Source: an uncultured Gammaproteobacteria bacterium (GTDB lineage: Bacteria; Patescibacteriota; Patescibacteriia; JAHIZJ01). From it: DNA of 64,000 bases. The position numbers were made by a program, and so were the translations under genes. The DNA is taken from the NCBI GenBank assembly GCA_964371245.1, contig CAYJKP010000001.1, positions 53,128 to 117,127 of the forward strand, written 5' to 3'. Numbering within the stretch: the first letter of the stretch is position 1; each line of letters starts with the position of its first letter. Below, one piece after another: positions 1 to 64,000 of the stretch. The notes beneath the pieces are model-generated. The model ran no database searches. It worked only from the letters and a program-made list of their open reading frames with translations, and had not been told where the DNA came from.

Positions 1-57
1 AGCCGACCTTGTTGGTATCAGGGTCGTTCTCTGGCGGATCGTGGTGTTGGCAGCGAA

Positions 58-261
58 TCAGATGCTGTTCGTATCGTTCGGCGCGGATGTCGCGGCCGCA
101 ATGATCACGGGGGATGCAACACGTCGGCCACTGACACGTGCCAAGGTCCGGGTGTTGGCAGACATCTGAATCGCTGGTGCCCAAATCCAACCTCCGTGTT
201 TCTGGATAGGATCCATGTACGTGAACGGGAAAAACGCATGTAACGAGCAGTATATAAACAA
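58..261 (-). CDS. small hypothetical protein (GC-rich patch at window edge)
   Basis: ORF on the minus strand. Its third-codon positions are visibly more G/C-biased than the overlapping plus-strand frame, as in the neighbouring GC-rich gene. No recognisable motif. Confidence 0.2.
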   Translation of the reverse strand: MFIYCSLHAFFPFTYMDPIQKHGGWIWAPAIQMSANTRTLARVSGRRVASPVIIAAATSAPNDTNSI

Positions 262-354
262 TCAGATGCCACAGGCAAATGTGATGAAATATGAGGAAAA
301 TAGAGGTAAAATATATATTTTGGCTAATATTAAGAAAGTACCAGCTTTTAGGTC

Positions 355-383
355 TTGACAATAGCGACAAAATGCGCTATTAT
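355..383 (+). promoter_or_regulatory. sigma70-like promoter TTGACA-N17-TATTAT
   Basis: TTGACA at 355-360, a 17-nt spacer, and TATTAT at 378-383, within an AT-rich spacer upstream of the GC-rich gene at 648. Confidence 0.5.
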
Positions 384-647
384 GCCTAGTTATTAGATGG
401 AGAGGGGTCTTTTCATGGAGTAATTAGAGCGCTGGGTTGTACTGGATAACGGGTATCCAATGTATCCCAGCGCTTTGATTCATCTAGAATCAAGGAGCAA
501 TCAACCGCGCGATGTCTTCATTGCGCATGCACCTTCCACTATAAAAACCCAGTTATTTCACCGCTTCACGAGAAGCATCTACCATACAGGAATGTCACGG
601 CTTTCGAGCCACGGTCCAACCACGGATACGAAACAGGGGGTGTTCAG

Positions 648-1238
648 ATGCCACAGATTTCGTCAAAGGGAATCGTCCAGGGTAACTTTCCGCTGGAAGA
701 GGTGTGGGTGAGGTTCTACACGCGCGCTCCGGAGGGGACGGCCATTCGCGACGGTCAGTACGACGATGCAGTCGCGGCGGCCAGGCACAGGGCTAAGGCC
801 ACCGCTTTGGGAGTCGACTCCGAACGGATGGGGCGCGGCAAGGACGACTCGGGCAGCCAGCTCAAGGATGTCCGGATGACCTCGATCGAGCTGCTCATCG
901 CCGATCTGCGGGGCCTCGGGTACCGCCTGATCGACGCGTTCCAGAAGACGACCCCTCGCGCGGGCGGCGGTCCGGACATGGGCGTGGTCACGTTCGTCTT
1001 CAGCAATGAGGGCGACGAGATCACTCTGTCGCCGGTGGACGCGATCTGGTTCGCGCGTCGGATCACTCTGACGCACGAGAAGGTCACGATCTGGGCCAAC
1101 GCTCAGACTCGGCCTGGCTCGGAGGAGTTTACCTGGCGGCGCGACACCATCAACGCTCGCGGCGCCAGGCCCGATCAGCCGCCCCGCCTCAAGTCGCGGA
1201 TGCTGGCCGTCGGCGAGTACTCGCACGACGAGCAGTAG
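648..1238 (+). CDS. hypothetical protein in a compositionally atypical GC-rich patch
   Basis: 196-aa ORF with strongly G/C-biased third-codon positions. Bounded upstream by an AT-rich promoter region and downstream by hairpin terminators. No recognisable family motif. Confidence 0.6.
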   Translation: MPQISSKGIVQGNFPLEEVWVRFYTRAPEGTAIRDGQYDDAVAAARHRAKATALGVDSERMGRGKDDSGSQLKDVRMTSIELLIADLRGLGYRLIDAFQKTTPRAGGGPDMGVVTFVFSNEGDEITLSPVDAIWFARRITLTHEKVTIWANAQTRPGSEEFTWRRDTINARGARPDQPPRLKSRMLAVGEYSHDEQ

Positions 1239-1309
1239 CCGCGCTACGACTTCAACCCAACTGGGTTTCGCACATCGTAGACCTCGCTAGGTTCTACGCA
1301 ACGCTTCAT

Positions 1310-1352
1310 GGCCGGCCTTCCTTCGGGAATGTGCCGGCCTTCAACTTTTTTA
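1310..1352 (+). terminator. rho-independent terminator (GGCCGGCC...GCCGGCC stem followed by TTTTTT)
   Basis: GC-rich inverted repeat followed by a T-run immediately after the stop codon of the 648..1238 gene. Confidence 0.5.
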
Positions 1353-1362
1353 TAATAATAAC

Positions 1363-1388
1363 GTAGGCGAGCGTTAACGCTCGCCTAC
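1363..1388 (-). terminator. perfect hairpin GTAGGCGAGCG-TTAA-CGCTCGCCTAC between convergent genes
   Basis: 11-bp perfect inverted repeat directly downstream (minus-strand sense) of the truD stop. The U-tract is weak. Confidence 0.4.
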
Positions 1389-1396
1389 GGATGGTA

Positions 1397-2830
1397 TTAT
1401 TCCTCGACCGTGTTTGTTTCGGCCGCTACGCCGCTCAGGTCCAGCCGTGAGAGCATGTATTTGCCGAGCACGTCTTTAACCGGTTTGATCGAGCCGAGGC
1501 CGACGAGTGCCAAAGTATCTTGTTCATCCGTTTTCACCCAGCTCGGCACAGTCTGGCCGGAAACAAGGTCGAAGAAATGCATCAGGAAGGTGGTGGCATA
1601 AACGCCTTTCGGAAGGGTGAAGCTTAGTATCACGCCCTCAGGCGTTATCCGCGAGGCGTGAATATTTGGTTTAATGATTGTAGCCACGTTCCGTTTGGCC
1701 GGTCGGATAAACGGGAAAGGTTTAATATGTTGAAGAAAGTTTTCGGTTTGATCCGCTTGCAAATACGAGGCATACGGTTGGTGGTCGGCCGGGTCAGCGC
1801 TTAACAGCAGGGGCAATGTTTCGGGCAGCGGTTCACCATTTATTGTGGCGTCGGATAGTTTCTTGTTGAAGAGATAGCTGACGTAGGCATAGACCCAGAG
1901 CCGCACATGCTCGGAAATGCACGCCAGCGCGCCGATCGGATCGTCCGGGCGCTGTTTTAGATATTCCAGGACTTTAAGCTCGTTTCGGAACGAATACGGG
2001 AAACGTTGGAATTCGGCCAGCATGGCCCGGCCATTCTCGAACAGTGTCTGGACTTTTTTGCGCACCGCCTGGAAATACGGCGGCTCGGACTCGTTCGTGC
2101 CGGCTAGGTACATCCGCAGCGCTTCAACATATTTCCCTTGCATGACCAGCCGGCCGAATTGATGGACGGAAAAGCGGCTGCCGAATCGCTGGACGCCATA
2201 GTAGTTTAAAAACCCCTTGGTGCGATATTCCTCTAGTCGCTGGTCTAACCATTTTTGCTCGACCGGTTTTTCGGTCCGGACAAAGATGGTGAAACGGTTG
2301 CCGAAGAGTTCACCGACATTAACCACGCCCTTGCCATAGGAAAAGTTCTTCAGGTACAGCCCCGGTATTGAATGGCTGGTCAGTTCTTCGTATTTCACGT
2401 TTCGAAGGCTGATCCGCTGGCTGGTGACGGCAACGGCGTCTTTGATGCCAGCGTGCCCGACCCGTTTTGGCTCCAGCTGCAACGTTTCACACAACCGTTG
2501 GATGGCCTCAAGCGTGAACACGCCGACTTTGATCAAATCAAAAAAAAGCGTTCGTTGATCGGTGGCGTCGGAAGGCGGCGCGGGCGCTTCGGGGATAACC
2601 GTTCTCACCGTCCCGTCGAGCGCCACTTCCTCGACGATAAAATCTTGAAGATAGAGACGATAATAGCCGCGCACGCGATCGGCCGGCAAGGCGGTGATGC
2701 CAATGTGTTCGAGGATGCGCCGGGGATTGAGCTTTTCGTCATATTGAAACCACTCCGGTTTTTCGCGGCGGAGCTGGTCAATGTATTGGCGCTCTTGTTC
2801 CCAGAGTTCGTGGGAAGAGGTATGCGTCAT
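1397..2830 (-). CDS. truD: tRNA pseudouridine(13) synthase TruD family
   Basis: 477 aa. Contains the GIKD-like region and the NYYGVQRFG motif characteristic of TruD/Pus7 pseudouridine synthases. Confidence 0.8.
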   Translation of the reverse strand: MTHTSSHELWEQERQYIDQLRREKPEWFQYDEKLNPRRILEHIGITALPADRVRGYYRLYLQDFIVEEVALDGTVRTVIPEAPAPPSDATDQRTLFFDLIKVGVFTLEAIQRLCETLQLEPKRVGHAGIKDAVAVTSQRISLRNVKYEELTSHSIPGLYLKNFSYGKGVVNVGELFGNRFTIFVRTEKPVEQKWLDQRLEEYRTKGFLNYYGVQRFGSRFSVHQFGRLVMQGKYVEALRMYLAGTNESEPPYFQAVRKKVQTLFENGRAMLAEFQRFPYSFRNELKVLEYLKQRPDDPIGALACISEHVRLWVYAYVSYLFNKKLSDATINGEPLPETLPLLLSADPADHQPYASYLQADQTENFLQHIKPFPFIRPAKRNVATIIKPNIHASRITPEGVILSFTLPKGVYATTFLMHFFDLVSGQTVPSWVKTDEQDTLALVGLGSIKPVKDVLGKYMLSRLDLSGVAAETNTVEE

Positions 2831-2953
2831 ATCAGCTTGAGCGTATAAAGGGCGGGCGGTTTTGTCAAACGTGGCGTTTTGACATGGGTAACAAACGGTG
2901 GTATGACGGCAGTAGTACGGATCGAAGAGCGTCGGCTCGTCGAAGGAGGTGAG

Positions 2954-3133
2954 ATGCGTATGCCCCAGTCATTGATCCAGTTATGGGATGCGACCTGGCA
3001 AATGGTCTGTCACGGGCTGTATGCCGGTTTGATGCTCGGTCTGTTCGTCGCGGCGGTGGCTCTGACAAGCCTCTTGCCGAGCCCACGTCGGTCGGCGAGT
3101 AACGAGGCCTGGCAATGGGATCCGCCGCATTAG
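2954..3133 (+). CDS. small hypothetical membrane protein
   Basis: Short ORF with one hydrophobic helix (LYAGLMLGLFVAAVALTSLL), lying between truD and the uvrA promoter. The start codon is uncertain. Confidence 0.25.
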   Translation: MRMPQSLIQLWDATWQMVCHGLYAGLMLGLFVAAVALTSLLPSPRRSASNEAWQWDPPH

Positions 3134-3220
3134 CGGTGACGGAGAATCATGAAACAAGCGCTCATTCGTGGGTCTTCAAAAGACCCTTTTTGTATACCTG
3201 GACAATCAGGACTTAGGGAC

Positions 3221-3249
3221 TTGTCAGACTTGACAGGCGGGTGTATACT
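3221..3249 (+). promoter_or_regulatory. sigma70-like promoter TTGTCA-N17-TATACT upstream of uvrA
   Basis: TTGTCA at 3221-3226, a 17-nt spacer, and TATACT at 3244-3249. The ATG of the MADKITIKG start lies at 3277. Confidence 0.45.
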
Positions 3250-3276
3250 GTCTCTCAGTTATTTTTCAGAAAGAAT

Positions 3277-6177
3277 ATGGCCGATAAAATCACAATCAAG
3301 GGCGCCCGCGTCCATAATTTAAAGAATATCAGCCTGGAAATACCCCGAGACAAACTGGTGGTTATCACCGGCATCTCCGGCTCGGGAAAATCGTCGTTGG
3401 CTTTTGATACGATTTACGCCGAGGGGCAACGTCGCTACGTCGAATCACTTTCGGCGTATGCCCGCCAGTTTTTAGGTTTGATGGACAAGCCGGACGTGGA
3501 TCAAATTGACGGTTTGTCGCCAGCCATTTCGATTGATCAAAAATCAACCTCGCATAACCCGCGTTCGACCGTTGGTACGGTAACTGAGGTGTATGATTAT
3601 CTCCGGCTGCTCTTTGCCCGGATCGGAATCCCGCATTGTCCGAAGTGCGGCCGCGAAGTCTCGCGTCAGACCGTCGATCAGATTGTTGAACGGCTTTTGG
3701 ATTTGCCAAACGGAACGAAAATCCACCTTCTCGCCTCGTTGATCAGGGATCAGAAGGGCGAGCATAAAAACGTGCTCGAAAAAATCCGCCGCGCCGGCTA
3801 CGTCCGCATCCGTTTCGATAGCCTCATCTACACGCTCGAGGAAGCGGCTGAGCTGGTGGTTGATAAAAACAAGAAACATACGCTCGAAGTATTAGTTGAT
3901 CGCTTGGAGATATCGGATGACATGCGAAAGAAAGCGGCGCGCAAGGAAGCGCAAACAGCTGATCGAACACGCCTGGTTGAGTCAGTCGAAACGGCGCTTG
4001 ATCTCGGTAGCGGAGTGATCTATATCCAGGTTGAGGGCAAAGACGAAGACCTGATCTTCAGCCAGCACTTTGCCTGCACCAAGTGCGATATCAGTTTGCC
4101 GGAAATCGAGCCGCGCAGCTTCTCATTCAATAATCCCCACGGCGCCTGTCCTGATTGCACCGGTCTTGGCACCAAGCTCGAAATTGACGCCAATTTAATC
4201 ATTCCCAATAAAAAGCTGACCCTGGCTGAAGGTGCGGTCCGACCGTGGTCGCGGACCTCGGCCAACCAAACCTGGTATTTTCGGGTGCTTGAAGCGGTGG
4301 CGAAAGCGCACGATTTTTCTGTCAATGTGCCGATCGAAAAATTGACGAAGGAACAGCTGAAAATCGTGCTCTATGGTACCGGCGGCCAGACCTACGACGT
4401 GAACAACGAATTCGCGGGTGGAAAAGTGCGCGAACTCTGGACGACCTTCGAAGGCGTTATCCCGAACCTGGAGCGGCGGTATAAGGAAACCGATTCTGAT
4501 TACATCCGTTCGGAAATCGAGCGGTATATGCGCATCTATCCCTGCCCGACTTGCCAGGGGAAACGCTTGAAACCGACTGCTCTGGCGGTAACCGTCGGCG
4601 GGAAGTCAATTGACAAGGTTGTCGCGTTGACGATCGACCAAACAATGGAATATTTTGACGGTCTGACGGTGAAGAAAGGCAATCCGGCGGTACTCTCCGA
4701 ACGCCATCAATTCATCGCCCGGCAGATTATTAAGGAAATCAAAAGCCGCTTGCTTTTCCTCCACAATGTTGGTCTTGATTACCTGACCATTGATCGGGCG
4801 GCGGCCACTCTTGCCGGCGGCGAAGCCCAGCGGATTCGGCTGGCCACCCAAATCGGCTCGAGCCTGACAGGTGTGATCTATATCCTTGACGAACCGTCGA
4901 TCGGCTTGCATCAGCGCGACAACGATAAATTAATTGATACGCTCAAGCGCCTGCGTGACCTGGGAAATACCGTGATTGTCGTCGAGCACGACGAGAATAC
5001 GATCCGGACGGCTGATCATGTCGTTGACGTCGGTCCCGGCGCCGGCGAACACGGTGGCGAGATCGTCGCGCAAGGGACGCCCGCTCAGATCATGAAGCAT
5101 CCAAAGTCATTGACCGGCAAATATCTCTCGGGCACGCTTTCAATCGACCCACCGAAGAAATATCGGTCGGGGAACGGCAAAACGTTAAAAGTAATCGGCG
5201 CCGAGGAATTTAATCTGAAAAAAGTCGATTTAACGATCCCGCTCGGAAAATTTGTTTGTGTCACCGGCGTCTCCGGTTCGGGCAAGTCGACCCTAGTGAC
5301 AGAAATCCTGGCGCGGGCGCTTTCGCAGTATTTCTATCGCTCAAAGGAACTGCCGGGCAAGCACAAGGAAATTCAAGGCCTCGAACATCTTGATAAGGTG
5401 ATCAATATCGACCAGTCGCCGATCGGCCGGACGCCGCGCTCGAACGCCGCCACCTACACTGGCGTCTTCACCTATATCCGCGACCTTTTTACCCAGATTC
5501 CTGAGGCAAAAATCCGCGGCTACAAGGCCGGCCGATTTAGTTTCAATGTGAAAGGCGGACGGTGCGAGAATTGCCAAGGCGAAGGCTACACCCGGATCGA
5601 AATGCAGTTTTTGCCGGACGTGTATGTTGAATGCGAAGAATGCCACGGACAGCGCTATAACCAGGCGGCGCTTGAAATTCATTATAAAGGCAAGAACATC
5701 GCCGATATTCTTGACTTGACGGTTGAGGAAGGCTATAAATTTTTCGAAAACATTCCGGCCATCCGCCAAAAACTTCAAACCCTGATTGATGTCGGTTTGG
5801 GTTACATCCATCTCGGTCAATCAGCCACGACCTTGTCCGGCGGCGAAGCTCAGCGGATCAAATTGGCGACCGAGCTTTCCCGGCGGGCCACGGGTCGAAC
5901 GCTCTATATTCTGGACGAGCCGACGACCGGTTTGCACTTCGAAGACGTCAAGCGTCTGCTCCACGTTTTGAACAAGCTGGTTGACAAAGGCAATACCGTC
6001 CTTATTATTGAGCACAATTTGGACGTCATCAAATCCGTTGACTGGATTGTTGACCTCGGTCCTGAGGGCGGAGACAAAGGGGGAGAAATTATCGCCGAAG
6101 GTACACCGCATGAAGTGGCTAAGGAAAAAAAGTCATACACCGGGCAATATCTGAAAAAAGTGTTCGAGATAAAGTAA
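3277..6177 (+). CDS. uvrA: excinuclease ABC subunit A (UvrA)
   Basis: Two ABC ATPase modules with GISGSGKSS and GVSGSGKST Walker A motifs, LSGGEAQR signatures and zinc-finger Cys clusters. Start chosen at [15 protein letters not shown]; the ORF track begins at an upstream GTG. Confidence 0.95.
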
Positions 6178-6249
6178 CGAACGGAAAAGGCGGCGCGAGC
6201 CGTTTTTTGCGTATGTGAAAAGACTTCCGCGTTTCCGCAGAAGTCGGCG

Positions 6250-6693
6250 TTACAGGTACGAGACGGTGGCGACAATGACGCCGAGCAGCAGACCCGCAAT
6301 GACCTGCGGGTAGGTGTGCCCGAGCAGTGTTTTCATGGTTTGTGGGCGGTAATCGGCACGGAGCAGGTGTTGGAGATCCAGCACAAGCTGATTGAGGAGC
6401 TCGGCTTGTTGGCCAGCCGCTCGGCGAAGGTTTGCCGCGTCGTACATGACGATGTAACTGAAGACAACGGTCATGGCGAAAAACGTGCTGCCCCAGCCCA
6501 GGTCATGGCCGACACAGATGGTCAGCGCCGAAACGGCGGTCGTGTGTGCGGAGGGCATGCCGCCGGTATCGAGTAGCTTTGTCAGGTCCCAGCGGTGTTC
6601 GGTGGAAAGGCAGAGGACGACCTTCAGGCATTGCGCGGCCAGGCTGGCGATTGCGACTGTCAAAAGAACGTGGTTGTGAAATAGTTCACCCAT
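6250..6693 (-). CDS. DUF212 / acid phosphatase-vanadium haloperoxidase-related membrane protein
   Basis: GGMPSAHT motif (GGMPSSHS-like, typical of the DUF212/PAP2-related family) plus several hydrophobic helices. Confidence 0.55.
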   Translation of the reverse strand: MGELFHNHVLLTVAIASLAAQCLKVVLCLSTEHRWDLTKLLDTGGMPSAHTTAVSALTICVGHDLGWGSTFFAMTVVFSYIVMYDAANLRRAAGQQAELLNQLVLDLQHLLRADYRPQTMKTLLGHTYPQVIAGLLLGVIVATVSYL

Positions 6694-6887
6694 TGCAGCT
6701 CCTTTTCGGTAGCGTCTTACGAACGCTGGAATTCCATCAGTCTCTATCTATATTCTGGCATCATGCGCCGGTTCAAGAGCGCGGGAAGACTATGACGTTG
6801 GGCAGTGGCACAATACTCTATTGCGGCGAGTATTTCAAGGGGTGGCTGAAGATTGCTTTTCTGAAATAAAACCGCCATAATGGAGGC

Positions 6888-7832
6888 ATGACACCGCCCG
6901 GCGAATTAGCGAAATCAATCTTGTCTGAACTGGCGTATTTTGATATTTTTGAGCATCCGTTAACGCCGATCGAACTCTGGCGGTATGCCAGCCCACGGAC
7001 GGCTACTCTCGCCGAGGTTATCACCGAACTTGCGCAAAGCGATTGGTTACGCGAACGAATTGATCAGAAATGGGGTATGTATTTCCTGCGCGGCCGCGAT
7101 CATGTCGTCGAGCTCCGCATGGTTCGGTACCGCGAGTCTGAAGCAAAGTATTTGAAAGCGCTGCGTTTTGCCAATCGCCTGGCGACCTTTCCGTTCATTC
7201 GGATGATTGCCGTCTGCAACTCGTTGGCGTACAGCAATTCTCGCTCCGACGGGGACATTGATCTGTTTTTTATCGCTGCGCCCGGTCGGATCTGGACCAC
7301 CCGGTGGCACGTGACCGGCTATCTGAAAGTGTTGGGCGAACGACCGACACGCCAGGTGACGCGGGACAAGATTTGCGCCAGTTTCTTTATCGCGCCGGAA
7401 GCGTTTGATCTTCGAACCATGAAAATATCCCGGTCCGATATCTATCTGGCACATTGGGTCAAGCAACTTGTGCCGATTTACGATTCAGCTGATTGGTACG
7501 AAAAATTCATGGCGGCAAACGTCTGGGTGGAGGAGTATTTTCCGCACGGCTATCCAATCCAGCCAGCCCTGACGCGCCGCATCGCTTCGTCTCGCGCACG
7601 TGTGGCGATGCAAAAAACATTTGAAACCGTCTATCGAGGCGTGGTCGGTGATGCGTTTGAGAAAATGTATGAGCGGATCCAGCGCCGCCTGTTGCCGAAC
7701 GATCTTCGCCGCTTGGCCGGTCAAGACACGCGCGTGGTGATGACGCCGACGATGCTGAAATTTCACGAAAACGACCGGCGCGCCAGGTACCAAGAACGCT
7801 GGCTTGAGAAATGCAAGGAGTTGGGCGTATGA
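6888..7832 (+). CDS. hypothetical protein with minimal nucleotidyltransferase-fold motif
   Basis: SNSRSDGDIDLFFI fits the hG[GS]...D.D NTase signature. Overlaps the downstream ligase-like gene by 22 nt. Confidence 0.45.
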   Translation: MTPPGELAKSILSELAYFDIFEHPLTPIELWRYASPRTATLAEVITELAQSDWLRERIDQKWGMYFLRGRDHVVELRMVRYRESEAKYLKALRFANRLATFPFIRMIAVCNSLAYSNSRSDGDIDLFFIAAPGRIWTTRWHVTGYLKVLGERPTRQVTRDKICASFFIAPEAFDLRTMKISRSDIYLAHWVKQLVPIYDSADWYEKFMAANVWVEEYFPHGYPIQPALTRRIASSRARVAMQKTFETVYRGVVGDAFEKMYERIQRRLLPNDLRRLAGQDTRVVMTPTMLKFHENDRRARYQERWLEKCKELGV

Positions 7833-9223
7833 AAAAACTTTGGCACCATCTGCCGGCCGTTGGGCTCTACCTCTACGTCTTTCTTTTGCCGTGGCAGACG
7901 CGGCTGATTGTCCGGCAAGGATATCTAAATGGTGGAAATTGGGAATATGGTTCAGCCAGTTTATACGGCACCGAAATTCTCCTGCTGGCGGTGGTCATCG
8001 TCGAGTTGTTTCACCGGCGGAAAAAAGCATCGGCCAAGCGGCTTGGGTATGATATTGCGCTGATTGCTTTCTTGGTGATCGCCGGACTGTCATTTCTCTT
8101 TTCGATAAAACAGGAACTGACCCTGGCAGCGTTGATCAAGCTGCTCGAAGGTATTTGTCTGATTTGGCTCGTTACCCGAATTCCGTTTTCCTGGCGCTGG
8201 CTGGCGCAGTCCTGGGTGGCCGGGGCGCTTGTGCAGGCTGGTTTCGGTATCTGGCAATTCTTTAGCCAGCAGACGATCGTCAATAAATGGCTTGGCTTGG
8301 CCGCTCATGATCCAGCTCAGCTCGGCACGTTTGTGATTGAAACCGGCGGTGAACGGTTTTTGCGGGCCTATGGCGCGCTTCCGCATCCGAATATGCTCGC
8401 CGCCTGGTTGGGGTTGGCGATATTTCTCATTTTTGGTCTGTATTTTGACCTCTATCGGCGGATCTACCACTGGTTTGCCGCACTCCACCCGTCTCAACAA
8501 AAGAAATTCTGGTCGGCGACCGGCAATCAAGCGATCAAATTCTCGCTCGAAATTATCTGGTATCTTGTTTGCCTGGGCGTGTTGACGATTGGCTTACTGC
8601 TGACGTTTTCACGCGGGGCGTGGCTCGCCTGCCTGATCGGTATTGGCGTGATGGCGATTATCACTGTCGTAAAGAATGACGCAAAAAAATTCTTAGCGCT
8701 AGTCAAACTCGTCATTGTCATCGGCGTCGTGGCCGCGGCGACCGTGGCCATTATGCCACAGCCGTTTTTCACGCGCTTCCAGCCCGAGAGCCGGCTTGAA
8801 AAGATTTCGATCGATACGCGGCTGACCTATCAAGACCAAGCCCTGACCCTGCTAAAAAAATATTGGATCGTCGGCACCGGCCTGGGGACGTACACCCAGG
8901 CGGTCCACGACAAAATAGACAACAGTCTCAAGACCTGGGATTACCAGCCGGTGCATAATATCTATTTATTGATCGCCGTCGAGACAAGCGTTATCGGATT
9001 GATTGTTTTCGGCTTTTTACTCTTTGAGGTCTTTCGTGAAACCGTGCGGCGGCTGAAAAAAAGCAAGGTCATTGATCGCTGGCTTGTTGTGATCATCGGA
9101 CAAATCGTGTTTGTGGTCGTGATGGGCTGGGTTGACCATTTTTGGTGGACACTGGCCTTTGGCGTCTGGGCCTGGTGGCTGATCTTCGGTTTGTGGCGGA
9201 GAGAAGTAGCCGTAAAGCAATAA
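7811..9223 (+). CDS. O-antigen ligase (Wzy_C)-like polytopic membrane protein
   Basis: Multi-TM protein with the LLTFSRGAWLACLIG motif typical of the O-antigen ligase / Wzy_C family. Confidence 0.55.
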   Translation: MQGVGRMKKLWHHLPAVGLYLYVFLLPWQTRLIVRQGYLNGGNWEYGSASLYGTEILLLAVVIVELFHRRKKASAKRLGYDIALIAFLVIAGLSFLFSIKQELTLAALIKLLEGICLIWLVTRIPFSWRWLAQSWVAGALVQAGFGIWQFFSQQTIVNKWLGLAAHDPAQLGTFVIETGGERFLRAYGALPHPNMLAAWLGLAIFLIFGLYFDLYRRIYHWFAALHPSQQKKFWSATGNQAIKFSLEIIWYLVCLGVLTIGLLLTFSRGAWLACLIGIGVMAIITVVKNDAKKFLALVKLVIVIGVVAAATVAIMPQPFFTRFQPESRLEKISIDTRLTYQDQALTLLKKYWIVGTGLGTYTQAVHDKIDNSLKTWDYQPVHNIYLLIAVETSVIGLIVFGFLLFEVFRETVRRLKKSKVIDRWLVVIIGQIVFVVVMGWVDHFWWTLAFGVWAWWLIFGLWRREVAVKQ

Positions 9224-9294
9224 TTTTACTGTTCAGCAAATATATCCATATTTAAAGGGCGAGGACGGTCAGCAGGAGAGCGCCTAAAACGAGC

Positions 9295-9327
9295 GGGGAA
9301 GCGGCCTTGACGTGTTCCTTTTTTTTG
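9295..9327 (+). terminator. weak hairpin plus T8 run after the ligase-like gene
   Basis: Short GGAA/TTCC stem followed by TTTTTTTT. The stem is weak. Confidence 0.3.
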
Positions 9328-9346
9328 CTAAAATAAAGAAACGGAA

Positions 9347-9373
9347 TTAGCACTCGAATTTATGGAGTGCTAA
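9347..9373. promoter_or_regulatory. CIRCE operator (HrcA binding site) TTAGCACTC-N9-GAGTGCTAA
   Basis: Exact match to the CIRCE consensus inverted repeat with a 9-nt spacer, 55 nt upstream of groES. Confidence 0.85.
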
Positions 9374-9427
9374 TATTCGAGAAAAATAGGCTAATTTAAG
9401 GTTAATTTATCCACAAAGGAGAAATGT

Positions 9428-9703
9428 ATGAAGCTGAAACCATTAGGCGATCGCGTGATCGTCAAACCTCTCAAAGACGAAGAGGTGACGAAATCCGGCA
9501 TCGTGTTGCCCGACACGGTTGAAAAAGAGAAGAAAGAACAGGGCGAAATCATAAGCATCGGCAACGGCGAGAAGATTGCCAAACTCGGTCTTACGGTCGG
9601 CGATAAGGTCCTCTTCGGAAAGTATTCCGGTGAAGACGTAAAGGTCGGCGAGGTTGAGTACAAGGTACTCAAAGAGGAAGACGTCTTAGCCGTCATGGAA
9701 TAA
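9428..9703 (+). CDS. groES: co-chaperonin GroES
   Basis: 91 aa with MKLKPLGDRVIVKP...GIVLPD...GDKVLF, the canonical Cpn10 sequence. Sits directly upstream of groEL. Confidence 0.92.
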   Translation: MKLKPLGDRVIVKPLKDEEVTKSGIVLPDTVEKEKKEQGEIISIGNGEKIAKLGLTVGDKVLFGKYSGEDVKVGEVEYKVLKEEDVLAVME

Positions 9704-9715
9704 TTCGAATATTAA

Positions 9716-11374
<1,659 letters not shown>

Positions 11375-11393
11375 AAAGCAACACGATATACGA

Positions 11394-11417
11394 AAAACGG
11401 GCAGCCAGCCCGTTTTT
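11394..11417 (+). terminator. rho-independent terminator after groEL
   Basis: AACGGGC-AGCCA-GCCCGTT hairpin followed by TTTTCG. Confidence 0.6.
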
Positions 11418-11473
11418 CGTTAGCCGAGATCCGTTGGAAGAGACATTGCTTGCCAATACGTGCCACGCCGTCC

Positions 11474-11502
11474 TTGCCTTTTTAATAAAAATAGTGTATA
11501 AT
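11474..11502 (+). promoter_or_regulatory. sigma70-like promoter TTGCCT-N17-TATAAT
   Basis: Near-consensus hexamers with a 17-nt spacer, 40 nt upstream of the 11543 gene. Confidence 0.5.
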
Positions 11503-11542
11503 ATACTAAGTTCAAAGACAAAGACTAACAAAAACAACAGAA

Positions 11543-12013
11543 ATGACACACCAACACCAATTTTTACAACCCGAATTAAAGCTATTACCCGCGCCGAAGC
11601 AATCAGAGGCTGAGGCGGTATTGGCCGGTAAGCCGCTGAGCGACTATTTGCGATTAATCATGAAGCCGGTGCTGGTGGCGCTCGCCTTGCTCATGGCCTC
11701 GGAGTTTACCGACGTCTTTCCGTATTTCAATCTCGTGATCATGGCCAGTTTGTTTGCCTATCTGGGACTGGCCGCTCGGAATCGGACCTTTCATACGGAG
11801 GCGAGCATTATTGCCGGTGGTTTCGCCGGCGGCGTGCTCGGTCTCGTCTACGCATTCTTCCGTTTCATGGTCCACTTGAAATTTCCCATGTTTTTTCAGA
11901 TGATTACCGAGCCGGTCACGCTGGCTGTTCTGGGGATGTTCTTAACCGGCCTGGTGGGCTGGCTAGCAACTGAAAGTGCGGTGAGTCTGCGTCAGGTGTT
12001 TATAAAAAAATAA
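11543..12013 (+). CDS. hypothetical polytopic membrane protein
   Basis: 156 aa with four predicted hydrophobic helices. No conserved motif recognised. Confidence 0.5.
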   Translation: MTHQHQFLQPELKLLPAPKQSEAEAVLAGKPLSDYLRLIMKPVLVALALLMASEFTDVFPYFNLVIMASLFAYLGLAARNRTFHTEASIIAGGFAGGVLGLVYAFFRFMVHLKFPMFFQMITEPVTLAVLGMFLTGLVGWLATESAVSLRQVFIKK

Positions 12014-12074
12014 TAACTATCATTTCTTCGGAGGAATACGCCTCAAGAAGAAAACTAAAAAAGGAGAACATTTT

Positions 12075-12377
12075 ATGCCAAACGGTAAACCGACAATGTC
12101 TCAAGACGACAAGCTCATGGGAGCGCTCTCGTATCTTTGGATATTGAGCGTCGTTATGCTGATTGTTAAGAAAGAAAGTCCCTTTGTAAAATTTCACGCC
12201 ACCCAGGGCCTCATCCTTTTCGTGGTATCAATCATCTTCTGGTTCATTCCGATTGTCGGCTGGATTTTAAACATCGGTGTCGTTATCCTTGTGATCATCG
12301 GTTTCTTAAAGGCGCTGTCCGGCGAGCAGTGGGAAATGCCGGTCATTGGTCTCTTGGCCAAAAAAATCAAACTTTAA
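12075..12377 (+). CDS. small membrane protein, DUF4870-like
   Basis: 100 aa with LSYLWILSVVMLIV...HATQGLILF, resembling the DUF4870 family. Good RBS (AAAGGAGAA). Confidence 0.45.
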   Translation: MPNGKPTMSQDDKLMGALSYLWILSVVMLIVKKESPFVKFHATQGLILFVVSIIFWFIPIVGWILNIGVVILVIIGFLKALSGEQWEMPVIGLLAKKIKL

Positions 12378-12397
12378 TATCATGTGACGACATAAAG

Positions 12398-12432
12398 ACA
12401 GCTCTTCCTGACAACTTCGGGAAGAGCCTCTT
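12398..12432 (+). terminator. hairpin GCTCTTCC...GGAAGAGC downstream of the DUF4870-like gene
   Basis: 8-bp perfect stem. The U-tract is weak (CTCTTTAT). Confidence 0.35.
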
Positions 12433-12464
12433 TATACGCACTTACAAGTTGTTGTTAAAAAAAT

Positions 12465-14870
12465 ATGCCTACAAAAAACAAGAAACTTGTTCTCTGGTTT
12501 AAAGAACTTCGAAAAACCGATGTCGGTTTAGTCGGCGGCAAGAACGCCAGCCTCGGCGAAATGTATCGTTTTCTCGTGCCGAAAGGCGTGATCGTGCCGA
12601 ACGGATTTGCGATTACCGCCTCGGCCTATCAATATTTTCTGAAAGAAGCCGGTATCAAAAAAAAGATCCAGCAGATTCTCAAGGAAACAAAAATTCATAA
12701 TATTACCAGCCTTATGGCCGGCGGCCGGAGAATTCGCGAAACAATTCTCAAGGCCCAGTTTCCGGCCAAGCTTGATGCTCAGATCATTGAGGCGTATCGG
12801 AAGCTCGAAAAAGAATTCGGGAAAAATTGCGACGTCGCGGTTCGGTCGTCAGCCACGGCCGAGGATCTGCCGGATGCCTCTTTTGCCGGTCAGCAGGAGA
12901 CCTATCTCAATATTCGCGGGCCAAAGCAACTCCTCGAGGCGTGTAAAAAGTGTTTTGCCTCGTTGTTTACGAATCGGGCGATCTCCTATCGTGCCGACAA
13001 GCATTTCGACCATTTTAAAATTTCTCTTTCAATCGGCGTACAGAAAATGATCCGATCCGACCTCGCCGCCTCGGGCGTTATGTTTACGCTTGATACCGAG
13101 AGCGGCTTCAAAGATGTCGTGCTCATCAACGGCTCGTACGGTCTCGGCGAAAATATCGTTCAGGGCAAGGTAACGCCGGATGAATTCACGATTTTTAAAC
13201 CAACCCTCGCCCAAGGGTACAAAGCAATCATCTCGCGTCGCCTCGGTCAAAAGTCTCCGAAGATGATTTACAGCAGGAATCCAGCGAAACCAACCGTTGA
13301 TGTGCCGGTGAAACCGGCCGACCAGGAGAAGTTTTGCATCACCGAAGCCGAGGTTTTAAAGCTGGCGAAATGGGGCGTCATTATCGAAAATCATTACCAG
13401 CGGCCGATGGATATTGAGTGGGCCAAGGACGGACAGACCGGCAAACTCTTCATTGTCCAGGCTCGACCTGAAACGGTCCAGTCGCAGCGCGACTATTCAA
13501 TCCTCGAAGACTATACACTGGCCAGTCGCGGTAAGATACTCGCTACCGGCTCGCCGGTCGGCTCAAAGATCGGCGCTGGTATCGCGAACGTGATCAACAA
13601 CGTCAAGGATATCGGCAAGTTTAAGAAGGGCGAAGTCCTGGTCACGGACATGACCGACCCTGACTGGGAGCCAATTATGAAGATCGCCTCAGCGATCGTC
13701 ACCAACCGGGGCGGCCGCACCTGCCACGCCGCAATTGTTTCGCGCGAACTCGGCATTCCCTGCCTCGTCGGGACGGAAAACGGAAGCAAAAAGATCCGAA
13801 CCGGCCGCAAAGTTACCGTCTCCTGCGCCGAGGGCGAGAACGGTTATGTTTATGATGGCCTCCTGAAGTTTACGGTCCATCGGACGAGTATAAAAAACCT
13901 CAAACGGCCGAAAACCAAGATGATGATGAATCTGGGCGATCCGGATCAAGCCTTCGCCTACAGCTTTATACCAAACGATGGCGTCGGGCTGGCACGCGAG
14001 GAGTTCATCATCAATTCATACATCAAGGTTCACCCCGGCGCGTTGATAAATTTCGCCAAGCTCAAGGACGCCAAGGCAAAAAAGACCATCACCGAGCTGA
14101 CCAAGGGCTATCCGAACAAGAAACAATATTTCATTGATCAGCTGGCGTCCGGGATCGCGACGATCGCCGCCGCGTTTTACCCGAAGGACGTCATTGTCCG
14201 ATTATCCGACTTTAAGACGAATGAATATGCTGGTCTGATCGGTGGCCGGCAGTTTGAGCCAGTGGAGGATAATCCGATGATCGGCTGGCGCGGCGCTTCC
14301 CGATATTACGACCCGAAATTCGCCCAGTCGTTCGGTCTTGAGTGTCTGGCCTTGAAGAAAGTCCGCAACCAAATGGGCTTGAAGAACGTCAAAGTCATGG
14401 TGCCATTTTGCCGGACAGTTGAAGAAGGCAAGAAGGTGCTGGCCGAGATGGCCAAATATGATTTGATCCGCGGGAAGGACGGTCTAGAGGTGTATGTGAT
14501 GTGCGAAATCCCCTCGAACGTCATCCTGGCTGATGAATTTTCAAAGATCTATGACGGTTTTTCGATCGGCTCAAACGACCTCACCCAACTGACGCTCGGT
14601 CTCGACCGCGACTCGCAGCTGGTCAGCCATATCTACGACGAGCGGAACGAAGCTGTGAAGACGCTGATTGCCGAAGTGATTCGAAAGGCTAAGAAGAACA
14701 AACGGAAAATCGGTATCTGCGGTCAAGCGCCATCTGATTACCCAGAATTCGCCCGCTTCCTGGTGCGCGAAGGCATCGACAGCCTGTCACTCAACCCGGA
14801 CACGGTCATCCGAACAACGCTTGATATCCTTAAACAAGAAAAAGGTCTGAAGGGCAAGCGTTCGCGATAA
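12465..14870 (+). CDS. ppsA: phosphoenolpyruvate synthase (pyruvate, water dikinase)
   Basis: 801 aa. N-terminal ATP-grasp domain, central phospho-histidine mobile domain (GGRTCHAAIVSRELGIPCLVG) and C-terminal PEP-utilising TIM barrel. Confidence 0.9.
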   Translation: MPTKNKKLVLWFKELRKTDVGLVGGKNASLGEMYRFLVPKGVIVPNGFAITASAYQYFLKEAGIKKKIQQILKETKIHNITSLMAGGRRIRETILKAQFPAKLDAQIIEAYRKLEKEFGKNCDVAVRSSATAEDLPDASFAGQQETYLNIRGPKQLLEACKKCFASLFTNRAISYRADKHFDHFKISLSIGVQKMIRSDLAASGVMFTLDTESGFKDVVLINGSYGLGENIVQGKVTPDEFTIFKPTLAQGYKAIISRRLGQKSPKMIYSRNPAKPTVDVPVKPADQEKFCITEAEVLKLAKWGVIIENHYQRPMDIEWAKDGQTGKLFIVQARPETVQSQRDYSILEDYTLASRGKILATGSPVGSKIGAGIANVINNVKDIGKFKKGEVLVTDMTDPDWEPIMKIASAIVTNRGGRTCHAAIVSRELGIPCLVGTENGSKKIRTGRKVTVSCAEGENGYVYDGLLKFTVHRTSIKNLKRPKTKMMMNLGDPDQAFAYSFIPNDGVGLAREEFIINSYIKVHPGALINFAKLKDAKAKKTITELTKGYPNKKQYFIDQLASGIATIAAAFYPKDVIVRLSDFKTNEYAGLIGGRQFEPVEDNPMIGWRGASRYYDPKFAQSFGLECLALKKVRNQMGLKNVKVMVPFCRTVEEGKKVLAEMAKYDLIRGKDGLEVYVMCEIPSNVILADEFSKIYDGFSIGSNDLTQLTLGLDRDSQLVSHIYDERNEAVKTLIAEVIRKAKKNKRKIGICGQAPSDYPEFARFLVREGIDSLSLNPDTVIRTTLDILKQEKGLKGKRSR

Positions 14871-14899
14871 ACACGCCGTCGATATTGACAAATAGAGAA

Positions 14900-14933
14900 A
14901 AGAGGGCTATATTCGGTATCAGCCCTCTTTTCG
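14900..14933 (+). terminator. rho-independent terminator after ppsA
   Basis: AGAGGGCT...AGCCCTCT 8-bp stem followed by TTTTCG. Confidence 0.6.
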
Positions 14934-15125
14934 CATTCTCCGCTCGGGTACGACGACGCGCTCGAGTGGGGCAGGCTTGGTAGTCAGCAACAACACGGCT
15001 CACAACAACCGGAAAGGAGGTCTACATGACAACATGGCAAAAGATGCCATACTAGATGCGATCGATCCAGGTAGCAGTATCGTACCGTCGATATCGTGTC
15101 TAAGCCAGCAAGGGGGATGTTGAAC

Positions 15126-15473
15126 ATGAAGCGTCGGGTTGCCACGCGCGCTGCTACGGTTCCTCGGAACGTATTGGTGCGCCGAGTCGTCATGCCTGTG
15201 TTCGACCGCGGCCTCGGAAACGTTCTGCCGTTTGTTCACGGCGGGCCAATCCACGGATGCATCTGCCATCGGACGCGTTCCAATGCGATCATTCTGGAGA
15301 CGTCCGATAACCCGGTCAGGGTCAACGGCGAGATCGTCCAGCCGCACATGCGCAGCCGGGTCCCTTCTGGGGCCAGTGTCGTCATCGGTGGCAGGCATGG
15401 TGAGCTTAGGCTCGAACTCGTTGAGATCAGCGAGCCCGATCGCCCAATGAAGCAGACCGCGCAAGCGGTCTAG
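15126..15473 (+). CDS. small FHA-domain-like protein in a GC-rich patch
   Basis: RBS (AAGGGGGA) 9 nt upstream of the ATG. SNAIILETSDNPVRVNGEIV...SGASVVIGG resembles the FHA core (HAxI...LxDLxSxNGTxVNG...GDxIxIG). Confidence 0.4.
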   Translation: MKRRVATRAATVPRNVLVRRVVMPVFDRGLGNVLPFVHGGPIHGCICHRTRSNAIILETSDNPVRVNGEIVQPHMRSRVPSGASVVIGGRHGELRLELVEISEPDRPMKQTAQAV

Positions 15474-15612
15474 ATCGTACGCGCCTTCCGTTCGCGGAAG
15501 AATTGCGCCAGCCCCAGACGAGAAATCAATCTCGACCGGGGCGTTTTATTTTAATGAAAATGACGATTAGAAGGGGCATTGACAAGCTATTTTCTTCAGG
15601 GTAACCTCCAAA

Positions 15613-15972
15613 ATGACCGGCTACAAAGGCATTGTTTGTGAAGGCAGAGACGCGATTGGCAGCACAACCACGGGAGGTTCTTCTATGGGCGGTGGTCACA
15701 GGTCGAAGCAGAAGCACAGCGGAAACGGTAAGTCGGGCACCGACGGCTCTTTGGTTATCAAGCTCTGCACGGGCGTGTGCATCGATCCCCGGCGCGGTAA
15801 CGCGCCAGGCAACATCAGGGTCCATCCGACCGGCGATGGTCTCAGGCTGAATAATCACGGTGGCACAGTCATCGCCGCTGGCCGGCAGCTCCAGGCGTAC
15901 GAGGCGGTGGATCTCAAGCCCGGCGATCGCGTCTCGATCAACGGCACCAACGGCCGGGTTGTGCGCGAATAG
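15613..15972 (+). CDS. Gly-rich hypothetical protein in a GC-rich patch
   Basis: 119-aa ORF with G/C-biased codons and a TTGACA-like -35 upstream. No family assignment. Confidence 0.35.
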   Translation: MTGYKGIVCEGRDAIGSTTTGGSSMGGGHRSKQKHSGNGKSGTDGSLVIKLCTGVCIDPRRGNAPGNIRVHPTGDGLRLNNHGGTVIAAGRQLQAYEAVDLKPGDRVSINGTNGRVVRE

Positions 15973-16067
15973 CACTCCCGTCAAGTTCAATGGTAATTCT
16001 CTCCCTCCGGCGTGCCGGCGGGAGTCTTTATTTCCTAGCCAATTTCAGTTATAGTAAGGGCAGTTTT

Positions 16068-16157
16068 GGAGAGGTCGCATAGTGGTCGAGTGCGCTTGCT
16101 TGGAAAGCAAGTAAGGGTGAAAGCCCTTCGAGGGTTCGAATCCCTCCCTCTCCGCCA
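16068..16157 (+). tRNA. tRNA-Ser (anticodon GGA), type II, CCA encoded
   Basis: Cloverleaf deduced by hand: acceptor GGAGAGG/CCTCTCC, anticodon stem CTTGC/GCAAG, loop TTGGAAA, long variable arm, T-loop TTCGAAT, discriminator G plus CCA. Confidence 0.9.
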
Positions 16158-16356
16158 ACGCTGGAGCGAAGCGGAAGCGAATCTGAAATATTAACAGGGA
16201 TTCGAAGGGCAGAAGCGACCCAGCACCGAAGCGAAGTGCCTAGTGCTGGGGAGCGCCGATCGCTCCGAGCTAGCGTAGGAGCGAGCGCTGCCCCGGACAT
16301 AAATCCCTCCCTCCTAGCAAGCTTAGTGAATAATTACGTAACCACGGAGTAAAAAA

Positions 16357-16842
16357 ATGACCGATCAAACAATCAAATCAACCGGCTGTTGCGAGCCGTT
16401 TAACCCCGAACCGTGGCAGGACAAAGAAATTGCCTGGCAGGATAAAATGTTTGTGAAAGACCGCATCACCAGCATTTTTCATATTCCGGTCAACATGGGA
16501 AAAAAGGTAGTCAAGAATATGGCGCTAATTGAAAAGGCAACAGCTAAGGCGCCCCAGCAATTAATGCTGACTGATGAAAAATCGATGTGGGGATCGGACA
16601 TCTATATTGATGTTTCAAAGGAAGTCCCGGGCGCGCAGATGGCCGCGCTGTCAGGCACGTTCCTCACGAAAGTTTTTGAGGGGCCGTATCAAAGAGCCGG
16701 CCAGTGGGCGAAAGAAATGGAAGCGTATGTGGCAAACAAAGGAAGGAAGATAAAAAAACTATATTTTTCTTACACCACGTGTCCAAAGTGCGCCAAGGCC
16801 TACGGAAAAAATTACGTGGTGCTTTTTGCGCAAATAAATTAA
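16357..16842 (+). CDS. hypothetical protein with N-terminal CC and C-terminal CPKC motifs
   Basis: 161-aa ORF with good coding bias. No family recognised. Confidence 0.5.
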   Translation: MTDQTIKSTGCCEPFNPEPWQDKEIAWQDKMFVKDRITSIFHIPVNMGKKVVKNMALIEKATAKAPQQLMLTDEKSMWGSDIYIDVSKEVPGAQMAALSGTFLTKVFEGPYQRAGQWAKEMEAYVANKGRKIKKLYFSYTTCPKCAKAYGKNYVVLFAQIN

Positions 16843-16915
16843 AAGTAATTTACCGCTACCTCGTAGTCGGGACATAAAAACCAAAATGGTATAAAAATTT
16901 ATCGGGCCAATCATT

Positions 16916-17317
16916 ATGAACAAAAAAACAGCCCCAAGAGTAATCGGCTACGGTCTATTGCTCTTTATTATTACCATGGTGCTGCTCTTCGTGATGTCGG
17001 TGATTACCGAGTCGGATCAGCCGTTAGACAAATGGTGGGTGAGCGCGGTCATGGCGATTATCATGATGGCTGTTTCGCTCTGGTTTTCTAGAACGCTCCG
17101 GCCAGGCAGTGCCAGCCAGGCGTTTTTATTCGGCGGTGTTTGGGCAATCATGATCGCCGGGCTTCTCCTCGCCATTGCCATCCCGAACGGCACGACCAAT
17201 ATCGTCTTTGGCCAATGGCCGACGTATCTAGTATTTATTGGTGTGGCCGTAGGACCGGTGTTACTGAAACCAAAAGCGACTCCGCCGGTTGTCGGTGAGA
17301 CTCAAAACAAGGTTTAA
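16916..17317 (+). CDS. small polytopic membrane protein, tandem paralog A
   Basis: 133 aa. Shares the IPNG...FGQW..YLVF.G.A.GPVL.KP architecture with the next gene. Confidence 0.6.
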   Translation: MNKKTAPRVIGYGLLLFIITMVLLFVMSVITESDQPLDKWWVSAVMAIIMMAVSLWFSRTLRPGSASQAFLFGGVWAIMIAGLLLAIAIPNGTTNIVFGQWPTYLVFIGVAVGPVLLKPKATPPVVGETQNKV

Positions 17318-17333
17318 TAACTAAGCCAAAAAA

Positions 17334-17741
17334 ATGAAAACCGCTTTTAAAATCGTTGGCTTCGGTTTGCTTTTATGGGTTGTTATTGTCCTCGTGCAAT
17401 TGATCATCTCTGCCATCACCTCATCCTATGAAACCCTCGATACGTGGTGGGCGAACGGCATCGTTGCTGTGTTCATGGCATTCTTTGCCGGAGTATTCTC
17501 GCGTCTGCTTCACGCCGCGAACATGAAACAAGCGTGGATCCATGGAATCGGTTTTGCCAGCGTTTTAGTGGGTATCAGCGCCATCCTGATCATTCCAAAC
17601 GGGGCGAACGCCATGTTTGGCCAGTGGAGCATGTATCTGGTTTTCGTCGGGGCGGCGATCGGGCCGGTACTAATGAAGCCTAACAGAACATTAATGGCAG
17701 GCAAAAACAATAATGACTTCAATGCCGGTAAAAAACAGTAA
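17334..17741 (+). CDS. small polytopic membrane protein, tandem paralog B
   Basis: 135 aa, clearly homologous to the 16916..17317 product. Confidence 0.6.
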   Translation: MKTAFKIVGFGLLLWVVIVLVQLIISAITSSYETLDTWWANGIVAVFMAFFAGVFSRLLHAANMKQAWIHGIGFASVLVGISAILIIPNGANAMFGQWSMYLVFVGAAIGPVLMKPNRTLMAGKNNNDFNAGKKQ

Positions 17742-18714
17742 CAAATCATTCCTCAAACGCTTCTGGTGGTTTGCTATCTTGATTACGGTTTTTATTTTTG
17801 GCGCTGCCTGCACACGGACAAAAACCGGCGATCAACTGGAAAACCAAAACCAGAATTCGACGCCGAGTTCAGTTTCGCCGAGCGGTAATACCTGGCAGGA
17901 TCAGGGCGTGGTAATTCCAGGCCAATTTGCTGACGCGGAAATTGTCGCTCTGGGAAACGGCCGATATCGCCTCTATCATGCCGCTGAACCGGACAGCCCG
18001 GATTTTCAGGGCCAGGTCTACTCGTCAATTTCCTCTGACGGAATGAACTGGGTCAAAGAGGAGGGAATACGGAAAACCCAGGCAGTCTTTTTCGACGTGG
18101 TACAGTTACCTGACGGCCGCTATCGCACTTATTTCCAAAACGCCCAAGCGATAAAAAGCGCAATCTCAGATGATGGACTAACCTGGACTGACGAACCGGG
18201 AATAAGAATTGATAAAAACGAGCCCGGTTATGTCCTGGACAATGTTGGCGCCCAGAGCACCTATCGGCTGCCGGATAACACTTATATTATGGTTTACCGC
18301 GGCATGATTAATCAGCCCTACGAAACTGCTGAAAAAATTCCTAATGCCACCACCCAGATATATTTCTGGGCGGTCTCAGAAGACGGCCTGAACTTCGAAA
18401 AGAAAGGCCTGGCCATTGATTCGAGAAATGAAACTCTTTATGGATTGGCCGACGGCGCCGAATGGGTAAATTGGGATGATGATGAGCTGCGGCTCTATTT
18501 CTGGAGCTATGCCGGGATCTATCACTCCGTTTATGCCAACCACACCTTCTTACGGCCGGTATTTGACTGGACCAATAATAAAGACAGCCGGGTGAAATTC
18601 GCACCTGATCCGCCCTGCGATCCCACGATATTGAAAATCAACAGCCGATGGTACATGTATTACGGCCAGCACTCCCGGGGAATTTATTACGCCACGTACG
18701 GGGGTGAGACATAA
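17713..18714 (+). CDS. secreted BNR/Asp-box repeat (sialidase-fold beta-propeller-like) protein
   Basis: N-terminal hydrophobic anchor and signal. Asp-box-like motifs SSDGMNWV, SDDGLTWT and SEDGLNF. Confidence 0.55.
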   Translation: MTSMPVKNSNKSFLKRFWWFAILITVFIFGAACTRTKTGDQLENQNQNSTPSSVSPSGNTWQDQGVVIPGQFADAEIVALGNGRYRLYHAAEPDSPDFQGQVYSSISSDGMNWVKEEGIRKTQAVFFDVVQLPDGRYRTYFQNAQAIKSAISDDGLTWTDEPGIRIDKNEPGYVLDNVGAQSTYRLPDNTYIMVYRGMINQPYETAEKIPNATTQIYFWAVSEDGLNFEKKGLAIDSRNETLYGLADGAEWVNWDDDELRLYFWSYAGIYHSVYANHTFLRPVFDWTNNKDSRVKFAPDPPCDPTILKINSRWYMYYGQHSRGIYYATYGGET

Positions 18715-18729
18715 TATTTTTGCCAGCTT

Positions 18730-19071
18730 ATGAAGCTCTTCAAAACCACAATTATCTTCCTCTATCTCATTGCGGCTTTTTGGGTAGCGTTCGGCGCGCT
18801 CTGGCTGTTCCGAGAGTCGGATTACCGGTGGTTCTACGCGATCGGGGCGTTTAGCAATGCCATAGTGCTCTCACTTTTGACGTATTTCATGAGCCGCGGC
18901 CGGCGCTGGGCGTATTGGCTGCTGGTTATTCTCTTAGCCGCGAATGTCATCCTGACCATCATGGACCAGGTCGGCTGGTTTGACCTGGCCTATCTCGTGC
19001 CGGCAATCGCGGCGCTGGTTCTTACCATCGGCGCACGGCGGGACATCCTTCATCGAAACGCGCGGATATGA
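18730..19071 (+). CDS. small membrane protein
   Basis: 113 aa with three hydrophobic helices. Confidence 0.45.
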   Translation: MKLFKTTIIFLYLIAAFWVAFGALWLFRESDYRWFYAIGAFSNAIVLSLLTYFMSRGRRWAYWLLVILLAANVILTIMDQVGWFDLAYLVPAIAALVLTIGARRDILHRNARI

Positions 19072-19802
19072 ATGAAGTCGCATACAAAACGTCATTAGCG
19101 GAAATCCGGCGGAGAAAAAAGGCCAGCCTGGTACTGGTCGCGTCCCTCGTTGCCGGATACATCCTGGCCGGGGGCGTCGTCCGGAACATGAGTCCTCGTG
19201 AAGTCTTCGTGAGCGCGCTCGCGATCGGGTGCGTCTTGCTGGCGTTGCGGGCACTGGCACTGATGCCGTTTGCCCGCCTGGCAAAAAGGGTCGTCCAGGC
19301 GACGGACGAATATCTGAAGATGGATTCAACGGTGTATCGGTACGAAGATATGGCGCGTCTGTCGGTGCGGGAGACGAGCCAGGGCACTTTCCGTGATGTT
19401 CGCATCGTGCTGAAGGACCGTCGGAGCGTCGTGGTTGATGCGCTGGACGATTTCCCTGGGTTTCTCAACGGATTGTCAGCTCATGTTGATAAAAAGATCG
19501 TTGCGATATCGCGCGAACCGCTCGATTATGACCACTTTGTATTTTACCCTATTGTCGGGCTGGTAACCGGCGCCCTGGTCACAGGCGTCATTGAGTATGT
19601 TCAAAAACGTGGTGGAAGCGCTGTCACAGTCATCGCGATCATATCGGCTGTCCTTCTCTTTGCGTTAGGCGCATATTTCATCGCCACGCGGCCGCTCTCC
19701 ATGCGCTATGCCGGGAGAACGAGATTGGCTGAAATTCTTTGCGGTGTCATAAGCGTTTGCATTGGTCTGGCTTGGCTTCTCTGGCCCCGGCTTTCTAAAT
19801 AG
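19068..19802 (+). CDS. hypothetical membrane protein
   Basis: 244 aa with N- and C-terminal TM segments. Moderately GC-rich. Confidence 0.5.
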   Translation: MNEVAYKTSLAEIRRRKKASLVLVASLVAGYILAGGVVRNMSPREVFVSALAIGCVLLALRALALMPFARLAKRVVQATDEYLKMDSTVYRYEDMARLSVRETSQGTFRDVRIVLKDRRSVVVDALDDFPGFLNGLSAHVDKKIVAISREPLDYDHFVFYPIVGLVTGALVTGVIEYVQKRGGSAVTVIAIISAVLLFALGAYFIATRPLSMRYAGRTRLAEILCGVISVCIGLAWLLWPRLSK

Positions 19803-19994
19803 GTTTGAGAAAAAAATCTTATGCCGTTGGAGCTGTTGGTCGGCGGCGATGACAAAACCGCCGCGGTCGTTCAGTTTGGATTTTTTTAAATACACGTCGC
19901 CAGGTGCATATAGCCCGAAGAACGGCCATAGGTTTGTCAGCAGAAACAAAAAACCAGCCATCTCCAGCCGGTATTATTATATTTAGGCGATTAA

Positions 19995-20378
19995 TTAGCC
20001 CCTCTCTAATAGATGATTTACCCGTTGGACGAGCTCCGATGGAGTAATCTGGGTTTTAATAACGAAGTCAGCTGCTCCAAATTGCTTGGCCTGTTCCTTC
20101 ATGTTGTTCTTTGCTAAATTGGTCAGGACAATGACCGGAATCTGGCGCGTTGTCGTTCCGCTTTTTAGTTTTTTTAAGACATCTAGACCGCTTTCGCTGA
20201 CGAGAATCAGATCAAGTAGAATGATATCAGGTTTTTCAGTATTAGCTGCGGCTATTCCTTCCGTACCGTTCCGAGCCGAGACTAAACGAAATCCTTCTCG
20301 CTCAAATTTAAAACGATACATCTCGATTTGATCGTGATCGTCCTCAATAAGCACTATTTTAGGCGTTCTTTTCGTCAT
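19995..20378 (-). CDS. single-domain response regulator (CheY-like receiver)
   Basis: 127 aa with IVLIEDD...DIILLDLIL...K receiver-domain motifs. Confidence 0.85.
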   Translation of the reverse strand: MTKRTPKIVLIEDDHDQIEMYRFKFEREGFRLVSARNGTEGIAAANTEKPDIILLDLILVSESGLDVLKKLKSGTTTRQIPVIVLTNLAKNNMKEQAKQFGAADFVIKTQITPSELVQRVNHLLERG

Positions 20379-20411
20379 AGTAATTGGCGTAATGCTCGGC
20401 TTAAGACTTAC

Positions 20412-21602
20412 TTATTTTTTTGAACTTACCGTCTGGGCGATGGGGAGTTTAATATAGAAATTAGAGCCTTTTTGCAACTCACTTTCAGCCCAGACCTTTC
20501 CATGATGACCCTCTATTATTTCTTTTACAATATACAAGCCCAAACCGCTACCGTCCGTATACATGGCCGTGGCGTTATCAGCGCGGGCGAATTTTCGGAA
20601 AAGCTTACCGACTTCATTCTTAGGGATACCGATGCCATTATCGCTGATCGTGACAATCAGGCTGTGACGTTCCGGTTTGAGCGAAACAGTAACGACGCCT
20701 TTTTGTTTCCGGGTAGCTCGCGCCTCTTTGACCATTACAGTGGAAGGCGTGTATTTCAGTGCGTTGCTAATCAGATTATAGACTGCCTGCTCGAGATATT
20801 TTCTATCACCCTGCATGACCGGCAGCGTGTCTGGTTTCTCCCAGTGTAAATTGATCTGCCGCTGCCTTGCTTCCATCAGCGAGTTCGTTACCGCTTCATC
20901 TACCACGTCTTCGAGCTGGATAAACGGCGTACTCGGTCTGATGGAAAATTTATTGCTGTCAAATTCTGAGGCGCAGAGAATATCATTAATGATCATTTCC
21001 AGCTTAATGCTTTTATCCTCTACGCCTTTTAGAAACTCGCGCTGTTTCTTTTTTGACAGATGGTCCATGTCACCTTCAAGCATCATCGAGATGACGCCCT
21101 TGATGACTGATACGGGCGTGCGCAGTTGATGGGAAGCGATATCGAGAAATTCCGACTGCGTTTTAAGCACTTTTTGCAGATGCTTATTTTTTTCGGTAAT
21201 ATCATGCGTCTGCTCCGTTACCTTCTGCTGCAGCGTTTCAGTAAAATCTTTTAAAGCGCTTTTTGCCTTTTTCTCGGAAAAATTGGCTTCGATTATGTTC
21301 TCCGTGCTTTTGTCGAAATAAAAACCATAAACGATTATGAGCACGAACAACGAAATTATCAGTGTTTTTGAAATGGTGCGCTCGATAGCAAAAGAGGTGA
21401 TGACCAGCAGGACAATTAAGATCATGCTGATCAATAGATAACGGGCGAACAAGCATTGATTAAAACGGGATTCGCAGTAGTGGCAGCGTTTCGAGGGTGG
21501 TCCGCCGACGTTTTTGGCCAGCCAGCAGTTGCGATTTACATACTGCGCACCGCCAATACCCTTATTATTAGACGGAATTTGTTGGTCGGTCGGCGCTGGC
21601 AC
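20412..21602 (-). CDS. sensor histidine kinase (HisKA + HATPase_c)
   Basis: H-box SHQLRTPV. N/G boxes NAlKYT and DNGIGIP...GSGLGLYIV. N-terminal TM segments. The start is uncertain; an alternative ATG lies at 21425. Confidence 0.85.
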   Translation of the reverse strand: MPAPTDQQIPSNNKGIGGAQYVNRNCWLAKNVGGPPSKRCHYCESRFNQCLFARYLLISMILIVLLVITSFAIERTISKTLIISLFVLIIVYGFYFDKSTENIIEANFSEKKAKSALKDFTETLQQKVTEQTHDITEKNKHLQKVLKTQSEFLDIASHQLRTPVSVIKGVISMMLEGDMDHLSKKKQREFLKGVEDKSIKLEMIINDILCASEFDSNKFSIRPSTPFIQLEDVVDEAVTNSLMEARQRQINLHWEKPDTLPVMQGDRKYLEQAVYNLISNALKYTPSTVMVKEARATRKQKGVVTVSLKPERHSLIVTISDNGIGIPKNEVGKLFRKFARADNATAMYTDGSGLGLYIVKEIIEGHHGKVWAESELQKGSNFYIKLPIAQTVSSKK

Positions 21603-22032
21603 TGTCTTTTTTTATTAGTTTTTTAAAAAGAACATACATCAGAGCGGCCAGACAGATATTGGCGAAGCTGGCCAAAAGGGTTAGGAACGATACCAGCAAG
21701 TCGAGACCCCAGGCGAATGTACTGTAGGTATCATAATAGAGCAGGCCGAAGGAGAGCAGGAATAGAGCGGCCGTAAATCCATAGACAAACCGCAGTTCTC
21801 CAGGATCTTTGGTCACCGGGGAGACATTCTTTTTTAAAACCTTTTTTGAAAATAAACCGAAGAGTTGGTAAAGAATGTTAAGTTTCATTGAAAAGACGCC
21901 AAAGAAAAATAGCAGGCCGGTTATTAACACTAGCCAGATGTTGTGGATGAGAAAGGCCAGCAAGGCCAAGAAACCGCACGTGGCTCTGAAAAAATTCAAA
22001 GCGCGATTGTCGTAGATTGTGCATTGGGGCAT
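21568..22032 (-). CDS. hypothetical polytopic membrane protein
   Basis: 154 aa with four hydrophobic helices. Overlaps the kinase start. Confidence 0.45.
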   Translation of the reverse strand: MPQCTIYDNRALNFFRATCGFLALLAFLIHNIWLVLITGLLFFFGVFSMKLNILYQLFGLFSKKVLKKNVSPVTKDPGELRFVYGFTAALFLLSFGLLYYDTYSTFAWGLDLLVSFLTLLASFANICLAALMYVLFKKLIKKDSASADRPTNSV

Positions 22033-22090
22033 AGTTTGTTTTGTTTAAAAAATTATCAAAATAACAGATAGGTGGAAGCTAAGAAGCACG

Positions 22091-23446
22091 TCAATGTTTC
22101 AAGCAGTCTTTCACCGCCGCGCAGGCCTGCTGGACGTCACGAAGATCGTTGTAAATGTAAAAGCTCAGGCGGCAGCTGGCGGCCGGATCCAACCCGTAAT
22201 AGTGATGTGCCAGTGTGGCGCAGTGACAACCAGCTCGCGATTCCACGCCGCGCCGGCTTAATTCCTCGGCGATCGTAAACGGACTAATCCTATTATCGGT
22301 AAACGATACCAGCGAAGTTCTTTTTGCCGGATCTTTTGGTCCAAAAATGCGCAGCGAAGGTAATTGTTCCAGCAAATTCAAGCCCTCAGTAATCAACATC
22401 GTCTCGTGGTGTTCGACTCGTTTCATTGTTTCTTCAATATCGGCGGGCCGCAGATCCCTACCCGTCATAAAATATTCGGTTTTTCCTGGATGCAGGGCAA
22501 AGTCTAGCAAAAGGCGCAACGCCTGGGCTGAGATGATTGTTCCTAATATATTTGGCGTACCCGCCGTGAACTTCCAGGGCAGAGAGTTATACTCGACTTT
22601 CTCAGGGCTGACCATGCCCAGCGCAATCATGTCGCCGCCATAAAGAAAGGGCCGCATGGCTTTGAGCAGCTCGGTCCGGCCATAGAGCGCGCCGACTCCG
22701 AATGGCGCTAGCATTTTGTGGAAAGACCAAGCCAAAAAATCTGCCTTGAACTGATCAATATCTACAAACATATTTGGCACAAGTTGCGCGCCGTCGACAA
22801 GCAGGTAAGACTTTTTCTCGTCGCTCGGTTGGATATAACCGCTGGCATCGGCAATCTTCCTCACCTCGGCGAGCGGATTTTTCGTACCTAAGAAGTTAGA
22901 AGCGCCTACGCAACAGACTAGTTTCGTGCGAGAATCAACCAATGATTGTAAATGGCCGAGATCGAGTTCGCCTGTCTCTTTATCGAACTTGGCTAAACGG
23001 CACTCTACGCGGACGCCGAATTTCGGCAATATTTCTTTCGCGAGGCCATACCAGGGAACATAATTGGAGTTATGTTCCATAAAGGTTGTTACGATGTTGT
23101 CTCCATCCTTAAATTCCGTCAGTAGCGAATACATGACCGAATTGATGGCCTCGGTCGTATTGCGATAAAGAATGATGTTTTCTCGAGAGGGAGCGCCAAT
23201 AAATTGGGCGATAGTATCATAAGAAGCTTCAAAACTCTCAGTTATCTGCAGGGAGGCCTGGGATTGACCGCGATGCACGTTGTCGTATTGCGAACTCAGC
23301 TTCTTCAGAAGGTCAAACAACTGCTGCGGGGGTTGAGAGCTGGCGGCGTTATTCGTAAGAATTCGACCGGCTTTGATTGCCGGGAAAAATTTACGGATTT
23401 TTTTTGTGTCAATTGTTGTCATTTCGTTACCTGGGAATTGTTGCAT
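22091..23446 (-). CDS. cysteine desulfurase-like class V aminotransferase (SufS/CsdA family)
   Basis: PLP-lysine region SFHKMLAPFGVGALYG. C-terminal RAGCHCA (RSGHHCA-like) active-site Cys motif. Confidence 0.75.
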   Translation of the reverse strand: MQQFPGNEMTTIDTKKIRKFFPAIKAGRILTNNAASSQPPQQLFDLLKKLSSQYDNVHRGQSQASLQITESFEASYDTIAQFIGAPSRENIILYRNTTEAINSVMYSLLTEFKDGDNIVTTFMEHNSNYVPWYGLAKEILPKFGVRVECRLAKFDKETGELDLGHLQSLVDSRTKLVCCVGASNFLGTKNPLAEVRKIADASGYIQPSDEKKSYLLVDGAQLVPNMFVDIDQFKADFLAWSFHKMLAPFGVGALYGRTELLKAMRPFLYGGDMIALGMVSPEKVEYNSLPWKFTAGTPNILGTIISAQALRLLLDFALHPGKTEYFMTGRDLRPADIEETMKRVEHHETMLITEGLNLLEQLPSLRIFGPKDPAKRTSLVSFTDNRISPFTIAEELSRRGVESRAGCHCATLAHHYYGLDPAASCRLSFYIYNDLRDVQQACAAVKDCLKH

Positions 23447-23604
23447 TACTCATTCGCACCTTATATTTTAGCACATAATGCAATATTTTTCAAGTCGAAA
23501 TGATTAATTCTGTTTGTATTCAATCCTGGCGCATGTATTAGTATAAGTCGGAATAACAAAACGGTGGTCGAAGCGGTTCGACCACCTTATCGTACAAGAG
23601 CGCG

Positions 23605-24138
23605 TTACTTCAGATGCCGGCGCATCGGATGACACAGTCCGAAGACGGCCAGGGGCAGGCTGTACCAGGCACCATCCCCAGCCCGTGAGAGCAGCCAGAA
23701 CCCGACGAAGCCGAGCGGTACCATGCCGTACCAGAACGATCCATGGCGCTGCCAGTAGCTTATCCGGTACCCTTTTCTTCCGAAGAGCGAATAGGCCACC
23801 AGCGACACCAGTCCGACGAGCCACACGATCACGGCCAGGGCGACCGGCACGTGTGCCAGCGACGAATTCTCCTGGCTATGGAGAACCAGGAACCAGCCCC
23901 AGACGAGCATCCAGCAAGTTATTGCGTCCGTGCTGGTGTCGAGATACTTGCCGAACCTGGTCGCGACTTTGAGCCGGCGCGCCAGCCAGCCGTCGATGAC
24001 GTCCGTCAGGCTGGTGCCGAGAAAGAGCCACCAGGCTTCCGTCCAATCCAGCCGATGCATCGCCGCCACACATAGGGCGGCCATGGCCACACGGCTGAGC
24101 GTAATGGCTGTAACCGCCGATAGTGCAACTGCCCGCAT
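23605..24138 (-). CDS. CDP-alcohol phosphatidyltransferase family protein (GC-rich)
   Basis: Exact D-x2-DG-x2-AR-x8-G-x3-D-x3-D motif (DVIDGWLARRLKVATRFGKYLDTSTD). Polytopic membrane protein. Confidence 0.8.
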   Translation of the reverse strand: MRAVALSAVTAITLSRVAMAALCVAAMHRLDWTEAWWLFLGTSLTDVIDGWLARRLKVATRFGKYLDTSTDAITCWMLVWGWFLVLHSQENSSLAHVPVALAVIVWLVGLVSLVAYSLFGRKGYRISYWQRHGSFWYGMVPLGFVGFWLLSRAGDGAWYSLPLAVFGLCHPMRRHLK

Positions 24139-24264
24139 CGGAAACCTCCTCTTCTGTCCGGTTTGCGCACACCTAGTTTCCGCGATACTATAGTACTGGA
24201 TGAGGGGGAGGTCAAGAGGGGGAAGGTGAGTGAATCATAAAGTAACTAGTTATAAATAAAAGAT

Positions 24265-25218
24265 ATGAATTTTATAATAAAAAGAGAGTTTTTTACGAAT
24301 ATTGTGTTCGAGAAAGACATAGAATCAATTCCATGGGAGGGATGTTTGTTGTCGTTAATGGCAGATCCATCTACAATGCGTGATTATGAAATACGTATCA
24401 CCGGAACTGGTGATTATAAACCATTACTATCTGTCGATAAAACAAAACAATTATTAGAAACGTTAGACATAATAGCGTTTCATAGACAATCCTATATTGA
24501 GCTCGGCGACAATTATGCAATCTATAAAGAGGGCTTGGGCAAAACAAGAGGATTTGAATATTATCCATTTGAAGAATTAAATCCCTCAGGTAATTTAGTA
24601 AACGACGGTAGTATACCCGAGATAATTGATTTATCAGGCAAGCTTGTTAAAGAAGAAATTAAGAATGCTTTATGTTGGTATCGTCGTTCATTGTCAGTAA
24701 AATATGCATATGAATCATTGTTTTTTCATATTCTTGCTGTGGAAGCTTTAGCTGGTGATATAAAAATATATCCTAGGTGTTCGGAAAACGAGGAGATGAA
24801 GGAATGTATAAAACACCACTCGGTTAATAAAATACCTGTTACTAATAAGGATAAATTAAAAAATATTCTAGGAGAAGAAAAATACCGTTTGATTTATAAA
24901 AAACAAATTAGAAACAATTTATTTCATGGTAAATATGTTGATGAAAATGAATGCCATTCATTATTAGATGGTTTTTCTTTAAAAATTAGCGAGCATATAA
25001 AAAAAGAGCTAGGGTTAAGCGTTGCATTACAGAAACAACCGCGAAGTAAATATGCTTGGAAACGGCCAGGGAGGGCAATATGTTTATATGACACATTATT
25101 CCCAACTGAGTCTATTCCTAAAGATACTCCGACAATTGTCGAGTTAATAAATGCATATACAAATGGTTTTATTCCATTAGCACCAAAGAATATTCGTTTA
25201 AAAAGTGATGAAAAGTAG
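24265..25218 (+). CDS. AT-rich orphan protein with a candidate HEPN-like Rx4H motif
   Basis: 317-aa ORF whose codons are dominated by AAA, ATA, TTA and AAT, unlike all neighbouring genes. Contains IRNNLFHG (R-x4-H). Confidence 0.55.
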   Translation: MNFIIKREFFTNIVFEKDIESIPWEGCLLSLMADPSTMRDYEIRITGTGDYKPLLSVDKTKQLLETLDIIAFHRQSYIELGDNYAIYKEGLGKTRGFEYYPFEELNPSGNLVNDGSIPEIIDLSGKLVKEEIKNALCWYRRSLSVKYAYESLFFHILAVEALAGDIKIYPRCSENEEMKECIKHHSVNKIPVTNKDKLKNILGEEKYRLIYKKQIRNNLFHGKYVDENECHSLLDGFSLKISEHIKKELGLSVALQKQPRSKYAWKRPGRAICLYDTLFPTESIPKDTPTIVELINAYTNGFIPLAPKNIRLKSDEK

Positions 25219-25273
25219 TGCTTAAATTACTACGTCCGTCCCCTCCTCTTCCGCCGTGCATTAAACAACGCTT

Positions 25274-25636
25274 ATGTTAATCAAACATCTTTCCCAATGC
25301 CCCGAATTCATCGCCGGAGACAAGACATTGCTCCGTGAGCTGATCCATCCCGCAAATGACAAAGCGGCTATTCGTTACAGCCTGGCGCACTCGATCGTGA
25401 AAGCCGGCAATGCGTCCGTGGCGCACAGTTTGAAAACGACCGAAGTGTATTATATTCTCGAGGGCCAGGGCGTGATGCATATTAACGATGAAACCGCCGA
25501 AGTGTTCCCGGGCGATGCCGTGTATATCCCGCCAAACGCCACGCAATATATCGAGAATACCGGCGATAAGGATTTACTATTTCTCTGCATCGTCGATCCA
25601 GCCTGGCGGAAAGAGGATGAGAGCATAACACCATGA
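25274..25636 (+). CDS. cupin-domain protein
   Basis: 120 aa with HSLKTTEVYYILEG...FPGDAVYIPPN, the cupin 2 conserved barrel motifs. Confidence 0.7.
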   Translation: MLIKHLSQCPEFIAGDKTLLRELIHPANDKAAIRYSLAHSIVKAGNASVAHSLKTTEVYYILEGQGVMHINDETAEVFPGDAVYIPPNATQYIENTGDKDLLFLCIVDPAWRKEDESITP

Positions 25637-26130
25637 ACGGAATAACGAGAACAAAACTCGTGGCCATATCCCTGGCTAAATTTCCGATCATGTCAGTCAG
25701 GGGATTGCGCCGACTGCCTGACCGGGTGGGAAAAACATATACGGTCGATCAAGCCGGACAGTATACGATATTCCGGGAGACAGTCAACCGGCGGGTCAGG
25801 GGCGATGTGCCGATAGTGCTCGTGATCGGGTTCCGGCTAAAGCTGATCGGCTCAAAACCGTTATGGCACTGGCTATTCCAGCGCGTTTGTATCCTGACCA
25901 CGCCGTTCTGGTGCGGCCTGAAAGGCTTCAAGATAAAACTGTGGATGGTTGACCGAAAGACGAAGAACTATATGGGCATCTATGAGTGGCTGGGCGAGGA
26001 AAACGCGCGTGCCTATATTGATTTCCTGATTCCCATTTTGCGATTTTTTTCCATTCCCTCGACTATTTGGCACAAAACGCATAGCAACACGACCGTGGAT
26101 GATTCTTTGCGGAGGATCGAGGTCGGGTAA
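25633..26130 (+). CDS. hypothetical protein
   Basis: 165-aa ORF overlapping the cupin stop (ATGA). No family recognised. Confidence 0.4.
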   Translation: MNGITRTKLVAISLAKFPIMSVRGLRRLPDRVGKTYTVDQAGQYTIFRETVNRRVRGDVPIVLVIGFRLKLIGSKPLWHWLFQRVCILTTPFWCGLKGFKIKLWMVDRKTKNYMGIYEWLGEENARAYIDFLIPILRFFSIPSTIWHKTHSNTTVDDSLRRIEVG

Positions 26131-26401
26131 ACGTGAGCGCGGGCGCGGAGACCCGCGCTCGGAGGATATTGATTTTCTCAAAGCGCATCTCTCCGTGGAT
26201 GCGCGTAGTCAATTATTTGGCACACACCATCAATGACCCAGGTACAAAAAACCAAACCGATCGCACGCTCGAAAGCATGCGCTCGGTTGATACCAATAAT
26301 AATACCACCGAGCGAACCCTTTCTAGGTCGCATTAAATATTAATGTCCCAATTATTATAAAAATATGTTACAATTAATTCCTATTATTAATACTTGAAAA
26401 A

Positions 26402-27022
26402 ATGGAAAAACCCACAGTAGAGGTCGGCAAATCAATCGGCTACGGCTGGGAGACGGTCAAGAAAGATTTCTGGTATTTCGTCGGAATCGCCATCGTCGCG
26501 ATGGTGATCAGCGGTGTCGGCAGCAGCCGCGAAATCGGCCGGACCAGCTGGAATATCATCGGCCTGTTGTTATCGGCCTACATGATGTGCGGCTATATGA
26601 AAATAGTGCTGAGCTACCAGGCGGGCAAGAAATTGCCGTTCGGTGACCTGTTTATGCAGTGGAAGTACTACCTGCGGATTCTGGGCGCCCAGATATTACT
26701 CGGGATCATCATCGGCATCGGATTTATTTTATTGATCGTCCCCGGCATCTACCTGGCGCTGAGATACCAGTTTACCTTTTTGCTGATCATCGACCGGGAC
26801 CTCGGCATCGGCGCGGCCATGAACGAGAGCTCGAGACTGACGCAGGGCATAAAAATGTCGCTCCTGGGATTTGACCTGGCGTGCCTGGGGGTGGTGATTC
26901 TGGGCGCGATCGTGTTCGGCGTCGGGGTATTCGTGGCGACGCCGGTAGTCTGGCTGGCCACGGTGGCGCTCTACCGAAAACTGTCATCAGCGCAGCCCAG
27001 CCAGAACCAGCCCGCTGCCTAA
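26402..27022 (+). CDS. polytopic membrane protein (DUF975-like)
   Basis: 206 aa with four or five hydrophobic helices. Resembles DUF975-type membrane proteins. Confidence 0.45.
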   Translation: MEKPTVEVGKSIGYGWETVKKDFWYFVGIAIVAMVISGVGSSREIGRTSWNIIGLLLSAYMMCGYMKIVLSYQAGKKLPFGDLFMQWKYYLRILGAQILLGIIIGIGFILLIVPGIYLALRYQFTFLLIIDRDLGIGAAMNESSRLTQGIKMSLLGFDLACLGVVILGAIVFGVGVFVATPVVWLATVALYRKLSSAQPSQNQPAA

Positions 27023-27071
27023 AGAAGCCGGCGGTAACAGTAGCGAATATTTTATTTCTGATACGACAATA

Positions 27072-27254
27072 ATGCCAAACGGTATCAAACAAAATGGACC
27101 GGCGGGCGCGGTCTACGGCCTGGGCTTGATTGGCGCGGCCGTGTATTACATCGGCCACGCGGCCACCTTTTGGGTCGGGGTGCTCGGATTTCTGAAAGCC
27201 TTAGTTTGGCCGGCCATGCTGGTCTATCGCGCGCTTGAAGTCCTGTATCAATAG
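27072..27254 (+). CDS. small membrane protein
   Basis: 60 aa with two hydrophobic helices. Confidence 0.3.
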   Translation: MPNGIKQNGPAGAVYGLGLIGAAVYYIGHAATFWVGVLGFLKALVWPAMLVYRALEVLYQ

Positions 27255-27312
27255 TAAACAGACAAAAAAGCCGCCCTCTTGGGGGCGGCTTTTCTTTTTG
27301 TCTATTTTCAGT

Positions 27313-28467
27313 TTATTTCTTCTCTGGTGTTGCCGGCGGAGGCGTTGTCGTACCTTTTTTCTTGCGGGAGACAAGAATTATGACGACAATCAGAATCACG
27401 ATGATTACGCTACCTCCGATAATCAACATGGTTGTCGTGCTCATCCCTTCGTCCTTTGTGTCGGATTTGTCGGTATTTGTGGCGGCGGCGTTGGTCGCGG
27501 CAGTATTGGTGTTGCTATTTGCGACCACGGTATTCGTATTGGCGTTGGCATTGCCCGCGGTATTGGTGTTCACGACCACGGTACCGTTGGTATTGGCGTT
27601 GCCATTCACGACCACGGTATTGGTGTTCGTATTGGTCGGTGTGGTCAGGGCGAGGGAATAATCAACCAGCTGCGAGCTGCAACTGTCGTCGCAGTCGACT
27701 TTTACGTAGACGGGTGAATTTTGATCAGCGCTAAATGTGCTGGTCACGATCGCGCCCGCGTTGGCCGCATATTGTTGATCGACTTGCTGCCGTTGCGCGT
27801 CATAGACTGTCAGGATCATCTGCGCCGCGGCCGGAGGAGTCACTCTGATCTGGTAGGAACCGGTCTGGGTGGGCGTGAAAACGAACATGTCCGTGGAATC
27901 GTTGCCGATCTCGTAACCGCCGCCCAGGTGACCAGCATTCGTTCCGGCCGGCAGGGTCACGGCGCCTTCAAACGAACTCGGTGCGTCAACCGTCGAACCG
28001 GCGTCGTATTTATTATCCAGCGTCGCTGTCATGGCATAGGAAGTAACGCCCTCGTCGTCGGAGTCAATCATCAGATAGTACCGGCTTGAAGCCTGGCTGG
28101 AATCGACCAGCCACGAAACGGTCAGGGTGATTGAGGAATAATTCGCTTCAAATTTATTGACCAGTTCCTCGCGATCCTGTGAATACAACACGATCGAGCT
28201 GAGGGTGCCGTATGAGCTCACCGAATCGTTAAATGCCGTCCTGACGGTAATAAGCTGTCCCTGGCCGGCGGTAATGATGAAGTATTGTGGCGTGTCGGCA
28301 GCCAGCGCTCCGCCAGTGTAGTCGCCAGCTGGCAAGGACACGGCTGTATCAAAACTGTTTCCGCCGGTAATTGGCGTTTGAGCGTGGACCGTGCCGCCGA
28401 TCATCAGCAGTCCTCCCAGCATGAAAATAATGTACATTGCATACCTGACTGGTGCAAATCCTTTCAT
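27313..28467 (-). CDS. cell-surface protein with two PPC-like (pre-peptidase C-terminal) domains
   Basis: Signal peptide. Two GNSFDTA...LPAG...D..D.Y.I modules. An N/T-rich low-complexity stalk, a C-terminal TM helix and a Lys-rich tail. Confidence 0.6.
   Translation of the reverse strand: MKGFAPVRYAMYIIFMLGGLLMIGGTVHAQTPITGGNSFDTAVSLPAGDYTGGALAADTPQYFIITAGQGQLITVRTAFNDSVSSYGTLSSIVLYSQDREELVNKFEANYSSITLTVSWLVDSSQASSRYYLMIDSDDEGVTSYAMTATLDNKYDAGSTVDAPSSFEGAVTLPAGTNAGHLGGGYEIGNDSTDMFVFTPTQTGSYQIRVTPPAAAQMILTVYDAQRQQVDQQYAANAGAIVTSTFSADQNSPVYVKVDCDDSCSSQLVDYSLALTTPTNTNTNTVVVNGNANTNGTVVVNTNTAGNANANTNTVVANSNTNTAATNAAATNTDKSDTKDEGMSTTTMLIIGGSVIIVILIVVIILVSRKKKGTTTPPPATPEKK
27470..27660. repeat. 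intragenic imperfect tandem repeats encoding the N/T-rich stalk
   Basis: Repeated units of the form CACGACCACGGTATTGGTGTT / GGTATTGGCGTTG are visible on the plus strand. Confidence 0.5.
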
Positions 28468-28686
28468 AGTTTGTAAATTTACTTATCAATCCTACATAAA
28501 AAGTGTACAACGATGCAATGTGAGCGTCAAATATTGCTGCGTTATTTTTTCAATGGCGTCCATTATAATGTATGGTTCATAAATGGATTTATTGCGTCTT
28601 TTTCTTGCAAGCAGGTGATTTTAATAAAAAAGTGTTACAATACAGATACCTGAGGACAGGAATATCAAAAGTAAACAGGAGGCATT

Positions 28687-30225
28687 ATGAAAAAACCACT
28701 CTTCATCATTCTCGCGGTAATCATTTTAGCCGGCGCGGTTGTTGCTTTCCTCCGCTTTGGTTTGGGCGGGGATGAAGATACCTGGATTTGTTCGAATGGC
28801 CAATGGGTTAAGCACGGCAATCCCTCGGCTGCCAAACCGACAACCGGGTGCGGCCAGGCGGAAACAACGAATCAGAACGTAAACACGTCAAACAATACCA
28901 ATCTTCCGGTACCGAACGTCACCTACGCGACGAATACCGATCGAAGCCCGCTCTATGTTTTTGACACCGTCGATGAATGGACCTCGATCGCGCCCGAAGA
29001 AATACAAAAATCCGTGACGGCTGAACAGCGGCATGGGTATGAGATACAATATTTTGCCTCGAACACGGACGCGGTCACGTTTTCGGTCTCGGAAAAGAAA
29101 TCAACCGAGCTCATGAATATTGCGGCCATCGTGGCTGACGACCGGTCGGTTTCAAAAAATAATACGAGCGTTACCTGGCTTAATGAGCGTCTCGGCCAGA
29201 ACGATGCGCGAACCGAGTTGCGACAAGTTGTCGGTACGGCTGATTACACCGTGTATTCCCGCTATCTTATTGTTTCCTCGGCGGGCGGAGAAACGCGCTG
29301 GGCGCTGGCGGAAATCGGCGTACCGGCGGCCAAGAAAAACCAATATACCGGCGTGGTCGCGCACCTGCTCGACGCGCTCATGCTGGCAGACGGCTCGGCG
29401 AGCAATGTCGATCTCTCGGGGCAATTCAACTGGTCGACGATGAACCAAGGGCCGTACAACGATAAGGTTACCTATGCGACGAGCATCAATCTGACAAATT
29501 GGACAGCGTCAGGAAAAATACTGGCTGAACACGCGTCTGTGCCGGGCGCGGTGGTGAAAGATGGTACAATCTTCGCTTATTTCGTCGACGTCTCGCAGGA
29601 CGGCCTGAAAGAACAGCTCGGCCTGGTCAAATCGACCGACCAAGGTCTGACCTGGTCAGCACCGACGCGACTGACGATTTCCGGTCTCGGCGACAAAGCC
29701 ACAGCTGATCCGGCGCCGGTGCTGTTGGCTGACGGCCGCATCCGTCTTTTCTACTTTGACATCAATGAGTCGCGGATAAATAAGCCAGCGATCGGCACTG
29801 AACCGGTGAATACGATCTATTCGGCGATTTCCAATGACGGTATAAACTTCACTCAGGAAGCTGGCGTGCGGTTTCAGCGTCAGGGCGTATTTGACCCGGA
29901 CGTGGAATTGGTTAATAACACCTGGTACATGTACACCGGAGACGTTGAAAGCAATCAGGTGATTGTGGCTACGTCAACTGACGGTTTAACCTTTACAGAA
30001 AAAGGGGTTGCCTTTTCAGGCGGAGCCGTACCCGATGTCTGGTATGAAAGCGGCACCTGGTATCTCTATACCGCCGGAATTGGCATGGCCACCTCGACGA
30101 ACGGCGTAACCTTCACGGACGCGAGAGTGCGTTTCAGCGATCCTAATTATCAGGCGACAGCCGATCCGTCGGTGGTAAAACTCGCAAACGATTCATATTT
30201 GATGCTGTATAAAGTAAAACAATAG
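28687..30225 (+). CDS. secreted BNR/Asp-box repeat protein (sialidase-fold-like)
   Basis: Signal/anchor. Asp-box-like motifs STDQGLTWS, ISNDGINFT, STDGLTFT and STNGVTFT. Confidence 0.6.
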   Translation: MKKPLFIILAVIILAGAVVAFLRFGLGGDEDTWICSNGQWVKHGNPSAAKPTTGCGQAETTNQNVNTSNNTNLPVPNVTYATNTDRSPLYVFDTVDEWTSIAPEEIQKSVTAEQRHGYEIQYFASNTDAVTFSVSEKKSTELMNIAAIVADDRSVSKNNTSVTWLNERLGQNDARTELRQVVGTADYTVYSRYLIVSSAGGETRWALAEIGVPAAKKNQYTGVVAHLLDALMLADGSASNVDLSGQFNWSTMNQGPYNDKVTYATSINLTNWTASGKILAEHASVPGAVVKDGTIFAYFVDVSQDGLKEQLGLVKSTDQGLTWSAPTRLTISGLGDKATADPAPVLLADGRIRLFYFDINESRINKPAIGTEPVNTIYSAISNDGINFTQEAGVRFQRQGVFDPDVELVNNTWYMYTGDVESNQVIVATSTDGLTFTEKGVAFSGGAVPDVWYESGTWYLYTAGIGMATSTNGVTFTDARVRFSDPNYQATADPSVVKLANDSYLMLYKVKQ

Positions 30226-30227
30226 CC

Positions 30228-30833
30228 GTGCCGTATTCGGCCGTCTTACAATTGAAAAATCTCGCCTCGGACAAGCCGTCGGTTAAATACTGTACCGCCA
30301 AGCGGGCTGTGGAATTGTCCAAGGAAAAACCGCGCGCCCTCTATCCGAAGCTCGACGTGTTTGTGCCGTTTCTCGACGGCGACAACCGGATTTTCAAATG
30401 GACGGCGATTATAATAATCGGAAATTTAGCGATTGTTGATAAAAACAACCGGATTGACCGGTTGGTTCCGAAACTTATTTCTTTCCTGCATGGCCAAGAA
30501 TTAATCACGGCGGCAAATTCTATCAAAGCACTGGGGCTCATTGCTCAGGCCAAGCCACGGTTCAAGGAAAAAATATTTACCGAGCTTATCGCCGTAGAAA
30601 AAGCGCGGTATTACAATAAAGGCAAGGTATCGCCTGAATGCCGGAACGTGGCGTTGGGACAAGTTATTGATGTGCTGAATGGTTTCAGGGAAGATATAAT
30701 AAGCCGGCGCGATCTGATGGCGTTTGTCAAACGACAGACGAAGAACAGACGGTTGGCGGTCAAGAAAAAGGCTAAAGAGCTTATTCACTTATGTAAAAAA
30801 CCGTGGACGAAAGAAGTCACTGGAAAAAGCTAG
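30228..30833 (+). CDS. hypothetical protein
   Basis: 201-aa ORF, probably alpha-helical repeat. No motif recognised. Confidence 0.45.
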   Translation: MPYSAVLQLKNLASDKPSVKYCTAKRAVELSKEKPRALYPKLDVFVPFLDGDNRIFKWTAIIIIGNLAIVDKNNRIDRLVPKLISFLHGQELITAANSIKALGLIAQAKPRFKEKIFTELIAVEKARYYNKGKVSPECRNVALGQVIDVLNGFREDIISRRDLMAFVKRQTKNRRLAVKKKAKELIHLCKKPWTKEVTGKS

Positions 30834-31348
30834 CCTCTCGCGTTTCTTACAAAAACCCCTATTATCAGATACGGGAAGATGATGTGATCCAACCCGACGG
30901 TAAAAGAGGAAAATATTATCTTATTGATGCCCCGCCATCGGTTTTTATCGTGCCGGTCACGTCAGATAAGAAAATTTGTCTTATTGGCTTATATCGATAT
31001 ACCACCGATACGTATTCATGGGAGGTGCCAGCGGGAGGGATCGACAATGACGGCGTATTAAAAGCGGCAAAACGCGAATTGCTCGAAGAAACTGGTTTAA
31101 AATCAGATAACTGGACCAAGCTGGGAAAATTACAGGCATTTAACGGCCGGTCAAACAATCGGCAATATGTTTTTTTAGCAAATAACGTCAGACAGACGTC
31201 GGATAACAAAAAAAAGGAAGAAGGAATAACAAAGACAAAAAGAGTGACTTATCGCGAGGTGTTATCAATGATAAGACGCAACAAGATAACCGATAGTGAG
31301 TCGATCGCCGCGCTTTTCCTGGCCGGACTTCATCTAAAGCTATTATGA
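30803..31348 (+). CDS. NUDIX hydrolase (ADP-ribose pyrophosphatase-like)
   Basis: Nudix box AGGIDNDGVLKAAKRELLEETGL. Confidence 0.8.
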   Translation: MDERSHWKKLASRVSYKNPYYQIREDDVIQPDGKRGKYYLIDAPPSVFIVPVTSDKKICLIGLYRYTTDTYSWEVPAGGIDNDGVLKAAKRELLEETGLKSDNWTKLGKLQAFNGRSNNRQYVFLANNVRQTSDNKKKEEGITKTKRVTYREVLSMIRRNKITDSESIAALFLAGLHLKLL

Positions 31349-31809
31349 AAAAGCAATCCGCTAAGGCAAAGTCGATGGCAGTCATCGGACTGATCGCACC
31401 GTGCGGCATGAACTGCGGTTTGTGCGCTGCGTATTTGCGCGAAGCGAAGAAATGTCCCGGCTGTCGCGGCGGCAATACCGATAAATCGCCCGCGTGTGTT
31501 CATTGCCGAATCAAAAATTGTCCAAAGCTGAAAAAATCCAAATCGGCGTTCTGCTATGCCTGTGACAGCTTTCCCTGCGATCGGGTAAAACATCTGGATG
31601 CGCGCTACCGGACGAACTATCATATGAGTATGATCGAAAATCTTCAATATATAGAGGACAAGGGTATTGATGCGTTTCTGCACAGTCAAAAAAAGACCTG
31701 GCAATGCCCGACCTGCGGCGGGATGATCTGTTGCCACAACGGGCTGTGTTACAGGTGTGATATAATGAAACTGAAAGCGAAAAAGAGAAAATATCGCTGG
31801 GAAGAATAA
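31345..31809 (+). CDS. Cys-rich DUF3795-like protein
   Basis: Multiple CxxC/CPxC pairs (CGMNCGLC, CPGC, CVHCRIKNC, CPTCGG). Confidence 0.5.
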   Translation: MKKQSAKAKSMAVIGLIAPCGMNCGLCAAYLREAKKCPGCRGGNTDKSPACVHCRIKNCPKLKKSKSAFCYACDSFPCDRVKHLDARYRTNYHMSMIENLQYIEDKGIDAFLHSQKKTWQCPTCGGMICCHNGLCYRCDIMKLKAKKRKYRWEE

Positions 31810-31833
31810 TTATCATTAGCGAAACAATCACGT

Positions 31834-32391
31834 ATGAAAAAATCCTATCAAAACCTCCTCAAGGCCATTGCCGGCGAATCAATGGCCCGAAACAAATATA
31901 CTTATTATGCCGAGATTGCCATGAAAGAAGGCTTCGTCTGGATCGCACGAGTGTTTGAGGAAACGGCTGACAATGAACGCGCCCACGCCCAGGAAGAATT
32001 AGAAAAGTTGCCGGAAAAAACCGAGATGACCAATACCTACGACATTCATCCGCTGGGAACGACGCTGGAAAATCTCCGCAATGCCGAATCAGGCGAACGC
32101 TATGAATTTGGCACGATGTATCCGAATTTCGAAAAAGAGGCGCGCGCCGAAGGCGAGACGGAAATTGCCGTCCTCTTCAAGGAGATCAGCGAAGTCGAGG
32201 AAAAACACGCCGAGCGCTACAAAATTTTGGGCGACAAGCTCGAAGCCGGAACGCTCTACAAAAGCGAAGAGGAAACGGAATGGAAGTGCTTGAACTGCGG
32301 CTATGTGCACAAGGGAAAAAACGCACCGGGCAAATGCCCGGTTTGCCAGAAGCCCCAGGGATATTACATGCAAATCGGCGCGGTCCGATAA
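31834..32391 (+). CDS. rubrerythrin
   Basis: Ferritin-like diiron E..E..H motifs and a C-terminal rubredoxin-like CxxC...CxxC. Confidence 0.85.
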   Translation: MKKSYQNLLKAIAGESMARNKYTYYAEIAMKEGFVWIARVFEETADNERAHAQEELEKLPEKTEMTNTYDIHPLGTTLENLRNAESGERYEFGTMYPNFEKEARAEGETEIAVLFKEISEVEEKHAERYKILGDKLEAGTLYKSEEETEWKCLNCGYVHKGKNAPGKCPVCQKPQGYYMQIGAVR

Positions 32392-32395
32392 TGCC

Positions 32396-32800
32396 ATGGA
32401 TTACGGCGTTTATATCATTATCGGCATAACGATTGCGCTTGTCGTTCCATACTTCATCCGACTAGCCAAGCGCCGGACGTGGGGACAGGCGCTTGGGGAA
32501 TCACAGCGACGCGGGCAGTTCATGGTCAAACTGCCGGCTGATCAGATCCGGGCGAAATTATTGGAACTAGCGAAATCAAAAGGCTATACAATAGAAGAAA
32601 CAAGCGAACTTCAGATCGTTCTCGCCGATCAGCCAACGGCTACCAGCTGGGGATTTTTTTATCCGATAACACTGTCAACGAAGCCAGACGGCACAACGAT
32701 CCTAACGATCGGTATCAAAAGCCGGCTAATGCAATTCGGACCGGTTGTATCGAAGCACCATAAGCGCCTCATGGAGCAGATTACGTCAGCATTCTCATAA
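32396..32800 (+). CDS. hypothetical N-terminally anchored protein
   Basis: ATG at 32396 follows the rubrerythrin stop. One TM helix. The ORF-track start at 32303 lies inside rubrerythrin. Confidence 0.4.
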   Translation: MDYGVYIIIGITIALVVPYFIRLAKRRTWGQALGESQRRGQFMVKLPADQIRAKLLELAKSKGYTIEETSELQIVLADQPTATSWGFFYPITLSTKPDGTTILTIGIKSRLMQFGPVVSKHHKRLMEQITSAFS

Positions 32801-32834
32801 AAATATTTTTCCACACGCTGAGAAGTAGATGTTG

Positions 32835-32857
32835 GGTTATTTTTGAAAAATAACCCA
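32835..32857. repeat. perfect 10-bp inverted repeat GGGTTATTTT-TGA-AAAATAACCC
   Basis: Perfect palindrome in the intergenic spacer. Could be a terminator hairpin or an operator. Confidence 0.5.
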
Positions 32858-33112
32858 AGATACTGCATTTGCGACCGCCGAATCGCCGTTTTTTAGCCAA
32901 AAAATATCTTGACATCAAAAAAACTATTTTACAATTTGTTTGTCTTAACAAAAACGAAAAAAACGTCCTGGCGTTACACTCAACTCGCTACCATAATCAT
33001 TTCAAGGAGAGCGTGCCAGAGAAAAAAGTACAGCGTAGAAAAACTTCAAAGGCGTTTGAAGATATGATATACTGTGAAAAGTAAAAATTTTATCACTAAG
33101 ACCTCTCATTCT

Positions 33113-33766
33113 ATGAAGCGCAAACTTGCTATTCTCGTCGTTGTCCTGGCCATCCTATTGCTTGGAAGCATGCCGTTTTGGGGAAAGAGCAAAAGCAAGC
33201 CAGCGGCTCAGGAATCAGAAGCGGTTCAAGGAGCCAATACCATGACTGTACAAACCGAGCAAGAGCAACTGTCTCAGCTAGCCGAACAGCCGTCCGTCCG
33301 GGTTGAGACAAGTCTGGGCAGTTTCACGATCAAACTCTATACCAAAGTCGCGCCGGAGCTGACCAAGAACTTTCTCGAACTCGCCCGCGGCGGGTATTAC
33401 AACGGGCTGACCTTTCATCGGATCGTACCGGGATTTGTCGTCCAGGGCGGCGATCCGAGCGGCGATGGGACAGGCGGGCACAGCTATCGCGGTGACGGGA
33501 CCGGACTGGCCGACGAGCCCGGGGCGTTAGCCTTAAAGCATTATCGCGGAGCGGTCGCCTGGGCAAAGTCGTCTCTACCGAATTCCATCGGCAGCCAGTT
33601 TTATATCGCCTTAGATGACCTCACGCAATTAGACGGCAGCTACTCGGTCTTTGGCCAAGTGGTTGATGGGCTTGATATTGTTGATCGTATCGCCGCGGCA
33701 AAAACCGACGCCAGCGACCGGCCCGTTGAGCCGATTAAAATGCTGACCGTTACGGTTACCGAATAA
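33113..33766 (+). CDS. peptidyl-prolyl cis-trans isomerase, cyclophilin type, secreted
   Basis: Signal peptide. FHRIVPGFVVQGGDPSGDGTGG cyclophilin signature. Confidence 0.85.
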   Translation: MKRKLAILVVVLAILLLGSMPFWGKSKSKPAAQESEAVQGANTMTVQTEQEQLSQLAEQPSVRVETSLGSFTIKLYTKVAPELTKNFLELARGGYYNGLTFHRIVPGFVVQGGDPSGDGTGGHSYRGDGTGLADEPGALALKHYRGAVAWAKSSLPNSIGSQFYIALDDLTQLDGSYSVFGQVVDGLDIVDRIAAAKTDASDRPVEPIKMLTVTVTE

Positions 33767-33946
33767 ACGTAGACCTGCTTGTCTTGCGGCGTCTAACTGT
33801 GATATAATCGGTTCATCCTGCGCCTGACGCACCACGATGGCTTTGCTTTCGGGGTGCGCGGTCGAGGCCAGGACGGCTAATATCTAATGTGTGCGCTCCA
33901 AAAAAGTTACATATAAACTTTCAACCGCGCACCGGTACAACAACGT

Positions 33947-34237
33947 ATGGCGTCTCAAACGCTCTATGTCGGAAACCTTCCCTACAGTGCCACCGACGAC
34001 CAGCTCAAAGAGCTTTTCGGACAGCACGGCACCGTGAATTCGGCCTCGGTCATTATCGACCGATTTTCAGGCCGGAGCCGCGGGTTCGGCTTTGTCGAAA
34101 TGGGCTCCGAAGAGGAAGCCAGCAAGGCGCTCGAAGCCACCAACGGCTACGAGATGGACGGTCGGGCTCTGAAGGTCAGCATCGCGCGCCCGCGCGAGGA
34201 GAAAAAAGGGGGGTTTGACGGGGATCGCGGTGCCTAA
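33947..34237 (+). CDS. RNA-binding protein with RRM domain
   Basis: RNP2 LYVGNL, RNP1 RGFGFVEM, and a Gly-rich tail. Confidence 0.8.
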   Translation: MASQTLYVGNLPYSATDDQLKELFGQHGTVNSASVIIDRFSGRSRGFGFVEMGSEEEASKALEATNGYEMDGRALKVSIARPREEKKGGFDGDRGA

Positions 34238-34380
34238 AGCAACACGATAGTCCACGACAATAACCATAAAACGGACGTACCTGGTCCGTTTTTTGGCGCC
34301 CGGTGGTTTGACCGAGACGGCGCTTTTCTTCATACTTAGATTGACGTCAGCCGTAATCATTAATAATAACCATAACTCCA

Positions 34381-34722
34381 ATGTCAACCGGAGCCGCCTT
34401 GCACCATCTTCATACTCGAAAAAGAATTTACAAAAATTTGGAAAAATATCCCCATCCGCAGCGACTGAAGAACCTACTGGATCGGTCGATGTACGCAGTC
34501 GGCATTATCATGCCGGTTATGACCATTCCCCAGATCCTGAAAATCTGGCAACAACAGGACGCGGCCAATCTTTCCCTGATCACCTGGGTCGCCTCAGCCT
34601 TATCGGGGTTGTTTTTTCTGGGCTACGCGGTTGTTCATAAAGATAAGCCGCTGGTGGCGGTCTATAGCGCGAGTTTTGTCACCACCTTGGTCGTCGTAAT
34701 TGAAACTATCGTCTTCGGATAA
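34381..34722 (+). CDS. PQ-loop / SemiSWEET-like small membrane protein
   Basis: PQILKIW motif in the first helix of a 3-TM core. The probable true start is MYAVGI at 34489, giving 78 aa. Confidence 0.45.
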   Translation: MSTGAALHHLHTRKRIYKNLEKYPHPQRLKNLLDRSMYAVGIIMPVMTIPQILKIWQQQDAANLSLITWVASALSGLFFLGYAVVHKDKPLVAVYSASFVTTLVVVIETIVFG

Positions 34723-34726
34723 GATA

Positions 34727-35110
34727 ATGACCCGCGAATATTTTGAAGAAAATATCAATGCTGCTATTGCCAGTATCCCGGAGAAAATCAGAGAGCGCTT
34801 TAACAACGTTGCTTTTGTGGTTGAAGACGCCCCGCGCCCAGCGGCGGCGACCGAACGCCTGGTGCGGCGGGGCAGTATCTTGCTGGGCTTGTATCAGGGC
34901 GTGCCCCTGACACGCCGCGGTCCGGGCTACTCCGGCGTGCTGCCTGACAAGATAACGATTTTCCAGCAGGCGATTGAATTTTTGGCGGGTCCCGATGAAC
35001 GCCGCATCGGCGCCCTTATTCATGACGTTGTTCATCATGAGATTGCCCATCATCTTGGATTTTCAGAGCGCGAGGTTCGCGCCTGGGAGCGGAAACGGAA
35101 GAAACCATGA
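34727..35110 (+). CDS. minimal zinc metallopeptidase-like protein (HExxH)
   Basis: HHEIAHHLG motif in an approximately 128-aa protein. Start chosen at MTREYFEE. Confidence 0.5.
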   Translation: MTREYFEENINAAIASIPEKIRERFNNVAFVVEDAPRPAAATERLVRRGSILLGLYQGVPLTRRGPGYSGVLPDKITIFQQAIEFLAGPDERRIGALIHDVVHHEIAHHLGFSEREVRAWERKRKKP

Positions 35111-36309
35111 AAATCAATTTGAAGGATATGAAGAAATTGCGCATCCGACGGAAGAAGAAATCCGGCTGGAAATATTATGGTCGAATCGCCCTGATTCTTC
35201 TGGCGGTCGTGATCGGCGGCGAACTGGTTGCACTGACGGTAGGTTTTTACGCCGTAAAGTGGCACTATACCGATGTGCCCGGAACCGTCGATAGCCGGAG
35301 TGACGTGTATCAAGCCCAGGCCGAGACCATCAAACGTCAACAGGCCCATTTGCCGATCAGCGGCGAGCGACAAATTCCCGAAGCGCAGCTGCTCCGAAAC
35401 GCAATTTTCTGCCAAGTCAATGCCTTAAAGGGGTATGCGCCATTGAACACCAAGCGTATTCTCGAAGCGCAAATCAGTGGCACCAACACGGCCGTGTTGA
35501 CGAATATGATTTTTGCGGTTCAGCTGAGATTGGAAAATCAAACGAACGCCCAAGCCACTCTAAAGCAATGCACGACCGCGCCCGCGAACAGCCGGCCCCA
35601 GCTAGTCGATTCGGCGGTCATCCTCTCGGTGCCCGAAGCGACGCCGAACGCGTTTGCCTGGGCGAATACTGAAGAGTGGCGGATTGTCCGTGAAGCGTTT
35701 ACAAAAGACAAGGATACGGTCCAGCGCGCCGCCGCTGACGCTGGCGTAAACGCTCGGATGATTGTGGCGGTTGGCTTGGTTGAACAATTCCGGTTGTATT
35801 TTACGCAGCGGGAGCTTTTTGAAAAATTCTTCAAGCCTTTGAAGATCCTCGGAAACGCCACCAAGATGGCCATGGGAGTGATGTCGATGAAAGAAAGCTT
35901 TGCCCTCGACATCGAACGACATTTGGGTGAAAGAGGTTCACCATATTATCTCGGTTCCGCGGCTGAACACCAGTTGGATTTTCAAACCAGCGATCCGAGT
36001 GCCGAGCGGTATCGGCGGCTGACGGACGAAAAAAATCACTACTATTCGTACCTCTACGGCGGTCTCGCGTTGGCCCAATACGAAGCGCAGTGGCAGCACG
36101 CCGGGCATGATATTGCCCAGCGGCCGGAGATCCTGGCCACCTTATATAATATTGGTTTTGCCCATTCGAAGCCGAATCCCGTCCCTCAAGTTGGCGGCTC
36201 GGAAATCACCATCAACGGCACGACCTACACGTTCGGCTCGCTCGCCCATGAGTTTTACTATTCCGGAGAACTACTCAATGAATATCCCTACCCATTACCA
36301 GCCAAATAA
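35107..36309 (+). CDS. hypothetical N-terminally anchored protein
   Basis: 400 aa with a basic N-terminus plus one TM helix. No family recognised. Confidence 0.5.
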   Translation: MKINLKDMKKLRIRRKKKSGWKYYGRIALILLAVVIGGELVALTVGFYAVKWHYTDVPGTVDSRSDVYQAQAETIKRQQAHLPISGERQIPEAQLLRNAIFCQVNALKGYAPLNTKRILEAQISGTNTAVLTNMIFAVQLRLENQTNAQATLKQCTTAPANSRPQLVDSAVILSVPEATPNAFAWANTEEWRIVREAFTKDKDTVQRAAADAGVNARMIVAVGLVEQFRLYFTQRELFEKFFKPLKILGNATKMAMGVMSMKESFALDIERHLGERGSPYYLGSAAEHQLDFQTSDPSAERYRRLTDEKNHYYSYLYGGLALAQYEAQWQHAGHDIAQRPEILATLYNIGFAHSKPNPVPQVGGSEITINGTTYTFGSLAHEFYYSGELLNEYPYPLPAK

Positions 36310-36322
36310 TTTGAATAATTAT

Positions 36323-36844
36323 ATGGCATCTATGGGCGATCAAACAACCAATCGAAGCTGGAGAGACGATGGCCTTGTTATTCTCGTTTTGACCTTCTGT
36401 CTGGTGATGGTTGGTATTCAGCTGTTGCTCAGAGATGAGTCAGGGACGGCTGGAAATGTAACGACCGATTCGAACGGCATCCGATTTGAAAGCCTAGTAC
36501 GCGGCTGTAATAGCGACTCGGAAAAAATATCCCGAGAAGTGGGTTTAAACGTTCCCGAAAAAGAAGTCAGTCTAGAAATAGATCGAGCCGCTTTGATCTA
36601 TCGCCGCACGGTTAGCCACGCTTGTTGTCTGACGGTTACGTTGAAACACGAACAGGCGCAGAATGCTATTACCATCGATGAAAAATGGAGCGGAACACCA
36701 TGTCGCTGTCTTTGCACGACCCAGCTTCAAGCTTTATTCACCAATGTCCCGGCCGGGGCGTACACGGTTACCGCGGTTGAGCAAACACCCCAAGGTCAGA
36801 AAAACACGCTGCGACAGCAACAGGTCACTTTCGGGGACGATTGA
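36323..36844 (+). CDS. hypothetical membrane-anchored protein
   Basis: Start chosen after the upstream stop. One TM helix. Confidence 0.4.
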   Translation: MASMGDQTTNRSWRDDGLVILVLTFCLVMVGIQLLLRDESGTAGNVTTDSNGIRFESLVRGCNSDSEKISREVGLNVPEKEVSLEIDRAALIYRRTVSHACCLTVTLKHEQAQNAITIDEKWSGTPCRCLCTTQLQALFTNVPAGAYTVTAVEQTPQGQKNTLRQQQVTFGDD

Positions 36845-36941
36845 ACCGGCATTAAACCCTATACAAAAGAATATTTTTACGTTATGATATAAATGAAAGT
36901 AATCAGATATTTTTGTTTTTATCTAACAAAGTACCAACGAC

Positions 36942-37364
36942 ATGATTTTAAAAGAATGTCAATCGTGCCGCGGCTGTTGCGGGTCGGACGGATACGTCGA
37001 TATTCTGTTGACGCAGAACGATCTCGTCTATATTCCGAAACGGTTGGTGAAAAAAAGCAATTCCTTGTGGAAGTTCAAAAAAAGCCGGACCGGAGTCTGT
37101 TATTTTCTCACGGCCAAGGGCTGTTCGCTGGCTTATAAAAAAAGACCGTTGGACTGCCGTATTTATCCGCTAACCTTCGTTATAGAAAACAGTAAAATAC
37201 AGACGCGAATATTCCGCAGTTGTCCCTTGGCCGGAACAATATCAAAAGAAATTCTGGCTGAGATGAAAAAAGAATTAAGGCGCGGACTGAAGCAGTGGCA
37301 GCCGGAGGAAATCGTAGCATATGCCGGCAGTACAAATACCTGGGCTTGGTTAAAACCGGAATAA
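36942..37364 (+). CDS. YkgJ-family Cys-cluster (putative Fe-S/zinc) protein
   Basis: CQSCRGCCG N-terminal cluster plus downstream Cys residues, typical of UPF0153/YkgJ. Confidence 0.55.
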   Translation: MILKECQSCRGCCGSDGYVDILLTQNDLVYIPKRLVKKSNSLWKFKKSRTGVCYFLTAKGCSLAYKKRPLDCRIYPLTFVIENSKIQTRIFRSCPLAGTISKEILAEMKKELRRGLKQWQPEEIVAYAGSTNTWAWLKPE

Positions 37365-37369
37365 TATAA

Positions 37370-38488
37370 TTGCTAATCAAATCAAAGAATATGCGGAATA
37401 AAAAACGAGCAACCATTCAATCGAAATCGAGAATCAGGTCACTTAATCTAAAAAAACAACTAACGGTCAGCGAACTGGTTAATAATTATTATCAGGCCTA
37501 TAATTCGGCCCGGCTCAATGAAGCCTGCCGCTTGTTGGCTGAGAAAATGCTCGATCCGCGCCGCGACGTCACCGTGGGGCTGACGATTGCCGGCGCGCTG
37601 ACCCCGGCCGGATTATCAGGTGCAGTGGTTTCAATGATGCAGGCTGGTTTCATCGATTTTATCATTTCGACCGGGGCAAATCTATATCATGATATTCATC
37701 ATGCGCTTGACCTGCCTTTGACTAAAGGCGACTTCAAGGTTGATGACCGCGAATTGTTTAAGAAAGATGTCGTTCGCATCTACGATATTTTCTTGAAAGA
37801 AAAAATGCTGCTCGGCACGGATCAGTATTTCCGCAATTTTATCGAGAGCAGCAAGTGTCCGAAAAAGCATATGGCTTCCAGCGAATTTCATTATCGTATC
37901 GGGCGCCATTTACTGAAGCAATCGCCGAATCCGGAACGGTCGATTCTCGCCCAAGCCGCTCGTTTCAATGTTCCGGTCTACACGTCTTCGCCAGGTGATT
38001 CCAGCCTGGGCATGGAATTGGCGCGTTTTTCGCTGGATCAGCCGGGATTGATGATCGATCCGAATCTAGACGTTTTAGAAACCACGGCCATTGTCGCGTA
38101 TGCTAAGGAAAACGGCGTCATTCTGGTCGGCGGCGGCTCACCCAAGAATTTCTATATGCAGACCCAGCCGATGCTCTGGCAATTTTTGAACATGAGCCGC
38201 GGCGGCCACGATTATTTCATTCAGATGACAATGGACTCGCCGCAGTGGGGCGGTCTGTCCGGGGCCACGCCGGGCGAGGCCGTGTCCTGGGGCAAAATAA
38301 ACCCCGAGGAATTAAAAAACACGGTCGTGGTTTATTCAGACTTCACCCTGGCCCTGCCGATTTTATTCACCTATGCCTTTGACCAGGCCAAGCCGCGGAT
38401 CAGAAAAAACCTTTATCTGCATCGCGAGGAGCTGATGAAAAGAATGGAGAAAGAATATCGGAAAAAAAGAACAGTATCGTATCTATAG
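37370..38488 (+). CDS. deoxyhypusine synthase family protein
   Basis: LSGATPGEAVSWGKI matches the conserved DHS GSDSGARPDEAVSWGKI segment. NAD-binding STGANLYHD region. Confidence 0.7.
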   Translation: MLIKSKNMRNKKRATIQSKSRIRSLNLKKQLTVSELVNNYYQAYNSARLNEACRLLAEKMLDPRRDVTVGLTIAGALTPAGLSGAVVSMMQAGFIDFIISTGANLYHDIHHALDLPLTKGDFKVDDRELFKKDVVRIYDIFLKEKMLLGTDQYFRNFIESSKCPKKHMASSEFHYRIGRHLLKQSPNPERSILAQAARFNVPVYTSSPGDSSLGMELARFSLDQPGLMIDPNLDVLETTAIVAYAKENGVILVGGGSPKNFYMQTQPMLWQFLNMSRGGHDYFIQMTMDSPQWGGLSGATPGEAVSWGKINPEELKNTVVVYSDFTLALPILFTYAFDQAKPRIRKNLYLHREELMKRMEKEYRKKRTVSYL

Positions 38489-38504
38489 ACAATAATTTGT
38501 ATTT

Positions 38505-39815
38505 ATGTCAAACGGAAACGCTGCAACAAATCACGTTAAGTCCAGAAAGTTTCTTTTCGTGTCCTGGGAAAGCGTTAGCGGCGATTTAGCTTGGCAGGTC
38601 CAGAAGGAGGGCAATCAGGTGAAAGTTTCGATTGCCAGCAGGGAAGACGAAGATGTGTATGACGGCATTCTGGAAAAGGTTGAAAAGTGGGAGGATTATA
38701 TTGACTGGGCGGACGTGATTATTTTTGACGACATTGATTTCGGTCCGATTGCCGAACGATTAAGGAAAAAGGGTAAACTCGTGGTTGGCGGATCGGTTTA
38801 TACCGACCAGACCGAGAACGATCGTGAATTTGGTCAGAAGGAAATGGAGCGTTTGGGTATGAATGTATTGCCTCATTTTCATTTTGACAATTTTGATGAG
38901 GCAATAGGTTTTCTGAAGAAAAACCCCGGCCGATATGTCATGAAACCGAGCGGGAGCGCGCAAAACGAAAAAAACCTACTGTTTATCGGCGAGGAAGAAG
39001 ACGGCCGTGATTTAATCGAGCTGATCGAGCACAACAAGGTTTCTTGGACCAAGAAGATAAAAAATTTCCAGCTGCAGAAATTCGTCGCCGGCGTGGAAGT
39101 GGCCATCGGTTCGTTCTTCAACGGTCAGAATTTCATTCGCCCGATAAATATTAATTTCGAACACAAGAAGCTGTTTCCGGGCGACCGCGGCCCGTCGACC
39201 TGGGAGATGGGCACGCTCATGTACTGGACGAATACGAGCAAAATTTTTACCAGCACGCTGGCGAAAATGGAGGGAGCACTGGCCGAGAGTGGGTACATTG
39301 GCTACTACGATATTAATTGCATCGCCAACAGTCGCGGAATTTACCCCCTGGAAATTACCGCGCGATTTGGCTATCCCACAATCAGCGTGCAAATGGAAGG
39401 TATCCTCTCGCCGATGGGAGATTTTTTATATGATCTGGCGAGTGGAAAAAATTTCGAGATCAAAACAAAAAAGGGATTTCAAATAGGCTTCGTCGTAGCG
39501 GTGCCGCCGTATCCGTTCAGCAGCGACCGGATATTCTCTATTTACAAAGATTCGTCAATCCTGTTCAAGAATTCTAGTCAGGTTGACGGGTTGCATATCG
39601 GCGACGTGAAAAAAGTGAACGGCGATTTCAAGCTGGCCGGAAATACCGGTTATGCTCTGGTTGTGACTGGTTCAGGTATCACCGTGGAAGAAGCACGGAA
39701 ACAGGTTGAACATCGTTTAAGGAATATACGTTTGCAGGGCATGTTTTATCGAGTTGATATTGGGACGCGCTGGCTGAAGGATAGCGATAAGCTGCAGGCC
39801 TGGGAATACCTCTAG
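38505..39815 (+). CDS. PurD-like ATP-grasp protein (phosphoribosylamine-glycine ligase family)
   Basis: YVMKPSGSAQNEKNLLF (ATP-grasp) and EHKKLFPGDRGPSTWEMG, matching the PurD DHKRVGDKDTGPNTGGMG block. Confidence 0.6.
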   Translation: MSNGNAATNHVKSRKFLFVSWESVSGDLAWQVQKEGNQVKVSIASREDEDVYDGILEKVEKWEDYIDWADVIIFDDIDFGPIAERLRKKGKLVVGGSVYTDQTENDREFGQKEMERLGMNVLPHFHFDNFDEAIGFLKKNPGRYVMKPSGSAQNEKNLLFIGEEEDGRDLIELIEHNKVSWTKKIKNFQLQKFVAGVEVAIGSFFNGQNFIRPININFEHKKLFPGDRGPSTWEMGTLMYWTNTSKIFTSTLAKMEGALAESGYIGYYDINCIANSRGIYPLEITARFGYPTISVQMEGILSPMGDFLYDLASGKNFEIKTKKGFQIGFVVAVPPYPFSSDRIFSIYKDSSILFKNSSQVDGLHIGDVKKVNGDFKLAGNTGYALVVTGSGITVEEARKQVEHRLRNIRLQGMFYRVDIGTRWLKDSDKLQAWEYL

Positions 39816-40049
39816 CTGGATTCCCGCGCTTGACCGGAGGCCAAGAGAAAATTCGAGGCAGGAAATCCTAAATCAGAAACGATAACAATTGTTCAAAATT
39901 AAAATAACCGAAACCGTTTGGAATATTCGAACAAAAAAATTTTGATATTGTTTCAAATATAATGTTTTGAATTTCGGATTTTTTCCAACACGTGAAGGGC
40001 AGAAGCTATTGAGACGTTGTCGATAAAAGATCAAATTAAGCATACGTAA

Positions 40050-40934
40050 TTGAGAGTAACGAGAAATAATCTGTTTTATCTCCCGCCGGAGTATTCGGCC
40101 TGGCGAAATTCGAAGGTGATCGCGGTGCCTTTGGGTTTCGAGAAATCGGTAACCTTCGGAACGGGCACACGAACCGGTCCGGCGGCCATCGTGGCCGCTT
40201 CCCAGCAGGTCGAACTTTTTGACGAGGAACTCTGGCAGGAAACCCAGAAGAAAGTCGGCGTGGCCACGCTCCAGCCATTTCCGGCGGCCAAAAGCTATAA
40301 CGCCCTTGAGGAACAGATAGAAACGATCATACCGAAAATTTATGGCGAAAAAAAATTTCCTCTGATTTTGGGCGGCGAGCACAGCCTGACGCCTTTTATT
40401 ATCAAAAGCCTAATTCGATCAGGGCTGAAAGGTTTCAGTATTCTGCAGTTTGACGCACACGCCGATCTGCGCGACGGCTATCTCGGCCAAAAGTATTCCC
40501 ATGCTTCAGCTATGCGACGTTGCCTTGATTTCCCCGATGTCAATCTCGTTCAAATCGGTATCAGAAATATCAGCAATGAGAACGACGAATTAGTTTATTG
40601 GCGGAAGAATCAACGCCGCATCAAAACTTTTTGGGCAAAAGACAAAAAACGCTGGCTGATTAATAACCTTATAAAAGGCTTGAAAAAAAACGTCTATCTC
40701 ACCATTGACGTGGATGTTTTTGATTCATCTATTATGCCGTCGACTGGCACGCCTGAACCGGGCGGGCTTGATTGGTACGAGGTTTTGGATGTTTTACGCC
40801 CGATTTGCCGGCAGCGAAATATCATCGGCGCTGATGTCGTTGAGCTGGCGCCAATCAAGGGATTGGTCGCGCCCGATTTTCTAGTTGCCAAATTGATATA
40901 TAAAATGATCGGGTATATTTCCCGACACGCATAA
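40050..40934 (+). CDS. agmatinase/arginase-family ureohydrolase
   Basis: Mn-binding motifs GGEHS, DAHAD, DVDVFD and STGTPEPGG. Confidence 0.85.
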   Translation: MRVTRNNLFYLPPEYSAWRNSKVIAVPLGFEKSVTFGTGTRTGPAAIVAASQQVELFDEELWQETQKKVGVATLQPFPAAKSYNALEEQIETIIPKIYGEKKFPLILGGEHSLTPFIIKSLIRSGLKGFSILQFDAHADLRDGYLGQKYSHASAMRRCLDFPDVNLVQIGIRNISNENDELVYWRKNQRRIKTFWAKDKKRWLINNLIKGLKKNVYLTIDVDVFDSSIMPSTGTPEPGGLDWYEVLDVLRPICRQRNIIGADVVELAPIKGLVAPDFLVAKLIYKMIGYISRHA

Positions 40935-40938
40935 CGGC

Positions 40939-41330
40939 GTGAGAATGAACTTATTAACGAACGTTTTACAAAGACTTCCTTTATTGGTTTTATTCCTAAT
41001 CAGCGCCGGGTTCATCATCATTGGTGATTATTTTGCCAAATATTGGTCATTGCACCGGCGAAATATTTATCTCGCGCCGACGCTTTTTGTGTTATGTGAT
41101 ATCTGGTTTTTTATCCGCCCTCTTTTTAAAAGACGGTTTTACCGTTACGGCCTTGATTTGGGTTGTTTAATGTAATTGGCTTTATCCTGATCGGCCTAAT
41201 CATTTTAGGGAAACGCTCACCAGCGGTGAAATTATTGGTGCTGTATTAGGCGTTGTTTCTCTGATTATTCTTAGCCTGAAAAAAATAAACCAGGCCGTTT
41301 TCAATAAAGATCAGGAAGCGTGGTATAATA
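40939..41330 (+). pseudogene. possible disrupted small multidrug resistance (SMR)-like membrane protein
   Basis: Hydrophobic helix-encoding segments resembling SMR helices continue in shifted frames after the 78-aa ORF (GFILIGLIILG..., LGVVSLIILSLKK). Confidence 0.25.
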
Positions 41331-41356
41331 ACTTCGTTAACATTACCTAGGCTAAT

Positions 41357-42187
41357 ATGTATCTTCTCTTCGATATCGGAGCCACCAACCTTCGCCTCGC
41401 CGTTTCGAGTGATGGGAAAAAGCTGGAACATTGTTGTAGCATTCCAACGCCACAAAATTTTCGCGATGGCCTCGAGATACTGAAAGATATGACAAACAAA
41501 CTTACCCATGGCCAGAAGATAAAGGCTGTCGCCGGTGGTACCCACGGCATGCTAAATAAAAATAAAACCAGCATCGTCAGCTGCCCGCATTTGCCCGGTT
41601 GGATCGGGAAACCGTTAGTACCGGCATTGCGGCAGATGTGGCACTGTCCCGTCTCACTTGAAAATGACGCGAATCTTGCCGGTCTCGGGGAAGCGACCTA
41701 TGGCGCCGGCCGTCGCTACCCAATTGTCGCTTTTTTAACGATCAGTACGGGTGTTGGCGGTACGCGCATCTATAATAAACGTTTTGAGGCGAATGCCATC
41801 GGTTTCGAGCCTGGCCAGCAAATTATAAACGCGGATCGTCCAGCTTTTCTGCCGAACCAGTCCGGCCGTCTCGAAGGGTATATATCAGGCACGGCGCTGG
41901 GGAGGAAGCATGGCCGAACGTCAAATAAAATTACCAATCAGAAGGTCTGGCGGGAATTTGAACAATACCTCGGCTATGGCCTGGTAAATGTCGTGCGTTT
42001 TTGGTCGCCGCATGTTATAGTGTTGGGAGGCGGCGTGATGGAAAATCGGCATATTTCGTGCCAACGGTTGAATAACAACCTGCGTCGTATGTTGCCAAAG
42101 ATTCCGATTTTGCCGCGTGTTGTCCGCGGTAGGCTGGGGCAACGGGCGGGGTTGTACGGCGCCGTAGCCTGGCTCGCCCAAAGATAA
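41357..42187 (+). CDS. ROK-family sugar kinase / regulator
   Basis: LFDIGATNLRLAV N-terminal ATPase motif, LENDANLAGLGE and ISTGVGG. Confidence 0.7.
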   Translation: MYLLFDIGATNLRLAVSSDGKKLEHCCSIPTPQNFRDGLEILKDMTNKLTHGQKIKAVAGGTHGMLNKNKTSIVSCPHLPGWIGKPLVPALRQMWHCPVSLENDANLAGLGEATYGAGRRYPIVAFLTISTGVGGTRIYNKRFEANAIGFEPGQQIINADRPAFLPNQSGRLEGYISGTALGRKHGRTSNKITNQKVWREFEQYLGYGLVNVVRFWSPHVIVLGGGVMENRHISCQRLNNNLRRMLPKIPILPRVVRGRLGQRAGLYGAVAWLAQR

Positions 42188-42204
42188 TACGTACTATCAA
42201 TCAT

Positions 42205-42342
42205 ATGCCAAAACCCATTACGGAATTACAGGTAAAGACGAAACCCTCAGTCGGACGCGTGATCGTCACCATTCTTTCGGTGGTATTTGTGGCTTCCGTG
42301 TTCGTTCTCTTTGGCTTCATCGTCTTAACGTCACGATCGTAA
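42205..42342 (+). CDS. very small hypothetical membrane protein upstream of dnaG
   Basis: 46-aa ORF with a single strong TM helix (VIVTILSVVFVASVFVLFGFIVL). Not in the ORF track, and the RBS is weak. Confidence 0.25.
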   Translation: MPKPITELQVKTKPSVGRVIVTILSVVFVASVFVLFGFIVLTSRS

Positions 42343-42385
42343 ACTCGTTCCGCCATCATGAAGGTGTGCCAACCCGAAAGCACTC

Positions 42386-44224
42386 TTGTCAAACAAGACG
42401 CTTTTTGATTATATAACCCTGCAGAACATTACAATACACACTGTGGGAAACCCAACCGAAGAAATAAAAGCAAAATTGGACATTGCCGAAGTGGTTCAGG
42501 AATACGTTAAACTGACGCGCGCCGGCACGAATTACAAAGGACTCTGTCCGTTCCATCGGGAAAAGACCCCTTCTTTTATGGTTTCTTCGGACAAGCAGAT
42601 ATTCCATTGTTTCGGCTGCGGCGAGGGCGGGGACGTCTTTAGCTTTGTGATGAAGATAGAAGGCGTTGAATTTCCTGAGGCACTCCGGGTGTTGGCGGCG
42701 AAAGCCGGGGTGAAATTGGAACCGCGGAATCCACAGCTGGAAAACCAAAAGACGAAACTGCTGGATATCAACCGATTGGCAGCCGCCTATTTTCATAAAG
42801 TCCTGCTTGAATCGTCGCAGGCGGCGGTGGCACGCGAGTATGTCAAGAAACGAGGCATAAGCGAACTCACGATTGAAGAGTTTAAAATTGGCTACAGCGT
42901 CGAAGACTGGGAAGCGCTCCAGTCGTTTCTCCTAAAGAAGGGCTATACCGCGGAAGAAATTTTTGACGCTGGTTTATCTATTAAGAAAGAACGCGGCGAC
43001 GGCTACTATGATCGTTTCCGCGGCCGGCTGATGTTTCCGCTGGCTGACGTTCATGGTCAGATAGTCGGCTTCGGCGGCCGAATTCTGGTGACGAAGGACG
43101 GGACCGCCGCCAAATACGTCAATACCCCTCAAACGGCGGTCTATAACAAAAGCGCTTTGTTATTTGCCTTAGATCGGGCAAAGAAGGAGATCCAAAAACA
43201 AAAGTTGGCCGTGGTTGTCGAAGGCTATATGGACGCGCTGTCGTCGCACCAGGCCGGGGTGGAGAACGTTGTTGCCTCGAGCGGGACGGCGTTAACCCAA
43301 GATCAGGTTCGGCTGTTGCGCCGGTACTGCCAAACTGCAGCGCTGGCGTTTGATACGGATCCGGCCGGTTCGGAGGCAACGCGGCGAGGTTTGGAAATCG
43401 CCTGGCAGCACGAACTGGAAACGCGGATTGTTGAATTGCCGTTTGGCAAAGACCCCGACGAATGCATCCAGAAAGATCCGGCTGCCTGGAAACAAGCGAT
43501 TGCGAAAGCCCGACCCTTCATGGAATTCTACTTTGACAAAACATTCAAAGAAACGAACTTGGCCACCGTCGAAGGAAAAAAGCAGGCCGCCAAGATACTC
43601 CTGCCGCTGATCAGCCACCTGCCAGATCAAATTGAGCAAACGCATTACCTCCAAAAGCTGGCGTCAGCCATCCATGTCGAAGAACGACACCTGCGAGACC
43701 GTCTTCCAAAAGCCCGCCAGGCGCCGGCGACACCGACAACCGCCGCTCCAACCGTCAGGACAAAAGACCGGGTCGAACGCTTGAGCGAGTTGGTGCTCGG
43801 CATCGCCTTAAAATATCCGGAACACCTTGAATACATTATCCAGAACATACAGCCGGAGTATCTCAAAGGGGAAGGTTTAGCCGAACTTTACAAGATAGTG
43901 GTTATCTATTATACTAAGGCTACCTCAGTAATTAGCGATGAGCTTTTTGCCGAGATTGCACGTCAAAATAGCCAACTTTCAGAAAAAGCGAAAACGCTTC
44001 TTCTCCTGGCTGAGACAATTTTTGAGGAACAGGCCGAGACGGACGAGTACCGCAAAGCGCTGATCGAGGCCGTTCCGGTTCTCAAGAAGCAGTCTTTATC
44101 GCGCACGCTGAGACAGCTCCAGGATGAGCTGAACACAGCCGAAGCTCAGCGCGATCAACCGCGTATTCAAACTCTTTTAGAAAATATTACGAGTTTGACT
44201 GAAGAATTAGGACATCTTTCGTAA
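42386..44224 (+). CDS. dnaG: DNA primase DnaG
   Basis: Zinc ribbon CPFHREKTPSF...CFGCGEGG, TOPRIM EGYMD, and a C-terminal helicase-interaction domain. Confidence 0.9.
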   Translation: MSNKTLFDYITLQNITIHTVGNPTEEIKAKLDIAEVVQEYVKLTRAGTNYKGLCPFHREKTPSFMVSSDKQIFHCFGCGEGGDVFSFVMKIEGVEFPEALRVLAAKAGVKLEPRNPQLENQKTKLLDINRLAAAYFHKVLLESSQAAVAREYVKKRGISELTIEEFKIGYSVEDWEALQSFLLKKGYTAEEIFDAGLSIKKERGDGYYDRFRGRLMFPLADVHGQIVGFGGRILVTKDGTAAKYVNTPQTAVYNKSALLFALDRAKKEIQKQKLAVVVEGYMDALSSHQAGVENVVASSGTALTQDQVRLLRRYCQTAALAFDTDPAGSEATRRGLEIAWQHELETRIVELPFGKDPDECIQKDPAAWKQAIAKARPFMEFYFDKTFKETNLATVEGKKQAAKILLPLISHLPDQIEQTHYLQKLASAIHVEERHLRDRLPKARQAPATPTTAAPTVRTKDRVERLSELVLGIALKYPEHLEYIIQNIQPEYLKGEGLAELYKIVVIYYTKATSVISDELFAEIARQNSQLSEKAKTLLLLAETIFEEQAETDEYRKALIEAVPVLKKQSLSRTLRQLQDELNTAEAQRDQPRIQTLLENITSLTEELGHLS

Positions 44225-44331
44225 ATAATCACGTATACGACTAACTTTGTTCCTACGGGGACACTGATAGATCGGGCCTGTCGTTGGAAGGATAGCGTCG
44301 TCGGATCTATCGGATAGTTAGACATTTTTCT

Positions 44332-45552
44332 ATGTCAAAAACAAGCAAGCCAAAAAAGAAGAAGCCGTTAGTGAAACACAAGACGCTAAAAGCGAAGAAA
44401 CCAAAGGGGAAGGCGCATCCGAAGAAAACCGCCAAGTCGGCTGTTTCCAAGAATCAAATTCAGGAAAAACCGATAATGTCCGAAGGAGCTCAAGCGGCAC
44501 TCGTTCGTAAGGGACGAATGCGCGGTTTTATTACTGAAAAGGAAATTCTCTATGCCTTGCCCGAAGTGGAAGAGTATTTGGAGGCCTATGAACACCTTTT
44601 GGACACGTTTGACGAGCTGGGAATTCGAGTCATGGAGACCGACGCGGGCATTCTTGATCATGCCGTCGGTGATCAGCAGTTTCTTGATCGCGGTAAGGTT
44701 GACAGCCAGCGTTTTGACCTGAGCGACATTTCAGACGATTCAATTCAGATGTACCTTCGAGAGATTGGAAAAGTACCGCTCCTAACTGCTGATGAAGAAA
44801 TTCAGCTCGCCAAGCGGAAAGAAAAAAGCGACGTAGAAGCCGCCAAGCGCATGGTCCAGGCGAATCTGCGTCTCGTCGTCTCGATCGCGAAAAAATTCAC
44901 TGGCCGGTCGCTCTCCCTCCTTGATCTGATCCAGGAAGGAAACATTGGTTTATTCCGAGCTGTTGAAAAATTTGACTATCGGAAAGGATATAAATTTTCG
45001 ACCTACGCTACCTGGTGGATCCGACAGGCCATCACCCGGGCCTTGGCTGATCAATCTCGAATTATCCGTATTCCCGTGCACATGGTCGAGACGATCAATA
45101 AATTTCAACAGATTGAACGGCAGCTGATACAGGACCTGGGACGCGAGCCGCTGCCTGAGGAGATCGCGGCAGAGATGGGTGAGGAAGTCGAGAAAGTCCG
45201 CCACATCATGAAAATATCGCAGGACACGGTTTCCCTGGAAACGTCGGTCGGCGAGGATGACGAGGACTCGACACTCGGCGATTTTATCGAGGACGAAAAA
45301 ACAATCTCGCCCGATCGCGTGGCCTCACTGCAGTTGCTCAAGGATCACGTCAAGGACATTATTAGGGAACTGCCGCCCCGGGAACAGAAAATACTTGAGA
45401 TGCGTTTTGGTTTGATGGACGGCGTGTCGCATACGCTTGAAGAAGTCGGCCAGGAATTTGGCGTGACGCGTGAACGTATCCGGCAGATCGAGGCCAAGGC
45501 GCTTGAAAAAATCCAGGAACACGTGGGCATGAAGAAACTGCGGGATTATTGA
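44332..45552 (+). CDS. rpoD: RNA polymerase sigma-70 factor RpoD
   Basis: Basic N-terminal tail. Region 2 ([38 protein letters not shown]), region 3, and a region 4 HTH. Confidence 0.95.
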
Positions 45553-45579
45553 GTCGACTAAAAGCATAGGCCCCTCTGC

Positions 45580-45651
45580 TCCGCGATAGCTCAATGGTAG
45601 AGCAACCGGCTGTTAACCGGTAGGTTGTCGGTTCGAATCCGACTCGCGGAG
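45580..45651 (+). tRNA. tRNA-Asn (anticodon GUU), no encoded CCA
   Basis: Hand-folded: acceptor TCCGCGA/TCGCGGA, D-stem GCTC/GAGC, anticodon stem ACCGG/CCGGT, loop CTGTTAA, T-loop TTCGAAT. Confidence 0.88.
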
Positions 45652-45659
45652 CTGAGGGG

Positions 45660-45878
45660 CTTTGTTGTTATGATTTATAGCTCAATGGGTCGAAGCGGCC
45701 GCTGCGAGCGACTGAACTGCTTCAGTCGCGTGCCGCTGAGACGGGCTGGCCGATGTCTTTGACCGGCCAGCACCGGAAGAGCAACCCCCACCAAAGACGG
45801 GTGAGCCTCTGGCTGAGGCTGTTAACCGGTAGGTTGTCGGTTCCCCCGGATCAGGGTCCGGTGCGACTCGCGGAGCAC
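45660..45878 (+). other. structured partial duplicate of tRNA-Asn with three hairpin-rich insertions
   Basis: Repeats ATAGCTCAATGG, GAGCAACC and a 27-nt exact copy CTGTTAACCGGTAGGTTGTCGGTTC plus CGACTCGCGGAGC. Inserted segments contain perfect hairpins (GCGACTGAA/TTCAGTCGC; CTGGCCG/CGGCCAG; CCGGA/TCCGG). Confidence 0.4.
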
Positions 45879-45938
45879 CGCAGGGATTTGTTTATTATAT
45901 GGAAAAAGCAAATAATGCGCACAATATTGTTGAAATAC

Positions 45939-45967
45939 TTGCTATTTTAATATTTTTGTGATATAAT
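45939..45967 (+). promoter_or_regulatory. sigma70-like promoter TTGCTA-N17-TGaTATAAT (extended -10)
   Basis: Hexamers with a 17-nt spacer and TG at -15/-14, 60 nt upstream of the protease gene. Confidence 0.45.
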
Positions 45968-46027
45968 AGAAACGTCAATTAGAAACAAAAGACGTAGAAA
46001 AAACAGAACCCATTTAAACAAAGCCAT

Positions 46028-49000
46028 ATGAATAAGCCTATAAAGCTTGGTCTCGCTCTCCTTCTTGGTGCAGCGTTTTTTATTTTGCATAGTAATACCG
46101 CCAGCGCCGAAGATGTAGTCTTACATGGTCGTGAGGCGCAATTGCCGCTCTCAACGTCTGGAAAGGTGGTTGTGAAATATAATGAGCAACTCGTGAAACT
46201 AGCGGAAGAAAGCGGTCAGTATCAGGCTTCGGTCATGGCCGGGGTGCATGCCCTTACCGAAGACGCATTACACGAAGACCAAAACCTTGGCGTTTTTTCG
46301 ATCCGTGACGGCAAAACCATTGCTTCAAAAATTGAAGAATTGCAGCACAACCCACTCGTCGATTACGCCGAGCCGGAATACCTATATTATCCCGAAAGCA
46401 CGACGCCAAATGATTCATACTATTCTCTTCTTTGGGGTTTGAATAACACTGGCCAAACAGTCAACGGCACGAGCGGCACGGCTGATGCTGATATTGACGC
46501 GGCCGAAGCCTGGGATATTGCACGAAACGCGAGCGATACCATCGTGGCGGTCATTGATACGGGCGTCAACCTCAGTCATCCCGAACTATCGGCCAGCATT
46601 GTTCAGGGCTATGATTTTGTTGACGATGATACCTCACCGTATGACGTCGGCGGTCATGGCACGCACGTGGCCGGTACAATCGCCGCGCGTGGGAATAACA
46701 GCGACGGCGTTACCGGTGTTTCCTGGAGCGCGAAAATTATGCCGATCCGCGTCCTCGGCATCGGGGGCGGCACGAACTCGGATATTGCCGACGGTATCCG
46801 CTACGCCGTCGATCATGGAGCAAAAGTACTGAACATGAGTTTGGGCGGGACCGGCTATAGCCAAGTGTTGTATGACGCAATTGATTACGCGAAGACACAC
46901 GACGTGTTAGCCGTGGTCGCCGCCGGAAACGACGGTCGGAACAATGACGGCGGTACCCACACCTATCCCTGCGATTATGACCTCGACAATATTATCTGCG
47001 TCGCAGCAACAACGCAAACTGACGCCCTGGCCAGTTTTTCCAATTACGGTACAACCTCGGTCGACGTGGCGGCGCCGGGTACAAACATCATGAGCACCTA
47101 TCCCGAGCCGGCGCTGATCGAATATTTTGATAATGCCTCGCACGCGACGATGTACGGGTACGATTTCACCGGTACGGACTTTACGGTCAGCGGCGATTCC
47201 GCGCCACAGGGCTGGATCGTCACCGACGTCTCGGGAGACAAATGGGCGCAGGCGTGGTATGGCGGGCCGTACAATAATGTTGATACGTACATTACGTCGA
47301 CGAGCATCAGTCTCAGCGGAGAGCATTCAATTCTCTTGAAATTCACCTACGATTTTTTAACAGAAAGTTCACCCACGGAGGCGTGCGAATACGATTATCT
47401 CGGGATCGACGTGTACAACGGTTCCAGCTGGACGACAGTCGATAAATTATGCAATTATTTCGGTGATCCGTGGGGCGGCGGCGAGGCGTTGGATGTCGCT
47501 GAATATGATCTGTCGGCGTATGCGGCGAGTGCGACCAAGGTCCGATTTCATTGGCACACGGATGCGACGGGCGGCAGTGCAGGCTTTTTTATCAATAATG
47601 TCTTTGTTTATAAAACCGGCGAAAGCTACACCTATCTCAATGGAACTTCAATGGCCACGCCGCACGTCGCCGGTCTGGCCACCTTGCTCCGGGGGTACAA
47701 GCCGAGCGCGAGTTATTCGCTGGTCAAAGAGGCGATAACCGATTCGGTCGACGCAAAGAGCTCACTGAGCGGAAAAATAGTGACCGGCGGCCGGATCAAC
47801 GCCTATGCCGCTGTGTCCTCGCTCGACGGAACGCCACCGACGACGTCGCTGTCGCGCAATCCCAGCGGTCCGAATGGCGACAACGGGTATTATGTGACCG
47901 TTCCCTCAATCACGCTGCGCGCCACCGATTCCGGCTCGGGAGTGGCGAAAACATATTATAAATGGGACAGCGGCACATATTCCGAGTATCACGGCTCAAT
48001 TCCGGCGCCGGAAGGGGTTCATGTGCTCAAATATTATTCAACTGATTTGGCGGGAAATCGCGAAACGACCAAGAATAAAAAATTCAGGGTCGACACCCAT
48101 CACCCGCGGATAGAATTTACCCGTTCACTGTATCGAAACACGACCCTTTCCGCCCAGCGGACAATATCCGGAACGGGCAAGGATGGCGGCTCTCGGCTGA
48201 AGTATGTCATGATGAACGGCACGCTGCTGCCACTGAGCAAAGGGGTATTTAGCACGGCTGTAACCCTGAAGGATGGTTTAAATAAATATACGTTCGTCGC
48301 GAAAGACAACGCTGGCAATAAAACCACAGTGATTAAGTATGCGTATTACCGAAACGGACGCGTGCTCGGCACGGCCGCACCCGTCGAACGTATCATCACA
48401 ACCGCTCATCCCGGTCGTCCTCCTCAGGTCAGGATTTTTGACAAAAAAGGGACGTTGAAAAATCAATGGTTTGCCTACGGGCAAGATTTCAAGACGGGCG
48501 TAAGCTTGGCCACCGGCGACGTGAACAACGACGGTCAAGCCGAGGTGATCGTCGGTCCGGCCGGCGTTGACGCGTCGCTCGTAAAAGTGTTTACCCAGAA
48601 AGGTACCCTTCTAAAACAGTGGTATGCCTATCCGGCTGAGTGGCAGATTGGCGCCACCGTGGCAACAGGCGACGTCAACGGCGACGGGACAATCGAAATC
48701 ATTGTTCTCCCGGCCGTAAAAAAACCGGCCCAAGTAAAAGTATTTACGTATTCAGGCAGGCTCAAATATCAATTCTTTGCTGACACGGCGCCCACCTTGC
48801 TGAATCTGGCCGTCGGCGACGTCAACGGCGATTGGAAAGACGAAATCATTGTTTCAGCGACAGCCGGCTCCGGACCTGAGGTGCGCGTTTATACCTACAA
48901 AGGGAAATTGGCTTATCGCTTCAATGCCTATGCCCCGGGTTTCCGCGGCGGCGTTGAAATTGCAGCCGGTGATGTAAATAACGATAAAAAAGACGAGATT

Positions 49001-49270
49001 ATTACGGGCGTCATGGGTGCTGGCACCAGCCAGGTTCGGGTTTTTAAAAGGGATGGTACGGCCATAAACCAATTTTTTGCCTATGACCTGAGTTACCGTG
49101 ACGGCGTGACGATGGCCTCGGCCGACATCAATGGTGACGGCAAAGATGAAATAATCACTGGGACGGCGCCGGGGCAATCAGGCATTGTTAGGACGTTTAA
49201 GAAAGACGGTTCGCGCGTAAGCCAATTTTTCGCCTTTCCAAAGGAATGGCCGATCGGCGTGAAACTATAA
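46028..49270 (+). CDS. secreted subtilisin-like (S8) serine protease with C-terminal FG-GAP repeat beta-propeller
   Basis: Signal peptide. I9-like propeptide. Catalytic triad motifs AVIDTGV, HGTHVAGT and GTSMATPHVAG. Five or more GDVN(G/N)DG..EII FG-GAP repeats. Confidence 0.85.
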   Translation: MNKPIKLGLALLLGAAFFILHSNTASAEDVVLHGREAQLPLSTSGKVVVKYNEQLVKLAEESGQYQASVMAGVHALTEDALHEDQNLGVFSIRDGKTIASKIEELQHNPLVDYAEPEYLYYPESTTPNDSYYSLLWGLNNTGQTVNGTSGTADADIDAAEAWDIARNASDTIVAVIDTGVNLSHPELSASIVQGYDFVDDDTSPYDVGGHGTHVAGTIAARGNNSDGVTGVSWSAKIMPIRVLGIGGGTNSDIADGIRYAVDHGAKVLNMSLGGTGYSQVLYDAIDYAKTHDVLAVVAAGNDGRNNDGGTHTYPCDYDLDNIICVAATTQTDALASFSNYGTTSVDVAAPGTNIMSTYPEPALIEYFDNASHATMYGYDFTGTDFTVSGDSAPQGWIVTDVSGDKWAQAWYGGPYNNVDTYITSTSISLSGEHSILLKFTYDFLTESSPTEACEYDYLGIDVYNGSSWTTVDKLCNYFGDPWGGGEALDVAEYDLSAYAASATKVRFHWHTDATGGSAGFFINNVFVYKTGESYTYLNGTSMATPHVAGLATLLRGYKPSASYSLVKEAITDSVDAKSSLSGKIVTGGRINAYAAVSSLDGTPPTTSLSRNPSGPNGDNGYYVTVPSITLRATDSGSGVAKTYYKWDSGTYSEYHGSIPAPEGVHVLKYYSTDLAGNRETTKNKKFRVDTHHPRIEFTRSLYRNTTLSAQRTISGTGKDGGSRLKYVMMNGTLLPLSKGVFSTAVTLKDGLNKYTFVAKDNAGNKTTVIKYAYYRNGRVLGTAAPVERIITTAHPGRPPQVRIFDKKGTLKNQWFAYGQDFKTGVSLATGDVNNDGQAEVIVGPAGVDASLVKVFTQKGTLLKQWYAYPAEWQIGATVATGDVNGDGTIEIIVLPAVKKPAQVKVFTYSGRLKYQFFADTAPTLLNLAVGDVNGDWKDEIIVSATAGSGPEVRVYTYKGKLAYRFNAYAPGFRGGVEIAAGDVNNDKKDEIITGVMGAGTSQVRVFKRDGTAINQFFAYDLSYRDGVTMASADINGDGKDEIITGTAPGQSGIVRTFKKDGSRVSQFFAFPKEWPIGVKL

Positions 49271-49295
49271 TTTGCGAGTAATAACGCAATAACAA

Positions 49296-49322
49296 AAAAC
49301 CGGCTATGAGTCGGTCTTTTGT
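49296..49322. terminator. possible bidirectional terminator between convergent genes
   Basis: AAAAAACCGGCTATGAGTCGGTCTTTT: a short stem flanked by A- and T-runs. Confidence 0.3.
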
Positions 49323-49996
49323 TATGAATTTTCTAATCGGCGGTGTCTGATATGTCGCCAGACATACCAGATTATTACCAGTATGATGAAAAGCCCGATA
49401 GTCAGATCAAATTTATGCAGTTTTTCACGAATCAACTCCCAATGGTCACCCATTTTTATTCCGAGCCAGGCAAAGAGAGCGGTCCAGGGCAGGGCGCCAA
49501 AAAAAGTGAAAATCGAAAACCGTTTCAGATTCATCTTCGCGATGCCAGCCGGAAAGGAAATGTATGTTCGCACGATCGGCAAAAGCCGTCCGAAGAACAC
49601 GGTCCAGTCGCCGTACTTCGTGAACCAGCGGTCAGCCAGGTCGAGATCGTGTTTGGAAATTAATATGTACTTGCCGTATTTTTCGATCAGCGGCCGTCCA
49701 CCCTTCAGGCCGATCCAATAGGCGAGCAGTGAGCCAACGAGATTGCCGAATGTTCCGGCCAGCGTAATCAGCCAAAACGACATCTTTCCTGCCGAAACCA
49801 AAAAGCCGGAAAACGGCATGATCACCTCGGAGGGCATCGGAATTCCGCAACTCTCAACCAGCATCAGGAAAAATACGCCGGGATAGCCGATGGCGTCAAT
49901 TGTTTGCGTTACGATTCGCGCGAGAAAATCTATTACGTCGGTCACCATAATGATAGGTTCGTTGTTGTTTGCATCATTGTACCATAAAGTTGCCAA
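49322..49996 (-). CDS. DedA/SNARE-associated (TVP38) family membrane protein
   Basis: FFLMLVESCGIPMPSE and GRLLPIVRTYISFPAG motifs. Confidence 0.75.
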   Translation of the reverse strand: MATLWYNDANNNEPIIMVTDVIDFLARIVTQTIDAIGYPGVFFLMLVESCGIPMPSEVIMPFSGFLVSAGKMSFWLITLAGTFGNLVGSLLAYWIGLKGGRPLIEKYGKYILISKHDLDLADRWFTKYGDWTVFFGRLLPIVRTYISFPAGIAKMNLKRFSIFTFFGALPWTALFAWLGIKMGDHWELIREKLHKFDLTIGLFIILVIIWYVWRHIRHRRLENS

Positions 49997-50051
49997 TGAA
50001 GATAGACAAAACGGGGAAAAACTGCTATAATGAAGGAGTTAAAAAAACGAA

Positions 50052-51935
50052 ATGAAGACAAAACGAATAATAATTATTGCCACATCATTCATTATCGGTC
50101 TGCTTGTGGTTTCCGGAGCAGCCGTTTATTTTTTTCTCTGGCAGCCAAAAGTAACATTGGTTTCGCCGGCGGACGAGGCGACTCAGGTTGCGCTTGACGC
50201 AACGATTCTCATCCGGTTTGATAAACCAATCAATCGCCGCGCGCTCGTTCCGAGATTGACACCGGATTTGGACGGCGAGTGGAGTTATGAATCGCCGCTG
50301 GCTGGCCGTCAAATGTATCAAGCCATTCGGTTTGTGCCCAACCGCGTTTTTGAGCCGAGCACCCGGTACACTGTGGCCCTGGAAGGAATTACTGACCTGG
50401 CGCAGTACGCGCAGCCAAAAACCTATACCATTACCTTTATCACCCAAGAATTGCCAACAGTCTCAAGCGTGGCGCCAGCTGACGGCTCAACGACAGTGTC
50501 ACCGCAGACGAACATCGAAATCGCCTTGACTGGAGCGAATCACGACTATGCCGAGTTTGAGGTTGTTTTCGATCCAGCGATTGCCTACACGCCGCGGCAA
50601 AACGAGACACTGGATCGATATACGATTATTCCTGATACCAAGTTCAACCAGGGTGCAACCTATACACTGACCATCAACCGTTCGTTTGTTGTCCGGGATC
50701 GACAAACGCAGGTCATTACCTATCGAGGCGAGCCCGAAAAAATGTATCAGGGAACTTTTACGATCGCGCCGCCGCCGCGGGCTGAAAAAGTATATCCGAC
50801 CGGCGAACAGGTATTCACTGACGAAAAACCGACGCTAATGTTTACCGAACCGATGGATAGCGCTAGTTTAAATGAACATTTCATCGTCACGCCCGTTATC
50901 GCCGGGGAGCTCTCATTGTCTGATGATCAATCGACCGCCACCTTCACGCCCGCCGTCGCGTTGACTTTTGATACCGACTATCGCATAACAGTCACCGCTG
51001 GCGCCGAAAATGCGAATGGGGGATTTTTACCGGAAGACGTTACCTACACGTTTCATACCATCGGCCCGGTCGAGGCGACGCACCATGCACCGTCGGACGG
51101 AGCCACCGGCGTAGCGATCGGCAGCAGCATCGCGGTATCGTTTAATCAGGCGGTTGATCGCGCCTCAGCTGAAAAGGCGTTCATTACCGAACCGGCGATC
51201 TACGGATCATTTACCTGGAACGATCAAACCATGACGTTCAAACCAAACAACGCGCTGTTGTTTGATACAACCTATCAGGTTCGGCTCACCAGCGGCATTC
51301 AAAGCATTCGTGGCCAAAATTCCCGGGCAACCTACGGTTTCACATTCGCAACAGCGCCGTCGACCGTGAAGCTCAACGTTGCCATCGACTTACAAGACCA
51401 CGCTTTATCATGTGAAGCCGCCGCGCTGAAAATGGCCCTGGCAAATAAAGGCGTGCGCGTGTCAGAAAACGATATTATGAACTATGTCGGATTCGATCCG
51501 ACGCCACACAAGGGCTCAACCTGGGGCGATGCCTATCGCGCATACGTCGGCGACATCAACGGCCGGCAAAATACTACCGGTTATGGCGTCTATTGGGATC
51601 CGATCGCGCAAGCGGCCAATCATTGGCGCCCAAGCCAAGCCTTCACTGGTTGGACCGCGAGCCAGGTCGCTGAGGAAATTGACAGCGGAAATGCCGTTGT
51701 GATCTGGGGAGTGTACGGCCGGGGCTATGAAGATTCATGGTACACGCCGACGGGAAAATACATCTATGCTTGGAAAGGCGAGCATGCCCGAACGGTCATC
51801 GGTTTTATTGGGAGCGTCGACAATCCGATCAAGTTTATCATCAATGATCCCTATGCCGGTCAGATAACCTGGACGAAAGCGCAACTTGAAAGCAACTGGG
51901 GAATATTTGGCAATGCTGGAGTAGTCGTGCGGTAG
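50052..51935 (+). CDS. secreted protein with SbsA-type Ig-like repeats and C-terminal peptidase C39-like domain
   Basis: Signal/anchor. Four or more repeats of the P.DG.T.V.....I...F...M type. C-terminus has Cys (HALSCEAAALKMAL) and downstream His/Asp, resembling YvpB/C39_2. Confidence 0.5.
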   Translation: MKTKRIIIIATSFIIGLLVVSGAAVYFFLWQPKVTLVSPADEATQVALDATILIRFDKPINRRALVPRLTPDLDGEWSYESPLAGRQMYQAIRFVPNRVFEPSTRYTVALEGITDLAQYAQPKTYTITFITQELPTVSSVAPADGSTTVSPQTNIEIALTGANHDYAEFEVVFDPAIAYTPRQNETLDRYTIIPDTKFNQGATYTLTINRSFVVRDRQTQVITYRGEPEKMYQGTFTIAPPPRAEKVYPTGEQVFTDEKPTLMFTEPMDSASLNEHFIVTPVIAGELSLSDDQSTATFTPAVALTFDTDYRITVTAGAENANGGFLPEDVTYTFHTIGPVEATHHAPSDGATGVAIGSSIAVSFNQAVDRASAEKAFITEPAIYGSFTWNDQTMTFKPNNALLFDTTYQVRLTSGIQSIRGQNSRATYGFTFATAPSTVKLNVAIDLQDHALSCEAAALKMALANKGVRVSENDIMNYVGFDPTPHKGSTWGDAYRAYVGDINGRQNTTGYGVYWDPIAQAANHWRPSQAFTGWTASQVAEEIDSGNAVVIWGVYGRGYEDSWYTPTGKYIYAWKGEHARTVIGFIGSVDNPIKFIINDPYAGQITWTKAQLESNWGIFGNAGVVVR

Positions 51936-51953
51936 AGATTGTTAAGCAATAAA

Positions 51954-51986
51954 AAATGGCTCATTTGCAGCCATTATTTTTTATTT
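51954..51986 (+). terminator. rho-independent terminator
   Basis: AATGGCT-CATTTGC-AGCCATT stem-loop followed by ATTTTTTATTT. Confidence 0.6.
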
Positions 51987-52211
51987 GTCTCCAAAAGAAA
52001 AACTCCCCAGCGGTTCTCGGGATGAACCACTGAGGAGCGTGTGGCCGGTCCCCCCTCCGGACTGTGTTTCGGCCACGTTACTATGGTATGAACGAATAGA
52101 CACGTTCTGATAGCGTTTAATGACTTCTATTGATAGGGCACCAGTTGTTTCGGATTCAATGGTAGGGATTAATTGACGCCGTGTCAAGACTACCGCGATC
52201 GGGTTTGAATA

Positions 52212-52220
52212 TGGTATAAT
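52212..52220 (+). promoter_or_regulatory. extended -10 element TGgTATAAT upstream of the giant gene
   Basis: TGnTATAAT 36 nt upstream of the ATG. No good -35. Confidence 0.35.
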
Positions 52221-52255
52221 AACAGCACCTTTTTTAATACTAAATCAAGAAAACC

Positions 52256-55200
52256 ATGAACTCAGTAAAAAATTCCAGTCAAAAAACCGGGAAATTTTTA
52301 CGCGCCCAGAAAAAAGTAAAAGGTCCGGCGTCGTCTTCTCGAACCTTGCGAAAAACACAGGGTGGATTTGCCCTACTCGGAAAGCAATTTTTACCCATTA
52401 TTATTGTTCTCATTATAGCCGTCCTGGCTGCGGCTGTACTGCTCTATCGCCAGTCCAGCCAGTCAAACTATGCCGGCATTACTCGACCGGAGCTGACCGG
52501 ACAATTCGGATTGAAGGCGGTTAAGACCGATTCGGCCGGGATTGAGCCAACCACTACCTTTTTGTTAAGCTCGAATCGATCACTCTCAGCCGATGTTATC
52601 GAAGAATTGGTTACTTTTTCGCCGGAAGTGAAATATAAAGTCCGCAAACTGAAGGAAGAATCTTCTTTTAACGGTTTTTTGAGCAAAGTATTCGCCCAAG
52701 AGCCCAATACGAACAACACGAATGGGGAATCAGCCGTTAGCTCATATGAATTAAAGCCTGTCACGGCGCTCCACGAAGACACGAACTATCAAGTAACCAT
52801 TGCAAAAACAAAGTACTCGGACCGGGAATATCAGTGGGCTTTTCCGGTAAAGGCAAAGTTCCAGGTTCTGGAATCGCATCCTCGGCACCAGGCGACCTAT
52901 GTGCCGACAAATTCTACCGTTGAGATCACGATGAATCGAGAGAAATTTATCACCCCGGAAAAACATTTCTCACTCTCCCCGAATGTTGAGGGTACGCTCG
53001 AGCAGCACGGCAACCGGCTTGTTTTTTTGAGCAACCAACTGGCTGAAAAAACAGTTTATACCGCAACGCTAAAAAAGGGATTGAAGGTTGAGGGCAGTGA
53101 TGAAGAATTAACGCAAGACTATACCTTCAGTTTTGAGACAAGCGAATCGACGTATTCGTCGGGCCGAGCTCAATTTCGATTTAATTCGGACTTCCTGGAA
53201 TTTCTGCCGGACAAACAACCCTATTTCAGCGTCTACTATTATAATTTTGAACCCAAGGATCTCCAGGCAAATTTATACCGCTTTGATAAAGCCGATCAGT
53301 TTATATCCGCCTACCAAAACAGCCGCAACTGGAATCTCCGCTGGACGCATTTCACCTGGGAGGGAGCGGGCAGCCAATATGAGCCGGATCCCGATCAGCT
53401 GATGCTTACGTTTCCAGTCAATATTGTCCAGGTTGATTATCAGAAATTTTTTGAGGTGCCCCAAAAACTTGACCCGGGCTATTATCTCATCGATCTCCAG
53501 GCGGCTGACCAGCGTCACCAAGTCTGGTTGCAAATCACCCCAGTCTCACATTATTTTTCGGTCACGCACGAAAACAGTCTTGTCTGGCTGGCTGACTTTC
53601 CAAGTAAAGAGCCAACGCAGAATACCCAGATAACCTTTGTTGATCAGGCTGGTGAAGACGTAAAACTTGGCAAAACTGACTCGAATGGCCTGATCCAATT
53701 TGCCACACCAACGAGCCTAACCCAGTCCGTCATCGCTTCCCCGACGCCAAAATTTATCAAAGCCGCAACCGAGGACCAGCCGCTCTATATCCGGGTAAGC
53801 GACAAATACGGCTATCGCTCGACAGCGGCCGAGGGTGATCCGTACTGGGACTACTTGTCACTTGATCGCTATGTCTATCAGATGACGGATACGGTTCGGT
53901 TTTGGGGCGTTGTCCAAGGGCGGACCGAGGACATGCGCGAGAAAAAGGTGACGGCGGCAATTACGAGCGGGTATTATTATTACAATGAAGACGGATCGCA
54001 ATCGGATTTGCCGGTTCTGCAAAGCAAAGAGGTCGTTGTCTCGCCGTTTAACACGATTGAAGGCGATCTCTCGTTTACCGGATTAACGCCTGGAACGTAC
54101 AACGTCATGGTTCGTGACGGCGAGCGAACAATTTCCTCGGCGACCTTTGAAGTCATGACCTATATCAAGCCGGCCTATCAAATCACCGTGACGCCATCGA
54201 AACAGGCTATTTTTGCAGGCGAGCCGATCGACTTCGCGGTCCAGGCGAAGTTCTACGACGGTACGCCGGTACCGAATATCGCGCTGAAATATTACAGCTG
54301 GTGGAACGATGCCGTCCAAGGCGAGCTGAAATTGGACAGCGACGGCGAAGGTACGTTTACGTACACGCCAGCCTATACCGAGAGCGACTATCAATACTAT
54401 CCACGATACTTCGAAATGACGTTTTCGCCGTCCTTGGCTGAGGAAGGGGAGATTTCCGGCGCGGGCGGCGTCCTCGTTTTCGGACCGCATATGTCGCTTG
54501 AAACGAAATCAACCTACACCGGCGATCATAACTATCTCTTTACTGCGAAACTGAATTCGATCGTGTTGAAAGACTTGCCGACCAGTAATAATGGTAATTC
54601 CGATTCGTATTCCTTGTTGTCCGAATACATTGGCGAGCCTGTGCCGGACCACGTTCTTAACGCAAAAGTAGTAAAAACAACCATTCAAAAGATCGAGGAC
54701 GGGACATACTATGACCCGATCAATCGAGTCAACCAGAAGAAATATCGGTATGAATCGAAAGACGATATCATTGAGGAGCTGCAGGGGAAGACTGACGCAA
54801 ACGGCGAGTGGAGTTTTACCAGAGAATATCCCTATCAGGAGCTTGTTGGTTACCGAGTTGAATGTACGGGTCAGGATCAAGAGGGTCGGAACTTCAAATC
54901 CACCCAGTACATGTATTCTGGCGAAGGGTATATTCCGGGCAAGGAATTTAATGCGATACTCAGCCTGAACAACAATAACGGGACGACCCAATATTCAGTC
55001 GACGACCCGGTCAAACCTGAAGTACGCATTACCCTGGGACAATTGCCTGAAAAGTCGAAAATACTTTATTATCGTCGCCAAAACCAGATCGACAAAACCT
55101 GGGTGACGTCGGATCTAACGCTGGAAGAGAATTTTTCCCAGCAGTTTGTTCCCTCTGTTACGTATCGGGCAGTAATGCTCGGTCCGACTGGTTTTGTGGA

Positions 55201-57799
55201 AACGGGTGACGAGACGGCAGCATTTAAGAAAACCGACCGAGCGCTGTCAATAGAAATAAATCCGGATAAAACCGGCTATCGACCGGGTGAAAAAGTTACT
55301 CTGAACGTAGCCGTAACCGATAAAGACAAGAAGCCGGTTGCGGCCCAGGTCAATCTGGCCGCTGTTGACGAGGCGCTCTTCCACGTCGTGCCGTATTCTT
55401 GGCAACCAAAGATTCTCGACAGCCTCTACCGGAACGTAACCGTGTGGCCGCTTTCCGGCGCATCTGATTACGCCTTATTGGAGCAGGGGGCTGAACGCGG
55501 CGGCTGTTTCGGGGCGGATACCGCCATCCTCATGGCTGATAAAAAGACCAAGCCGATCCAAGATATCAAAGTGGGCGATACCGTTCTCGCTTCAGCGGGC
55601 GATGGCACAACTGTCGTGAAACCAGCCGTCGTTCAAGGGACGTCCGTTCACCTGGTGAATACGTTCCTCGTCATTAACGGCTCGCTCGTCGTCACGCCGG
55701 AACACCCACTCTTTGCGAATGATCGCTGGCAGCCGGCTGGAAACCTGAAAACAGGCGATGTCTTATTGGGCAGCGATGGAAAAGCCAAGCCGATTGAGTC
55801 AGTCGTGACGACGACGGATCGCTCAATCCCGGTCTATAATCTCGTTGTCGGCACGTATCATACCTATTTTGCCAATGGCCTCCTGGCTCATAATGCCGAA
55901 AAGGCCGGTGGCCCACGTTCCAACTTTGTCGATGTTGCGCTCTATCAGACCATTGAAACCAACATGAGCGGCCAAGGTTCAGCTACCTTTACCGCACCCG
56001 ACAATCTTACCTCCTGGCGGGTCACTGCCCTGGCGTACGACCCTGATCTGATTCTGGCTGGCCAAACGGCCAAGCTCGTGCCAGTCGCACTGCCGCTGTT
56101 CGTCGACAGTACCTTGAACTCATTCTATCGGACAAATGACAAACCGATTGTTCGAGTACGCGCCTTTGGCAACGATTATCAGGTCGGTCAGGCGACGGAT
56201 TTCGCTCTAACCAGCACCTCGCTCAACCTCAATCTCGCCAAAACCTCGACTGACCGGGAAGTACGTTTTGATCTCGGCGCAATCCCGGCCGGTGACCATG
56301 ATATTACGGTTGGCGTAAAGCAAGGTCAGGCTCAGGATTCCGTAAAACGTCAACTCCAGGTAATCGATAATCACTTCCGGATCGTTCAAGCCAAAGAATA
56401 CGCCGTCACCAATGACCTGAAAGACATCGAAGGGAACACCCAGGCCTACACCCACCTGGTATTTGCCGACGCCGGCCGTGGCAAATATTTTCAGCCACTC
56501 CTTGAGCTCAGTTACGAAACGGGCGTTCGCTCGGATCAAACGGCGGCTGCGTACACGGCGAATGCGTTGCTCGAAAAATATTTCAAATACCCGGCGCCCG
56601 AGCCGCTTGATCTCTCCGGGTTTCAGGTCCAGGATACCGGCGCTTTAGCGCTCTTTCCGTATAGCGATAGCGATTTAGAAGTCTCGGCAAAACTCGCTGA
56701 TTTGGCTCGAGCCAACGTGCCCGAAGCCGAGCTGAACCGGTATTTCACAACCTCTCTCTCGGACGATAAAGCCGATCTCAATCGGATTAGTAAGGCACTC
56801 TATGGCTTGGCGAGTCTGGGCGAGCCGGTTCTCGCGAAGATCCAAACCGTGCTTCAGCAATCAGAGTTATCAGTGGAAGACCGTCTCTATCTGGCCATCG
56901 GTTTGATCAGGCTGGGCGATCAGGAAGGGGCGAGACTCGTGTATCAAGATGCCATTCGAATAAATCTCCGTTTTGAAGGGGGCGAGGCGTGGCTGGAAAG
57001 CGAGAGCGATCTGACGCGTCGAGTAAAACTCACCGGTTTATCGGGCATTCTCGCGGCTGAGTTAAAATTAACGGATGACGCCAACGCACTCTGGAGCTAC
57101 CTGTCTGGTCACTACCCAGAAACCGATCTTGACGGTATCGAGCGCGCCTTGATGATCCGGGCGCTCCTGGTCATGGCCGATCCGTCGGCAGCCAGTTTTA
57201 CCTACGATACCGGTAGCCGAAAGGAAACCGTCAAATTAGAGAACGGCGCTACATACGCGCTTGATTTGGCGGCTGTGGAATTGACTGCTCTCCGTTTCAG
57301 CGATGTCACAGGCAATATCGTGCTGGTCAGCTGGTTTGAGCGGAGTAAGAATCCGGAGGAACTCCCCCGCAACCCCGATCTCGTTTTGACTCGAAAGTAC
57401 CTCGTGAATGATAAGCCGACGACGACGTTTGCTGAGGGGGATATTGTTAAGGTTCGCCTCGATCCGAATATTGGCGCGAACGCCATCGACGGCTTGTACC
57501 AGGTGACGGATTATCTGCCGAGTGGCTTGCGACCAATCACTCAACTGTATAATCGAAATTTATCGTCTGGTACGGAATGCGATCCGATCTGGTACCCGTC
57601 CATGATCATGAACCAGAGCGTGTATTTCACCATCGGAAAGGACTTTGATCGCACCCCTGACTGCACAAACCGAACGCTCAACTATTACGCCCGGGTTGTT
57701 AGCCCCGGCGGATACTCGGCCGAACCGGCAGTCATCCAGTCGCTCAAGAATCTCACGAGCTTAAACTTAACCGACGCACATAATATTACGATTAAGTAG
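52256..57799 (+). CDS. giant alpha-2-macroglobulin-family protein (thioester-less) with embedded Hint domain
   Basis: 1847 aa with an N-terminal TM anchor. RSNFVDVALYQ...TAPDNLTSW matches the A2M-domain start (RxYFPETWxW...VPDxITxW). No CGEQ motif seen. Confidence 0.7.
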   Translation: MNSVKNSSQKTGKFLRAQKKVKGPASSSRTLRKTQGGFALLGKQFLPIIIVLIIAVLAAAVLLYRQSSQSNYAGITRPELTGQFGLKAVKTDSAGIEPTTTFLLSSNRSLSADVIEELVTFSPEVKYKVRKLKEESSFNGFLSKVFAQEPNTNNTNGESAVSSYELKPVTALHEDTNYQVTIAKTKYSDREYQWAFPVKAKFQVLESHPRHQATYVPTNSTVEITMNREKFITPEKHFSLSPNVEGTLEQHGNRLVFLSNQLAEKTVYTATLKKGLKVEGSDEELTQDYTFSFETSESTYSSGRAQFRFNSDFLEFLPDKQPYFSVYYYNFEPKDLQANLYRFDKADQFISAYQNSRNWNLRWTHFTWEGAGSQYEPDPDQLMLTFPVNIVQVDYQKFFEVPQKLDPGYYLIDLQAADQRHQVWLQITPVSHYFSVTHENSLVWLADFPSKEPTQNTQITFVDQAGEDVKLGKTDSNGLIQFATPTSLTQSVIASPTPKFIKAATEDQPLYIRVSDKYGYRSTAAEGDPYWDYLSLDRYVYQMTDTVRFWGVVQGRTEDMREKKVTAAITSGYYYYNEDGSQSDLPVLQSKEVVVSPFNTIEGDLSFTGLTPGTYNVMVRDGERTISSATFEVMTYIKPAYQITVTPSKQAIFAGEPIDFAVQAKFYDGTPVPNIALKYYSWWNDAVQGELKLDSDGEGTFTYTPAYTESDYQYYPRYFEMTFSPSLAEEGEISGAGGVLVFGPHMSLETKSTYTGDHNYLFTAKLNSIVLKDLPTSNNGNSDSYSLLSEYIGEPVPDHVLNAKVVKTTIQKIEDGTYYDPINRVNQKKYRYESKDDIIEELQGKTDANGEWSFTREYPYQELVGYRVECTGQDQEGRNFKSTQYMYSGEGYIPGKEFNAILSLNNNNGTTQYSVDDPVKPEVRITLGQLPEKSKILYYRRQNQIDKTWVTSDLTLEENFSQQFVPSVTYRAVMLGPTGFVETGDETAAFKKTDRALSIEINPDKTGYRPGEKVTLNVAVTDKDKKPVAAQVNLAAVDEALFHVVPYSWQPKILDSLYRNVTVWPLSGASDYALLEQGAERGGCFGADTAILMADKKTKPIQDIKVGDTVLASAGDGTTVVKPAVVQGTSVHLVNTFLVINGSLVVTPEHPLFANDRWQPAGNLKTGDVLLGSDGKAKPIESVVTTTDRSIPVYNLVVGTYHTYFANGLLAHNAEKAGGPRSNFVDVALYQTIETNMSGQGSATFTAPDNLTSWRVTALAYDPDLILAGQTAKLVPVALPLFVDSTLNSFYRTNDKPIVRVRAFGNDYQVGQATDFALTSTSLNLNLAKTSTDREVRFDLGAIPAGDHDITVGVKQGQAQDSVKRQLQVIDNHFRIVQAKEYAVTNDLKDIEGNTQAYTHLVFADAGRGKYFQPLLELSYETGVRSDQTAAAYTANALLEKYFKYPAPEPLDLSGFQVQDTGALALFPYSDSDLEVSAKLADLARANVPEAELNRYFTTSLSDDKADLNRISKALYGLASLGEPVLAKIQTVLQQSELSVEDRLYLAIGLIRLGDQEGARLVYQDAIRINLRFEGGEAWLESESDLTRRVKLTGLSGILAAELKLTDDANALWSYLSGHYPETDLDGIERALMIRALLVMADPSAASFTYDTGSRKETVKLENGATYALDLAAVELTALRFSDVTGNIVLVSWFERSKNPEELPRNPDLVLTRKYLVNDKPTTTFAEGDIVKVRLDPNIGANAIDGLYQVTDYLPSGLRPITQLYNRNLSSGTECDPIWYPSMIMNQSVYFTIGKDFDRTPDCTNRTLNYYARVVSPGGYSAEPAVIQSLKNLTSLNLTDAHNITIK
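55505..55894 (+). other. Hint / bacterial intein-like (BIL) domain inside the A2M-family CDS
   Basis: In-frame 130-aa segment CFGADTAIL...VVTPEHPLF (TxxH block B)...VYNLVVGTYHTYFANGLLAHN (blocks F/G ending His-Asn). The +1 residue is Ala. Confidence 0.7.
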
Positions 57800-57815
57800 A
57801 CTCGCGTCAGTCAGT

Positions 57816-58700
57816 GTGCTAATTGGGCTCCTCTGCCTCATTGGCGGAGGAGCTTGGTTGATACTGGCGCCAAAAAAGTCGACCGGGGAAAATGTAGCCA
57901 GCGTAAATTCTCAACAGCCTCAAACGATCCGGTCAACTGGTTTTTTTGAATACACGGAAGCCATTGACCGTGTTTTTTCTGAAACGCAACCGGCGTCGTT
58001 TGCCGACCAGACACCCGTTCAGCTTGGCCTTACCTCGCATCATCTTCCGACCGCCGCTCCATTGATCGCACGATTTTATGCCACTCTGCAGAAGCAATTG
58101 GGACCGCGAAAAACGTTCGTTATTGTTGGGCCCGATCACGCTGAACGTTGCCCTCAATATGTAACCACGACCGCTCTTCCATATCAAACACCCTACGGTC
58201 TGTTACCGATTGATCCGGAGGTATCAGCGGCCGCGCAGGCGGCTGGCGCAGCCATCAGCGAAGGTTGTTTTATAGGCGAGCATTCAACGAGCGTTCAAGC
58301 ACTCTTTGTTCGGCGGAACTTTCCCGAGGCACTGGTCGTGCCGATACTCTTATCCTCAGCGACAAGCGATGAGTCGCTGCGCCGACTCGCCCAAGCGCTC
58401 TCGGCCCGGTCGGATTCGATCACCGTTATTGGCAGCGTCGATTTTTCTCACGCCCTGCCAGCAGCCGAGGCGCGACAACGCGATGCTGCAACCGATCAAA
58501 TATTGCTCAAGCAAAACGTATCTAGCCTAACACTTGATCAGGTCGATTCGCCGCCGACATTGAAACTCCTGTATTTGTTAAATCAGCGGTTAGGGAATAA
58601 CCCCCCGGTAATTTTTGATCGTGCAAATACAGTTGATTATACCGGTGCGGCTGAGAACACAACCGGCTATAGAAACATGATGTTTTTTAATTCGGAGTAG
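57816..58700 (+). CDS. Memo-like (AmmeMemoRadiSam system protein B-like) protein
   Basis: N-terminal TM helix. LTSHHLP and VIVGPDH resemble the MEMO1 APHAGYTY / ILGPSHH blocks. Confidence 0.45.
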   Translation: MLIGLLCLIGGGAWLILAPKKSTGENVASVNSQQPQTIRSTGFFEYTEAIDRVFSETQPASFADQTPVQLGLTSHHLPTAAPLIARFYATLQKQLGPRKTFVIVGPDHAERCPQYVTTTALPYQTPYGLLPIDPEVSAAAQAAGAAISEGCFIGEHSTSVQALFVRRNFPEALVVPILLSSATSDESLRRLAQALSARSDSITVIGSVDFSHALPAAEARQRDAATDQILLKQNVSSLTLDQVDSPPTLKLLYLLNQRLGNNPPVIFDRANTVDYTGAAENTTGYRNMMFFNSE

Positions 58701-58744
58701 ACAAAAATAATAAAACATGGTAAAATAGATATGAAGGAGAAACC

Positions 58745-59005
58745 ATGACTGCTAATTTAACACAAAAAACGATCGAGCAGTTTTTTCAGGAAAATAATGT
58801 ACCTGAGGATAAACGGGAGAAGGTACTGATGACCGTGACCAATCTGGTCTATGAACGGAACATGCACGTGATCGATTGGGAGAAGGCGGACGGCGAGGAA
58901 AAAGCCAAGCTCGAAGTGCTTATTGCCGACAAAGAGAAAACCATCAATCAGAAGGTCGCCGACATTCTCAACGGCAAAGACGTGGAAATTCATTATGACT
59001 TCTAA
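58745..59005 (+). CDS. small hypothetical protein
   Basis: 86-aa acidic ORF with an RBS (GAAGGAGAAACC). The stop overlaps the gpmI start. Confidence 0.4.
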   Translation: MTANLTQKTIEQFFQENNVPEDKREKVLMTVTNLVYERNMHVIDWEKADGEEKAKLEVLIADKEKTINQKVADILNGKDVEIHYDF

Positions 59006-60572
59006 ACCAGTTGTCCTGATTATCATGGACGGCTGGGGGGTGGCCGCTCCATCGAAAGGCAATGCCACGACATTAGCGCATATGCCTTTTATTGATTACC
59101 TCCTGGAAAACTACCCGGCTGTATTGCTCGAGGCTGGCGGTATTAGCGTCGGCTTGCCATGGGGAGAAATGGGCAATTCTGAGGTCGGCCACTTGACGAT
59201 CGGGGCCGGCAAAACCGTTTACCAGAGCCTGGCTCGGATCACAAAGGCGGTTGAAAGCGGCGAATTTTTCAAAAACTCGGCGTTTTTAATGGCGCTCGAG
59301 CACATAAAACATAATAATGGCAAACTTCATCTGATCGGACTACTGGGGTACGGCGGCGTTCATGCCCACCAGCTCCATTTAGAAAGCTTGATGCAGCTCG
59401 CTCAAGATCAAGGTTTGGCCAACGTCTATCTGCATTTGTTTCTGGATGGACGCGATACGCCGCGCAAGTCCGCTTTTAAATTTCTCAAAAGCTTACAGGA
59501 ACGGATCCATGAACGGTCGTATGGAAAAATTGCGTCATTATGCGGGCGTTTTTGGAGCATGGACCGGGACAATAAATGGGAACGAACCCAACGCGGGTAT
59601 CAGCTGCTGCGCGATGGTAAGGCTGAGTATACAAGTGAAGATCCAGCGCAGGCGATCCAAGCGTCCTATGACCGGGGAATCTATGACGAGGAGTTAGAGC
59701 CGACGCTCATCACCGAATCAGGCCAACCCGTCGCGACAATTCAGGATAATGACGCGGTTATCTATTTCAATTTCCGGGCAGACCGCGGCCGCCAACTGAC
59801 CCAGGCGTTTGTCGAGGATGATTTCGAAGGATTCGCGCGAGGCCAAAAGCCGAAAAACCTGTTTTTTGTCACCATGACCGAATACAAAAAGGATCTACCG
59901 GTCCAGGTTGCTTTTCCGCGTGAATACGTGCGTGAACCATTGGCCAAGGTTGTCAGTGAAAATAACGGCAAGCAGCTCCATGTAGCGGAGTCGGAGAAAT
60001 ACGCCCACGTGACTTTTTTCATCAATGGGCTGCAGGAAAAAAGTTTTGACGGTGAGGAGCGGGTGCTCATTCCTTCGCCCCTGGTTGATACCTACGCGAA
60101 AACACCGGCGATGTCGAGCGAGCAAATAACCAAGGCTGTCCTAACGGGTTTGCGCAAAAACGAATACAGTCTCGTTATCGTCAATTTTGCCAATCCGGAC
60201 ATGGTCGCGCATACCGGCAATTTGCAGGCAACGATCCAGGCGCTTGAAGCCGATGATACGTTTTTGGAGAAAATAATTACTCATGTTCTTGATCAAGACG
60301 GAACCGTGATCATCACCGCCGACCATGGCAACGCTGAAGAAGTCGTCAAACTGCAAACCGGCGAACCGGACAAAGAGCACAGCTGCCGGTCAGTACCCTG
60401 TTTAATAATCAACAACGCCTTAAAAGGCCGGACGCCGCCCCTGACCAGGGATCGGTTGTATACCCTGCAGAGCCGCGGCACGCTGGTTGATGTCGCCCCG
60501 ACCGTGCTCGCGATTATGGGACTGCAAAAACCGCGTGAGATGGTGGGCATTAATCTACTTAAGGTACTTTAA
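58995..60572 (+). CDS. gpmI: 2,3-bisphosphoglycerate-independent phosphoglycerate mutase (iPGM)
   Basis: KPVVLIIMDGWG N-terminus, Mn-binding DGRD, and ADHGNAE near the C-terminus. Confidence 0.9.
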   Translation: MTSKPVVLIIMDGWGVAAPSKGNATTLAHMPFIDYLLENYPAVLLEAGGISVGLPWGEMGNSEVGHLTIGAGKTVYQSLARITKAVESGEFFKNSAFLMALEHIKHNNGKLHLIGLLGYGGVHAHQLHLESLMQLAQDQGLANVYLHLFLDGRDTPRKSAFKFLKSLQERIHERSYGKIASLCGRFWSMDRDNKWERTQRGYQLLRDGKAEYTSEDPAQAIQASYDRGIYDEELEPTLITESGQPVATIQDNDAVIYFNFRADRGRQLTQAFVEDDFEGFARGQKPKNLFFVTMTEYKKDLPVQVAFPREYVREPLAKVVSENNGKQLHVAESEKYAHVTFFINGLQEKSFDGEERVLIPSPLVDTYAKTPAMSSEQITKAVLTGLRKNEYSLVIVNFANPDMVAHTGNLQATIQALEADDTFLEKIITHVLDQDGTVIITADHGNAEEVVKLQTGEPDKEHSCRSVPCLIINNALKGRTPPLTRDRLYTLQSRGTLVDVAPTVLAIMGLQKPREMVGINLLKVL

Positions 60573-60577
60573 TCTCC

Positions 60578-61057
60578 ATGCGTGAAAAAGAGTTTAACTA
60601 CAGTCAAATAACGAAATACATCTATCTCAGCTCGCGCTTGTACACGCGCAAGGATCTTGAGCAAATTTTACGTTTGGGCGTGCAAGCGAATGTTGATCTT
60701 GAGATGGAAAAAATGGACCGGCCGAAAGACCTCCTGGCCTATCTCTGGATTCCGGTCAAGGATTTTAACTCGCCCTCGCTGGAACAGTTTTTCCTGGGAG
60801 TCGATTTTATCGACCAGCTGGTGCGACGCCGGATTAAAACCATTGTGCATTGCAACGTCGGGTACGGCCGAGCGCCAACATTGGTCGCCGCCTACCTGAT
60901 GGCGATAAAAGGATATTCGTTGAAACGCGCCGTAACGTTTTTAAGCCACAAGCGCCCGGGTGTCCATCCGAGTCCTGGGCAGATTCGCGGCATGAAAACG
61001 TTTATCCGTGCCTTTCGGTTGACCCAAAAAAAGAGCAAGAGCAAAGTGGTTATATAG
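60578..61057 (+). CDS. dual-specificity protein phosphatase (CX5R)
   Basis: HCNVGYGRAPT active-site P-loop. Confidence 0.75.
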   Translation: MREKEFNYSQITKYIYLSSRLYTRKDLEQILRLGVQANVDLEMEKMDRPKDLLAYLWIPVKDFNSPSLEQFFLGVDFIDQLVRRRIKTIVHCNVGYGRAPTLVAAYLMAIKGYSLKRAVTFLSHKRPGVHPSPGQIRGMKTFIRAFRLTQKKSKSKVVI

Positions 61058-61122
61058 GACTTAGACGTCAACGGCCGGAGAACGTTCTAGCCGTTTTTAT
61101 ATTTTCCCGGTATACTAGCACT

Positions 61123-61821
61123 ATGCGTCTCCATGTTTTTTTAGCCAAAGCCGGCATTGCCTCACGACGGACCTGCGAAGAATACATCCGCCGCGGTTTT
61201 GTTATGGTGAATGGAAAGAAAGTAACGGCCATGGGCGTGACGGTTGAACCGGGGAAAGACGTGGTCGAATATAAACACCGAGTCGTAACCCTGGCTCAAT
61301 TACACCGCTTAATTGCCTATTATAAACCTGTCGGGGTTGTTTCGACGATGCAGCGGAGTCAAGAACGGGGCAAGTCGCTGAGCGAAGCGCTGCCGTTTTC
61401 CGAACGACTTTTTCCGATCGGCCGGCTTGATAAGAATTCCGAGGGTCTGTTGCTGCTCACCAACGACGGTGCCCTAGCGCTGCAATTAAGCCATCCGCGC
61501 TACGAGCATGAAAAGGAATACGAGGTTACGGTGGCGCGGCGGTTGGAACCGAATGAACTTGAGCGGCTGCGCCAACCTTTCTCGCTAGACGGCTATCGGA
61601 CCCAGCCAGCACAGATTGAACCAGTCGGTGAGCGAACCTACCGTATTATCTTACACGAAGGTCGGAAACGACAGATTCGGCGGATGTGCGAAAAAATTGG
61701 CGTCCCTGTTCTGCGACTCATTCGCGTGCGTCTGGGCCCGTTCGCGCTCGGCACGCTCCAACCGGGCGCTTGGCAAGAGCTTGATATTCAGCAGGCCCAG
61801 CAAGTGCTCGCCGAAACATGA
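61123..61821 (+). CDS. pseudouridine synthase, RsuA/RluB family
   Basis: S4 domain (RLHVFLAKAGIASRR) and catalytic GRLDKNSEGLLLLTNDG. Start chosen at MRLHV; the ORF-track start is further upstream. Confidence 0.85.
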   Translation: MRLHVFLAKAGIASRRTCEEYIRRGFVMVNGKKVTAMGVTVEPGKDVVEYKHRVVTLAQLHRLIAYYKPVGVVSTMQRSQERGKSLSEALPFSERLFPIGRLDKNSEGLLLLTNDGALALQLSHPRYEHEKEYEVTVARRLEPNELERLRQPFSLDGYRTQPAQIEPVGERTYRIILHEGRKRQIRRMCEKIGVPVLRLIRVRLGPFALGTLQPGAWQELDIQQAQQVLAET

Positions 61822-62492
61822 TACCGTTACGCGATCACAATCCGTCGGGGAAAACCCCATATGTAACGTACGGCCTGATTTGTATTAACGTCGCCGTTTT
61901 TGTCTATATGCTGACCCTTGGCAGTGGGGTTGATGCGTTTATCAGCCGCTACGCGCTCACACCAGCCGATATCCTTCGCGGAACAGGTTGGCTAACGTTC
62001 ATCACCTCGATGTTTATTCACGGTGGCTTTTTGCATATTATTGGAAATATGCTTTTCTTTTATATTTTTGGCGACAACCTGGAAGCGTACCTCGGACGAC
62101 TTAAATTTATCGGTTTCTATCTTGCCAGCGGTATTGTTGCCACGGCTGCGCAATTTCTCATCGCGTCGCATTCCACGGTTCCGCAAATTGGCGCCTCGGG
62201 CGCAATCGCCGGCATCATGGGCGCGTATCTGGCCCTCTTTCCAGAGGCGAGAATTGAAACACTCTGGACGCTGGGTTTTTGGATTCAACGGGTTACTGTG
62301 TCGGCCCGATTCATGCTCCTGTACTGGATCATATTCCAGTTTTTCTACGGTTTTGGCAGTATCGGCGCGCAGGGCGGCGTCGCGTATTTTGCGCATATCG
62401 GTGGTTTCATATTCGGCTACGGATTAATGAAAATCTTCGCCCGCAACCAGGGAAGGAAGATACCGCCGCCGACTCGATACTTCTATCAGTGA
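61818..62492 (+). CDS. rhomboid-family intramembrane serine protease
   Basis: GASGAIAG (GxSG) and AHIGG His motif. Six TM helices. Confidence 0.8.
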   Translation: MIPLRDHNPSGKTPYVTYGLICINVAVFVYMLTLGSGVDAFISRYALTPADILRGTGWLTFITSMFIHGGFLHIIGNMLFFYIFGDNLEAYLGRLKFIGFYLASGIVATAAQFLIASHSTVPQIGASGAIAGIMGAYLALFPEARIETLWTLGFWIQRVTVSARFMLLYWIIFQFFYGFGSIGAQGGVAYFAHIGGFIFGYGLMKIFARNQGRKIPPPTRYFYQ

Positions 62493-62646
62493 CGCCTAGC
62501 GCTTGACAGGAAGAGCGAAATCCTATTAGATACAGACGAAAATAGCAGTGTTGCTCGATAGATTCGGGGACGATCTTTGTCATTGTCCATTCACTCACGG
62601 CTTCGGATACCAGCGGGGCGCTACTCAGTCTCGCAGGAGGCAAGTC

Positions 62647-63762
62647 ATGCCAGGTGTCAGAGTGACCGGCTTTGGTTCTTATGTTCCAGAGCGGGTTGTT
62701 AACAACGCGGAGTTTTCAGATTTGATGAATGCAGAACTTCGTCGTCTGGCGGCGGAGGGACGTATCAATCAAGCGGATCTCGAAGGACTACTGTGTAAGC
62801 CGGACTGGATCGTTGAGCGGACCGGCGTTGAAGAACGCCATCTGGCTGCGCCCGATCAGGCCACAAGCGATCTGGCGGTACCGGCGATCAAGTGTTGCCT
62901 CGGCTGGTCGGGATACCAGCCGATGGATCGGAGCGCACTTGTTGTCGGCACGGTCATGGGTGACGAACCGACCACTCCGACGACGGCAGCGAGAATTCAG
63001 CACAAACTGGGCTGGCCGGTTCGCCATGACGACGGTCGGCTGGTTGACCGCATGATGTACGATACGAGCGCGGCGTGCACAAGCTTTGGCATGGCCCTAG
63101 CGCAACTCGAAGCGCTGATCCGCTCGGGCAACCGAACGGGCGGCGTCGCTGTCGGCGTTGACGTGATGTCGCGGCTGAGGAATCCTTTGCGACGCGGGAT
63201 CGCTCCGCTCTTGGCTGACGCGGGTTTTGCCGTGAGTCTGGAAGCGACCGACGATCCAGCACTGGACTGTTTCCTGCCCGACGGCCAGAGTTTCTTCTTC
63301 GGCGGCGACGGCCAATATGCCGAGGAGATCATCGTTCGAGCTGGTGGCACGAGACAACCGGTTACTCCCGAGATGCTGGCCGACCCGCTGTGCTGGGATA
63401 CCGGCATCTATATGAACGGCAACTCGGTGTTCAGGCTGATCGTCAACCTGGTCAAGAACGAGATCATCCATCAGGCGCTCGCGAAGGCCGGGCTGACCCT
63501 GGCTGACATCGGGCAGTTTATCTTCCACCAGGCGAATCTCCGCATGATTACGCCAATTACGGACAAACTGAAGATCACGCAACGGACCTACAACAACGTC
63601 CAGCGGTATGGGAATACCACATCTGCGTCCGTTGGTCTCTGCTTGGACGAGGCGTATGCGGCTGGCCGGCTGCAACCGGGCATGAATGTCATGATCGTCG
63701 TCTTCGGCGGCGGGTTCACCTGGGGGACGATCATCCTGAAGTGGCCGGAGCTGAGGGTATAG
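62647..63762 (+). CDS. FabH-like 3-oxoacyl-ACP synthase III (KAS III) family, GC-rich
   Basis: AGGAGG RBS 7 nt upstream. Catalytic Cys (AACTSF), His (HQANLRM) and Asn (YGNTTSASV). Confidence 0.75.
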   Translation: MPGVRVTGFGSYVPERVVNNAEFSDLMNAELRRLAAEGRINQADLEGLLCKPDWIVERTGVEERHLAAPDQATSDLAVPAIKCCLGWSGYQPMDRSALVVGTVMGDEPTTPTTAARIQHKLGWPVRHDDGRLVDRMMYDTSAACTSFGMALAQLEALIRSGNRTGGVAVGVDVMSRLRNPLRRGIAPLLADAGFAVSLEATDDPALDCFLPDGQSFFFGGDGQYAEEIIVRAGGTRQPVTPEMLADPLCWDTGIYMNGNSVFRLIVNLVKNEIIHQALAKAGLTLADIGQFIFHQANLRMITPITDKLKITQRTYNNVQRYGNTTSASVGLCLDEAYAAGRLQPGMNVMIVVFGGGFTWGTIILKWPELRV

Positions 63763-63888
63763 CTGTTGAATCGCACAACCAACGAGGGGTTTGCGGGAGA
63801 GTCTTCGGACGGCTCCCTTTTTTCTTGCCAAACGCCAGGTACTTTGGTATGATGCGGGCAAGAGTAATTATCCATAATTTTTTTTACC

Positions 63889-64000
63889 ATGAAAATACAA
63901 GTTCAACGTGACCTGTGCATCAGCGCCGCTTCATGCGTAGCGGTGGCGCCAGGGGTATTTCAGCTCGATACCGAGGGTAAGGTGTACGTTGTTGATCCAA
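63889..64000 (+). CDS. ferredoxin-like protein, partial (runs off window end)
   Basis: MKIQVQRDLCISAASCVAVAPGVFQLDTEGKVYVVDP resembles small single-cluster ferredoxins (DLCIGxGxCxxxAPxVFxxDDDG). Confidence 0.45.
   Translation, partial: MKIQVQRDLCISAASCVAVAPGVFQLDTEGKVYVVDP

Follow-up and report, generated by a model that had tools for sequence, protein, structure and literature searches.

The window, a 64,000-nucleotide stretch of a genome from the Patescibacteria (CPR), contains a locus of five open reading frames coding for an S8 protease and for DedA/VTT, C39-like, A2M-like and Memo-like proteins (Table 1). Their coordinates agree exactly with those of the first-pass annotation, and its domain assignments, including the C39-like and Memo-like ones, were all upheld by Pfam profiles. 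As had been proposed, the DedA gene sits on the opposite strand between the S8 and C39-like genes; it is convergent to the former and divergent from the latter, and is annotated in the source contig as 49322–49948 (208 aa).

Table 1. Genes, protein segments and putative regulatory sites at the locus (positions within the window)
Feature	Position	Strand	Size or location	Basis
Promoter-like site, among the best on the + strand	45939–45967	+	Upstream of S8	Consensus scan
S8 protease gene	46028–49270	+	1080 aa	Pfam
Terminator-like hairpin	49299–49315		3' of S8	
DedA/VTT gene	49322–49996	-		PF09335, E 4e-25
Promoter-like site, among the best on the + strand	50003–50031	+	Upstream of C39-like gene	Consensus scan
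C39-like gene	50052–51935	+	627 aa	Pfam Big_5, Peptidase_C39_2
Terminator-like hairpin	51955–51975		3' of C39-like gene	
Strong hairpin with T-run, terminator-like	52002–52038	-	15 pairs; C39-like/A2M-like spacer	
Extended -10 promoter-like element TGGTATAAT	52212–52220	+		Read by eye from the sequence
A2M-like gene	52256–57799	+	1847 aa	Pfam A2M_BRD, bMG3, A2M, bMG10, PT-HINT
Gly-rich bait-equivalent linker (...ASDYALLEQGAERGG)	55448–55504	+	Residues 1065–1083	AF2 pLDDT <50
Mini Hint domain, type A BIL kind	55505–55894	+	C1084–N1213, 130 aa	PF07591
Memo-like gene	57816–58700	+	294 aa from GTG	Pfam, TIGR04336

The A2M-like protein has a type II topology, with a basic cytoplasmic tail (residues 1–44) and a TM helix (45–63) followed by MG domains, BRD, the Hint domain, MG7, a CUB-like region, a TED-like alpha/alpha domain and MG10. 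The 44-residue tail is conserved in relatives. Profile matches in the PDB were to YfhM/ECAM (2.8e-24) and Salmonella A2M (4.6e-18), and the AF2 model of residues 700–1847 (pLDDT 85.9) had ECAM (5.6e-36) and 4u48 (5e-33) as its best Foldseek matches. The CxEQ thioester motif is absent from the window protein, where the equivalent site reads GVRSDQ (1423–1428), and from proteins P0001–P0041; it is present in more distant A2M-like homologs. This clade possesses neither a lipobox nor a PBP1c neighbour, and the earlier remark that this canonical A2M partner is missing agrees with the gene content of the locus, in which no PBP1c occurs up to about 10 kb to either side. The bait-equivalent linker ends at the N-terminal Hint junction (G1083-C1084), and both flanks of the Hint domain are disordered in the AF2 model. 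The Hint site aligns, though weakly (E 0.008), with the ECAM bait region as defined in PMC4498604, and is putatively the equivalent of the bait region of the E. coli A2M.

PT-HINT is the best-scoring Pfam family for the Hint domain (51.7 bits against a cutoff of 27.7). The NCBI protein name is taken from the PT-HINT family. Among PDB structures, the closest match of the Hint profile was the BIL 2LWY (1e-17), with PT-HINT members second and canonical inteins at 3e-9 or worse. The window domain carries Cys1, T1147-x-x-H1150 and H1212-N1213, followed by A1214-E-K1216, and has no endonuclease domain. Cys1, TxxH and the C-terminal His-Asn are kept in all 59 Hint-bearing proteins, with Gly at position -1 in 58. 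The +1 residue is Ala (23), Glu (17), Gln (12) or Asp (7), and Cys, Ser or Thr in 0/59; with no carrier offering a nucleophile at this position, the standard route of intein splicing would be closed. Past the junction, [E/D]K occurs in 56/56 Hint carriers as against 7/42 Hint-less proteins.

The insertion site is identical in every carrier, the divergence of the domain is correlated with that of its host (r = 0.78), and mean identity is 44% for the Hint domain and 35% for the host protein. On these sequence comparisons the Hint domain is inherited vertically and is better conserved than the protein that bears it. Several nested clades have lost it precisely while retaining the A2M-like gene and its Memo-like partner, so that the core function does not depend on it; the picture of one gain and several losses rests on a crude neighbour-joining tree.

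The Memo-like protein, whose start codon is uncertain, matches Pfam Memo (E 1.7e-16) and TIGR04336 (77 bits against a cutoff of 26), and its AF2 model (pLDDT 90) is most similar to MEMO1 (TM 0.69). It retains a His/His/Asp site, and H75, H76, H108, E155, H156, D209, H212, D223, D244, N271, T283 and Y285 are conserved in at least 93% of 162 representatives. From profile and model we predict that it is a membrane-anchored, extracytoplasmic, metalloenzyme-like protein of the Memo/LigB fold. Some relatives are fusions: 15 of the 59 loci join the Memo-like domain to PGA_cap (CapA-like), and P0097 joins it to both PGA_cap and YkuD (L,D-transpeptidase). By guilt by association, the cell envelope is thus the probable site of its action.

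Among 75 loci retrieved via the A2M-like protein, the only recurrent neighbour family was the Memo-like one, which lies directly 3' in 59, most gaps falling in the range -4 to +8 nt (clusters at -4, -1 and 0 to +8 nt). The pairing extends over many lineages of Patescibacteria and some Bacillota. In the reverse direction, of six Memo-like proteins selected without recourse to the A2M search, four are encoded behind an A2M-like gene; more distant Memo-like genes are partnered by a DUF3160 protein instead. In the window the GTG is situated 16 nt downstream of the A2M-like stop, the coding sequence thus beginning at the 17th nucleotide as first described. Adjacency and reverse look-ups lend support to the suspected functional link between the two genes.

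Our best reading of the window is one conserved two-gene envelope module amid lineage-specific secreted-protease genes. We assign a probability of roughly 0.55 to the proposal that this module couples a thioester-less A2M-like protein, bearing a self-cutting Hint domain in its bait, to a Memo-like enzyme. The A2M-like protein, having lost CxEQ, would be held by its single N-terminal TM anchor with its bulk outside the cell. We infer that the Hint domain would fold once the protein is exported by Sec, that an N-S acyl shift would occur at G1083-C1084, and that N1213 would then cyclise and the chain be cut between N1213 and A1214. Mostly self-cleavage would be expected, the membrane-bound MG1-BRD fragment and the C-terminal MG7/TED-like/MG10 fragment probably remaining associated, while a minority of chains could be religated by aminolysis, as in type A BILs. 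In ECAM, the protease-cleaved bait segment docks on the C-terminal MG domain and drives activation (PMC4498604). The N-terminus that the cut would expose (AEKAGGPRSNF) aligns with RGGKPPVN, the docking segment of the ECAM bait, which suggests that the Hint domain would act as a built-in bait cleavage, although the analogy with ECAM-type activation may not transfer to this family.

A different reading, which we consider unlikely, takes the Hint domain for a domesticated, neutral passenger that splices efficiently by type A aminolysis, leaving a single-chain, MagD-like non-covalent trap. In type A BILs, where His-Asn is present and the +1 nucleophile absent, splicing by aminolysis is indeed possible (PMC4031507), and such a domain could simply regenerate a protein of the Hint-less type; Hint-less relatives, some nested in Hint clades, share the linker (GAEKGG-EGGG) and the Memo-like partner. 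MagD, a thioester-less type II A2M, traps protease after bait cleavage, showing a thioester to be unnecessary, and requires a TM partner (PMC5764988). Giant A2M-domain membrane proteins of the CPR predator Vampirococcus lugosii have been proposed as a defence against host proteases (PMC8080830). However, cleavage products exceed splicing in type A BILs (PMC4031507), and a neutral passenger lacking a homing endonuclease should decay, whereas this one is better conserved than its host and keeps its catalytic residues in 59/59. Selection for clean splicing also predicts an occasional Cys, Ser or Thr at +1, and this never occurs.

It is more doubtful still that the A2M-like protein is chiefly a TM sensor, in which a constitutive Hint cut at site 1 would let the halves separate on a stimulus and an ectodomain reporting protease attack or envelope damage would signal via the N-terminal tail. 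Autoproteolytic analogues are found in anti-sigma factors such as RsgI and in SEA- or GAIN-type receptors. In 14 loci the gene immediately 5' of the A2M-like gene codes for an ECF sigma factor. Within this set the proteins from Bacillota bear a zf-HC2 anti-sigma motif at the N-terminus (HLTECPDCL; PF13490 in P0024) and those of one Patescibacteria clade with Hint domains share a conserved N-terminal cytoplasmic peptide; the conserved basic tail of the window protein might serve likewise. Against this, most loci are without a sigma factor, no ECF sigma gene adjoins the A2M-like gene of the window, where the upstream rpoD belongs to a housekeeping dnaG-rpoD pair, and the tail lacks the zinc-finger motif. 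A sensor would, moreover, leave the Memo-like partner unexplained.

The three other genes encode secreted or membrane proteins. The S8 protein (Peptidase_S8, E 7e-56; FG-GAP, E 7.9e-21) has a signal peptide cleavable between ASA and ED, a D177/H210/S541 triad in a subtilase catalytic domain bearing an insert, Ig-like/OmpL47-type domains and, as the first-pass annotation had noted, FG-GAP repeats, of which we count five C-terminal [GA]D[VI]N[NG]D Ca motifs (residues 830, 881, 930, 981 and 1032). The DedA/VTT protein is UptA-like (NCBIfam UptA, 183.8 bits, under the cutoff of 250), and its position upstream of the A2M-like gene is shared by the two closest relatives alone (L012 and L006/L084). 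The C39-like protein combines an N-terminal anchor, four Big_5 (SbsA-Ig) stretches (E 2.7e-48) and a C-terminal, YvpB-like Peptidase_C39_2 domain (E 1.2e-15) with a single Cys454 within LSCEAAAL and His578 within GEHAR.

The intergenic promoters and terminators of the first-pass annotation were borne out in part. Some of the best sites flank the S8 and C39-like genes, and a putative extended -10 element, missed by the consensus scan because it has no -35 match, precedes the A2M-like start codon by 36 nt. Total counts of promoter- and terminator-like sites (16 against 13.2±4.0 and 20 against 16.9±3.8 in shuffled controls) showed no excess, and no such site separates the A2M-like and Memo-like genes. 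The hairpin at 52002–52038, in the 320 nt that separate the C39-like gene from the A2M-like gene, is unique in the window and its region is 98.5% identical to nucleotides 9178–9243 of the 96% relative (L012), where the counterpart directly follows a minus-strand ORF (9261–9845). It is the leftover terminator of an additional minus-strand lipoprotein-like gene, kept between the C39-like and A2M-like genes of that relative and missing from the window.

That the S8, C39-like, A2M-like and Memo-like proteins form one surface module, in which the A2M-like protein keeps the adjacent proteases in check or protects against them, is very improbable. In its favour, each of the four is exported or anchored, their genes share a strand, a protease beside a protease-inhibitor fold is a plausible pairing and the arrangement is retained in the 96% relative (L012/L089), but S8 and C39-like genes are missing beside the A2M-like gene in 73/75 loci, each gene has promoter-like and terminator-like sites of its own, and the C39-like/A2M-like spacer is strain-variable. 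In the 62% relative, DedA is still found upstream of the A2M-like gene and orf86-iPGM-DSP downstream of it, but unrelated genes, for DUF5661 and a T4SS-pilin-like protein, occupy the place of S8 and C39-like, and six C39-like orthologues (L090–L095, 42–50% identity) have no S8, DedA, A2M or Memo gene within 10 kb. Synteny thus largely refutes the four-gene proteolysis and protection module first proposed; of its adjacencies only the A2M-like/Memo-like pair is kept across relatives, and the S8 gene, a lineage-specific neighbour, and the C39-like gene are outside the conserved module.

We found no description of the A2M-Hint and Memo-like arrangement in the searchable literature; its parts have several known counterparts. 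Type I bacterial A2Ms (YfhM/ECAM, SaA2M), the best sequence and structure matches, share the MG/BRD/TED/C-terminal MG fold, the disordered bait linker at an equivalent position and a membrane tether facing the cell envelope; the window protein differs in having GVRSDQ instead of CxEQ, a TM helix instead of a lipobox, a Hint domain in the bait and a Memo-like partner gene rather than an adjacent pbpC. Type II A2Ms (Pseudomonas MagD, E. coli YfaS) likewise lack the thioester, keep the bait region and are encoded with accessory proteins, membrane-anchored MagB being needed for stability and localisation (PMC5764988), but here MagA, B, C, E and F are absent, the partner has a Memo fold, the bait bears a Hint domain and the host is not Gram-negative.

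The closest kind of Hint domain is the type A BIL (Amitai 2003 and Dassa 2004, as reviewed in PMC4031507; Clostridium thermocellum BIL, PDB 2LWY), which is likewise borne by an exported protein and is a mini Hint that carries Cys1 and the C-terminal His-Asn but lacks both an endonuclease and a nucleophile at +1. Unlike it, the present domain resides in an A2M-fold host, is followed by an invariant [E/D]K, and has a fixed, vertically inherited insertion site across a phylum-level radiation. Polymorphic-toxin PT-HINT domains (PDB 6Y75/6TMM, 8W20) precede a toxin, whereas here the Hint domain is followed by the half of the macroglobulin that comprises MG7, the TED-like domain and MG10, and neither a toxin domain at the C-terminus nor an immunity gene is present. 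MEMO1 and AmmeMemoRadiSam system protein B (PF01875, TIGR04336) share the fold and His ligands of the Memo-like protein (H108 aligns with H81, H212 with H192); going by motif position, D244 (D-S-P) probably replaces the Cys244 ligand. In contrast to MEMO1, the window protein is predicted to be extracytoplasmic and anchored, has no AMMECR1 or radical SAM partner, and belongs to a family paired with A2M-like or DUF3160 genes and often fused to PGA_cap. The Vampirococcus lugosii proteins are, by description, similarly large CPR membrane proteins with A2M domains; PMC8080830 makes no mention of a Hint domain or of a Memo-like partner.

Complement C3, C4 and C5 are cut by furin at a linker topologically matching the A2M bait, giving a two-chain mature form. 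A cut at the Hint site would fall at the same topological place and may also leave two chains together, but it would be autocatalytic instead of being made by a separate convertase, and the anaphylatoxin domain is absent. In the two-gene reading that we favour, Hint cleavage would mature or prime the A2M-like protein without a foreign protease, and its gene, to which the Memo-like gene would be translationally coupled, would form with the latter a parallel to the A2M-PBP1c "defend and repair" pairing of the Proteobacteria.

Using the A2M-like protein, with nine close sequences as the query, we fetched 75 related loci from one-genome-per-species contigs; these were searched with every protein of the window and, separately, all of their ORFs were clustered without prior assumptions. 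The Memo-like family was the only recurrent neighbour of the A2M-like gene. In 59 of the 75 loci it lies directly downstream, always on the same strand, and the gaps are mainly -4 (an ATGA overlap), -1, and 0 to +8 nt. Most of the remaining loci either stop at the A2M-like gene or fall within a Bacillota group lacking the Hint domain; the true exceptions are L007 and L046, with L015 retaining only a Memo-like fragment. In L007 the A2M-like gene is followed by a 288-aa ORF, which was considered as a divergent Memo and rejected (hhalign probability 0.2). Reverse look-ups from six independently found Memo-like proteins placed four directly behind A2M-like genes and the other two behind a DUF3160 protein. 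The functional link which the first-pass annotation had read from the tight spacing of the two genes is supported, and what emerges is a conserved, probably translationally coupled pair: one gene for a surface protein with the A2M fold but no thioester, the other for a Memo-fold metalloenzyme. In the window there is no promoter- or terminator-like site at the junction between the two. Fusion of the two products through frameshifting was rejected, as the overlaps in other loci are of the usual ATGA type and each protein there has an N-terminal anchor of its own. One pair without the Hint (L062) comes from the cultured 'Candidatus Formimonas warabiya' DCMF. Patescibacteria-type pairs were also present in MAGs labelled 'uncultured Gammaproteobacteria bacterium' (L023, L024, L026, L029, L031, L042, L051 and L077), which are probably mislabelled bins.

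Features in and around the A2M-like/Memo-like gene pair (positions on the whole window)
Feature	Position	Strand	Remarks
tRNA-Asn (GTT)	45580-45652		Between rpoD and the S8 gene; only Rfam match in the region
S8 protease	46028-49270	+	Cleavable signal peptide; triad D177/H210/S541 intact; five FG-GAP calcium-motif repeats
DedA/VTT gene	49322-49996	-	Convergent with the S8 gene
C39-like protein	50052-51935	+	N-terminal anchor; four Big_5 stretches; Peptidase_C39_2; single cysteine within the catalytic-type motif
Hairpin with T-run	52002-52038	-	15 pairs; 98.5% conserved at L012 9178-9243, surrounding spacer not alignable
A2M-like protein	52256-57799	+	1847 aa; 44-residue basic tail; one TM helix; A2M-family domains; Hint domain
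A1214-E1215-K1216	55895-55903		Residues just after the Hint junction
Memo-like gene	57816-58700	+	GTG start, 16 nt past the A2M stop
Promoter-like site	58698-58726		Within the end of the Memo-like gene
86-aa ORF	58745-59005		No family match; kept in L012 (97%) and L006 (67%); overlaps the iPGM gene start

The A2M-like protein belongs to the A2M superfamily at the level of fold. Its family profile matched E. coli YfhM (ECAM) in the PDB (2.8e-24), as well as Salmonella A2M, CD109, TEP1, human A2M and C5, and in Foldseek an AF2 model of residues 700-1847 (pLDDT 85.9) found ECAM (5.6e-36) along with the other members of this family. Pfam recognizes A2M_BRD, bMG3, A2M and bMG10 domains; all the parts of the fold are present, from the MG array and the bait-region domain to the TED-like alpha/alpha domain and the MG domain at the C-terminus. 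The CxEQ thioester motif is absent from this protein and from its 41 closest homologues (P0001-P0041), and present in more distant A2M-like homologues; the aligned site reads GVRSDQ, the Arg being invariant. Type I bacterial A2Ms (ECAM and Salmonella A2M) carry CxEQ in the TED, a lipoprotein signal and an adjoining pbpC, whereas the window protein has none of these. Its N-terminus, a basic tail followed by a single TM helix, is without a lipobox and, in keeping with the absence of PBP1c already recorded, no PBP gene occurs within approximately 10 kb on either side and none is recurrent among the 75 loci. Type II proteins (MagD/YfaS) are thioester-less with a bait region, as is the window protein. 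They are encoded in the mag/yfa operon of six genes, together with MagA, B, C, E and F (PMC5764988); these partners are not beside the window gene, which instead has the C39-like and DedA genes upstream and the Memo-like gene downstream. Since thioester, lipobox and pbpC are lacking, and so are the mag partners, the protein is neither type I nor a mag-operon type II A2M.

The current NCBI label of this protein is 'polymorphic toxin-type HINT domain-containing protein' and nothing further. The Hint does match PF07591 (PT-HINT; 51.7 bits against a gathering score of 27.7), while the single match of a word-indexed search with the Hint alone, a 135-aa PT-HINT protein, was uninformative. A polymorphic toxin was nevertheless rejected, the part that follows the Hint being MG7, TED-like and MG10 with no toxin domain, and the downstream gene being Memo-like and not immunity. 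Against the PDB, the Hint profile matched a bacterial intein-like (BIL) domain best (2LWY; 1e-17), toxin-protein Hints next, and a canonical intein at best with 3.3e-9. In the AF2 model it is a beta-rich domain with confident pLDDT; it spans 130 aa with no insert, and no homing endonuclease was found in it. An alignment of 42 family members puts it at an identical position, the Gly-rich linker that joins the BRD to the MG domain after it, with the junction pattern GAE+GG / C...HN / (A/Q/E)EKGG...R..F.D. All 59 carriers have Cys1, the TxxH block and the terminal His-Asn, and 58 of them have Gly at residue -1. Residue +1 is Ala, Glu, Gln or Asp in 59/59 and Cys, Ser or Thr in none, by which a canonical class 1 intein is rejected. 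Type A BILs have a C-terminal His-Asn and no nucleophilic +1 residue (PMC4031507). Because the three blocks are invariant and +1 is never Cys, Ser or Thr, the Hint is assigned, by residue criteria together with the profile match, to the type A BIL domains.

Divergence of the Hint and of its host protein is correlated (r = 0.78), with a mean identity of 44% for the Hint versus 35% for the rest of the protein. In a rough neighbour-joining tree the carriers form one large Patescibacteria clade containing three or four nested Hint-less groups, and the basal Bacillota are Hint-less. The dipeptide [E/D]K just after the Hint junction is found in 56/56 carriers versus 7/42 Hint-less proteins. Five of these seven form a nested clade (L050, L052, L056, L057 and L066) reading YGGGG-AEKGGGG, in which the C-flank AEKGGG has the look of a scar left by a lost Hint. 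The BIL domain itself looks domesticated and inherited vertically at a fixed functional site. Across a large clade of Patescibacteria, then, the bait holds a type A BIL which is under purifying selection and predicted to be catalytically intact.

Proteins of the A2M family are usually triggered when a foreign protease cuts the bait. In the AF2 model the flanks on both sides of the Hint have pLDDT below 50, and with the Hint taken out, the linker (SGASDYALLEQGAERGG joined to AEKAGGPRSNFVD) aligned weakly to GQGRLAALRFGGDGDELKRGGKPPVNHVN of ECAM (E 0.008). The ECAM bait is disordered from R923 to L942, and once it has been cut, R956, G958 and N963 bind to the C-terminal MG domain, displacing the TED and leading to activation (PMC4498604). 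Counting along our alignment assigned these three residues to the segment RGGKPPVN. From this alignment, weak as it is, and the published bait mapping, the Hint junction is placed within the bait, a few residues before the stretch that corresponds to ECAM R956-N963. At the same linker position L053, L060, L061, L068, L069 and P0024 (Bacillota, anti-sigma-type) have variable inserts of 30-60 aa. As these sit exactly where the Patescibacteria Hint sits, the linker is an insertion hotspot, and such inserts are as expected of a bait loop. We infer that, once the A2M-like protein has been exported, the Hint would cut it to yield a macroglobulin in two-chain or pre-activated form, and that cyclisation of the Asn would free an untethered bait end, of the kind that drives activation in ECAM and which may act here in the same way.

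Three other readings of this protein were considered. The first, suggested by the neighbours of some family members, is that of a sensor. In 14 loci the gene immediately preceding the A2M-like gene encodes an ECF sigma factor, among Bacillota (L060, L061, L068 and L069) and Patescibacteria (L013-L018, L032, L040 and L043). In the Bacillota members of this set the N-terminus bears a zf-HC2 anti-sigma motif, HLTECPDCL (PF13490 in P0024), and in a Hint-bearing clade the peptide MDIIDKIFSKL is conserved at the N-terminus. The A2M-like ectodomain of these lineages appears to be the sensor of an anti-sigma factor; the window itself offers no support for this. The second reading has the Hint splicing out cleanly, followed by MagD-like trapping of proteases. 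Type A BILs form an N-terminal thioester and cyclise their terminal Asn, and some splicing, by aminolysis, accompanies what are mainly cleavage products (PMC4031507). The third, which we consider improbable, would have the backbone Gly1083-Cys1084 thioester, at the tip of the exposed bait loop, replace the lost CxEQ: an outside amine would resolve it, instead of water or the new N-terminus of the protein itself, and the Gly-Gly end of the anchored fragment would be covalently ligated to a target. Candidate amines would be a lysine of an attacking protein, a peptidoglycan stem peptide (self or host), or the invariant Lys 2-3 residues past the junction, and a partner of the Memo, CapA or L,D-transpeptidase type might prepare or accept the product. 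This would resemble Hedgehog- or ubiquitin-like transfer, performed by a macroglobulin.

The Memo-like protein matches Pfam PF01875 with 60.7 bits (cutoff 27) and TIGR04336 with 77.2 (cutoff 26). Its AF2 model (pLDDT 90) is closest to MEMO1 (TM 0.69), then to LigB-type dioxygenases, and its H108 and H212 fall on H81 and H192 of MEMO1 in the alignment, which makes it a member of the Memo family. Among 162 representatives, H75, H76, H108, E155, H156, D209, H212, D223, D244, N271, T283 and Y285 are at least 93% conserved, with H108, D209, H212, D223 and D244 invariant. Judged by motif position, an invariant D-S-P motif (D244) probably takes the place of the canonical Cys-Gly ligand motif of Memo, which suggests a 2-His-1-carboxylate metal site. 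In the AmmeMemoRadiSam system Memo co-occurs with a radical SAM enzyme and AMMECR1 (protein A); these partners are missing here: tblastn revealed no AMMECR1-like sequence in the window (E > 1), and neither AMMECR1 nor radical SAM genes occur among the neighbouring genes or the recurrent neighbours in the 75 loci.

An exhaustive profile search at E <= 1e-30 gave 747 clusters of this Memo-like subfamily. All eight full-length proteins above 500 aa that were scanned combine Memo with PGA_cap (CapA-like), and a C-terminal PGA_cap is carried by the Memo-like partner in 15 of 59 loci (L008 15484-17265, L050 14813-16594 and 13 others). P0097 (L086 6396-8669), one of those eight and directly behind a Hint-bearing A2M-like gene, has Memo, PGA_cap and a YkuD L,D-transpeptidase domain. 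The window copy is without a PGA_cap or YkuD fusion. Because of the N-terminal anchors of homologues, the N-terminal hydrophobic segment of the window protein and these extracytoplasmic fusion partners, the enzyme is placed outside the membrane on predicted topology. There it may act on the envelope, by analogy with the pairing of A2M with PBP1c. The Memo-like frame is open upstream of GTG 57816 (57780-57830), with amino acids kept in L012 (LRLS[RK]LAS.S.LIGLL), and the codon in L012 that corresponds to this GTG is CTC; for these reasons the real start may be non-canonical and may overlap the A2M stop. Distant members of the subfamily, with or without PGA_cap, lie directly after a TM-anchored DUF3160 protein in L085 (333-2585) and L088 (675-3191). 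DUF3160 was considered as a hidden A2M or TED relative and rejected (hhalign probability 0.3). No functional information was found in the literature on AmmeMemoRadiSam and DUF3160.

ORF calling and Pfam/NCBIfam searches agreed with the gene positions and with every domain call of the first-pass annotation, including the C39-like and Memo-like assignments. The S8 protease (190 bits; Asp, His and Ser of the triad in DTG, HGTH and GTSMA motifs) is a subtilase, and the C39-like domain (PF13529, YvpB-type) scored 58.7 bits against a cutoff of 24, with a catalytic Cys and His; Cys454, the only Cys of the protein, and His578 were picked out by eye. The further proposal that these two proteins, together with the A2M-like and Memo-like proteins, form a four-gene surface module is contradicted by synteny, since only the 96% relative (L012/L089) has S8 and C39-like genes beside its A2M-like gene. 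In the 62% relative (L006/L084) DedA upstream and orf86-iPGM-DSP downstream are kept, while DUF5661 and a T4SS-pilin-like gene replace S8 and C39-like, and around six C39-like orthologues (42-50% identity; flanks of up to 10 kb each) there was no S8, DedA, A2M or Memo. DedA is the sole upstream neighbour common to the window and the 62% relative; its product matched NCBIfam UptA, an undecaprenyl-phosphate transporter (E 3.8e-54), with 183.8 bits, under the curated cutoff of 250.

The window belongs to a Patescibacteria (CPR) genome. The cluster is flanked upstream by the housekeeping genes dnaG and rpoD and tRNA-Asn, and downstream by a small ORF and genes for iPGM, a dual-specificity phosphatase, a pseudouridine synthase, a rhomboid protease and FabH. 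As for the promoters and terminators described between the genes, the site totals did not exceed those in shuffled sequence, though the best sites do fall in the spacers around the S8 and C39-like genes; an extended -10 lies upstream of the A2M-like gene. The spacer between C39-like and A2M-like varies even between strains: that of L012 has an extra minus-strand gene (9261-9845; 194 aa, lipoprotein-like) which is missing from the window. The possibility that the spacer hairpin is a small RNA was rejected: what survives there is the terminator of this lipoprotein-like gene.

Each component described here has established counterparts, in bacterial A2M, type A BIL domains and the Memo family, and we do not rate them as a new category. 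CPR membrane proteins with A2M domains have been mentioned once in passing, in Vampirococcus, as a possible defence against host proteases (PMC8080830). In the searchable literature linking macroglobulins to Hints, inteins, Patescibacteria or CPR, neither an A2M bait that carries a Hint or BIL domain nor the Memo-like partnership was found described. A BIL apparently kept by vertical descent at a fixed site, with no +1 nucleophile in any member, is unusual and could serve protein engineering. The A2M-like and Memo-like genes constitute a widespread two-gene CPR surface module, present in some Bacillota too, which gives a possible envelope role to a Memo-fold family without a described function. 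A putatively self-cutting Hint located exactly in the bait, and strongly selected, raises the question of whether autoproteolysis stands in for protease-triggered activation in these proteins, be it as maturation, as a primed trap or as a sensor.

Follow-up and report, generated by a model that had tools for sequence, protein, structure and literature searches.

What does a 130-aa Hint segment do inside a membrane-anchored alpha-2-macroglobulin (A2M)-like protein, with which it is translated in frame? The question arises at one locus of the window, the whole stretch of 64,000 nucleotides that was analyzed, and sequence comparisons indicate that the segment is most likely a catalytically competent type-A bacterial intein-like (BIL) Hint domain, fixed in the bait loop of A2M-like proteins that form a family specific to Patescibacteria. 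The features to which the text refers are as follows.

52256..57799, + strand: gene for the 1847-aa membrane-anchored A2M-like protein, a single continuous ORF
52385..52453, + strand: N-terminal TM anchor, aa 44-66, hydrophobic stretch QFLPIIIVLIIAVLAAAVLLY (sequence reading and hydropathy scan)
54983..55381, + strand: A2M bait-region domain A2M_BRD, aa 910-1042 (Pfam PF07703, E=1.4e-8, 35.6 bits, cut-off 22.7)
55448..55504, + strand: N-side disordered linker PLSGASDYALLEQGAERGG, ending in a near-invariant Gly-Gly at -2/-1 (AF2 pLDDT <50, model residues 186-204)
55505..55894, + strand: 130-aa mini-Hint, type-A BIL-like, aa 1084-1213 of the 1847-aa ORF
55895..55915, + strand: C-side linker AEKAGGP, with Ala at +1 and Lys1216 at +3 (AF2 pLDDT <50, model residues 334-339)
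55916..56158, + strand: R-x-x-F-x-D block and A2M domain (PF00207, Pfam aa 1228-1301)
56477..57175, + strand: TED-like domain, helical in the AF2 model, aa 1408-1640
56522..56539, + strand: decayed thioester site GVRSDQ, aa 1423-1428, within the TED-like domain
57410..57742, + strand: C-terminal MG domain bMG10 (PF17973, aa 1719-1829, under the Pfam cut-off)
57816..58700, + strand: Memo-like protein with an N-terminal hydrophobic anchor (Pfam PF01875, 1.7e-16)

Identity and position of the Hint domain

Translation of positions 55505-55894 (+) gives 130 aa, CFGADTAIL...TPEH...VYNLVVGTYHTYFANGLLAHN, in frame with the host ORF and bounded by the junctions AERGG:CFGAD and LLAHN:AEKAGG (colons mark the ends of the Hint). 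The motifs of a mini-Hint are Cys1084, T1147-P-E-H1150, H1202-T1203 (in H-T-Y-F-A) and H1212-N1213, and the +1 residue is Ala1214 (codon GCC); the preliminary description, which had reported an in-frame segment of this length with an initial Cys, a TPEH motif, a terminal His-Asn and Ala at +1, agrees with this translation. Its assignment to Hint and to the BIL type is likewise borne out by profile and structure comparisons. Pfam PT-HINT matches the segment (E=1.4e-13, 51.7 bits, cut-off 27.7), Vint and Hom_end_hint also exceed their own cut-offs, and the top matches in a sequence search of the PDB are the BIL domain of C. thermocellum (2LWY, 1.6e-10) and Tetrahymena BUBL BIL2 (8e-10). The AF2 model of the Hint and its flanks is all-beta, and Foldseek ranks the same two solved domains first (TM 0.80-0.84, rmsd 2.0-2.7 A, 32-34% identity), ahead of inteins (~1e-8) and Hedgehog (~1e-6). 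The segment has the Hint fold, Cys1, block-B T-x-x-H, terminal His-Asn and non-nucleophilic +1 residue of a type-A BIL domain, the C-terminal His-Asn being what sets type A apart from type B (PMC4031507).

Two independent assemblies, L008 (+1 codon GCC) and L007 (GCT), have identical Hint junctions. Because they repeat the junctions with synonymous changes, a frameshift or base-calling artefact there is excluded, and the +1 codon and assembly stand as first read. A canonical class 1 intein was rejected, as the +1 residue is Ala here and in both other assemblies, and is non-nucleophilic in 120/126 relatives.

The host protein has Pfam matches to Big_5, bMG3, A2M_BRD, A2M and bMG10, and the A2M-family flanks that had been proposed are confirmed by A2M_BRD (aa 910-1042) and A2M (aa 1228-1301). 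The profile of the host family matches ECAM/YfhM of E. coli (1.3e-26) and the Salmonella A2M (SaA2M, 7e-19), as well as CD109, TEP1, A2M and C5. The AF2 model of aa 880-1847 (pLDDT 86.8) has ECAM (5A42, 8e-34) as its best Foldseek match, and on this model the host is a true A2M-fold protein with an MG array, a bait-region domain, a TED-like arm and a C-terminal MG domain, the CUB domain not being resolved separately. The macroglobulin body resumes after the Hint at 55916..56158, with R, F, D and PDN-T-W either unchanged or almost so in the family, and a Cys1775/Cys1803 pair in the C-terminal MG domain recurs among relatives. A basic tail of ~43 aa, putatively cytoplasmic according to the positive-inside rule, precedes the TM anchor.

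Within this scaffold the Hint falls between the A2M_BRD and A2M domains of Pfam, and 7 residues separate its insertion point from the R-x-x-F block that follows. Alignment to the human A2M segment 'TVRKYFPETWIW', which we take to follow directly on the bait region of that protein, starts only at the R-x-x-F block, downstream of the Hint site. Profile alignment places the insertion point inside the ECAM segment FGGDGDELKRGG, where the N-side linker also aligns. The two linkers that flank the Hint are the sole low-confidence stretches of an otherwise confident AF2 model; disordered linkers at the homologous bait position enclose a folded Hint. By alignment and by model, the Hint sits at the bait-loop position of ECAM and human A2M, and the earlier placement just upstream of the A2M-domain start is refined to a site within the bait-region loop itself. 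The bait of ECAM is reported to be a disordered segment, Arg923-Leu942 (PMC4498604).

Conservation, thioester loss and gene neighborhood

Sequence comparison adds to the preliminary description not only the bait-loop site but also that the Hint belongs to a large, vertically inherited Patescibacteria family and is not a single insertion, that a Lys at +2/+3 is near-invariant, that the genes have a Memo-like/ECF operon context, and that two basal members bear a thioester. A Hint is found at the same site in 126 cluster representatives (clusters at 50% identity) and 80 species loci across Patescibacteria, and its catalytic set is kept in hundreds of Patescibacteria/CPR (ultra-small bacteria) relatives. 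Conserved among the representatives are Cys1 (126/126), block-B Thr (125/126) and His (126/126), block-F His (121/126) and Thr (126/126), and the terminal His-Asn (126/126). The -1 residue is Gly in 125/126, with Gly-Gly at -2/-1 in 117/126. The +1 residue is D in 54, A in 26, E in 24, Q in 14, S in 4, T in 2, N in 1 and I in 1, so that D, A, E and Q account for 118 of the 126, and no Cys occurs there. The non-nucleophilic +1 residue noted in the window copy thus holds in 120/126 representatives, and the orthologs do not make it an ordinary intein as a rule, since only 6/126 have Ser/Thr, relatives in which canonical splicing could occur. Lys is present at +2 or +3 in 125/126 Hint-bearing representatives, and the extended junction signature of the family is G-G:C ... 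H-N:(x)(D/E)-K-G-G. Related tandem-Hint proteins have HN-K-G-G-C joints.

The Hint is 127-132 aa long in 110 relatives, and length comparison revealed no endonuclease insert, nor any trace of one, in the Hints of the family. It is better conserved than its host (mean pairwise identity 46% versus 30%), and Hint and host identities are correlated (Mantel r=0.47, reached by 0/999 permutations); on these comparisons the Hint is inherited vertically and co-diverges with the host. An intein-type element with a homing endonuclease or its remnant, found sporadically at conserved sites in essential proteins, was rejected in view of the fixed length, the fast-evolving host and the co-divergence. In five or more lineages the Hint seems to have been lost while the protein was retained, and the Hint is therefore dispensable for basic function.

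As had been noted, the thioester motif is missing: CxEQ is absent from the entire 1847-aa host protein. In its place, GVRSDQ occupies the same alignment columns as 'GC-VEQ' of the relatives P0203 and P0210, and the thioester residues are replaced by Arg in 108/110 relatives and by Asp in 101/110, so that by alignment the host thioester has decayed from GCxEQ to GVRSDQ. P0203 and P0210 are basal members in which, within the same type of operon, the Hint coexists with a thioester domain whose GC-VEQ is intact. In a simple NJ tree, 140/156 bootstraps recover the thioester-less members as one clade, outside which the Hint-plus-thioester members fall. In these two proteins, self-cleavage of the bait, if it occurs, would have an obvious consequence, given the intact thioester.

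The neighbors of the gene in the window encode a Big_5/Peptidase_C39_2 protein, a VTT-domain protein, the Memo-like protein and iPGM. In 54/71 Hint-bearing species loci the next gene downstream is a Memo-like homolog, which occurs beside Hint-less relatives too; judging by this gene order it is a conserved operon partner of the A2M-like gene. An ECF sigma factor gene is adjacent in 32/65 relatives' loci, often with the A2M-like gene directly behind it, and the relative P0024 has a zf-HC2 anti-sigma N-terminus (4e-10). The N-terminal tail of the window copy has no Pfam match, a tblastn search with four family-linked sigma factors found none in the 64 kb, and no PBP1C or YfaPQTA-type partner genes are present among the neighbors scanned.

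Predicted self-cleavage and its alternatives

The reading that we consider probable is that a type-A BIL domain frees itself from the bait loop, by which the protein would be matured or activated without an external protease. That the Hint chemistry runs we infer from its conserved catalytic residues, and what cleavage would trigger is likewise a prediction. Once the protein has been exported and has folded, Cys1084 would attack the carbonyl of Gly1083 (N-S acyl shift) to form a Gly-thioester, and cyclization of Asn1213 would cut the Asn1213-Ala1214 bond. Because there is no +1 nucleophile, the Hint (13.7 kDa) would leave the loop mainly through N- and C-terminal cleavage, yielding an anchored N-chain of 122 kDa and a C-chain of 70 kDa. 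An MG domain that is split and spans the bait is known from the structures of C3 and A2M, and by analogy both chains may be held together via the MG domain built from strands on either side of the bait. A fraction may be rejoined through attack on the thioester by the alpha-amine that is set free or by the conserved Lys1216. By either route the protein would sever or remodel its own bait loop and its ectodomain would be matured or activated, the self-cut being, by analogy, an autocatalytic counterpart of A2M bait cleavage or of removal of ANA/C3a from C3. The conserved residues suggest that the trigger loop is cut by the protein that carries it, without the need for a protease. In published systems, BIL domains without a +1 nucleophile give chiefly N- and C-cleaved products (PMC7664689), type-A domains also ligate through attack of an amine on the thioester, splicing without a +1 nucleophile (PMC4031507), and activation of ECAM is triggered by untethering of the bait (PMC4498604). 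A full-text literature search found no paper that combines a Hint or BIL domain with A2M, in keeping with the initial impression that the combination was undescribed.

Conservation of the catalytic residues would also be expected of a harmless, trapped intein-like element that has to remove itself before its host can function. The Hint might be such a host-neutral element, a degenerate mini-intein or type-A BIL domain whose aminolysis splicing restores an ordinary bait loop with no added function, and which is still present only because an inexact deletion would ruin the host protein. The joined flanks, GAERGG-AEKAGGP-R, closely resemble the linkers of Hint-less relatives (GAEKGG-EGGGE-R and GAERGG-GGGD-R), the repeated loss of the Hint with retention of the protein points the same way, and mini-inteins are known to persist vertically with their catalytic residues intact. 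The splicing without a +1 nucleophile that is possible for type-A domains (PMC4031507) would suffice, but such domains mostly cleave (PMC7664689), which would be costly if an intact chain were needed, and the +1 residue has stayed non-nucleophilic in 120/126 representatives even though one change to Ser, Thr or Cys would be enough for efficient splicing (PMC7664689). The family has neither a homing endonuclease nor its trace, the host is a fast-evolving surface protein, unlike the conserved essential sites of inteins, and is less well conserved than the Hint, and the near-invariant +2/+3 Lys is confined to Hint-bearing proteins; we regard the trapped element as rather unlikely. Very improbable is an inactive Hint fold serving as a structural or binding module, or else an assembly artefact. 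The function of the protein without a Hint in several lineages would fit an inactive module, but the catalytic positions are kept across 126 representatives at a host identity of ~30%, and an artefact is contradicted by the continuous ORF and by three independent assemblies with identical junctions and synonymous changes.

The conserved Gly-Gly (117/126) and Lys (125/126) would also fit a device in which the Gly1083 thioester, instead of being hydrolyzed, is transferred to Lys1216, as an isopeptide-branched splice, or to a lysine of some other protein or constituent of the cell wall. Such a device would tether the anchored N-chain covalently, much as BUBL BIL2 tethers ubiquitin-like domains, and would stand in for the CxEQ warhead that has been lost. 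BUBL BIL2, the second-closest solved relative, also has an R-G-G:C junction and forms Lys-epsilon isopeptides with substrates without ATP (PMC8616854); the thioester was lost within a lineage that already bore the Hint (140/156 bootstraps in the NJ tree), and the joints of the tandem-Hint proteins are of a similar kind. Transfer is argued purely by analogy, however; Hint-less, thioester-less relatives work without any covalent chemistry, the conserved Lys could tune Asn cyclization or simply belong to the loop, and because P0203 and P0210 keep both Hint and CxEQ, the Hint is not a strict replacement for the thioester. We hold this transfer device to be distinctly unlikely. A broader reading, to which we give a low though slightly better chance, combines a built-in trigger that needs no protease with a warhead: the self-excised Hint would pass the Gly1083 thioester to Lys1216 or an external amine as an isopeptide link, arm CxEQ in basal members, and supply the site-1 event of a new ECF route in sigma-linked members. 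If this is true, the Hint does to an A2M-like sensor what the convertase does to C3 by removing ANA, self-excision autocatalytically arms a classical thioester in the basal members, and the cut opens a new ECF signaling route in Patescibacteria. Scarcely credible is a polymorphic-toxin pre-toxin HINT that releases a C-terminal toxin, even though PT-HINT is the top Pfam family and NCBI automatically names P0001, P0002 and P0026 'polymorphic toxin-type HINT domain-containing protein'. The 634 aa past the Hint are A2M body (MG, CUB-like, TED-like helical and C-terminal MG domains), can be matched over their whole length to ECAM, Salmonella A2M and C3, and are conserved, not polymorphic, and the downstream gene is the conserved Memo-like gene, not an immunity gene.

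Comparison with known systems

Type-A BIL domains, reportedly described by Amitai et al. in 2003 and Dassa et al. in 2004, share with the family Hint the lack of both a +1 nucleophile and an endonuclease, and a host that is a variable extracytoplasmic bacterial protein. The C. thermocellum domain 2LWY is likewise a mini-Hint of ~130 aa with Cys1, block-B TxxH and a C-terminal His-Asn (34% identity; TM 0.84 and rmsd 2.0 A for the model). Unlike type-A BIL domains, which are scattered in hypervariable proteins, the family Hint is fixed at one bait-loop site of one protein family, vertically across a superphylum, and has its own extended junction signature, its activity here being predicted. BUBL BIL2 of Tetrahymena thermophila (PDB 6TMM/6Y75), the best fold match (32% identity, TM 0.80), resembles it in the R-G-G:C N-junction and the absence of a +1 nucleophile, but is eukaryotic and lies between ubiquitin-like domains, the upstream one of which is transferred to a lysine isopeptide (PMC8616854), whereas the window Hint is flanked by A2M domains and is not known to mediate conjugation.

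ECAM/YfhM and SaA2M share with the host the MG array, bait domain, CUB/TED arm, C-terminal MG domain and N-terminal anchoring, and in the alignment the GAE-x-GG...GGG linker falls on the bait segment FGGDGDELKRGG of ECAM. The host differs in lacking CxEQ (GVRSDQ), in having a TM helix in place of a lipobox, and in bearing a folded, putatively self-cleaving domain within the bait; in this family the accompanying gene is a Memo-like one, frequently joined by that of an ECF sigma factor, in contrast to ECAM with PBP1C and to the YfaS/MagD operons with YfaP/Q/T/A. Anti-sigma factors of the FoxR/FecR type span the membrane and undergo extracytoplasmic autocleavage by an N-O acyl shift at a Gly-Thr bond. 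The family resembles them in that many relatives follow an ECF sigma gene and P0024 has a zf-HC2 N-terminus, but FecR-type proteins have a different fold without a Hint, and the window copy has no adjacent sigma factor. Complement C3, C4 and C5 have a folded domain, ANA, inserted between split-MG halves at the same topological position as the Hint, and the family profile alignment covers the ANA/bait-equivalent region of C5. Removal of ANA triggers a conformational change that exposes the thioester. ANA has a different fold and is removed by an external convertase, whereas the Hint carries its own predicted cleavage chemistry.

The Hint domain and its A2M-like host protein

The mini-Hint lies in frame within a single continuous open reading frame for an A2M-like protein:

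52256-57799, + strand: A2M-like host protein, 1847 aa, single continuous open reading frame
55505-55894, + strand: mini-Hint, 130 aa, with Cys1084, T-P-E-H (aa 1147-1150), H-T-Y-F-A and His1212-Asn1213

Translation of 55505-55894 reproduces the 130-aa in-frame segment, initial Cys, TPEH motif and Ala at +1 (the first residue after the Hint) of the preliminary description, with Ala1214 directly following Asn1213 and junction DNA of GGC GGC↓TGT on the N side and CAT AAT↓GCC on the C side (arrows mark the Hint borders). A frameshift, sequencing error or assembly artefact, against which that description had advised checking the junction, is ruled out because the reading frame is continuous and two independent assemblies of related genomes (loci L008 and L007, the former 93% identical to the window across the Hint-junction region) show identical junctions apart from synonymous changes, the +1 Ala codon being GCC and GCT, respectively. 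The profile searches suggested there gave significant matches: PT-HINT in a Pfam scan (E=1.4e-13, 51.7 bits, cut-off 27.7), in which Vint and Hom_end_hint also exceed their own cut-offs, and, when the Hint segment is scanned by itself, intein_Cterm of NCBIfam, which just exceeds its cut-off. The top sequence match among solved structures is 2LWY, a "bacterial intein-like domain" (1.6e-10), followed by BIL2 of the Tetrahymena BUBL1 locus (6TMM/6Y75, 8e-10) and by inteins from 4e-7. Judged by sequence, the Hint assignment of 55505-55894 is far beyond chance. The domain has all the sequence and fold features of a type-A bacterial-intein-like (BIL) domain, with cleavage activity predicted; as translated, it lacks the +1 residue that defines a class-1 intein.

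Pfam recognizes Big_5, bMG3, A2M_BRD (aa 910-1042), A2M (aa 1228-1301) and bMG10 in the host. A profile of 39 family members matches ECAM, the E. coli A2M YfhM (1.3e-26), Salmonella A2M (7e-19), CD109, TEP1, human A2M and C5, and an AlphaFold2 model of aa 880-1847 (mean pLDDT 86.8) has its best Foldseek matches in ECAM (5A42, 8e-34; 4RTD; 4ZIQ), A2ML1, Salmonella A2M, C3 and C5. The N-terminus begins with a basic tail, followed by a single hydrophobic helix (aa 44-66), from which the body is predicted to be extracytoplasmic. As previously noted, the thioester motif CxEQ is absent from the whole protein: a helical domain resembling the thioester domain (TED; aa 1408-1640) has GVRSDQ (aa 1423-1428) at the thioester site, in the exact alignment columns of GYPYGC-VEQT in family members P0203 and P0210, and among 110 relatives these columns hold Arg in 108/110 and Asp in 101/110. 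The host is an A2M-fold protein that lacks the thioester and has neither known type of bacterial A2M operon.

Within the model, pLDDT falls below 50 only in the initial 15 residues and in the linkers on either side of the Hint:

aa 1065-1083: N-side linker, PLSGASDYALLEQGAERGG
aa 1213-1218: C-side linker

A flank profile built with the Hint removed was aligned to human A2M and ECAM. The human alignment starts only at an invariant R-x-x-F-x-D block, which begins 7 residues past the Hint in the window protein and is paired with "TVRKYFPETWIW", a segment that comes directly after the human bait region. The GAE-x-GG / GGG-x-R linker aligns with "...FGGDGDELKRGGKP..." of ECAM, in the structure of which Arg923-Leu942 is the disordered, elastase-cut bait (PMC4498604). 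On the basis of the low-pLDDT linkers, the ECAM bait alignment and the position of the R-x-x-F-x-D block, the Hint is located within the bait loop.

Conservation and descent of the Hint

A whole-protein search identified 66 relatives, of which 19, with identities down to 27%, possess the Hint and the remainder are Hint-less. In their alignment, all Hint-bearing proteins read GAE-x-G-G↓C...H-N↓(x)-E/D-K-G-G, and the Hint-less proteins read GAEKGG-(E/G)GGG in the same columns. Exhaustively searching 1.84 billion representatives with a profile gave 899 proteins at E<=1e-30, the best 150 of which were combined with the 66 relatives into a set of 214. In this set 126 proteins are A2M-like with one match that extends over the Hint and its flanks on both sides (110 of 1600-1950 aa, the others shorter).

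Residues of the Hint and its junctions in 126 A2M-like proteins
Cys1: 126/126
Block B: Thr 125/126, His 126/126
Block F: His 121/126, Thr 126/126
Terminal His-Asn: 126/126
Gly at -1: 125/126 (Gly-Gly in 117)
+1 residue: D54, A26, E24, Q14, S4, T2, N1, I1; Cys never
First C-extein Lys: +2 in 80, +3 in 45

At 127-132 aa, the Hint is too short to include an endonuclease. Pairwise identity averages 46% for the Hint versus 30% for the host, and the identity matrices of the two correlate (Mantel r=0.47, equalled by 0/999 permutations), which argues for vertical co-divergence of Hint and host under purifying selection. Both this co-divergence and a GC content that runs unbroken across the Hint borders led us to reject a recent horizontal insertion.

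When one genome per species was scanned, 453 related stretches emerged, of which the top 80 loci were examined. These carry Uhr-, Magasanik-, Falkow-, Peregrini-, Peri-, Gracili-, Doudna-, Portnoy-, Collier- and Saccharibacteria and Paceibacterota names, and 79 of them have the Hint; the other (L086, labelled Chloroflexia) is a weak match in which the Hint is partly covered. Several metagenome-assembled genomes with this Patescibacteria-type gene (e.g. those of loci L013, L015, L028, L029 and L061) bear non-Patescibacteria labels, namely Gammaproteobacteria, Pseudomonadales, Flavobacteriales or Nanoarchaeia, and are probably mislabelled or contaminated bins.

Five other proteins (P0068, P0069, P0072, P0075 and P0078) consist of two to at least five back-to-back Hints of the same subfamily, with 13 matched stretches, many of them partial, in P0069. 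The sole joints in P0068, P0069 and P0075 are H-N-K-G-(G)-C, and P0072 and P0078 have other short joints; self-excision would leave almost nothing of such proteins. Such tandem proteins mark Lys-Gly-Gly after His-Asn as a sequence hallmark of the Hint subfamily.

Two family members combine a bait-loop Hint with an intact GC-VEQ and a Pfam TED domain, and lie in the same kind of Memo/sigma operon:

L088, 5001-10406: P0203
L087, 842-5848: P0210

In a simple distance (neighbour-joining) tree of 142 proteins, with Hint columns removed and rooted on CxEQ-bearing A2Ms, P0210 and P0203 are basal, all thioester-less proteins fall in a single clade (monophyletic in 140/156 bootstraps), and Hint-less lineages are nested among Hint-bearing ones, the Hint-less proteins being monophyletic in 0/156. 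Parsimony over the 156 bootstraps requires 5-10 changes of Hint state, with the Hint present at the ingroup root in 117. The simplest reading is a single gain of the Hint in a thioester-bearing ancestor, then one loss of the thioester, and later several precise deletions of the Hint. Hint-less relatives P0014-P0016 and P0022-P0041 have, at the columns of window aa 1078-1220, a GAE-K/R-GG-(E/G)GGG linker that looks like both Hint flanks fused; because Hint-less lineages nest within Hint-bearing ones, it may be the scar of exact Hint deletion. The idea that the Hint strictly replaced the lost thioester is weakened, as two members have both and many have neither.

Genomic neighbourhood

The following genes lie around the host gene:

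46028-49270, + strand: 1080-aa S8 subtilase with FG-GAP repeats, upstream
50052-51935, + strand: membrane-anchored protein with four Big_5 domains and Peptidase_C39_2 (double-glycine-peptidase-like), immediately upstream
57816-58700, + strand: Memo-like protein (PF01875) with an N-terminal hydrophobic segment, directly downstream
60578-61057, + strand: dual-specificity phosphatase, also matching polymorphic-toxin-system family Tc-R-P
61818-62492, + strand: rhomboid intramembrane protease, 3-4 kb downstream

Conserved partner genes at loci of relatives
Memo-like: L001 13594-14466; L002 13613-14503; L004 5374-6249; L005 11229-12107
ECF sigma factor: L002 7439-8008; L003 5340-5894; L005 5435-6004; L006 5450-5998; L088 4463-4996

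A Memo-like gene is found downstream in 54 of the 71 Hint-bearing species loci (79 in total) that have enough downstream sequence, and an ECF sigma gene (Sigma70_r2 and r4_2) directly upstream, often overlapping the start codon, in 32/65 loci. One or both partners are present in 57/59 Hint-bearing loci, and the same partners adjoin the Hint-less relatives. We know of no earlier report that connects the Memo family with A2M-like proteins. A family-type ECF sigma factor was not found anywhere in the 64-kb window, and a Pfam-recognisable anti-sigma N-terminal domain was found in only one relative (P0024, zf-HC2, 4e-10). From the ECF sigma adjacency and the zf-HC2 N-terminus of P0024, the family may be membrane sensors or a new kind of anti-sigma factor with an A2M-like ectodomain. 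Their role may lie in sensing the host-cell interface or in responding to it. Full-text literature searches gave nothing relevant linking anti-sigma factors with macroglobulin domains.

The region upstream of the host gene is a protease-rich surface-protein neighbourhood, of which the Big_5/Peptidase_C39_2 and subtilase genes are not conserved beside homologues of the host gene at the loci examined; the former product was accordingly dropped as a candidate cutter of the conserved GG motifs. The phosphatase and iPGM genes are syntenic in L001 and probably have no connection with the Hint.

Predicted self-cleavage and its alternatives

In the A2M/complement superfamily, the central mechanism is activation through cutting of a bait or plug at a single, fixed position. 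The reading we favour, and consider rather probable, is a protease-free maturation or activation in which the protein severs or remodels its bait loop by itself. Cys1084 and Gly1083 would form a thioester, Asn1213 would cyclise and the 13.7-kDa Hint would depart, leaving a 122-kDa anchored N-chain and a 70-kDa C-chain (computed masses) and, to some extent, a re-joined chain, which by aminolysis splicing would read linear GAERGGAEKAGGPR. BILs without a +1 nucleophile form no branched intermediate and yield predominantly N- and C-cleaved products (PMC7664689); in type-A BILs, which end in His-Asn, the amine freed by Asn cyclisation can attack the N-terminal thioester, ligating the flanks (PMC4031507). 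In ECAM, untethering of the bait upon cleavage triggers the conformational change (PMC4498604).

The main rival, which we regard as unlikely, is that the Hint is a trapped splicing element, neutral for its host. Such an element would have kept a non-nucleophilic +1 residue for the depth of a superphylum, though a single substitution would make splicing efficient; moreover, the Hint is better conserved than the host, an endonuclease is absent, and the C-side Lys occurs only in Hint-bearing proteins. There is a hint of BUBL-like, amine-directed chemistry in the extended junction motif GG↓C...HN↓x-D/E-K-GG: BIL2 of BUBL hands a Gly-Gly thioester to a lysine to form an isopeptide (PMC8616854); by this analogy the thioester might be transferred to Lys1216 or an external amine, an outcome we hold to be quite improbable. 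That the Hint is inactive is very improbable given that all catalytic residues are invariant. Homologues are known in databases only as "polymorphic toxin-type HINT domain-containing protein", and the function that this name implies is scarcely credible, since everything downstream of the Hint has the A2M fold by profile and Foldseek matches.

If the host is self-cleaving, it offers a natural experiment on how scission at the bait position drives conformational change, and a self-activating scaffold for protein engineering; P0203 and P0210 are a natural test case for thioester activation triggered by a Hint. For the intein field, this would clearly exemplify a BIL domesticated in a single protein family, at a single site, to the depth of a superphylum. 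A large family of Patescibacteria surface proteins is also flagged as mis-annotated ("polymorphic toxin HINT") and tied to Memo-like and ECF sigma genes. Full-text literature searches found no paper in which alpha-2-macroglobulin and a Hint or BIL domain are both mentioned. The parts are known, but their combination is undescribed in the searched literature, conserved and mechanistically suggestive. In C3, C4 and C5, the ANA domain and processing site occupy the same topological position as the Hint.

Follow-up and report, generated by a model that had tools for sequence, protein, structure and literature searches.

A probable monocistronic KAS III (FabH)-fold enzyme of a small divergent Patescibacteria/CPR-type subfamily

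At the downstream end of the window, the 64,000-nt stretch of DNA analyzed here, lies a gene, probably monocistronic, whose product is probably a functional KAS III (FabH)-fold enzyme belonging to a small divergent subfamily of Patescibacteria/CPR type, as judged from sequence comparisons and a structural model. The host is a Patescibacteria (CPR) bacterium. The gene is maintained by purifying selection, and a 1.05-kb tract internal to its coding sequence was exchanged by homologous recombination among related Patescibacteria lineages. A first-pass annotation had read this end of the window as a GC-rich pair of KAS III and ferredoxin genes, probably acquired from a high-GC donor and serving specialised lipid or polyketide priming. 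Our analysis retained the enzyme and gave it a different history.

Sequence, fold and active site

The KAS III gene and the residues discussed below are located as follows:

62647-63762, + strand: ORF of 371 aa for a KAS III-fold (FabH-like) condensing enzyme (domain, alignment and structure-model matches)
Residues about 24-50 of the protein: lineage-specific helical insert (alignment and model)
62974-62976, + strand: Thr110, at the position of E. coli FabH Phe87 (alignments of PDB hits and of the subfamily)
63076-63078, + strand: predicted catalytic Cys144 (alignment to the FabH triad)
63526-63528, + strand: predicted catalytic His294 (alignment to the FabH triad)
63613-63615, + strand: predicted catalytic Asn323 (alignment to the FabH triad)

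The ORF matched the Pfam domains ACP_syn_III (PF08545; E 1.2e-11, 44.8 bits against a cut-off of 24) and ACP_syn_III_C (PF08541; E 1.2e-27, 96.3 bits against a cut-off of 26.6), and Chal_sti_synt_N/C, the domains of type III polyketide synthase/chalcone synthase, gave no match at E <= 0.01. All of its PDB matches were of the FabH class, and the closest solved relatives by sequence are genuine FabHs (1ub7, E 1.8e-43). The AlphaFold model (pLDDT 87.8, pTM 0.88) has the thiolase alpha-beta-alpha-beta-alpha fold and was aligned by Foldseek to FabH structures with an E-value of 1e-32 and TM-scores of 0.87-0.91 normalised to the target, the top structures being the FabHs of B. subtilis, T. thermophilus, P. 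aeruginosa and E. coli. The Cys144/His294/Asn323 triad is invariant in alignments of 12 and of 29 sequences of relatives. Trp54, Arg58 and Arg176, the equivalents of the CoA-contacting Trp32, Arg36 and Arg151 of E. coli FabH, are kept, as are the HQANxR and GNT(S/T)SAS motifs and the FGGGFTWG oxyanion loop; the GDGAGA motif of FabH reads ADAGFA. Also conserved is Arg299, the equivalent of the ACP-docking Arg249 of E. coli, which would fit an ordinary ACP-dependent FabH. By sequence and model, the thiolase-fold core is complete. The earlier description of a KAS III-family enzyme with an intact Cys-His-Asn triad is thus confirmed by the two Pfam domains, the FabH fold and the invariance of the triad in 29 relatives.

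Subfamily, base composition and origin

The subfamily carries the following signatures: First, ~25 residues form an inserted helical hairpin that directly precedes the helix with the Trp, where the substrate enters. Second, 8-10 residues are inserted ahead of the catalytic Cys. Third, Thr or Ser replaces the bulky Phe87 gatekeeper. The NCBI label of the 72% homologue is merely ‘C-terminal domain-containing protein’. Canonical FabHs, scattered over many phyla, are at most 38% identical to the enzyme among the matches listed, and they align to the KAS III profile from about residue 45 only. When genome contigs were searched with a profile of the clade alignment, canonical FabH at 30-36% identity dominated the matches listed; the same kind of search with the KAS III protein as sole query found no relative. 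An exhaustive profile search of 1.8 billion representatives yielded ~30-35 clusters (50% identity) whose match begins at the N-terminus and takes in the insert. In a custom neighbour-joining tree (200 bootstraps, ~325 columns, no outgroup), the core KAS III clade was recovered in 194 of 200 replicates, and the wider 12-member clade was weakly supported (60/200).

The only named members of the clade of closest homologues are Patescibacteria and Candidatus Nomurabacteria, and the nearest relatives of the host GroEL are all Patescibacteria. We provisionally regard the enzyme as a member of a small divergent subfamily found so far mainly in Patescibacteria/CPR-type genomes; the restriction to CPR is provisional because taxon names exist for two members only. 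A search of viral contigs returned one match at 25% identity and no sign of phage carriage, and our literature search found no paper combining FabH with Patescibacteria or CPR names.

These results bear on the proposed high-GC donor. The taxonomy and phylogeny of the closest homologues point to Patescibacteria-type sequences and not to such a donor, and since canonical FabHs reach no more than 38% identity among the matches listed, no high-GC donor is visible. We therefore consider it highly improbable that KAS III and the ferredoxin form a cassette recently acquired from a high-GC donor outside the lineage that primes a specialised lipid or polyketide. Such a cassette would account for a KAS III gene 7-9 GC points above its surroundings and adjoining a ferredoxin gene, and the best non-clade matches listed do include high-GC Gaiellaceae at 36% identity. 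Against it, no homologue outside the Patescibacteria-type clade exceeds 38% in any of the many phyla among the matches listed, and neither tRNA, repeat, integrase nor transposase flanks KAS III in the window genome. Only for the Nomurabacteria homologue does a Y1 transposase adjoin the gene.

The base composition gave a mixed picture. The KAS III gene has a GC content of 59.2% against a gene mean of 51.9 ± 5.3% (1.4 SD above; rank 5 of 51) and ranks sixth of 51 in GC3, so that the excess is modest, and its codon-usage distance is ordinary (rank 17 of 51), which speaks against the cassette. The last 1.5 kb had been called clearly GC-richer than the rest; this holds for the KAS III gene and not for the ferredoxin gene (52.3%), and although the last 1 kb reaches 57.7% against a window mean of 50.7%, other 1-kb bins come to 56-57.6%. 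Since the ferredoxin gene is not GC-rich, the GC signal is that of one gene; it extends neither over a 1.5-kb block nor over a gene pair. Moreover, in each of the nine lineages examined, the gene exceeds its surroundings in GC content, by 4 to 16 points. The modest excess seems to go with the subfamily as a whole and not to signal a recent arrival from elsewhere; a moderate excess in a single gene is weak evidence for foreign origin.

Transcription units, neighbours and allele exchange

The elements around the gene are:

62503-62532, + strand: putative KAS III promoter, TTGACA (62503-62508) with a -10-like TTAGAT(A) 17 nt downstream (conservation)
62533-62634, + strand: conserved 5' leader of ~100 nt with the invariant block GGACGATCTTTGT (62568-62580) and a small hairpin (four-lineage alignment)
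62635-62640, + strand: Shine-Dalgarno AGGAGG, 6 nt ahead of the ATG (read from the sequence; invariant in four lineages)
63796-63827, + strand: predicted intrinsic-terminator-like hairpin GGGAGAGTCTTCGGACGGCTCCC (stem 63799-63815), then TTTTTTCTT
63825-63853, + strand: predicted sigma-70-type promoter of the ferredoxin-NifU unit, TTGCCA, 17 nt, TG-TATGAT (10/12 matches)
63889-64000, + strand: 5' part of a 73-aa mono-cluster ferredoxin (Fer4_15/13/19 matches)

Both blocks of the putative KAS III promoter are invariant in the four syntenic lineages, and the spacer around them varies. A consensus scanner missed this promoter because its -10 element is weak, so the site is placed by conservation only. 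The Shine-Dalgarno sequence bears out the strong ribosome-binding site noted earlier. We considered the leader as a structured RNA and rejected it: Rfam gave no match, its folding energy did not beat that of shuffled sequences (z = -0.48), and the hairpin has one compensatory pair only among the four sequences. Downstream, the core of the terminator-like hairpin is conserved in 4/4 syntenic lineages. Because this hairpin and the following promoter separate KAS III from the ferredoxin, the two are predicted to be separate transcription units, with KAS III monocistronic and not co-transcribed with the ferredoxin-NifU unit.

The small ferredoxin-like ORF running off the window was confirmed by its Fer4_15/13/19 matches, and its full 73 aa were obtained from the same genome in another assembly. 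The ligands are C10-x5-C16 ... C52-P with Ala at the second Cys of CxxCxxC; as three ligands are left, the cluster is probably of the [3Fe-4S] type. The best solved relative is ferredoxin I of Desulfovibrio africanus (E 2e-12). Looking past the window end, as had been advised, completed the ferredoxin, and the next gene encodes an 84-aa NifU-like protein and not a lipid or polyketide enzyme. In the comparison with the sister genome L007, the ferredoxin is 100% conserved where KAS III is 72% conserved.

Four related lineages (L001, the window lineage, with L007, L011 and L012) keep KAS III between rhomboid and ferredoxin-NifU. Relatives thus share the gene at the same locus, which contradicts a recent foreign acquisition. 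Five lineages further removed have the KAS III homologue in altogether different surroundings, and there the adjacency to the ferredoxin is lost. A functional pairing of KAS III and ferredoxin did not survive these observations: a predicted terminator and promoter lie between them, the ferredoxin goes with NifU, and the neighbours differ in the five lineages. Adjacency to the ferredoxin carried no functional meaning at this locus. The domains PP-binding, ketoacyl-synt, Acyl_transf_1, FabA and adh_short were absent within ±10 kb of KAS III in nine lineages and from the scanned ORFs across the 64-kb window. Likewise, acpP, fabD, fabG, fabF and plsX were found neither within ±10 kb in the nine lineages nor in the ORFs scanned in the window and a 10-kb extension. 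When the ACP sequences of E. coli and B. subtilis served as queries, ORFs of at least 45 aa in ~190 kb of loci gave only noise (E >= 0.88). With no PKS, ACP or lipid-tailoring gene nearby, specialised lipid or polyketide priming, and with it the cassette, finds no partner here.

Independent assemblies place an identical KAS III protein on 22 contigs, some of which exceed 1 Mb, and four of these (L002, L003, L005 and L006) are base-for-base identical across both junctions; chimerism, which had been raised as a possible source of the signal, is therefore excluded in practice. In L004, the spacer between rhomboid and KAS III seemed to lack 227 nt; the deletion was rejected as an artefact, being a scaffold gap written as 10 N.

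The suspicion that the gene has a history unlike that of its flanks was correct, in the form of allele replacement among related Patescibacteria. The replaced tract is:

62656-63701, + strand: divergence island within the CDS, replaced by recombination (two-breakpoint likelihood scan, mismatch list and 100-nt identity profile)

This island differs by 30.8% from L007 and the flanks by 9.6%; the GroEL of L007 is 99% identical, and the flanks of the KAS III locus are about 90% identical. A second island falls in a 270-aa gene downstream. KAS III, at 72% identity, is the least conserved of the 16 proteins compared with L007 in the syntenic block, the 15 neighbours being 77-100% identical (13 of them at >=86%). 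Its dS against L007 is 1.21, and 14 of the 15 other genes compared have values of 0.14-0.75. In the L001-L011 pair, KAS III has a dS of 0.68 while the flanking Fdx and NifU genes are saturated, the reverse of the L001-L007 pair. The KAS III neighbour-joining tree groups P0001 with P0002 in 193 of 200 replicates and with P0004 in 1 of 200, in conflict with the flanks. Sharp breakpoints, raised dS and a gene tree contradicting the flanks indicate allele replacement.

Could the divergence instead reflect relaxed constraint on, or decay of, a dispensable gene? The low conservation relative to the other proteins of the block and the change of GDGAGA to ADAGFA would be in keeping with decay, yet all six pairwise comparisons give dN/dS values of 0.11-0.18, and every lineage keeps an intact ORF with unchanged catalytic residues. 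Decay would also leave unexplained that dS is raised about three-fold, that the breakpoints are sharp, that between L001 and L011 the flanks have diverged more than KAS III, and that tree and flanks disagree. Decay is thus very doubtful, and a pseudogene or relaxed selection was rejected on the dN/dS and dS pattern. With recombination as the source of the divergence, the locus is a clean case of gene-sized exchange between closely related CPR populations and bears on how reduced CPR genomes diversify.

Possible function and comparison with known systems

Sequence and model suggest acyl-CoA-primed condensation as the likely function. An acyl-CoA primer would be transferred to Cys144, and His294 and Asn323 would drive decarboxylative Claisen condensation with a malonyl thioester to give a 3-oxoacyl product. 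The gatekeeper role of Phe87 versus Thr87 in FabH has been described (PMC3734052, PMC12625853). Thr110 in place of Phe87 would argue against strict acetyl specificity, and the small gatekeeper suggests that the primer exceeds acetyl in size, by analogy with M. tuberculosis FabH; primer size depends on several determinants, of which the Thr/Ser gatekeeper is just one. CPR bacteria have been reported to lack fatty-acid synthesis (PMC10221324, PMC4736985) and no ACP or fab gene lies nearby, so the enzyme would probably work independently of a classical FAS II; it might use scavenged acyl chains, for instance, or make a small beta-keto metabolite.

A housekeeping FabH, vertically inherited and starting a normal type II FAS encoded elsewhere on the chromosome, is the obvious alternative. 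The nearest relatives in sequence and structure are indeed genuine FabHs; the conserved residues include the triad, Trp54/Arg58 and the counterpart of Arg249; and the score of 234.3 against NCBIfam PRK09352 (NF006829) is only 15 bits short of the cut-off of 249. Even so, we find this alternative unlikely. The TIGR00747 score (186 against 292.1) also falls below its cut-off, the insertions and the Thr/Ser gatekeeper are unlike canonical FabH, and in nine lineages the gene never stands beside plsX, fabD, fabG, acpP or fabF. A housekeeping role further sits poorly with the reported lack of fatty-acid synthesis in CPR bacteria, with a gene that diverges faster than the 15 others compared in the syntenic block and is swapped between strains, which is unusual for a core enzyme, and with the rarity of the family although Patescibacteria genomes are very numerous. 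The first-pass remark that the enzyme does not serve housekeeping FAS therefore probably holds, with scores below curated cut-offs and no fab gene nearby in nine lineages.

A KAS III-fold enzyme with a known non-FAS reaction, either an NphT7-like acetoacetyl-CoA synthase of the mevalonate pathway or a PqsD/BioZ/DarB-like enzyme or acyltransferase, was also weighed. Mevalonate-pathway genes have been reported in some CPR bacteria, and relatedness to PqsD, BioZ and ZhuH is detectable (E 1e-25 to 1e-26). These three are, however, more distant than genuine FabHs, and the NCBIfam models of DarB, StlD, DpgA, AmcF and HMG-CoA synthase gave scores of 16-40 bits against cut-offs of 244-550. The neighbourhood contained neither mevalonate-pathway nor biotin genes, and a malonyl-CoA supply (acetyl-CoA carboxylase) is not evident, which makes a known non-FAS reaction rather improbable.

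The preferred reading thus remains a functional condensing enzyme of the divergent subfamily. A bolder version of it, which we offer as speculation with a small chance of being right, is a new lineage-restricted KAS III subfamily that would act on host-derived long-chain acyl thioesters without FAS II, with lipid supply at the host interface driving the allele exchange. The enzyme might then, for instance, extend scavenged acyl chains or turn them into a 3-oxoacyl signal or lipid. The literature treats CPR/Patescibacteria as lipid auxotrophs, and the making and remodelling of their membranes remains to be explained; a conserved, selected stand-alone condensing enzyme is a concrete, clonable candidate for part of CPR lipid biology. 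Testable hypotheses follow from two features, the gatekeeper predicted to be open and the additional helical hairpin where the substrate enters.

Compared with the FabHs of T. thermophilus (1ub7) and E. coli (1hn9/1ebl) and FabHB of B. subtilis (8vdb), the enzyme is alike in Pfam domains, fold and triad, but the identity is only 28-38% and the scores lie under the NCBIfam FabH cut-offs. Unlike these FabHs, it has the ~25-aa helical insert, the 8-10-aa insert before the Cys, Thr/Ser for Phe87 and ADAGFA for GDGAGA, and it is encoded by a solo gene away from fab clusters in a phylum reported to lack FAS II. PqsD (3h76), BioZ (6kue/9j6e), ZhuH (1mzj), DarB/StlD and NphT7 have the same fold and triad and are stand-alone or pathway-specific enzymes with unusual acyl-CoA primers; their similarity is weaker than that of FabH (E 1e-25 or worse), and their pathway partners are not nearby. 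The 73-aa ferredoxin ORF aligns end to end, its C-x5-C ... C-P ligands among the matched positions, with mono-cluster ferredoxins (D. africanus Fd I 1fxr, Thermotoga, Pyrococcus and the mycobacterial 3Fe-4S protein 8amp), and unlike those with CxxCxxC it has Ala at the second Cys, three ligands and a NifU-like partner gene. M. tuberculosis FabH (1hzp), which is primed by long-chain acyl-CoA, is ~25% identical (E 7e-19), further off than the short-chain FabHs, has no equivalent of the N-terminal insert and feeds a complete FAS II/AcpM system; nevertheless it has the same fold (Foldseek rank 48) and shares with the KAS III enzyme the small Thr gatekeeper that opens the channel for long acyl primers.

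The gene pair at the window end

One whole gene and the 5' part of another lie in the final 1.4 kb of the window, with the following features:

62635-62640, + strand: Shine-Dalgarno sequence AGGAGG, 6 nt 5' of the KAS III ATG
62647-63762, + strand: KAS III ORF, 371 aa
63076-63078 (Cys144), 63526-63528 (His294) and 63613-63615 (Asn323), + strand: catalytic triad, intact
62656-63701, + strand: divergent tract from a two-breakpoint likelihood scan (30.8% divergence vs 9.6% outside)
63889 to past the window end, + strand: ferredoxin ORF (Fer4_15/13/19)

The first-pass annotation had described a KAS III enzyme with an intact Cys-His-Asn triad and a strong RBS, followed by a small ferredoxin-like ORF running off the window; the ORF, the AGGAGG, the triad and the Fer4_15/13/19 match were all found. 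The KAS III ORF matches Pfam ACP_syn_III and ACP_syn_III_C, and its closest solved relatives by sequence are genuine FabHs (T. thermophilus 1ub7, E 1.8e-43; B. xenovorans; S. aureus; E. coli). The AlphaFold model of the protein, built with an alignment of 12 relatives (pLDDT 87.8, pTM 0.88), gave a predicted fold matching FabH structures at TM 0.87-0.91, normalised to the target. Cys144, His294 and Asn323 do not vary across 29 aligned relatives. The active site is thus complete and selected, with conserved CoA-contacting residues, and the gene has expression signals of its own. Upstream, a ~100-nt leader (62533-62634) is kept in four lineages. Part of it, GGACGATCTTTGT (62568-62580), is invariant; the leader also contains a small hairpin, and a second helix could partly pair the Shine-Dalgarno sequence. 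This leader has no Rfam match and folds no better than shuffles.

The last 1.5 kb had been called clearly GC-richer than the bulk of the window. The GC content of the KAS III gene is indeed raised, but the claim was overstated: the window mean is 50.7% and the last 1-kb bin 57.7%, while the bin at 1-2 kb has 56.0% and that at 15-16 kb 57.6%, and the ferredoxin gene has 52.3%. When the 51 ORFs with 150 aa or more from the window and its 10-kb continuation are compared, the KAS III ORF ranks fifth in GC (59.2%), sixth in GC3 (69%) and 17th in codon-usage distance (0.176 vs a mean of 0.164 ± 0.060). Therefore, the GC excess is real but moderate, confined to one gene and without foreign codon usage. 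The KAS III homologue exceeds its surroundings in all nine lineages compared (+4.4 to +15.7 points), and thus the excess is a family trait, not a mark of recent import into this genome. It probably stems in part from amino-acid composition, as GC1 and GC2 are raised too, and possibly also from its passage out of GC-richer into GC-poorer relatives. The contig is non-chimeric: the identical KAS III protein occurs on 22 contigs of independent assemblies (up to 1.18 Mb), four of which are identical to the window over both gene junctions. By far the strongest outlier in composition and codon usage (rank 1 of 51) is a 317-aa ORF at 24265-25218 (+), with 32% GC and 24% GC3 in a 51% GC window and no Pfam match; it is a better candidate than KAS III for recent foreign DNA.

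Locus conservation and allele history

Three more lineages, the sister genome L007 and the further lineages L011 and L012 (KAS III amino-acid identity 72%, 85% and 73%, respectively), have the same arrangement of DSP phosphatase, pseudouridine synthase, rhomboid, KAS III, ferredoxin and NifU, in this order; the KAS III gene is therefore older than the split of these lineages. An apparent 227-nt loss between rhomboid and KAS III in a low-coverage assembly (L004:2575-2585) is a run of 10 N, and so a scaffolding artefact with no deletion. The high-GC donor proposed earlier was not found: the locus is common to four lineages, codon usage is unexceptional, and no donor candidate appears among the matches listed, in which the best non-clade genomic matches (Gaiellaceae, Bordetella, Limnohabitans, Planctomycetes and others) are 36% identical.

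Nevertheless, the history of the KAS III gene differs from that of its flanks. Between the window's own genome in another assembly (L001) and L007, GroEL is 99% identical and neighbour proteins 77-100% (13 of 15 at 86% or more), vs 72% for KAS III. Per 100 nt, identity to L007 is 0.77-0.97 in the flanks and 0.96-0.97 in both intergenic spacers, vs 0.60-0.81 in the KAS III CDS. Both breakpoints of the divergent tract lie within the CDS, and over the last 55 nt before 63753 there is no difference from L007. Both dN (0.218) and dS (1.21) are raised; in all but one of the 15 other genes compared, dS is 0.14-0.75. Against L011 the pattern is reversed, with KAS III less diverged (dS 0.68) and ferredoxin and NifU saturated. 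Likewise, in the gene tree the window allele groups with that of L011 in 193 of 200 replicates and with that of L007 in one, whereas the flanks show the opposite. This is the sequence signature expected of homologous replacement of the KAS III interior by an allele of a related lineage. A dN/dS of 0.11-0.18 in all pairs indicates that the gene is still under purifying selection.

A second divergence island lies ~4 kb downstream, beyond the window, in a 270-aa gene without a Pfam match (L001:14819-15631; window coordinates 67465-68277), where the sister genomes differ by ~30% in nucleotides (dS 1.17, 77% amino-acid identity) in surroundings of ~90% identity or more. Nearby, an MGS/AICARFT (purH-like) gene encodes 204 aa in L001 (12657-13271) vs 535 aa in L007 (12684-14291), and the adjoining PEP-utilizers gene ranges from 427 to 491 aa across assemblies, which suggests possible truncation or strain-level frameshifts.

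The ferredoxin neighbour

A second assembly of this genome gives the complete ferredoxin, 73 aa long, for which D. africanus ferredoxin I is the best alignment match and which does not differ between the two sister genomes (100% identity). The protein retains three cluster cysteines only, with Ala replacing the second Cys of CxxCxxC. The spacer separating it from KAS III contains a GC-rich hairpin, then TTTTTTCTT, and a sequence-predicted promoter, TTGCCA-17-TG-TATGAT; hairpin and promoter are both kept in the syntenic lineages. In Ca. Nomurabacteria and four further lineages the homologue of KAS III lies, usually alone and without a ferredoxin, among unrelated genes, including those for ComEC, Y1 transposase, aldehyde dehydrogenase, ABC exporter, Mur ligase, HU and thioredoxin reductase. 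Given the separate signals and the adjacency lost elsewhere, the pairing is a chance feature of the local gene order. The suggested ferredoxin-coupled specialised priming is not supported, in view of this hairpin and promoter, the missing ferredoxin beside distant homologues and the lack of PKS or ACP genes nearby. A NifU-like gene follows 32 nt after the ferredoxin, and the two look like an Fe-S housekeeping unit, a reading that a class-V aminotransferase/cysteine desulfurase in the window (22094-23446, -) fits.

Subfamily, lipid context and primer

A search of 5.8 billion proteins returned a tight group of ~12 sequences with 43-100% identity to the KAS III protein, its named members being a Patescibacteria group bacterium (72%) and Ca. 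Nomurabacteria (52%), below which identity falls abruptly to canonical FabHs of many phyla (38% or less). When 1.84 billion cluster representatives are searched exhaustively with a profile, ~30-35 clusters of 360-460 aa align in a single stretch that starts at the N-terminus; canonical FabHs (~325 aa) align from ~residue 45 or in two pieces, because the subfamily carries an N-terminal insert. This insert, variable in length and 25 aa here, is predicted as a helical hairpin (residues 20-48, pLDDT 86-88) directly preceding the Trp54/Arg58 helix, whose equivalent contacts CoA in FabH; a second insert precedes the catalytic cysteine. The protein scores under the cut-offs of the curated NCBIfam FabH models (234 vs 249 bits and 186 vs 292). 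Neighbour-joining supports the core clade in 194 of 200 bootstraps and the wider 12-member clade weakly (60 of 200). The enzyme thus belongs to a rare KAS III subfamily that carries inserts, stands alone, is seen in Patescibacteria and undergoes allele exchange between close relatives.

The host has a gene content typical for a reduced CPR (Patescibacteria) genome. The nearest relatives of its GroEL (9731-11371) are exclusively Patescibacteria, with named matches at ~73% identity in Kerfeld-, Komeili-, Falkow- and Kuenenbacteria, and the window encodes TruD, UvrA, a Wzy-like ligase, PPDK, a two-component system, cysteine desulfurase, rubrerythrin, deoxyhypusine synthase, primase, sigma-70 and a large subtilase. 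It also encodes an 1847-aa alpha-2-macroglobulin-like (A2M-like) protein (52256-57799, +), which has Hint/PT-HINT/Vint (intein-like) domain matches and is kept in the sister genome.

The likeness to genuine FabHs would suit a housekeeping FabH with a complete FAS II at another chromosomal site; we consider this unlikely. Fatty-acid synthesis has been reported to be missing from CPR bacteria (PMC10221324, PMC4736985), and the window contains no fatty-acid or polyketide genes. Neither the 74 kb read from this genome nor the ±10 kb around the homologue in eight other lineages contains ACP, fab, PKS or acetyl-CoA carboxylase genes, and a direct ACP search of the ORFs of these loci, with approximate E. 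coli and B. subtilis queries, found nothing. Most likely, the KAS III enzyme works outside classical FAS II.

PlsC-like (PF01553) acyltransferases occur 0.8 kb upstream of the homologue in a more distant lineage (L097:8333-9160) and, as three tandem genes, 8.5-10 kb upstream in Ca. Nomurabacteria CP060223.1 (L009:1-1434), a weak hint of a lipid-remodelling context; immediately upstream of the Nomurabacteria homologue is an IS200/IS605 Y1 transposase (L009:9197-9676). A CDP-alcohol phosphatidyltransferase in the window (23608-24138, -; 62% GC), adjoining the class-V aminotransferase/cysteine desulfurase, indicates that the organism assembles phospholipid head groups. The subfamily is a concrete, testable handle on CPR lipid biology.

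By the established FabH mechanism, an acyl-CoA primer would acylate Cys144, and with the help of His294 and Asn323 a malonyl thioester would then be decarboxylated and enter a Claisen condensation that yields a 3-oxoacyl product. The gatekeeper makes it probable that the primer is larger than acetyl. In the subfamily the gatekeeper loop is one residue longer and reads (S/T)-P-P-T in place of (F/M/V)-P-S-T, and Thr110 stands at the position of Phe87, which limits E. coli FabH to acetyl-CoA, whereas a Thr there in M. tuberculosis FabH opens the channel for lauroyl-CoA-sized primers (PMC3734052, PMC12625853).
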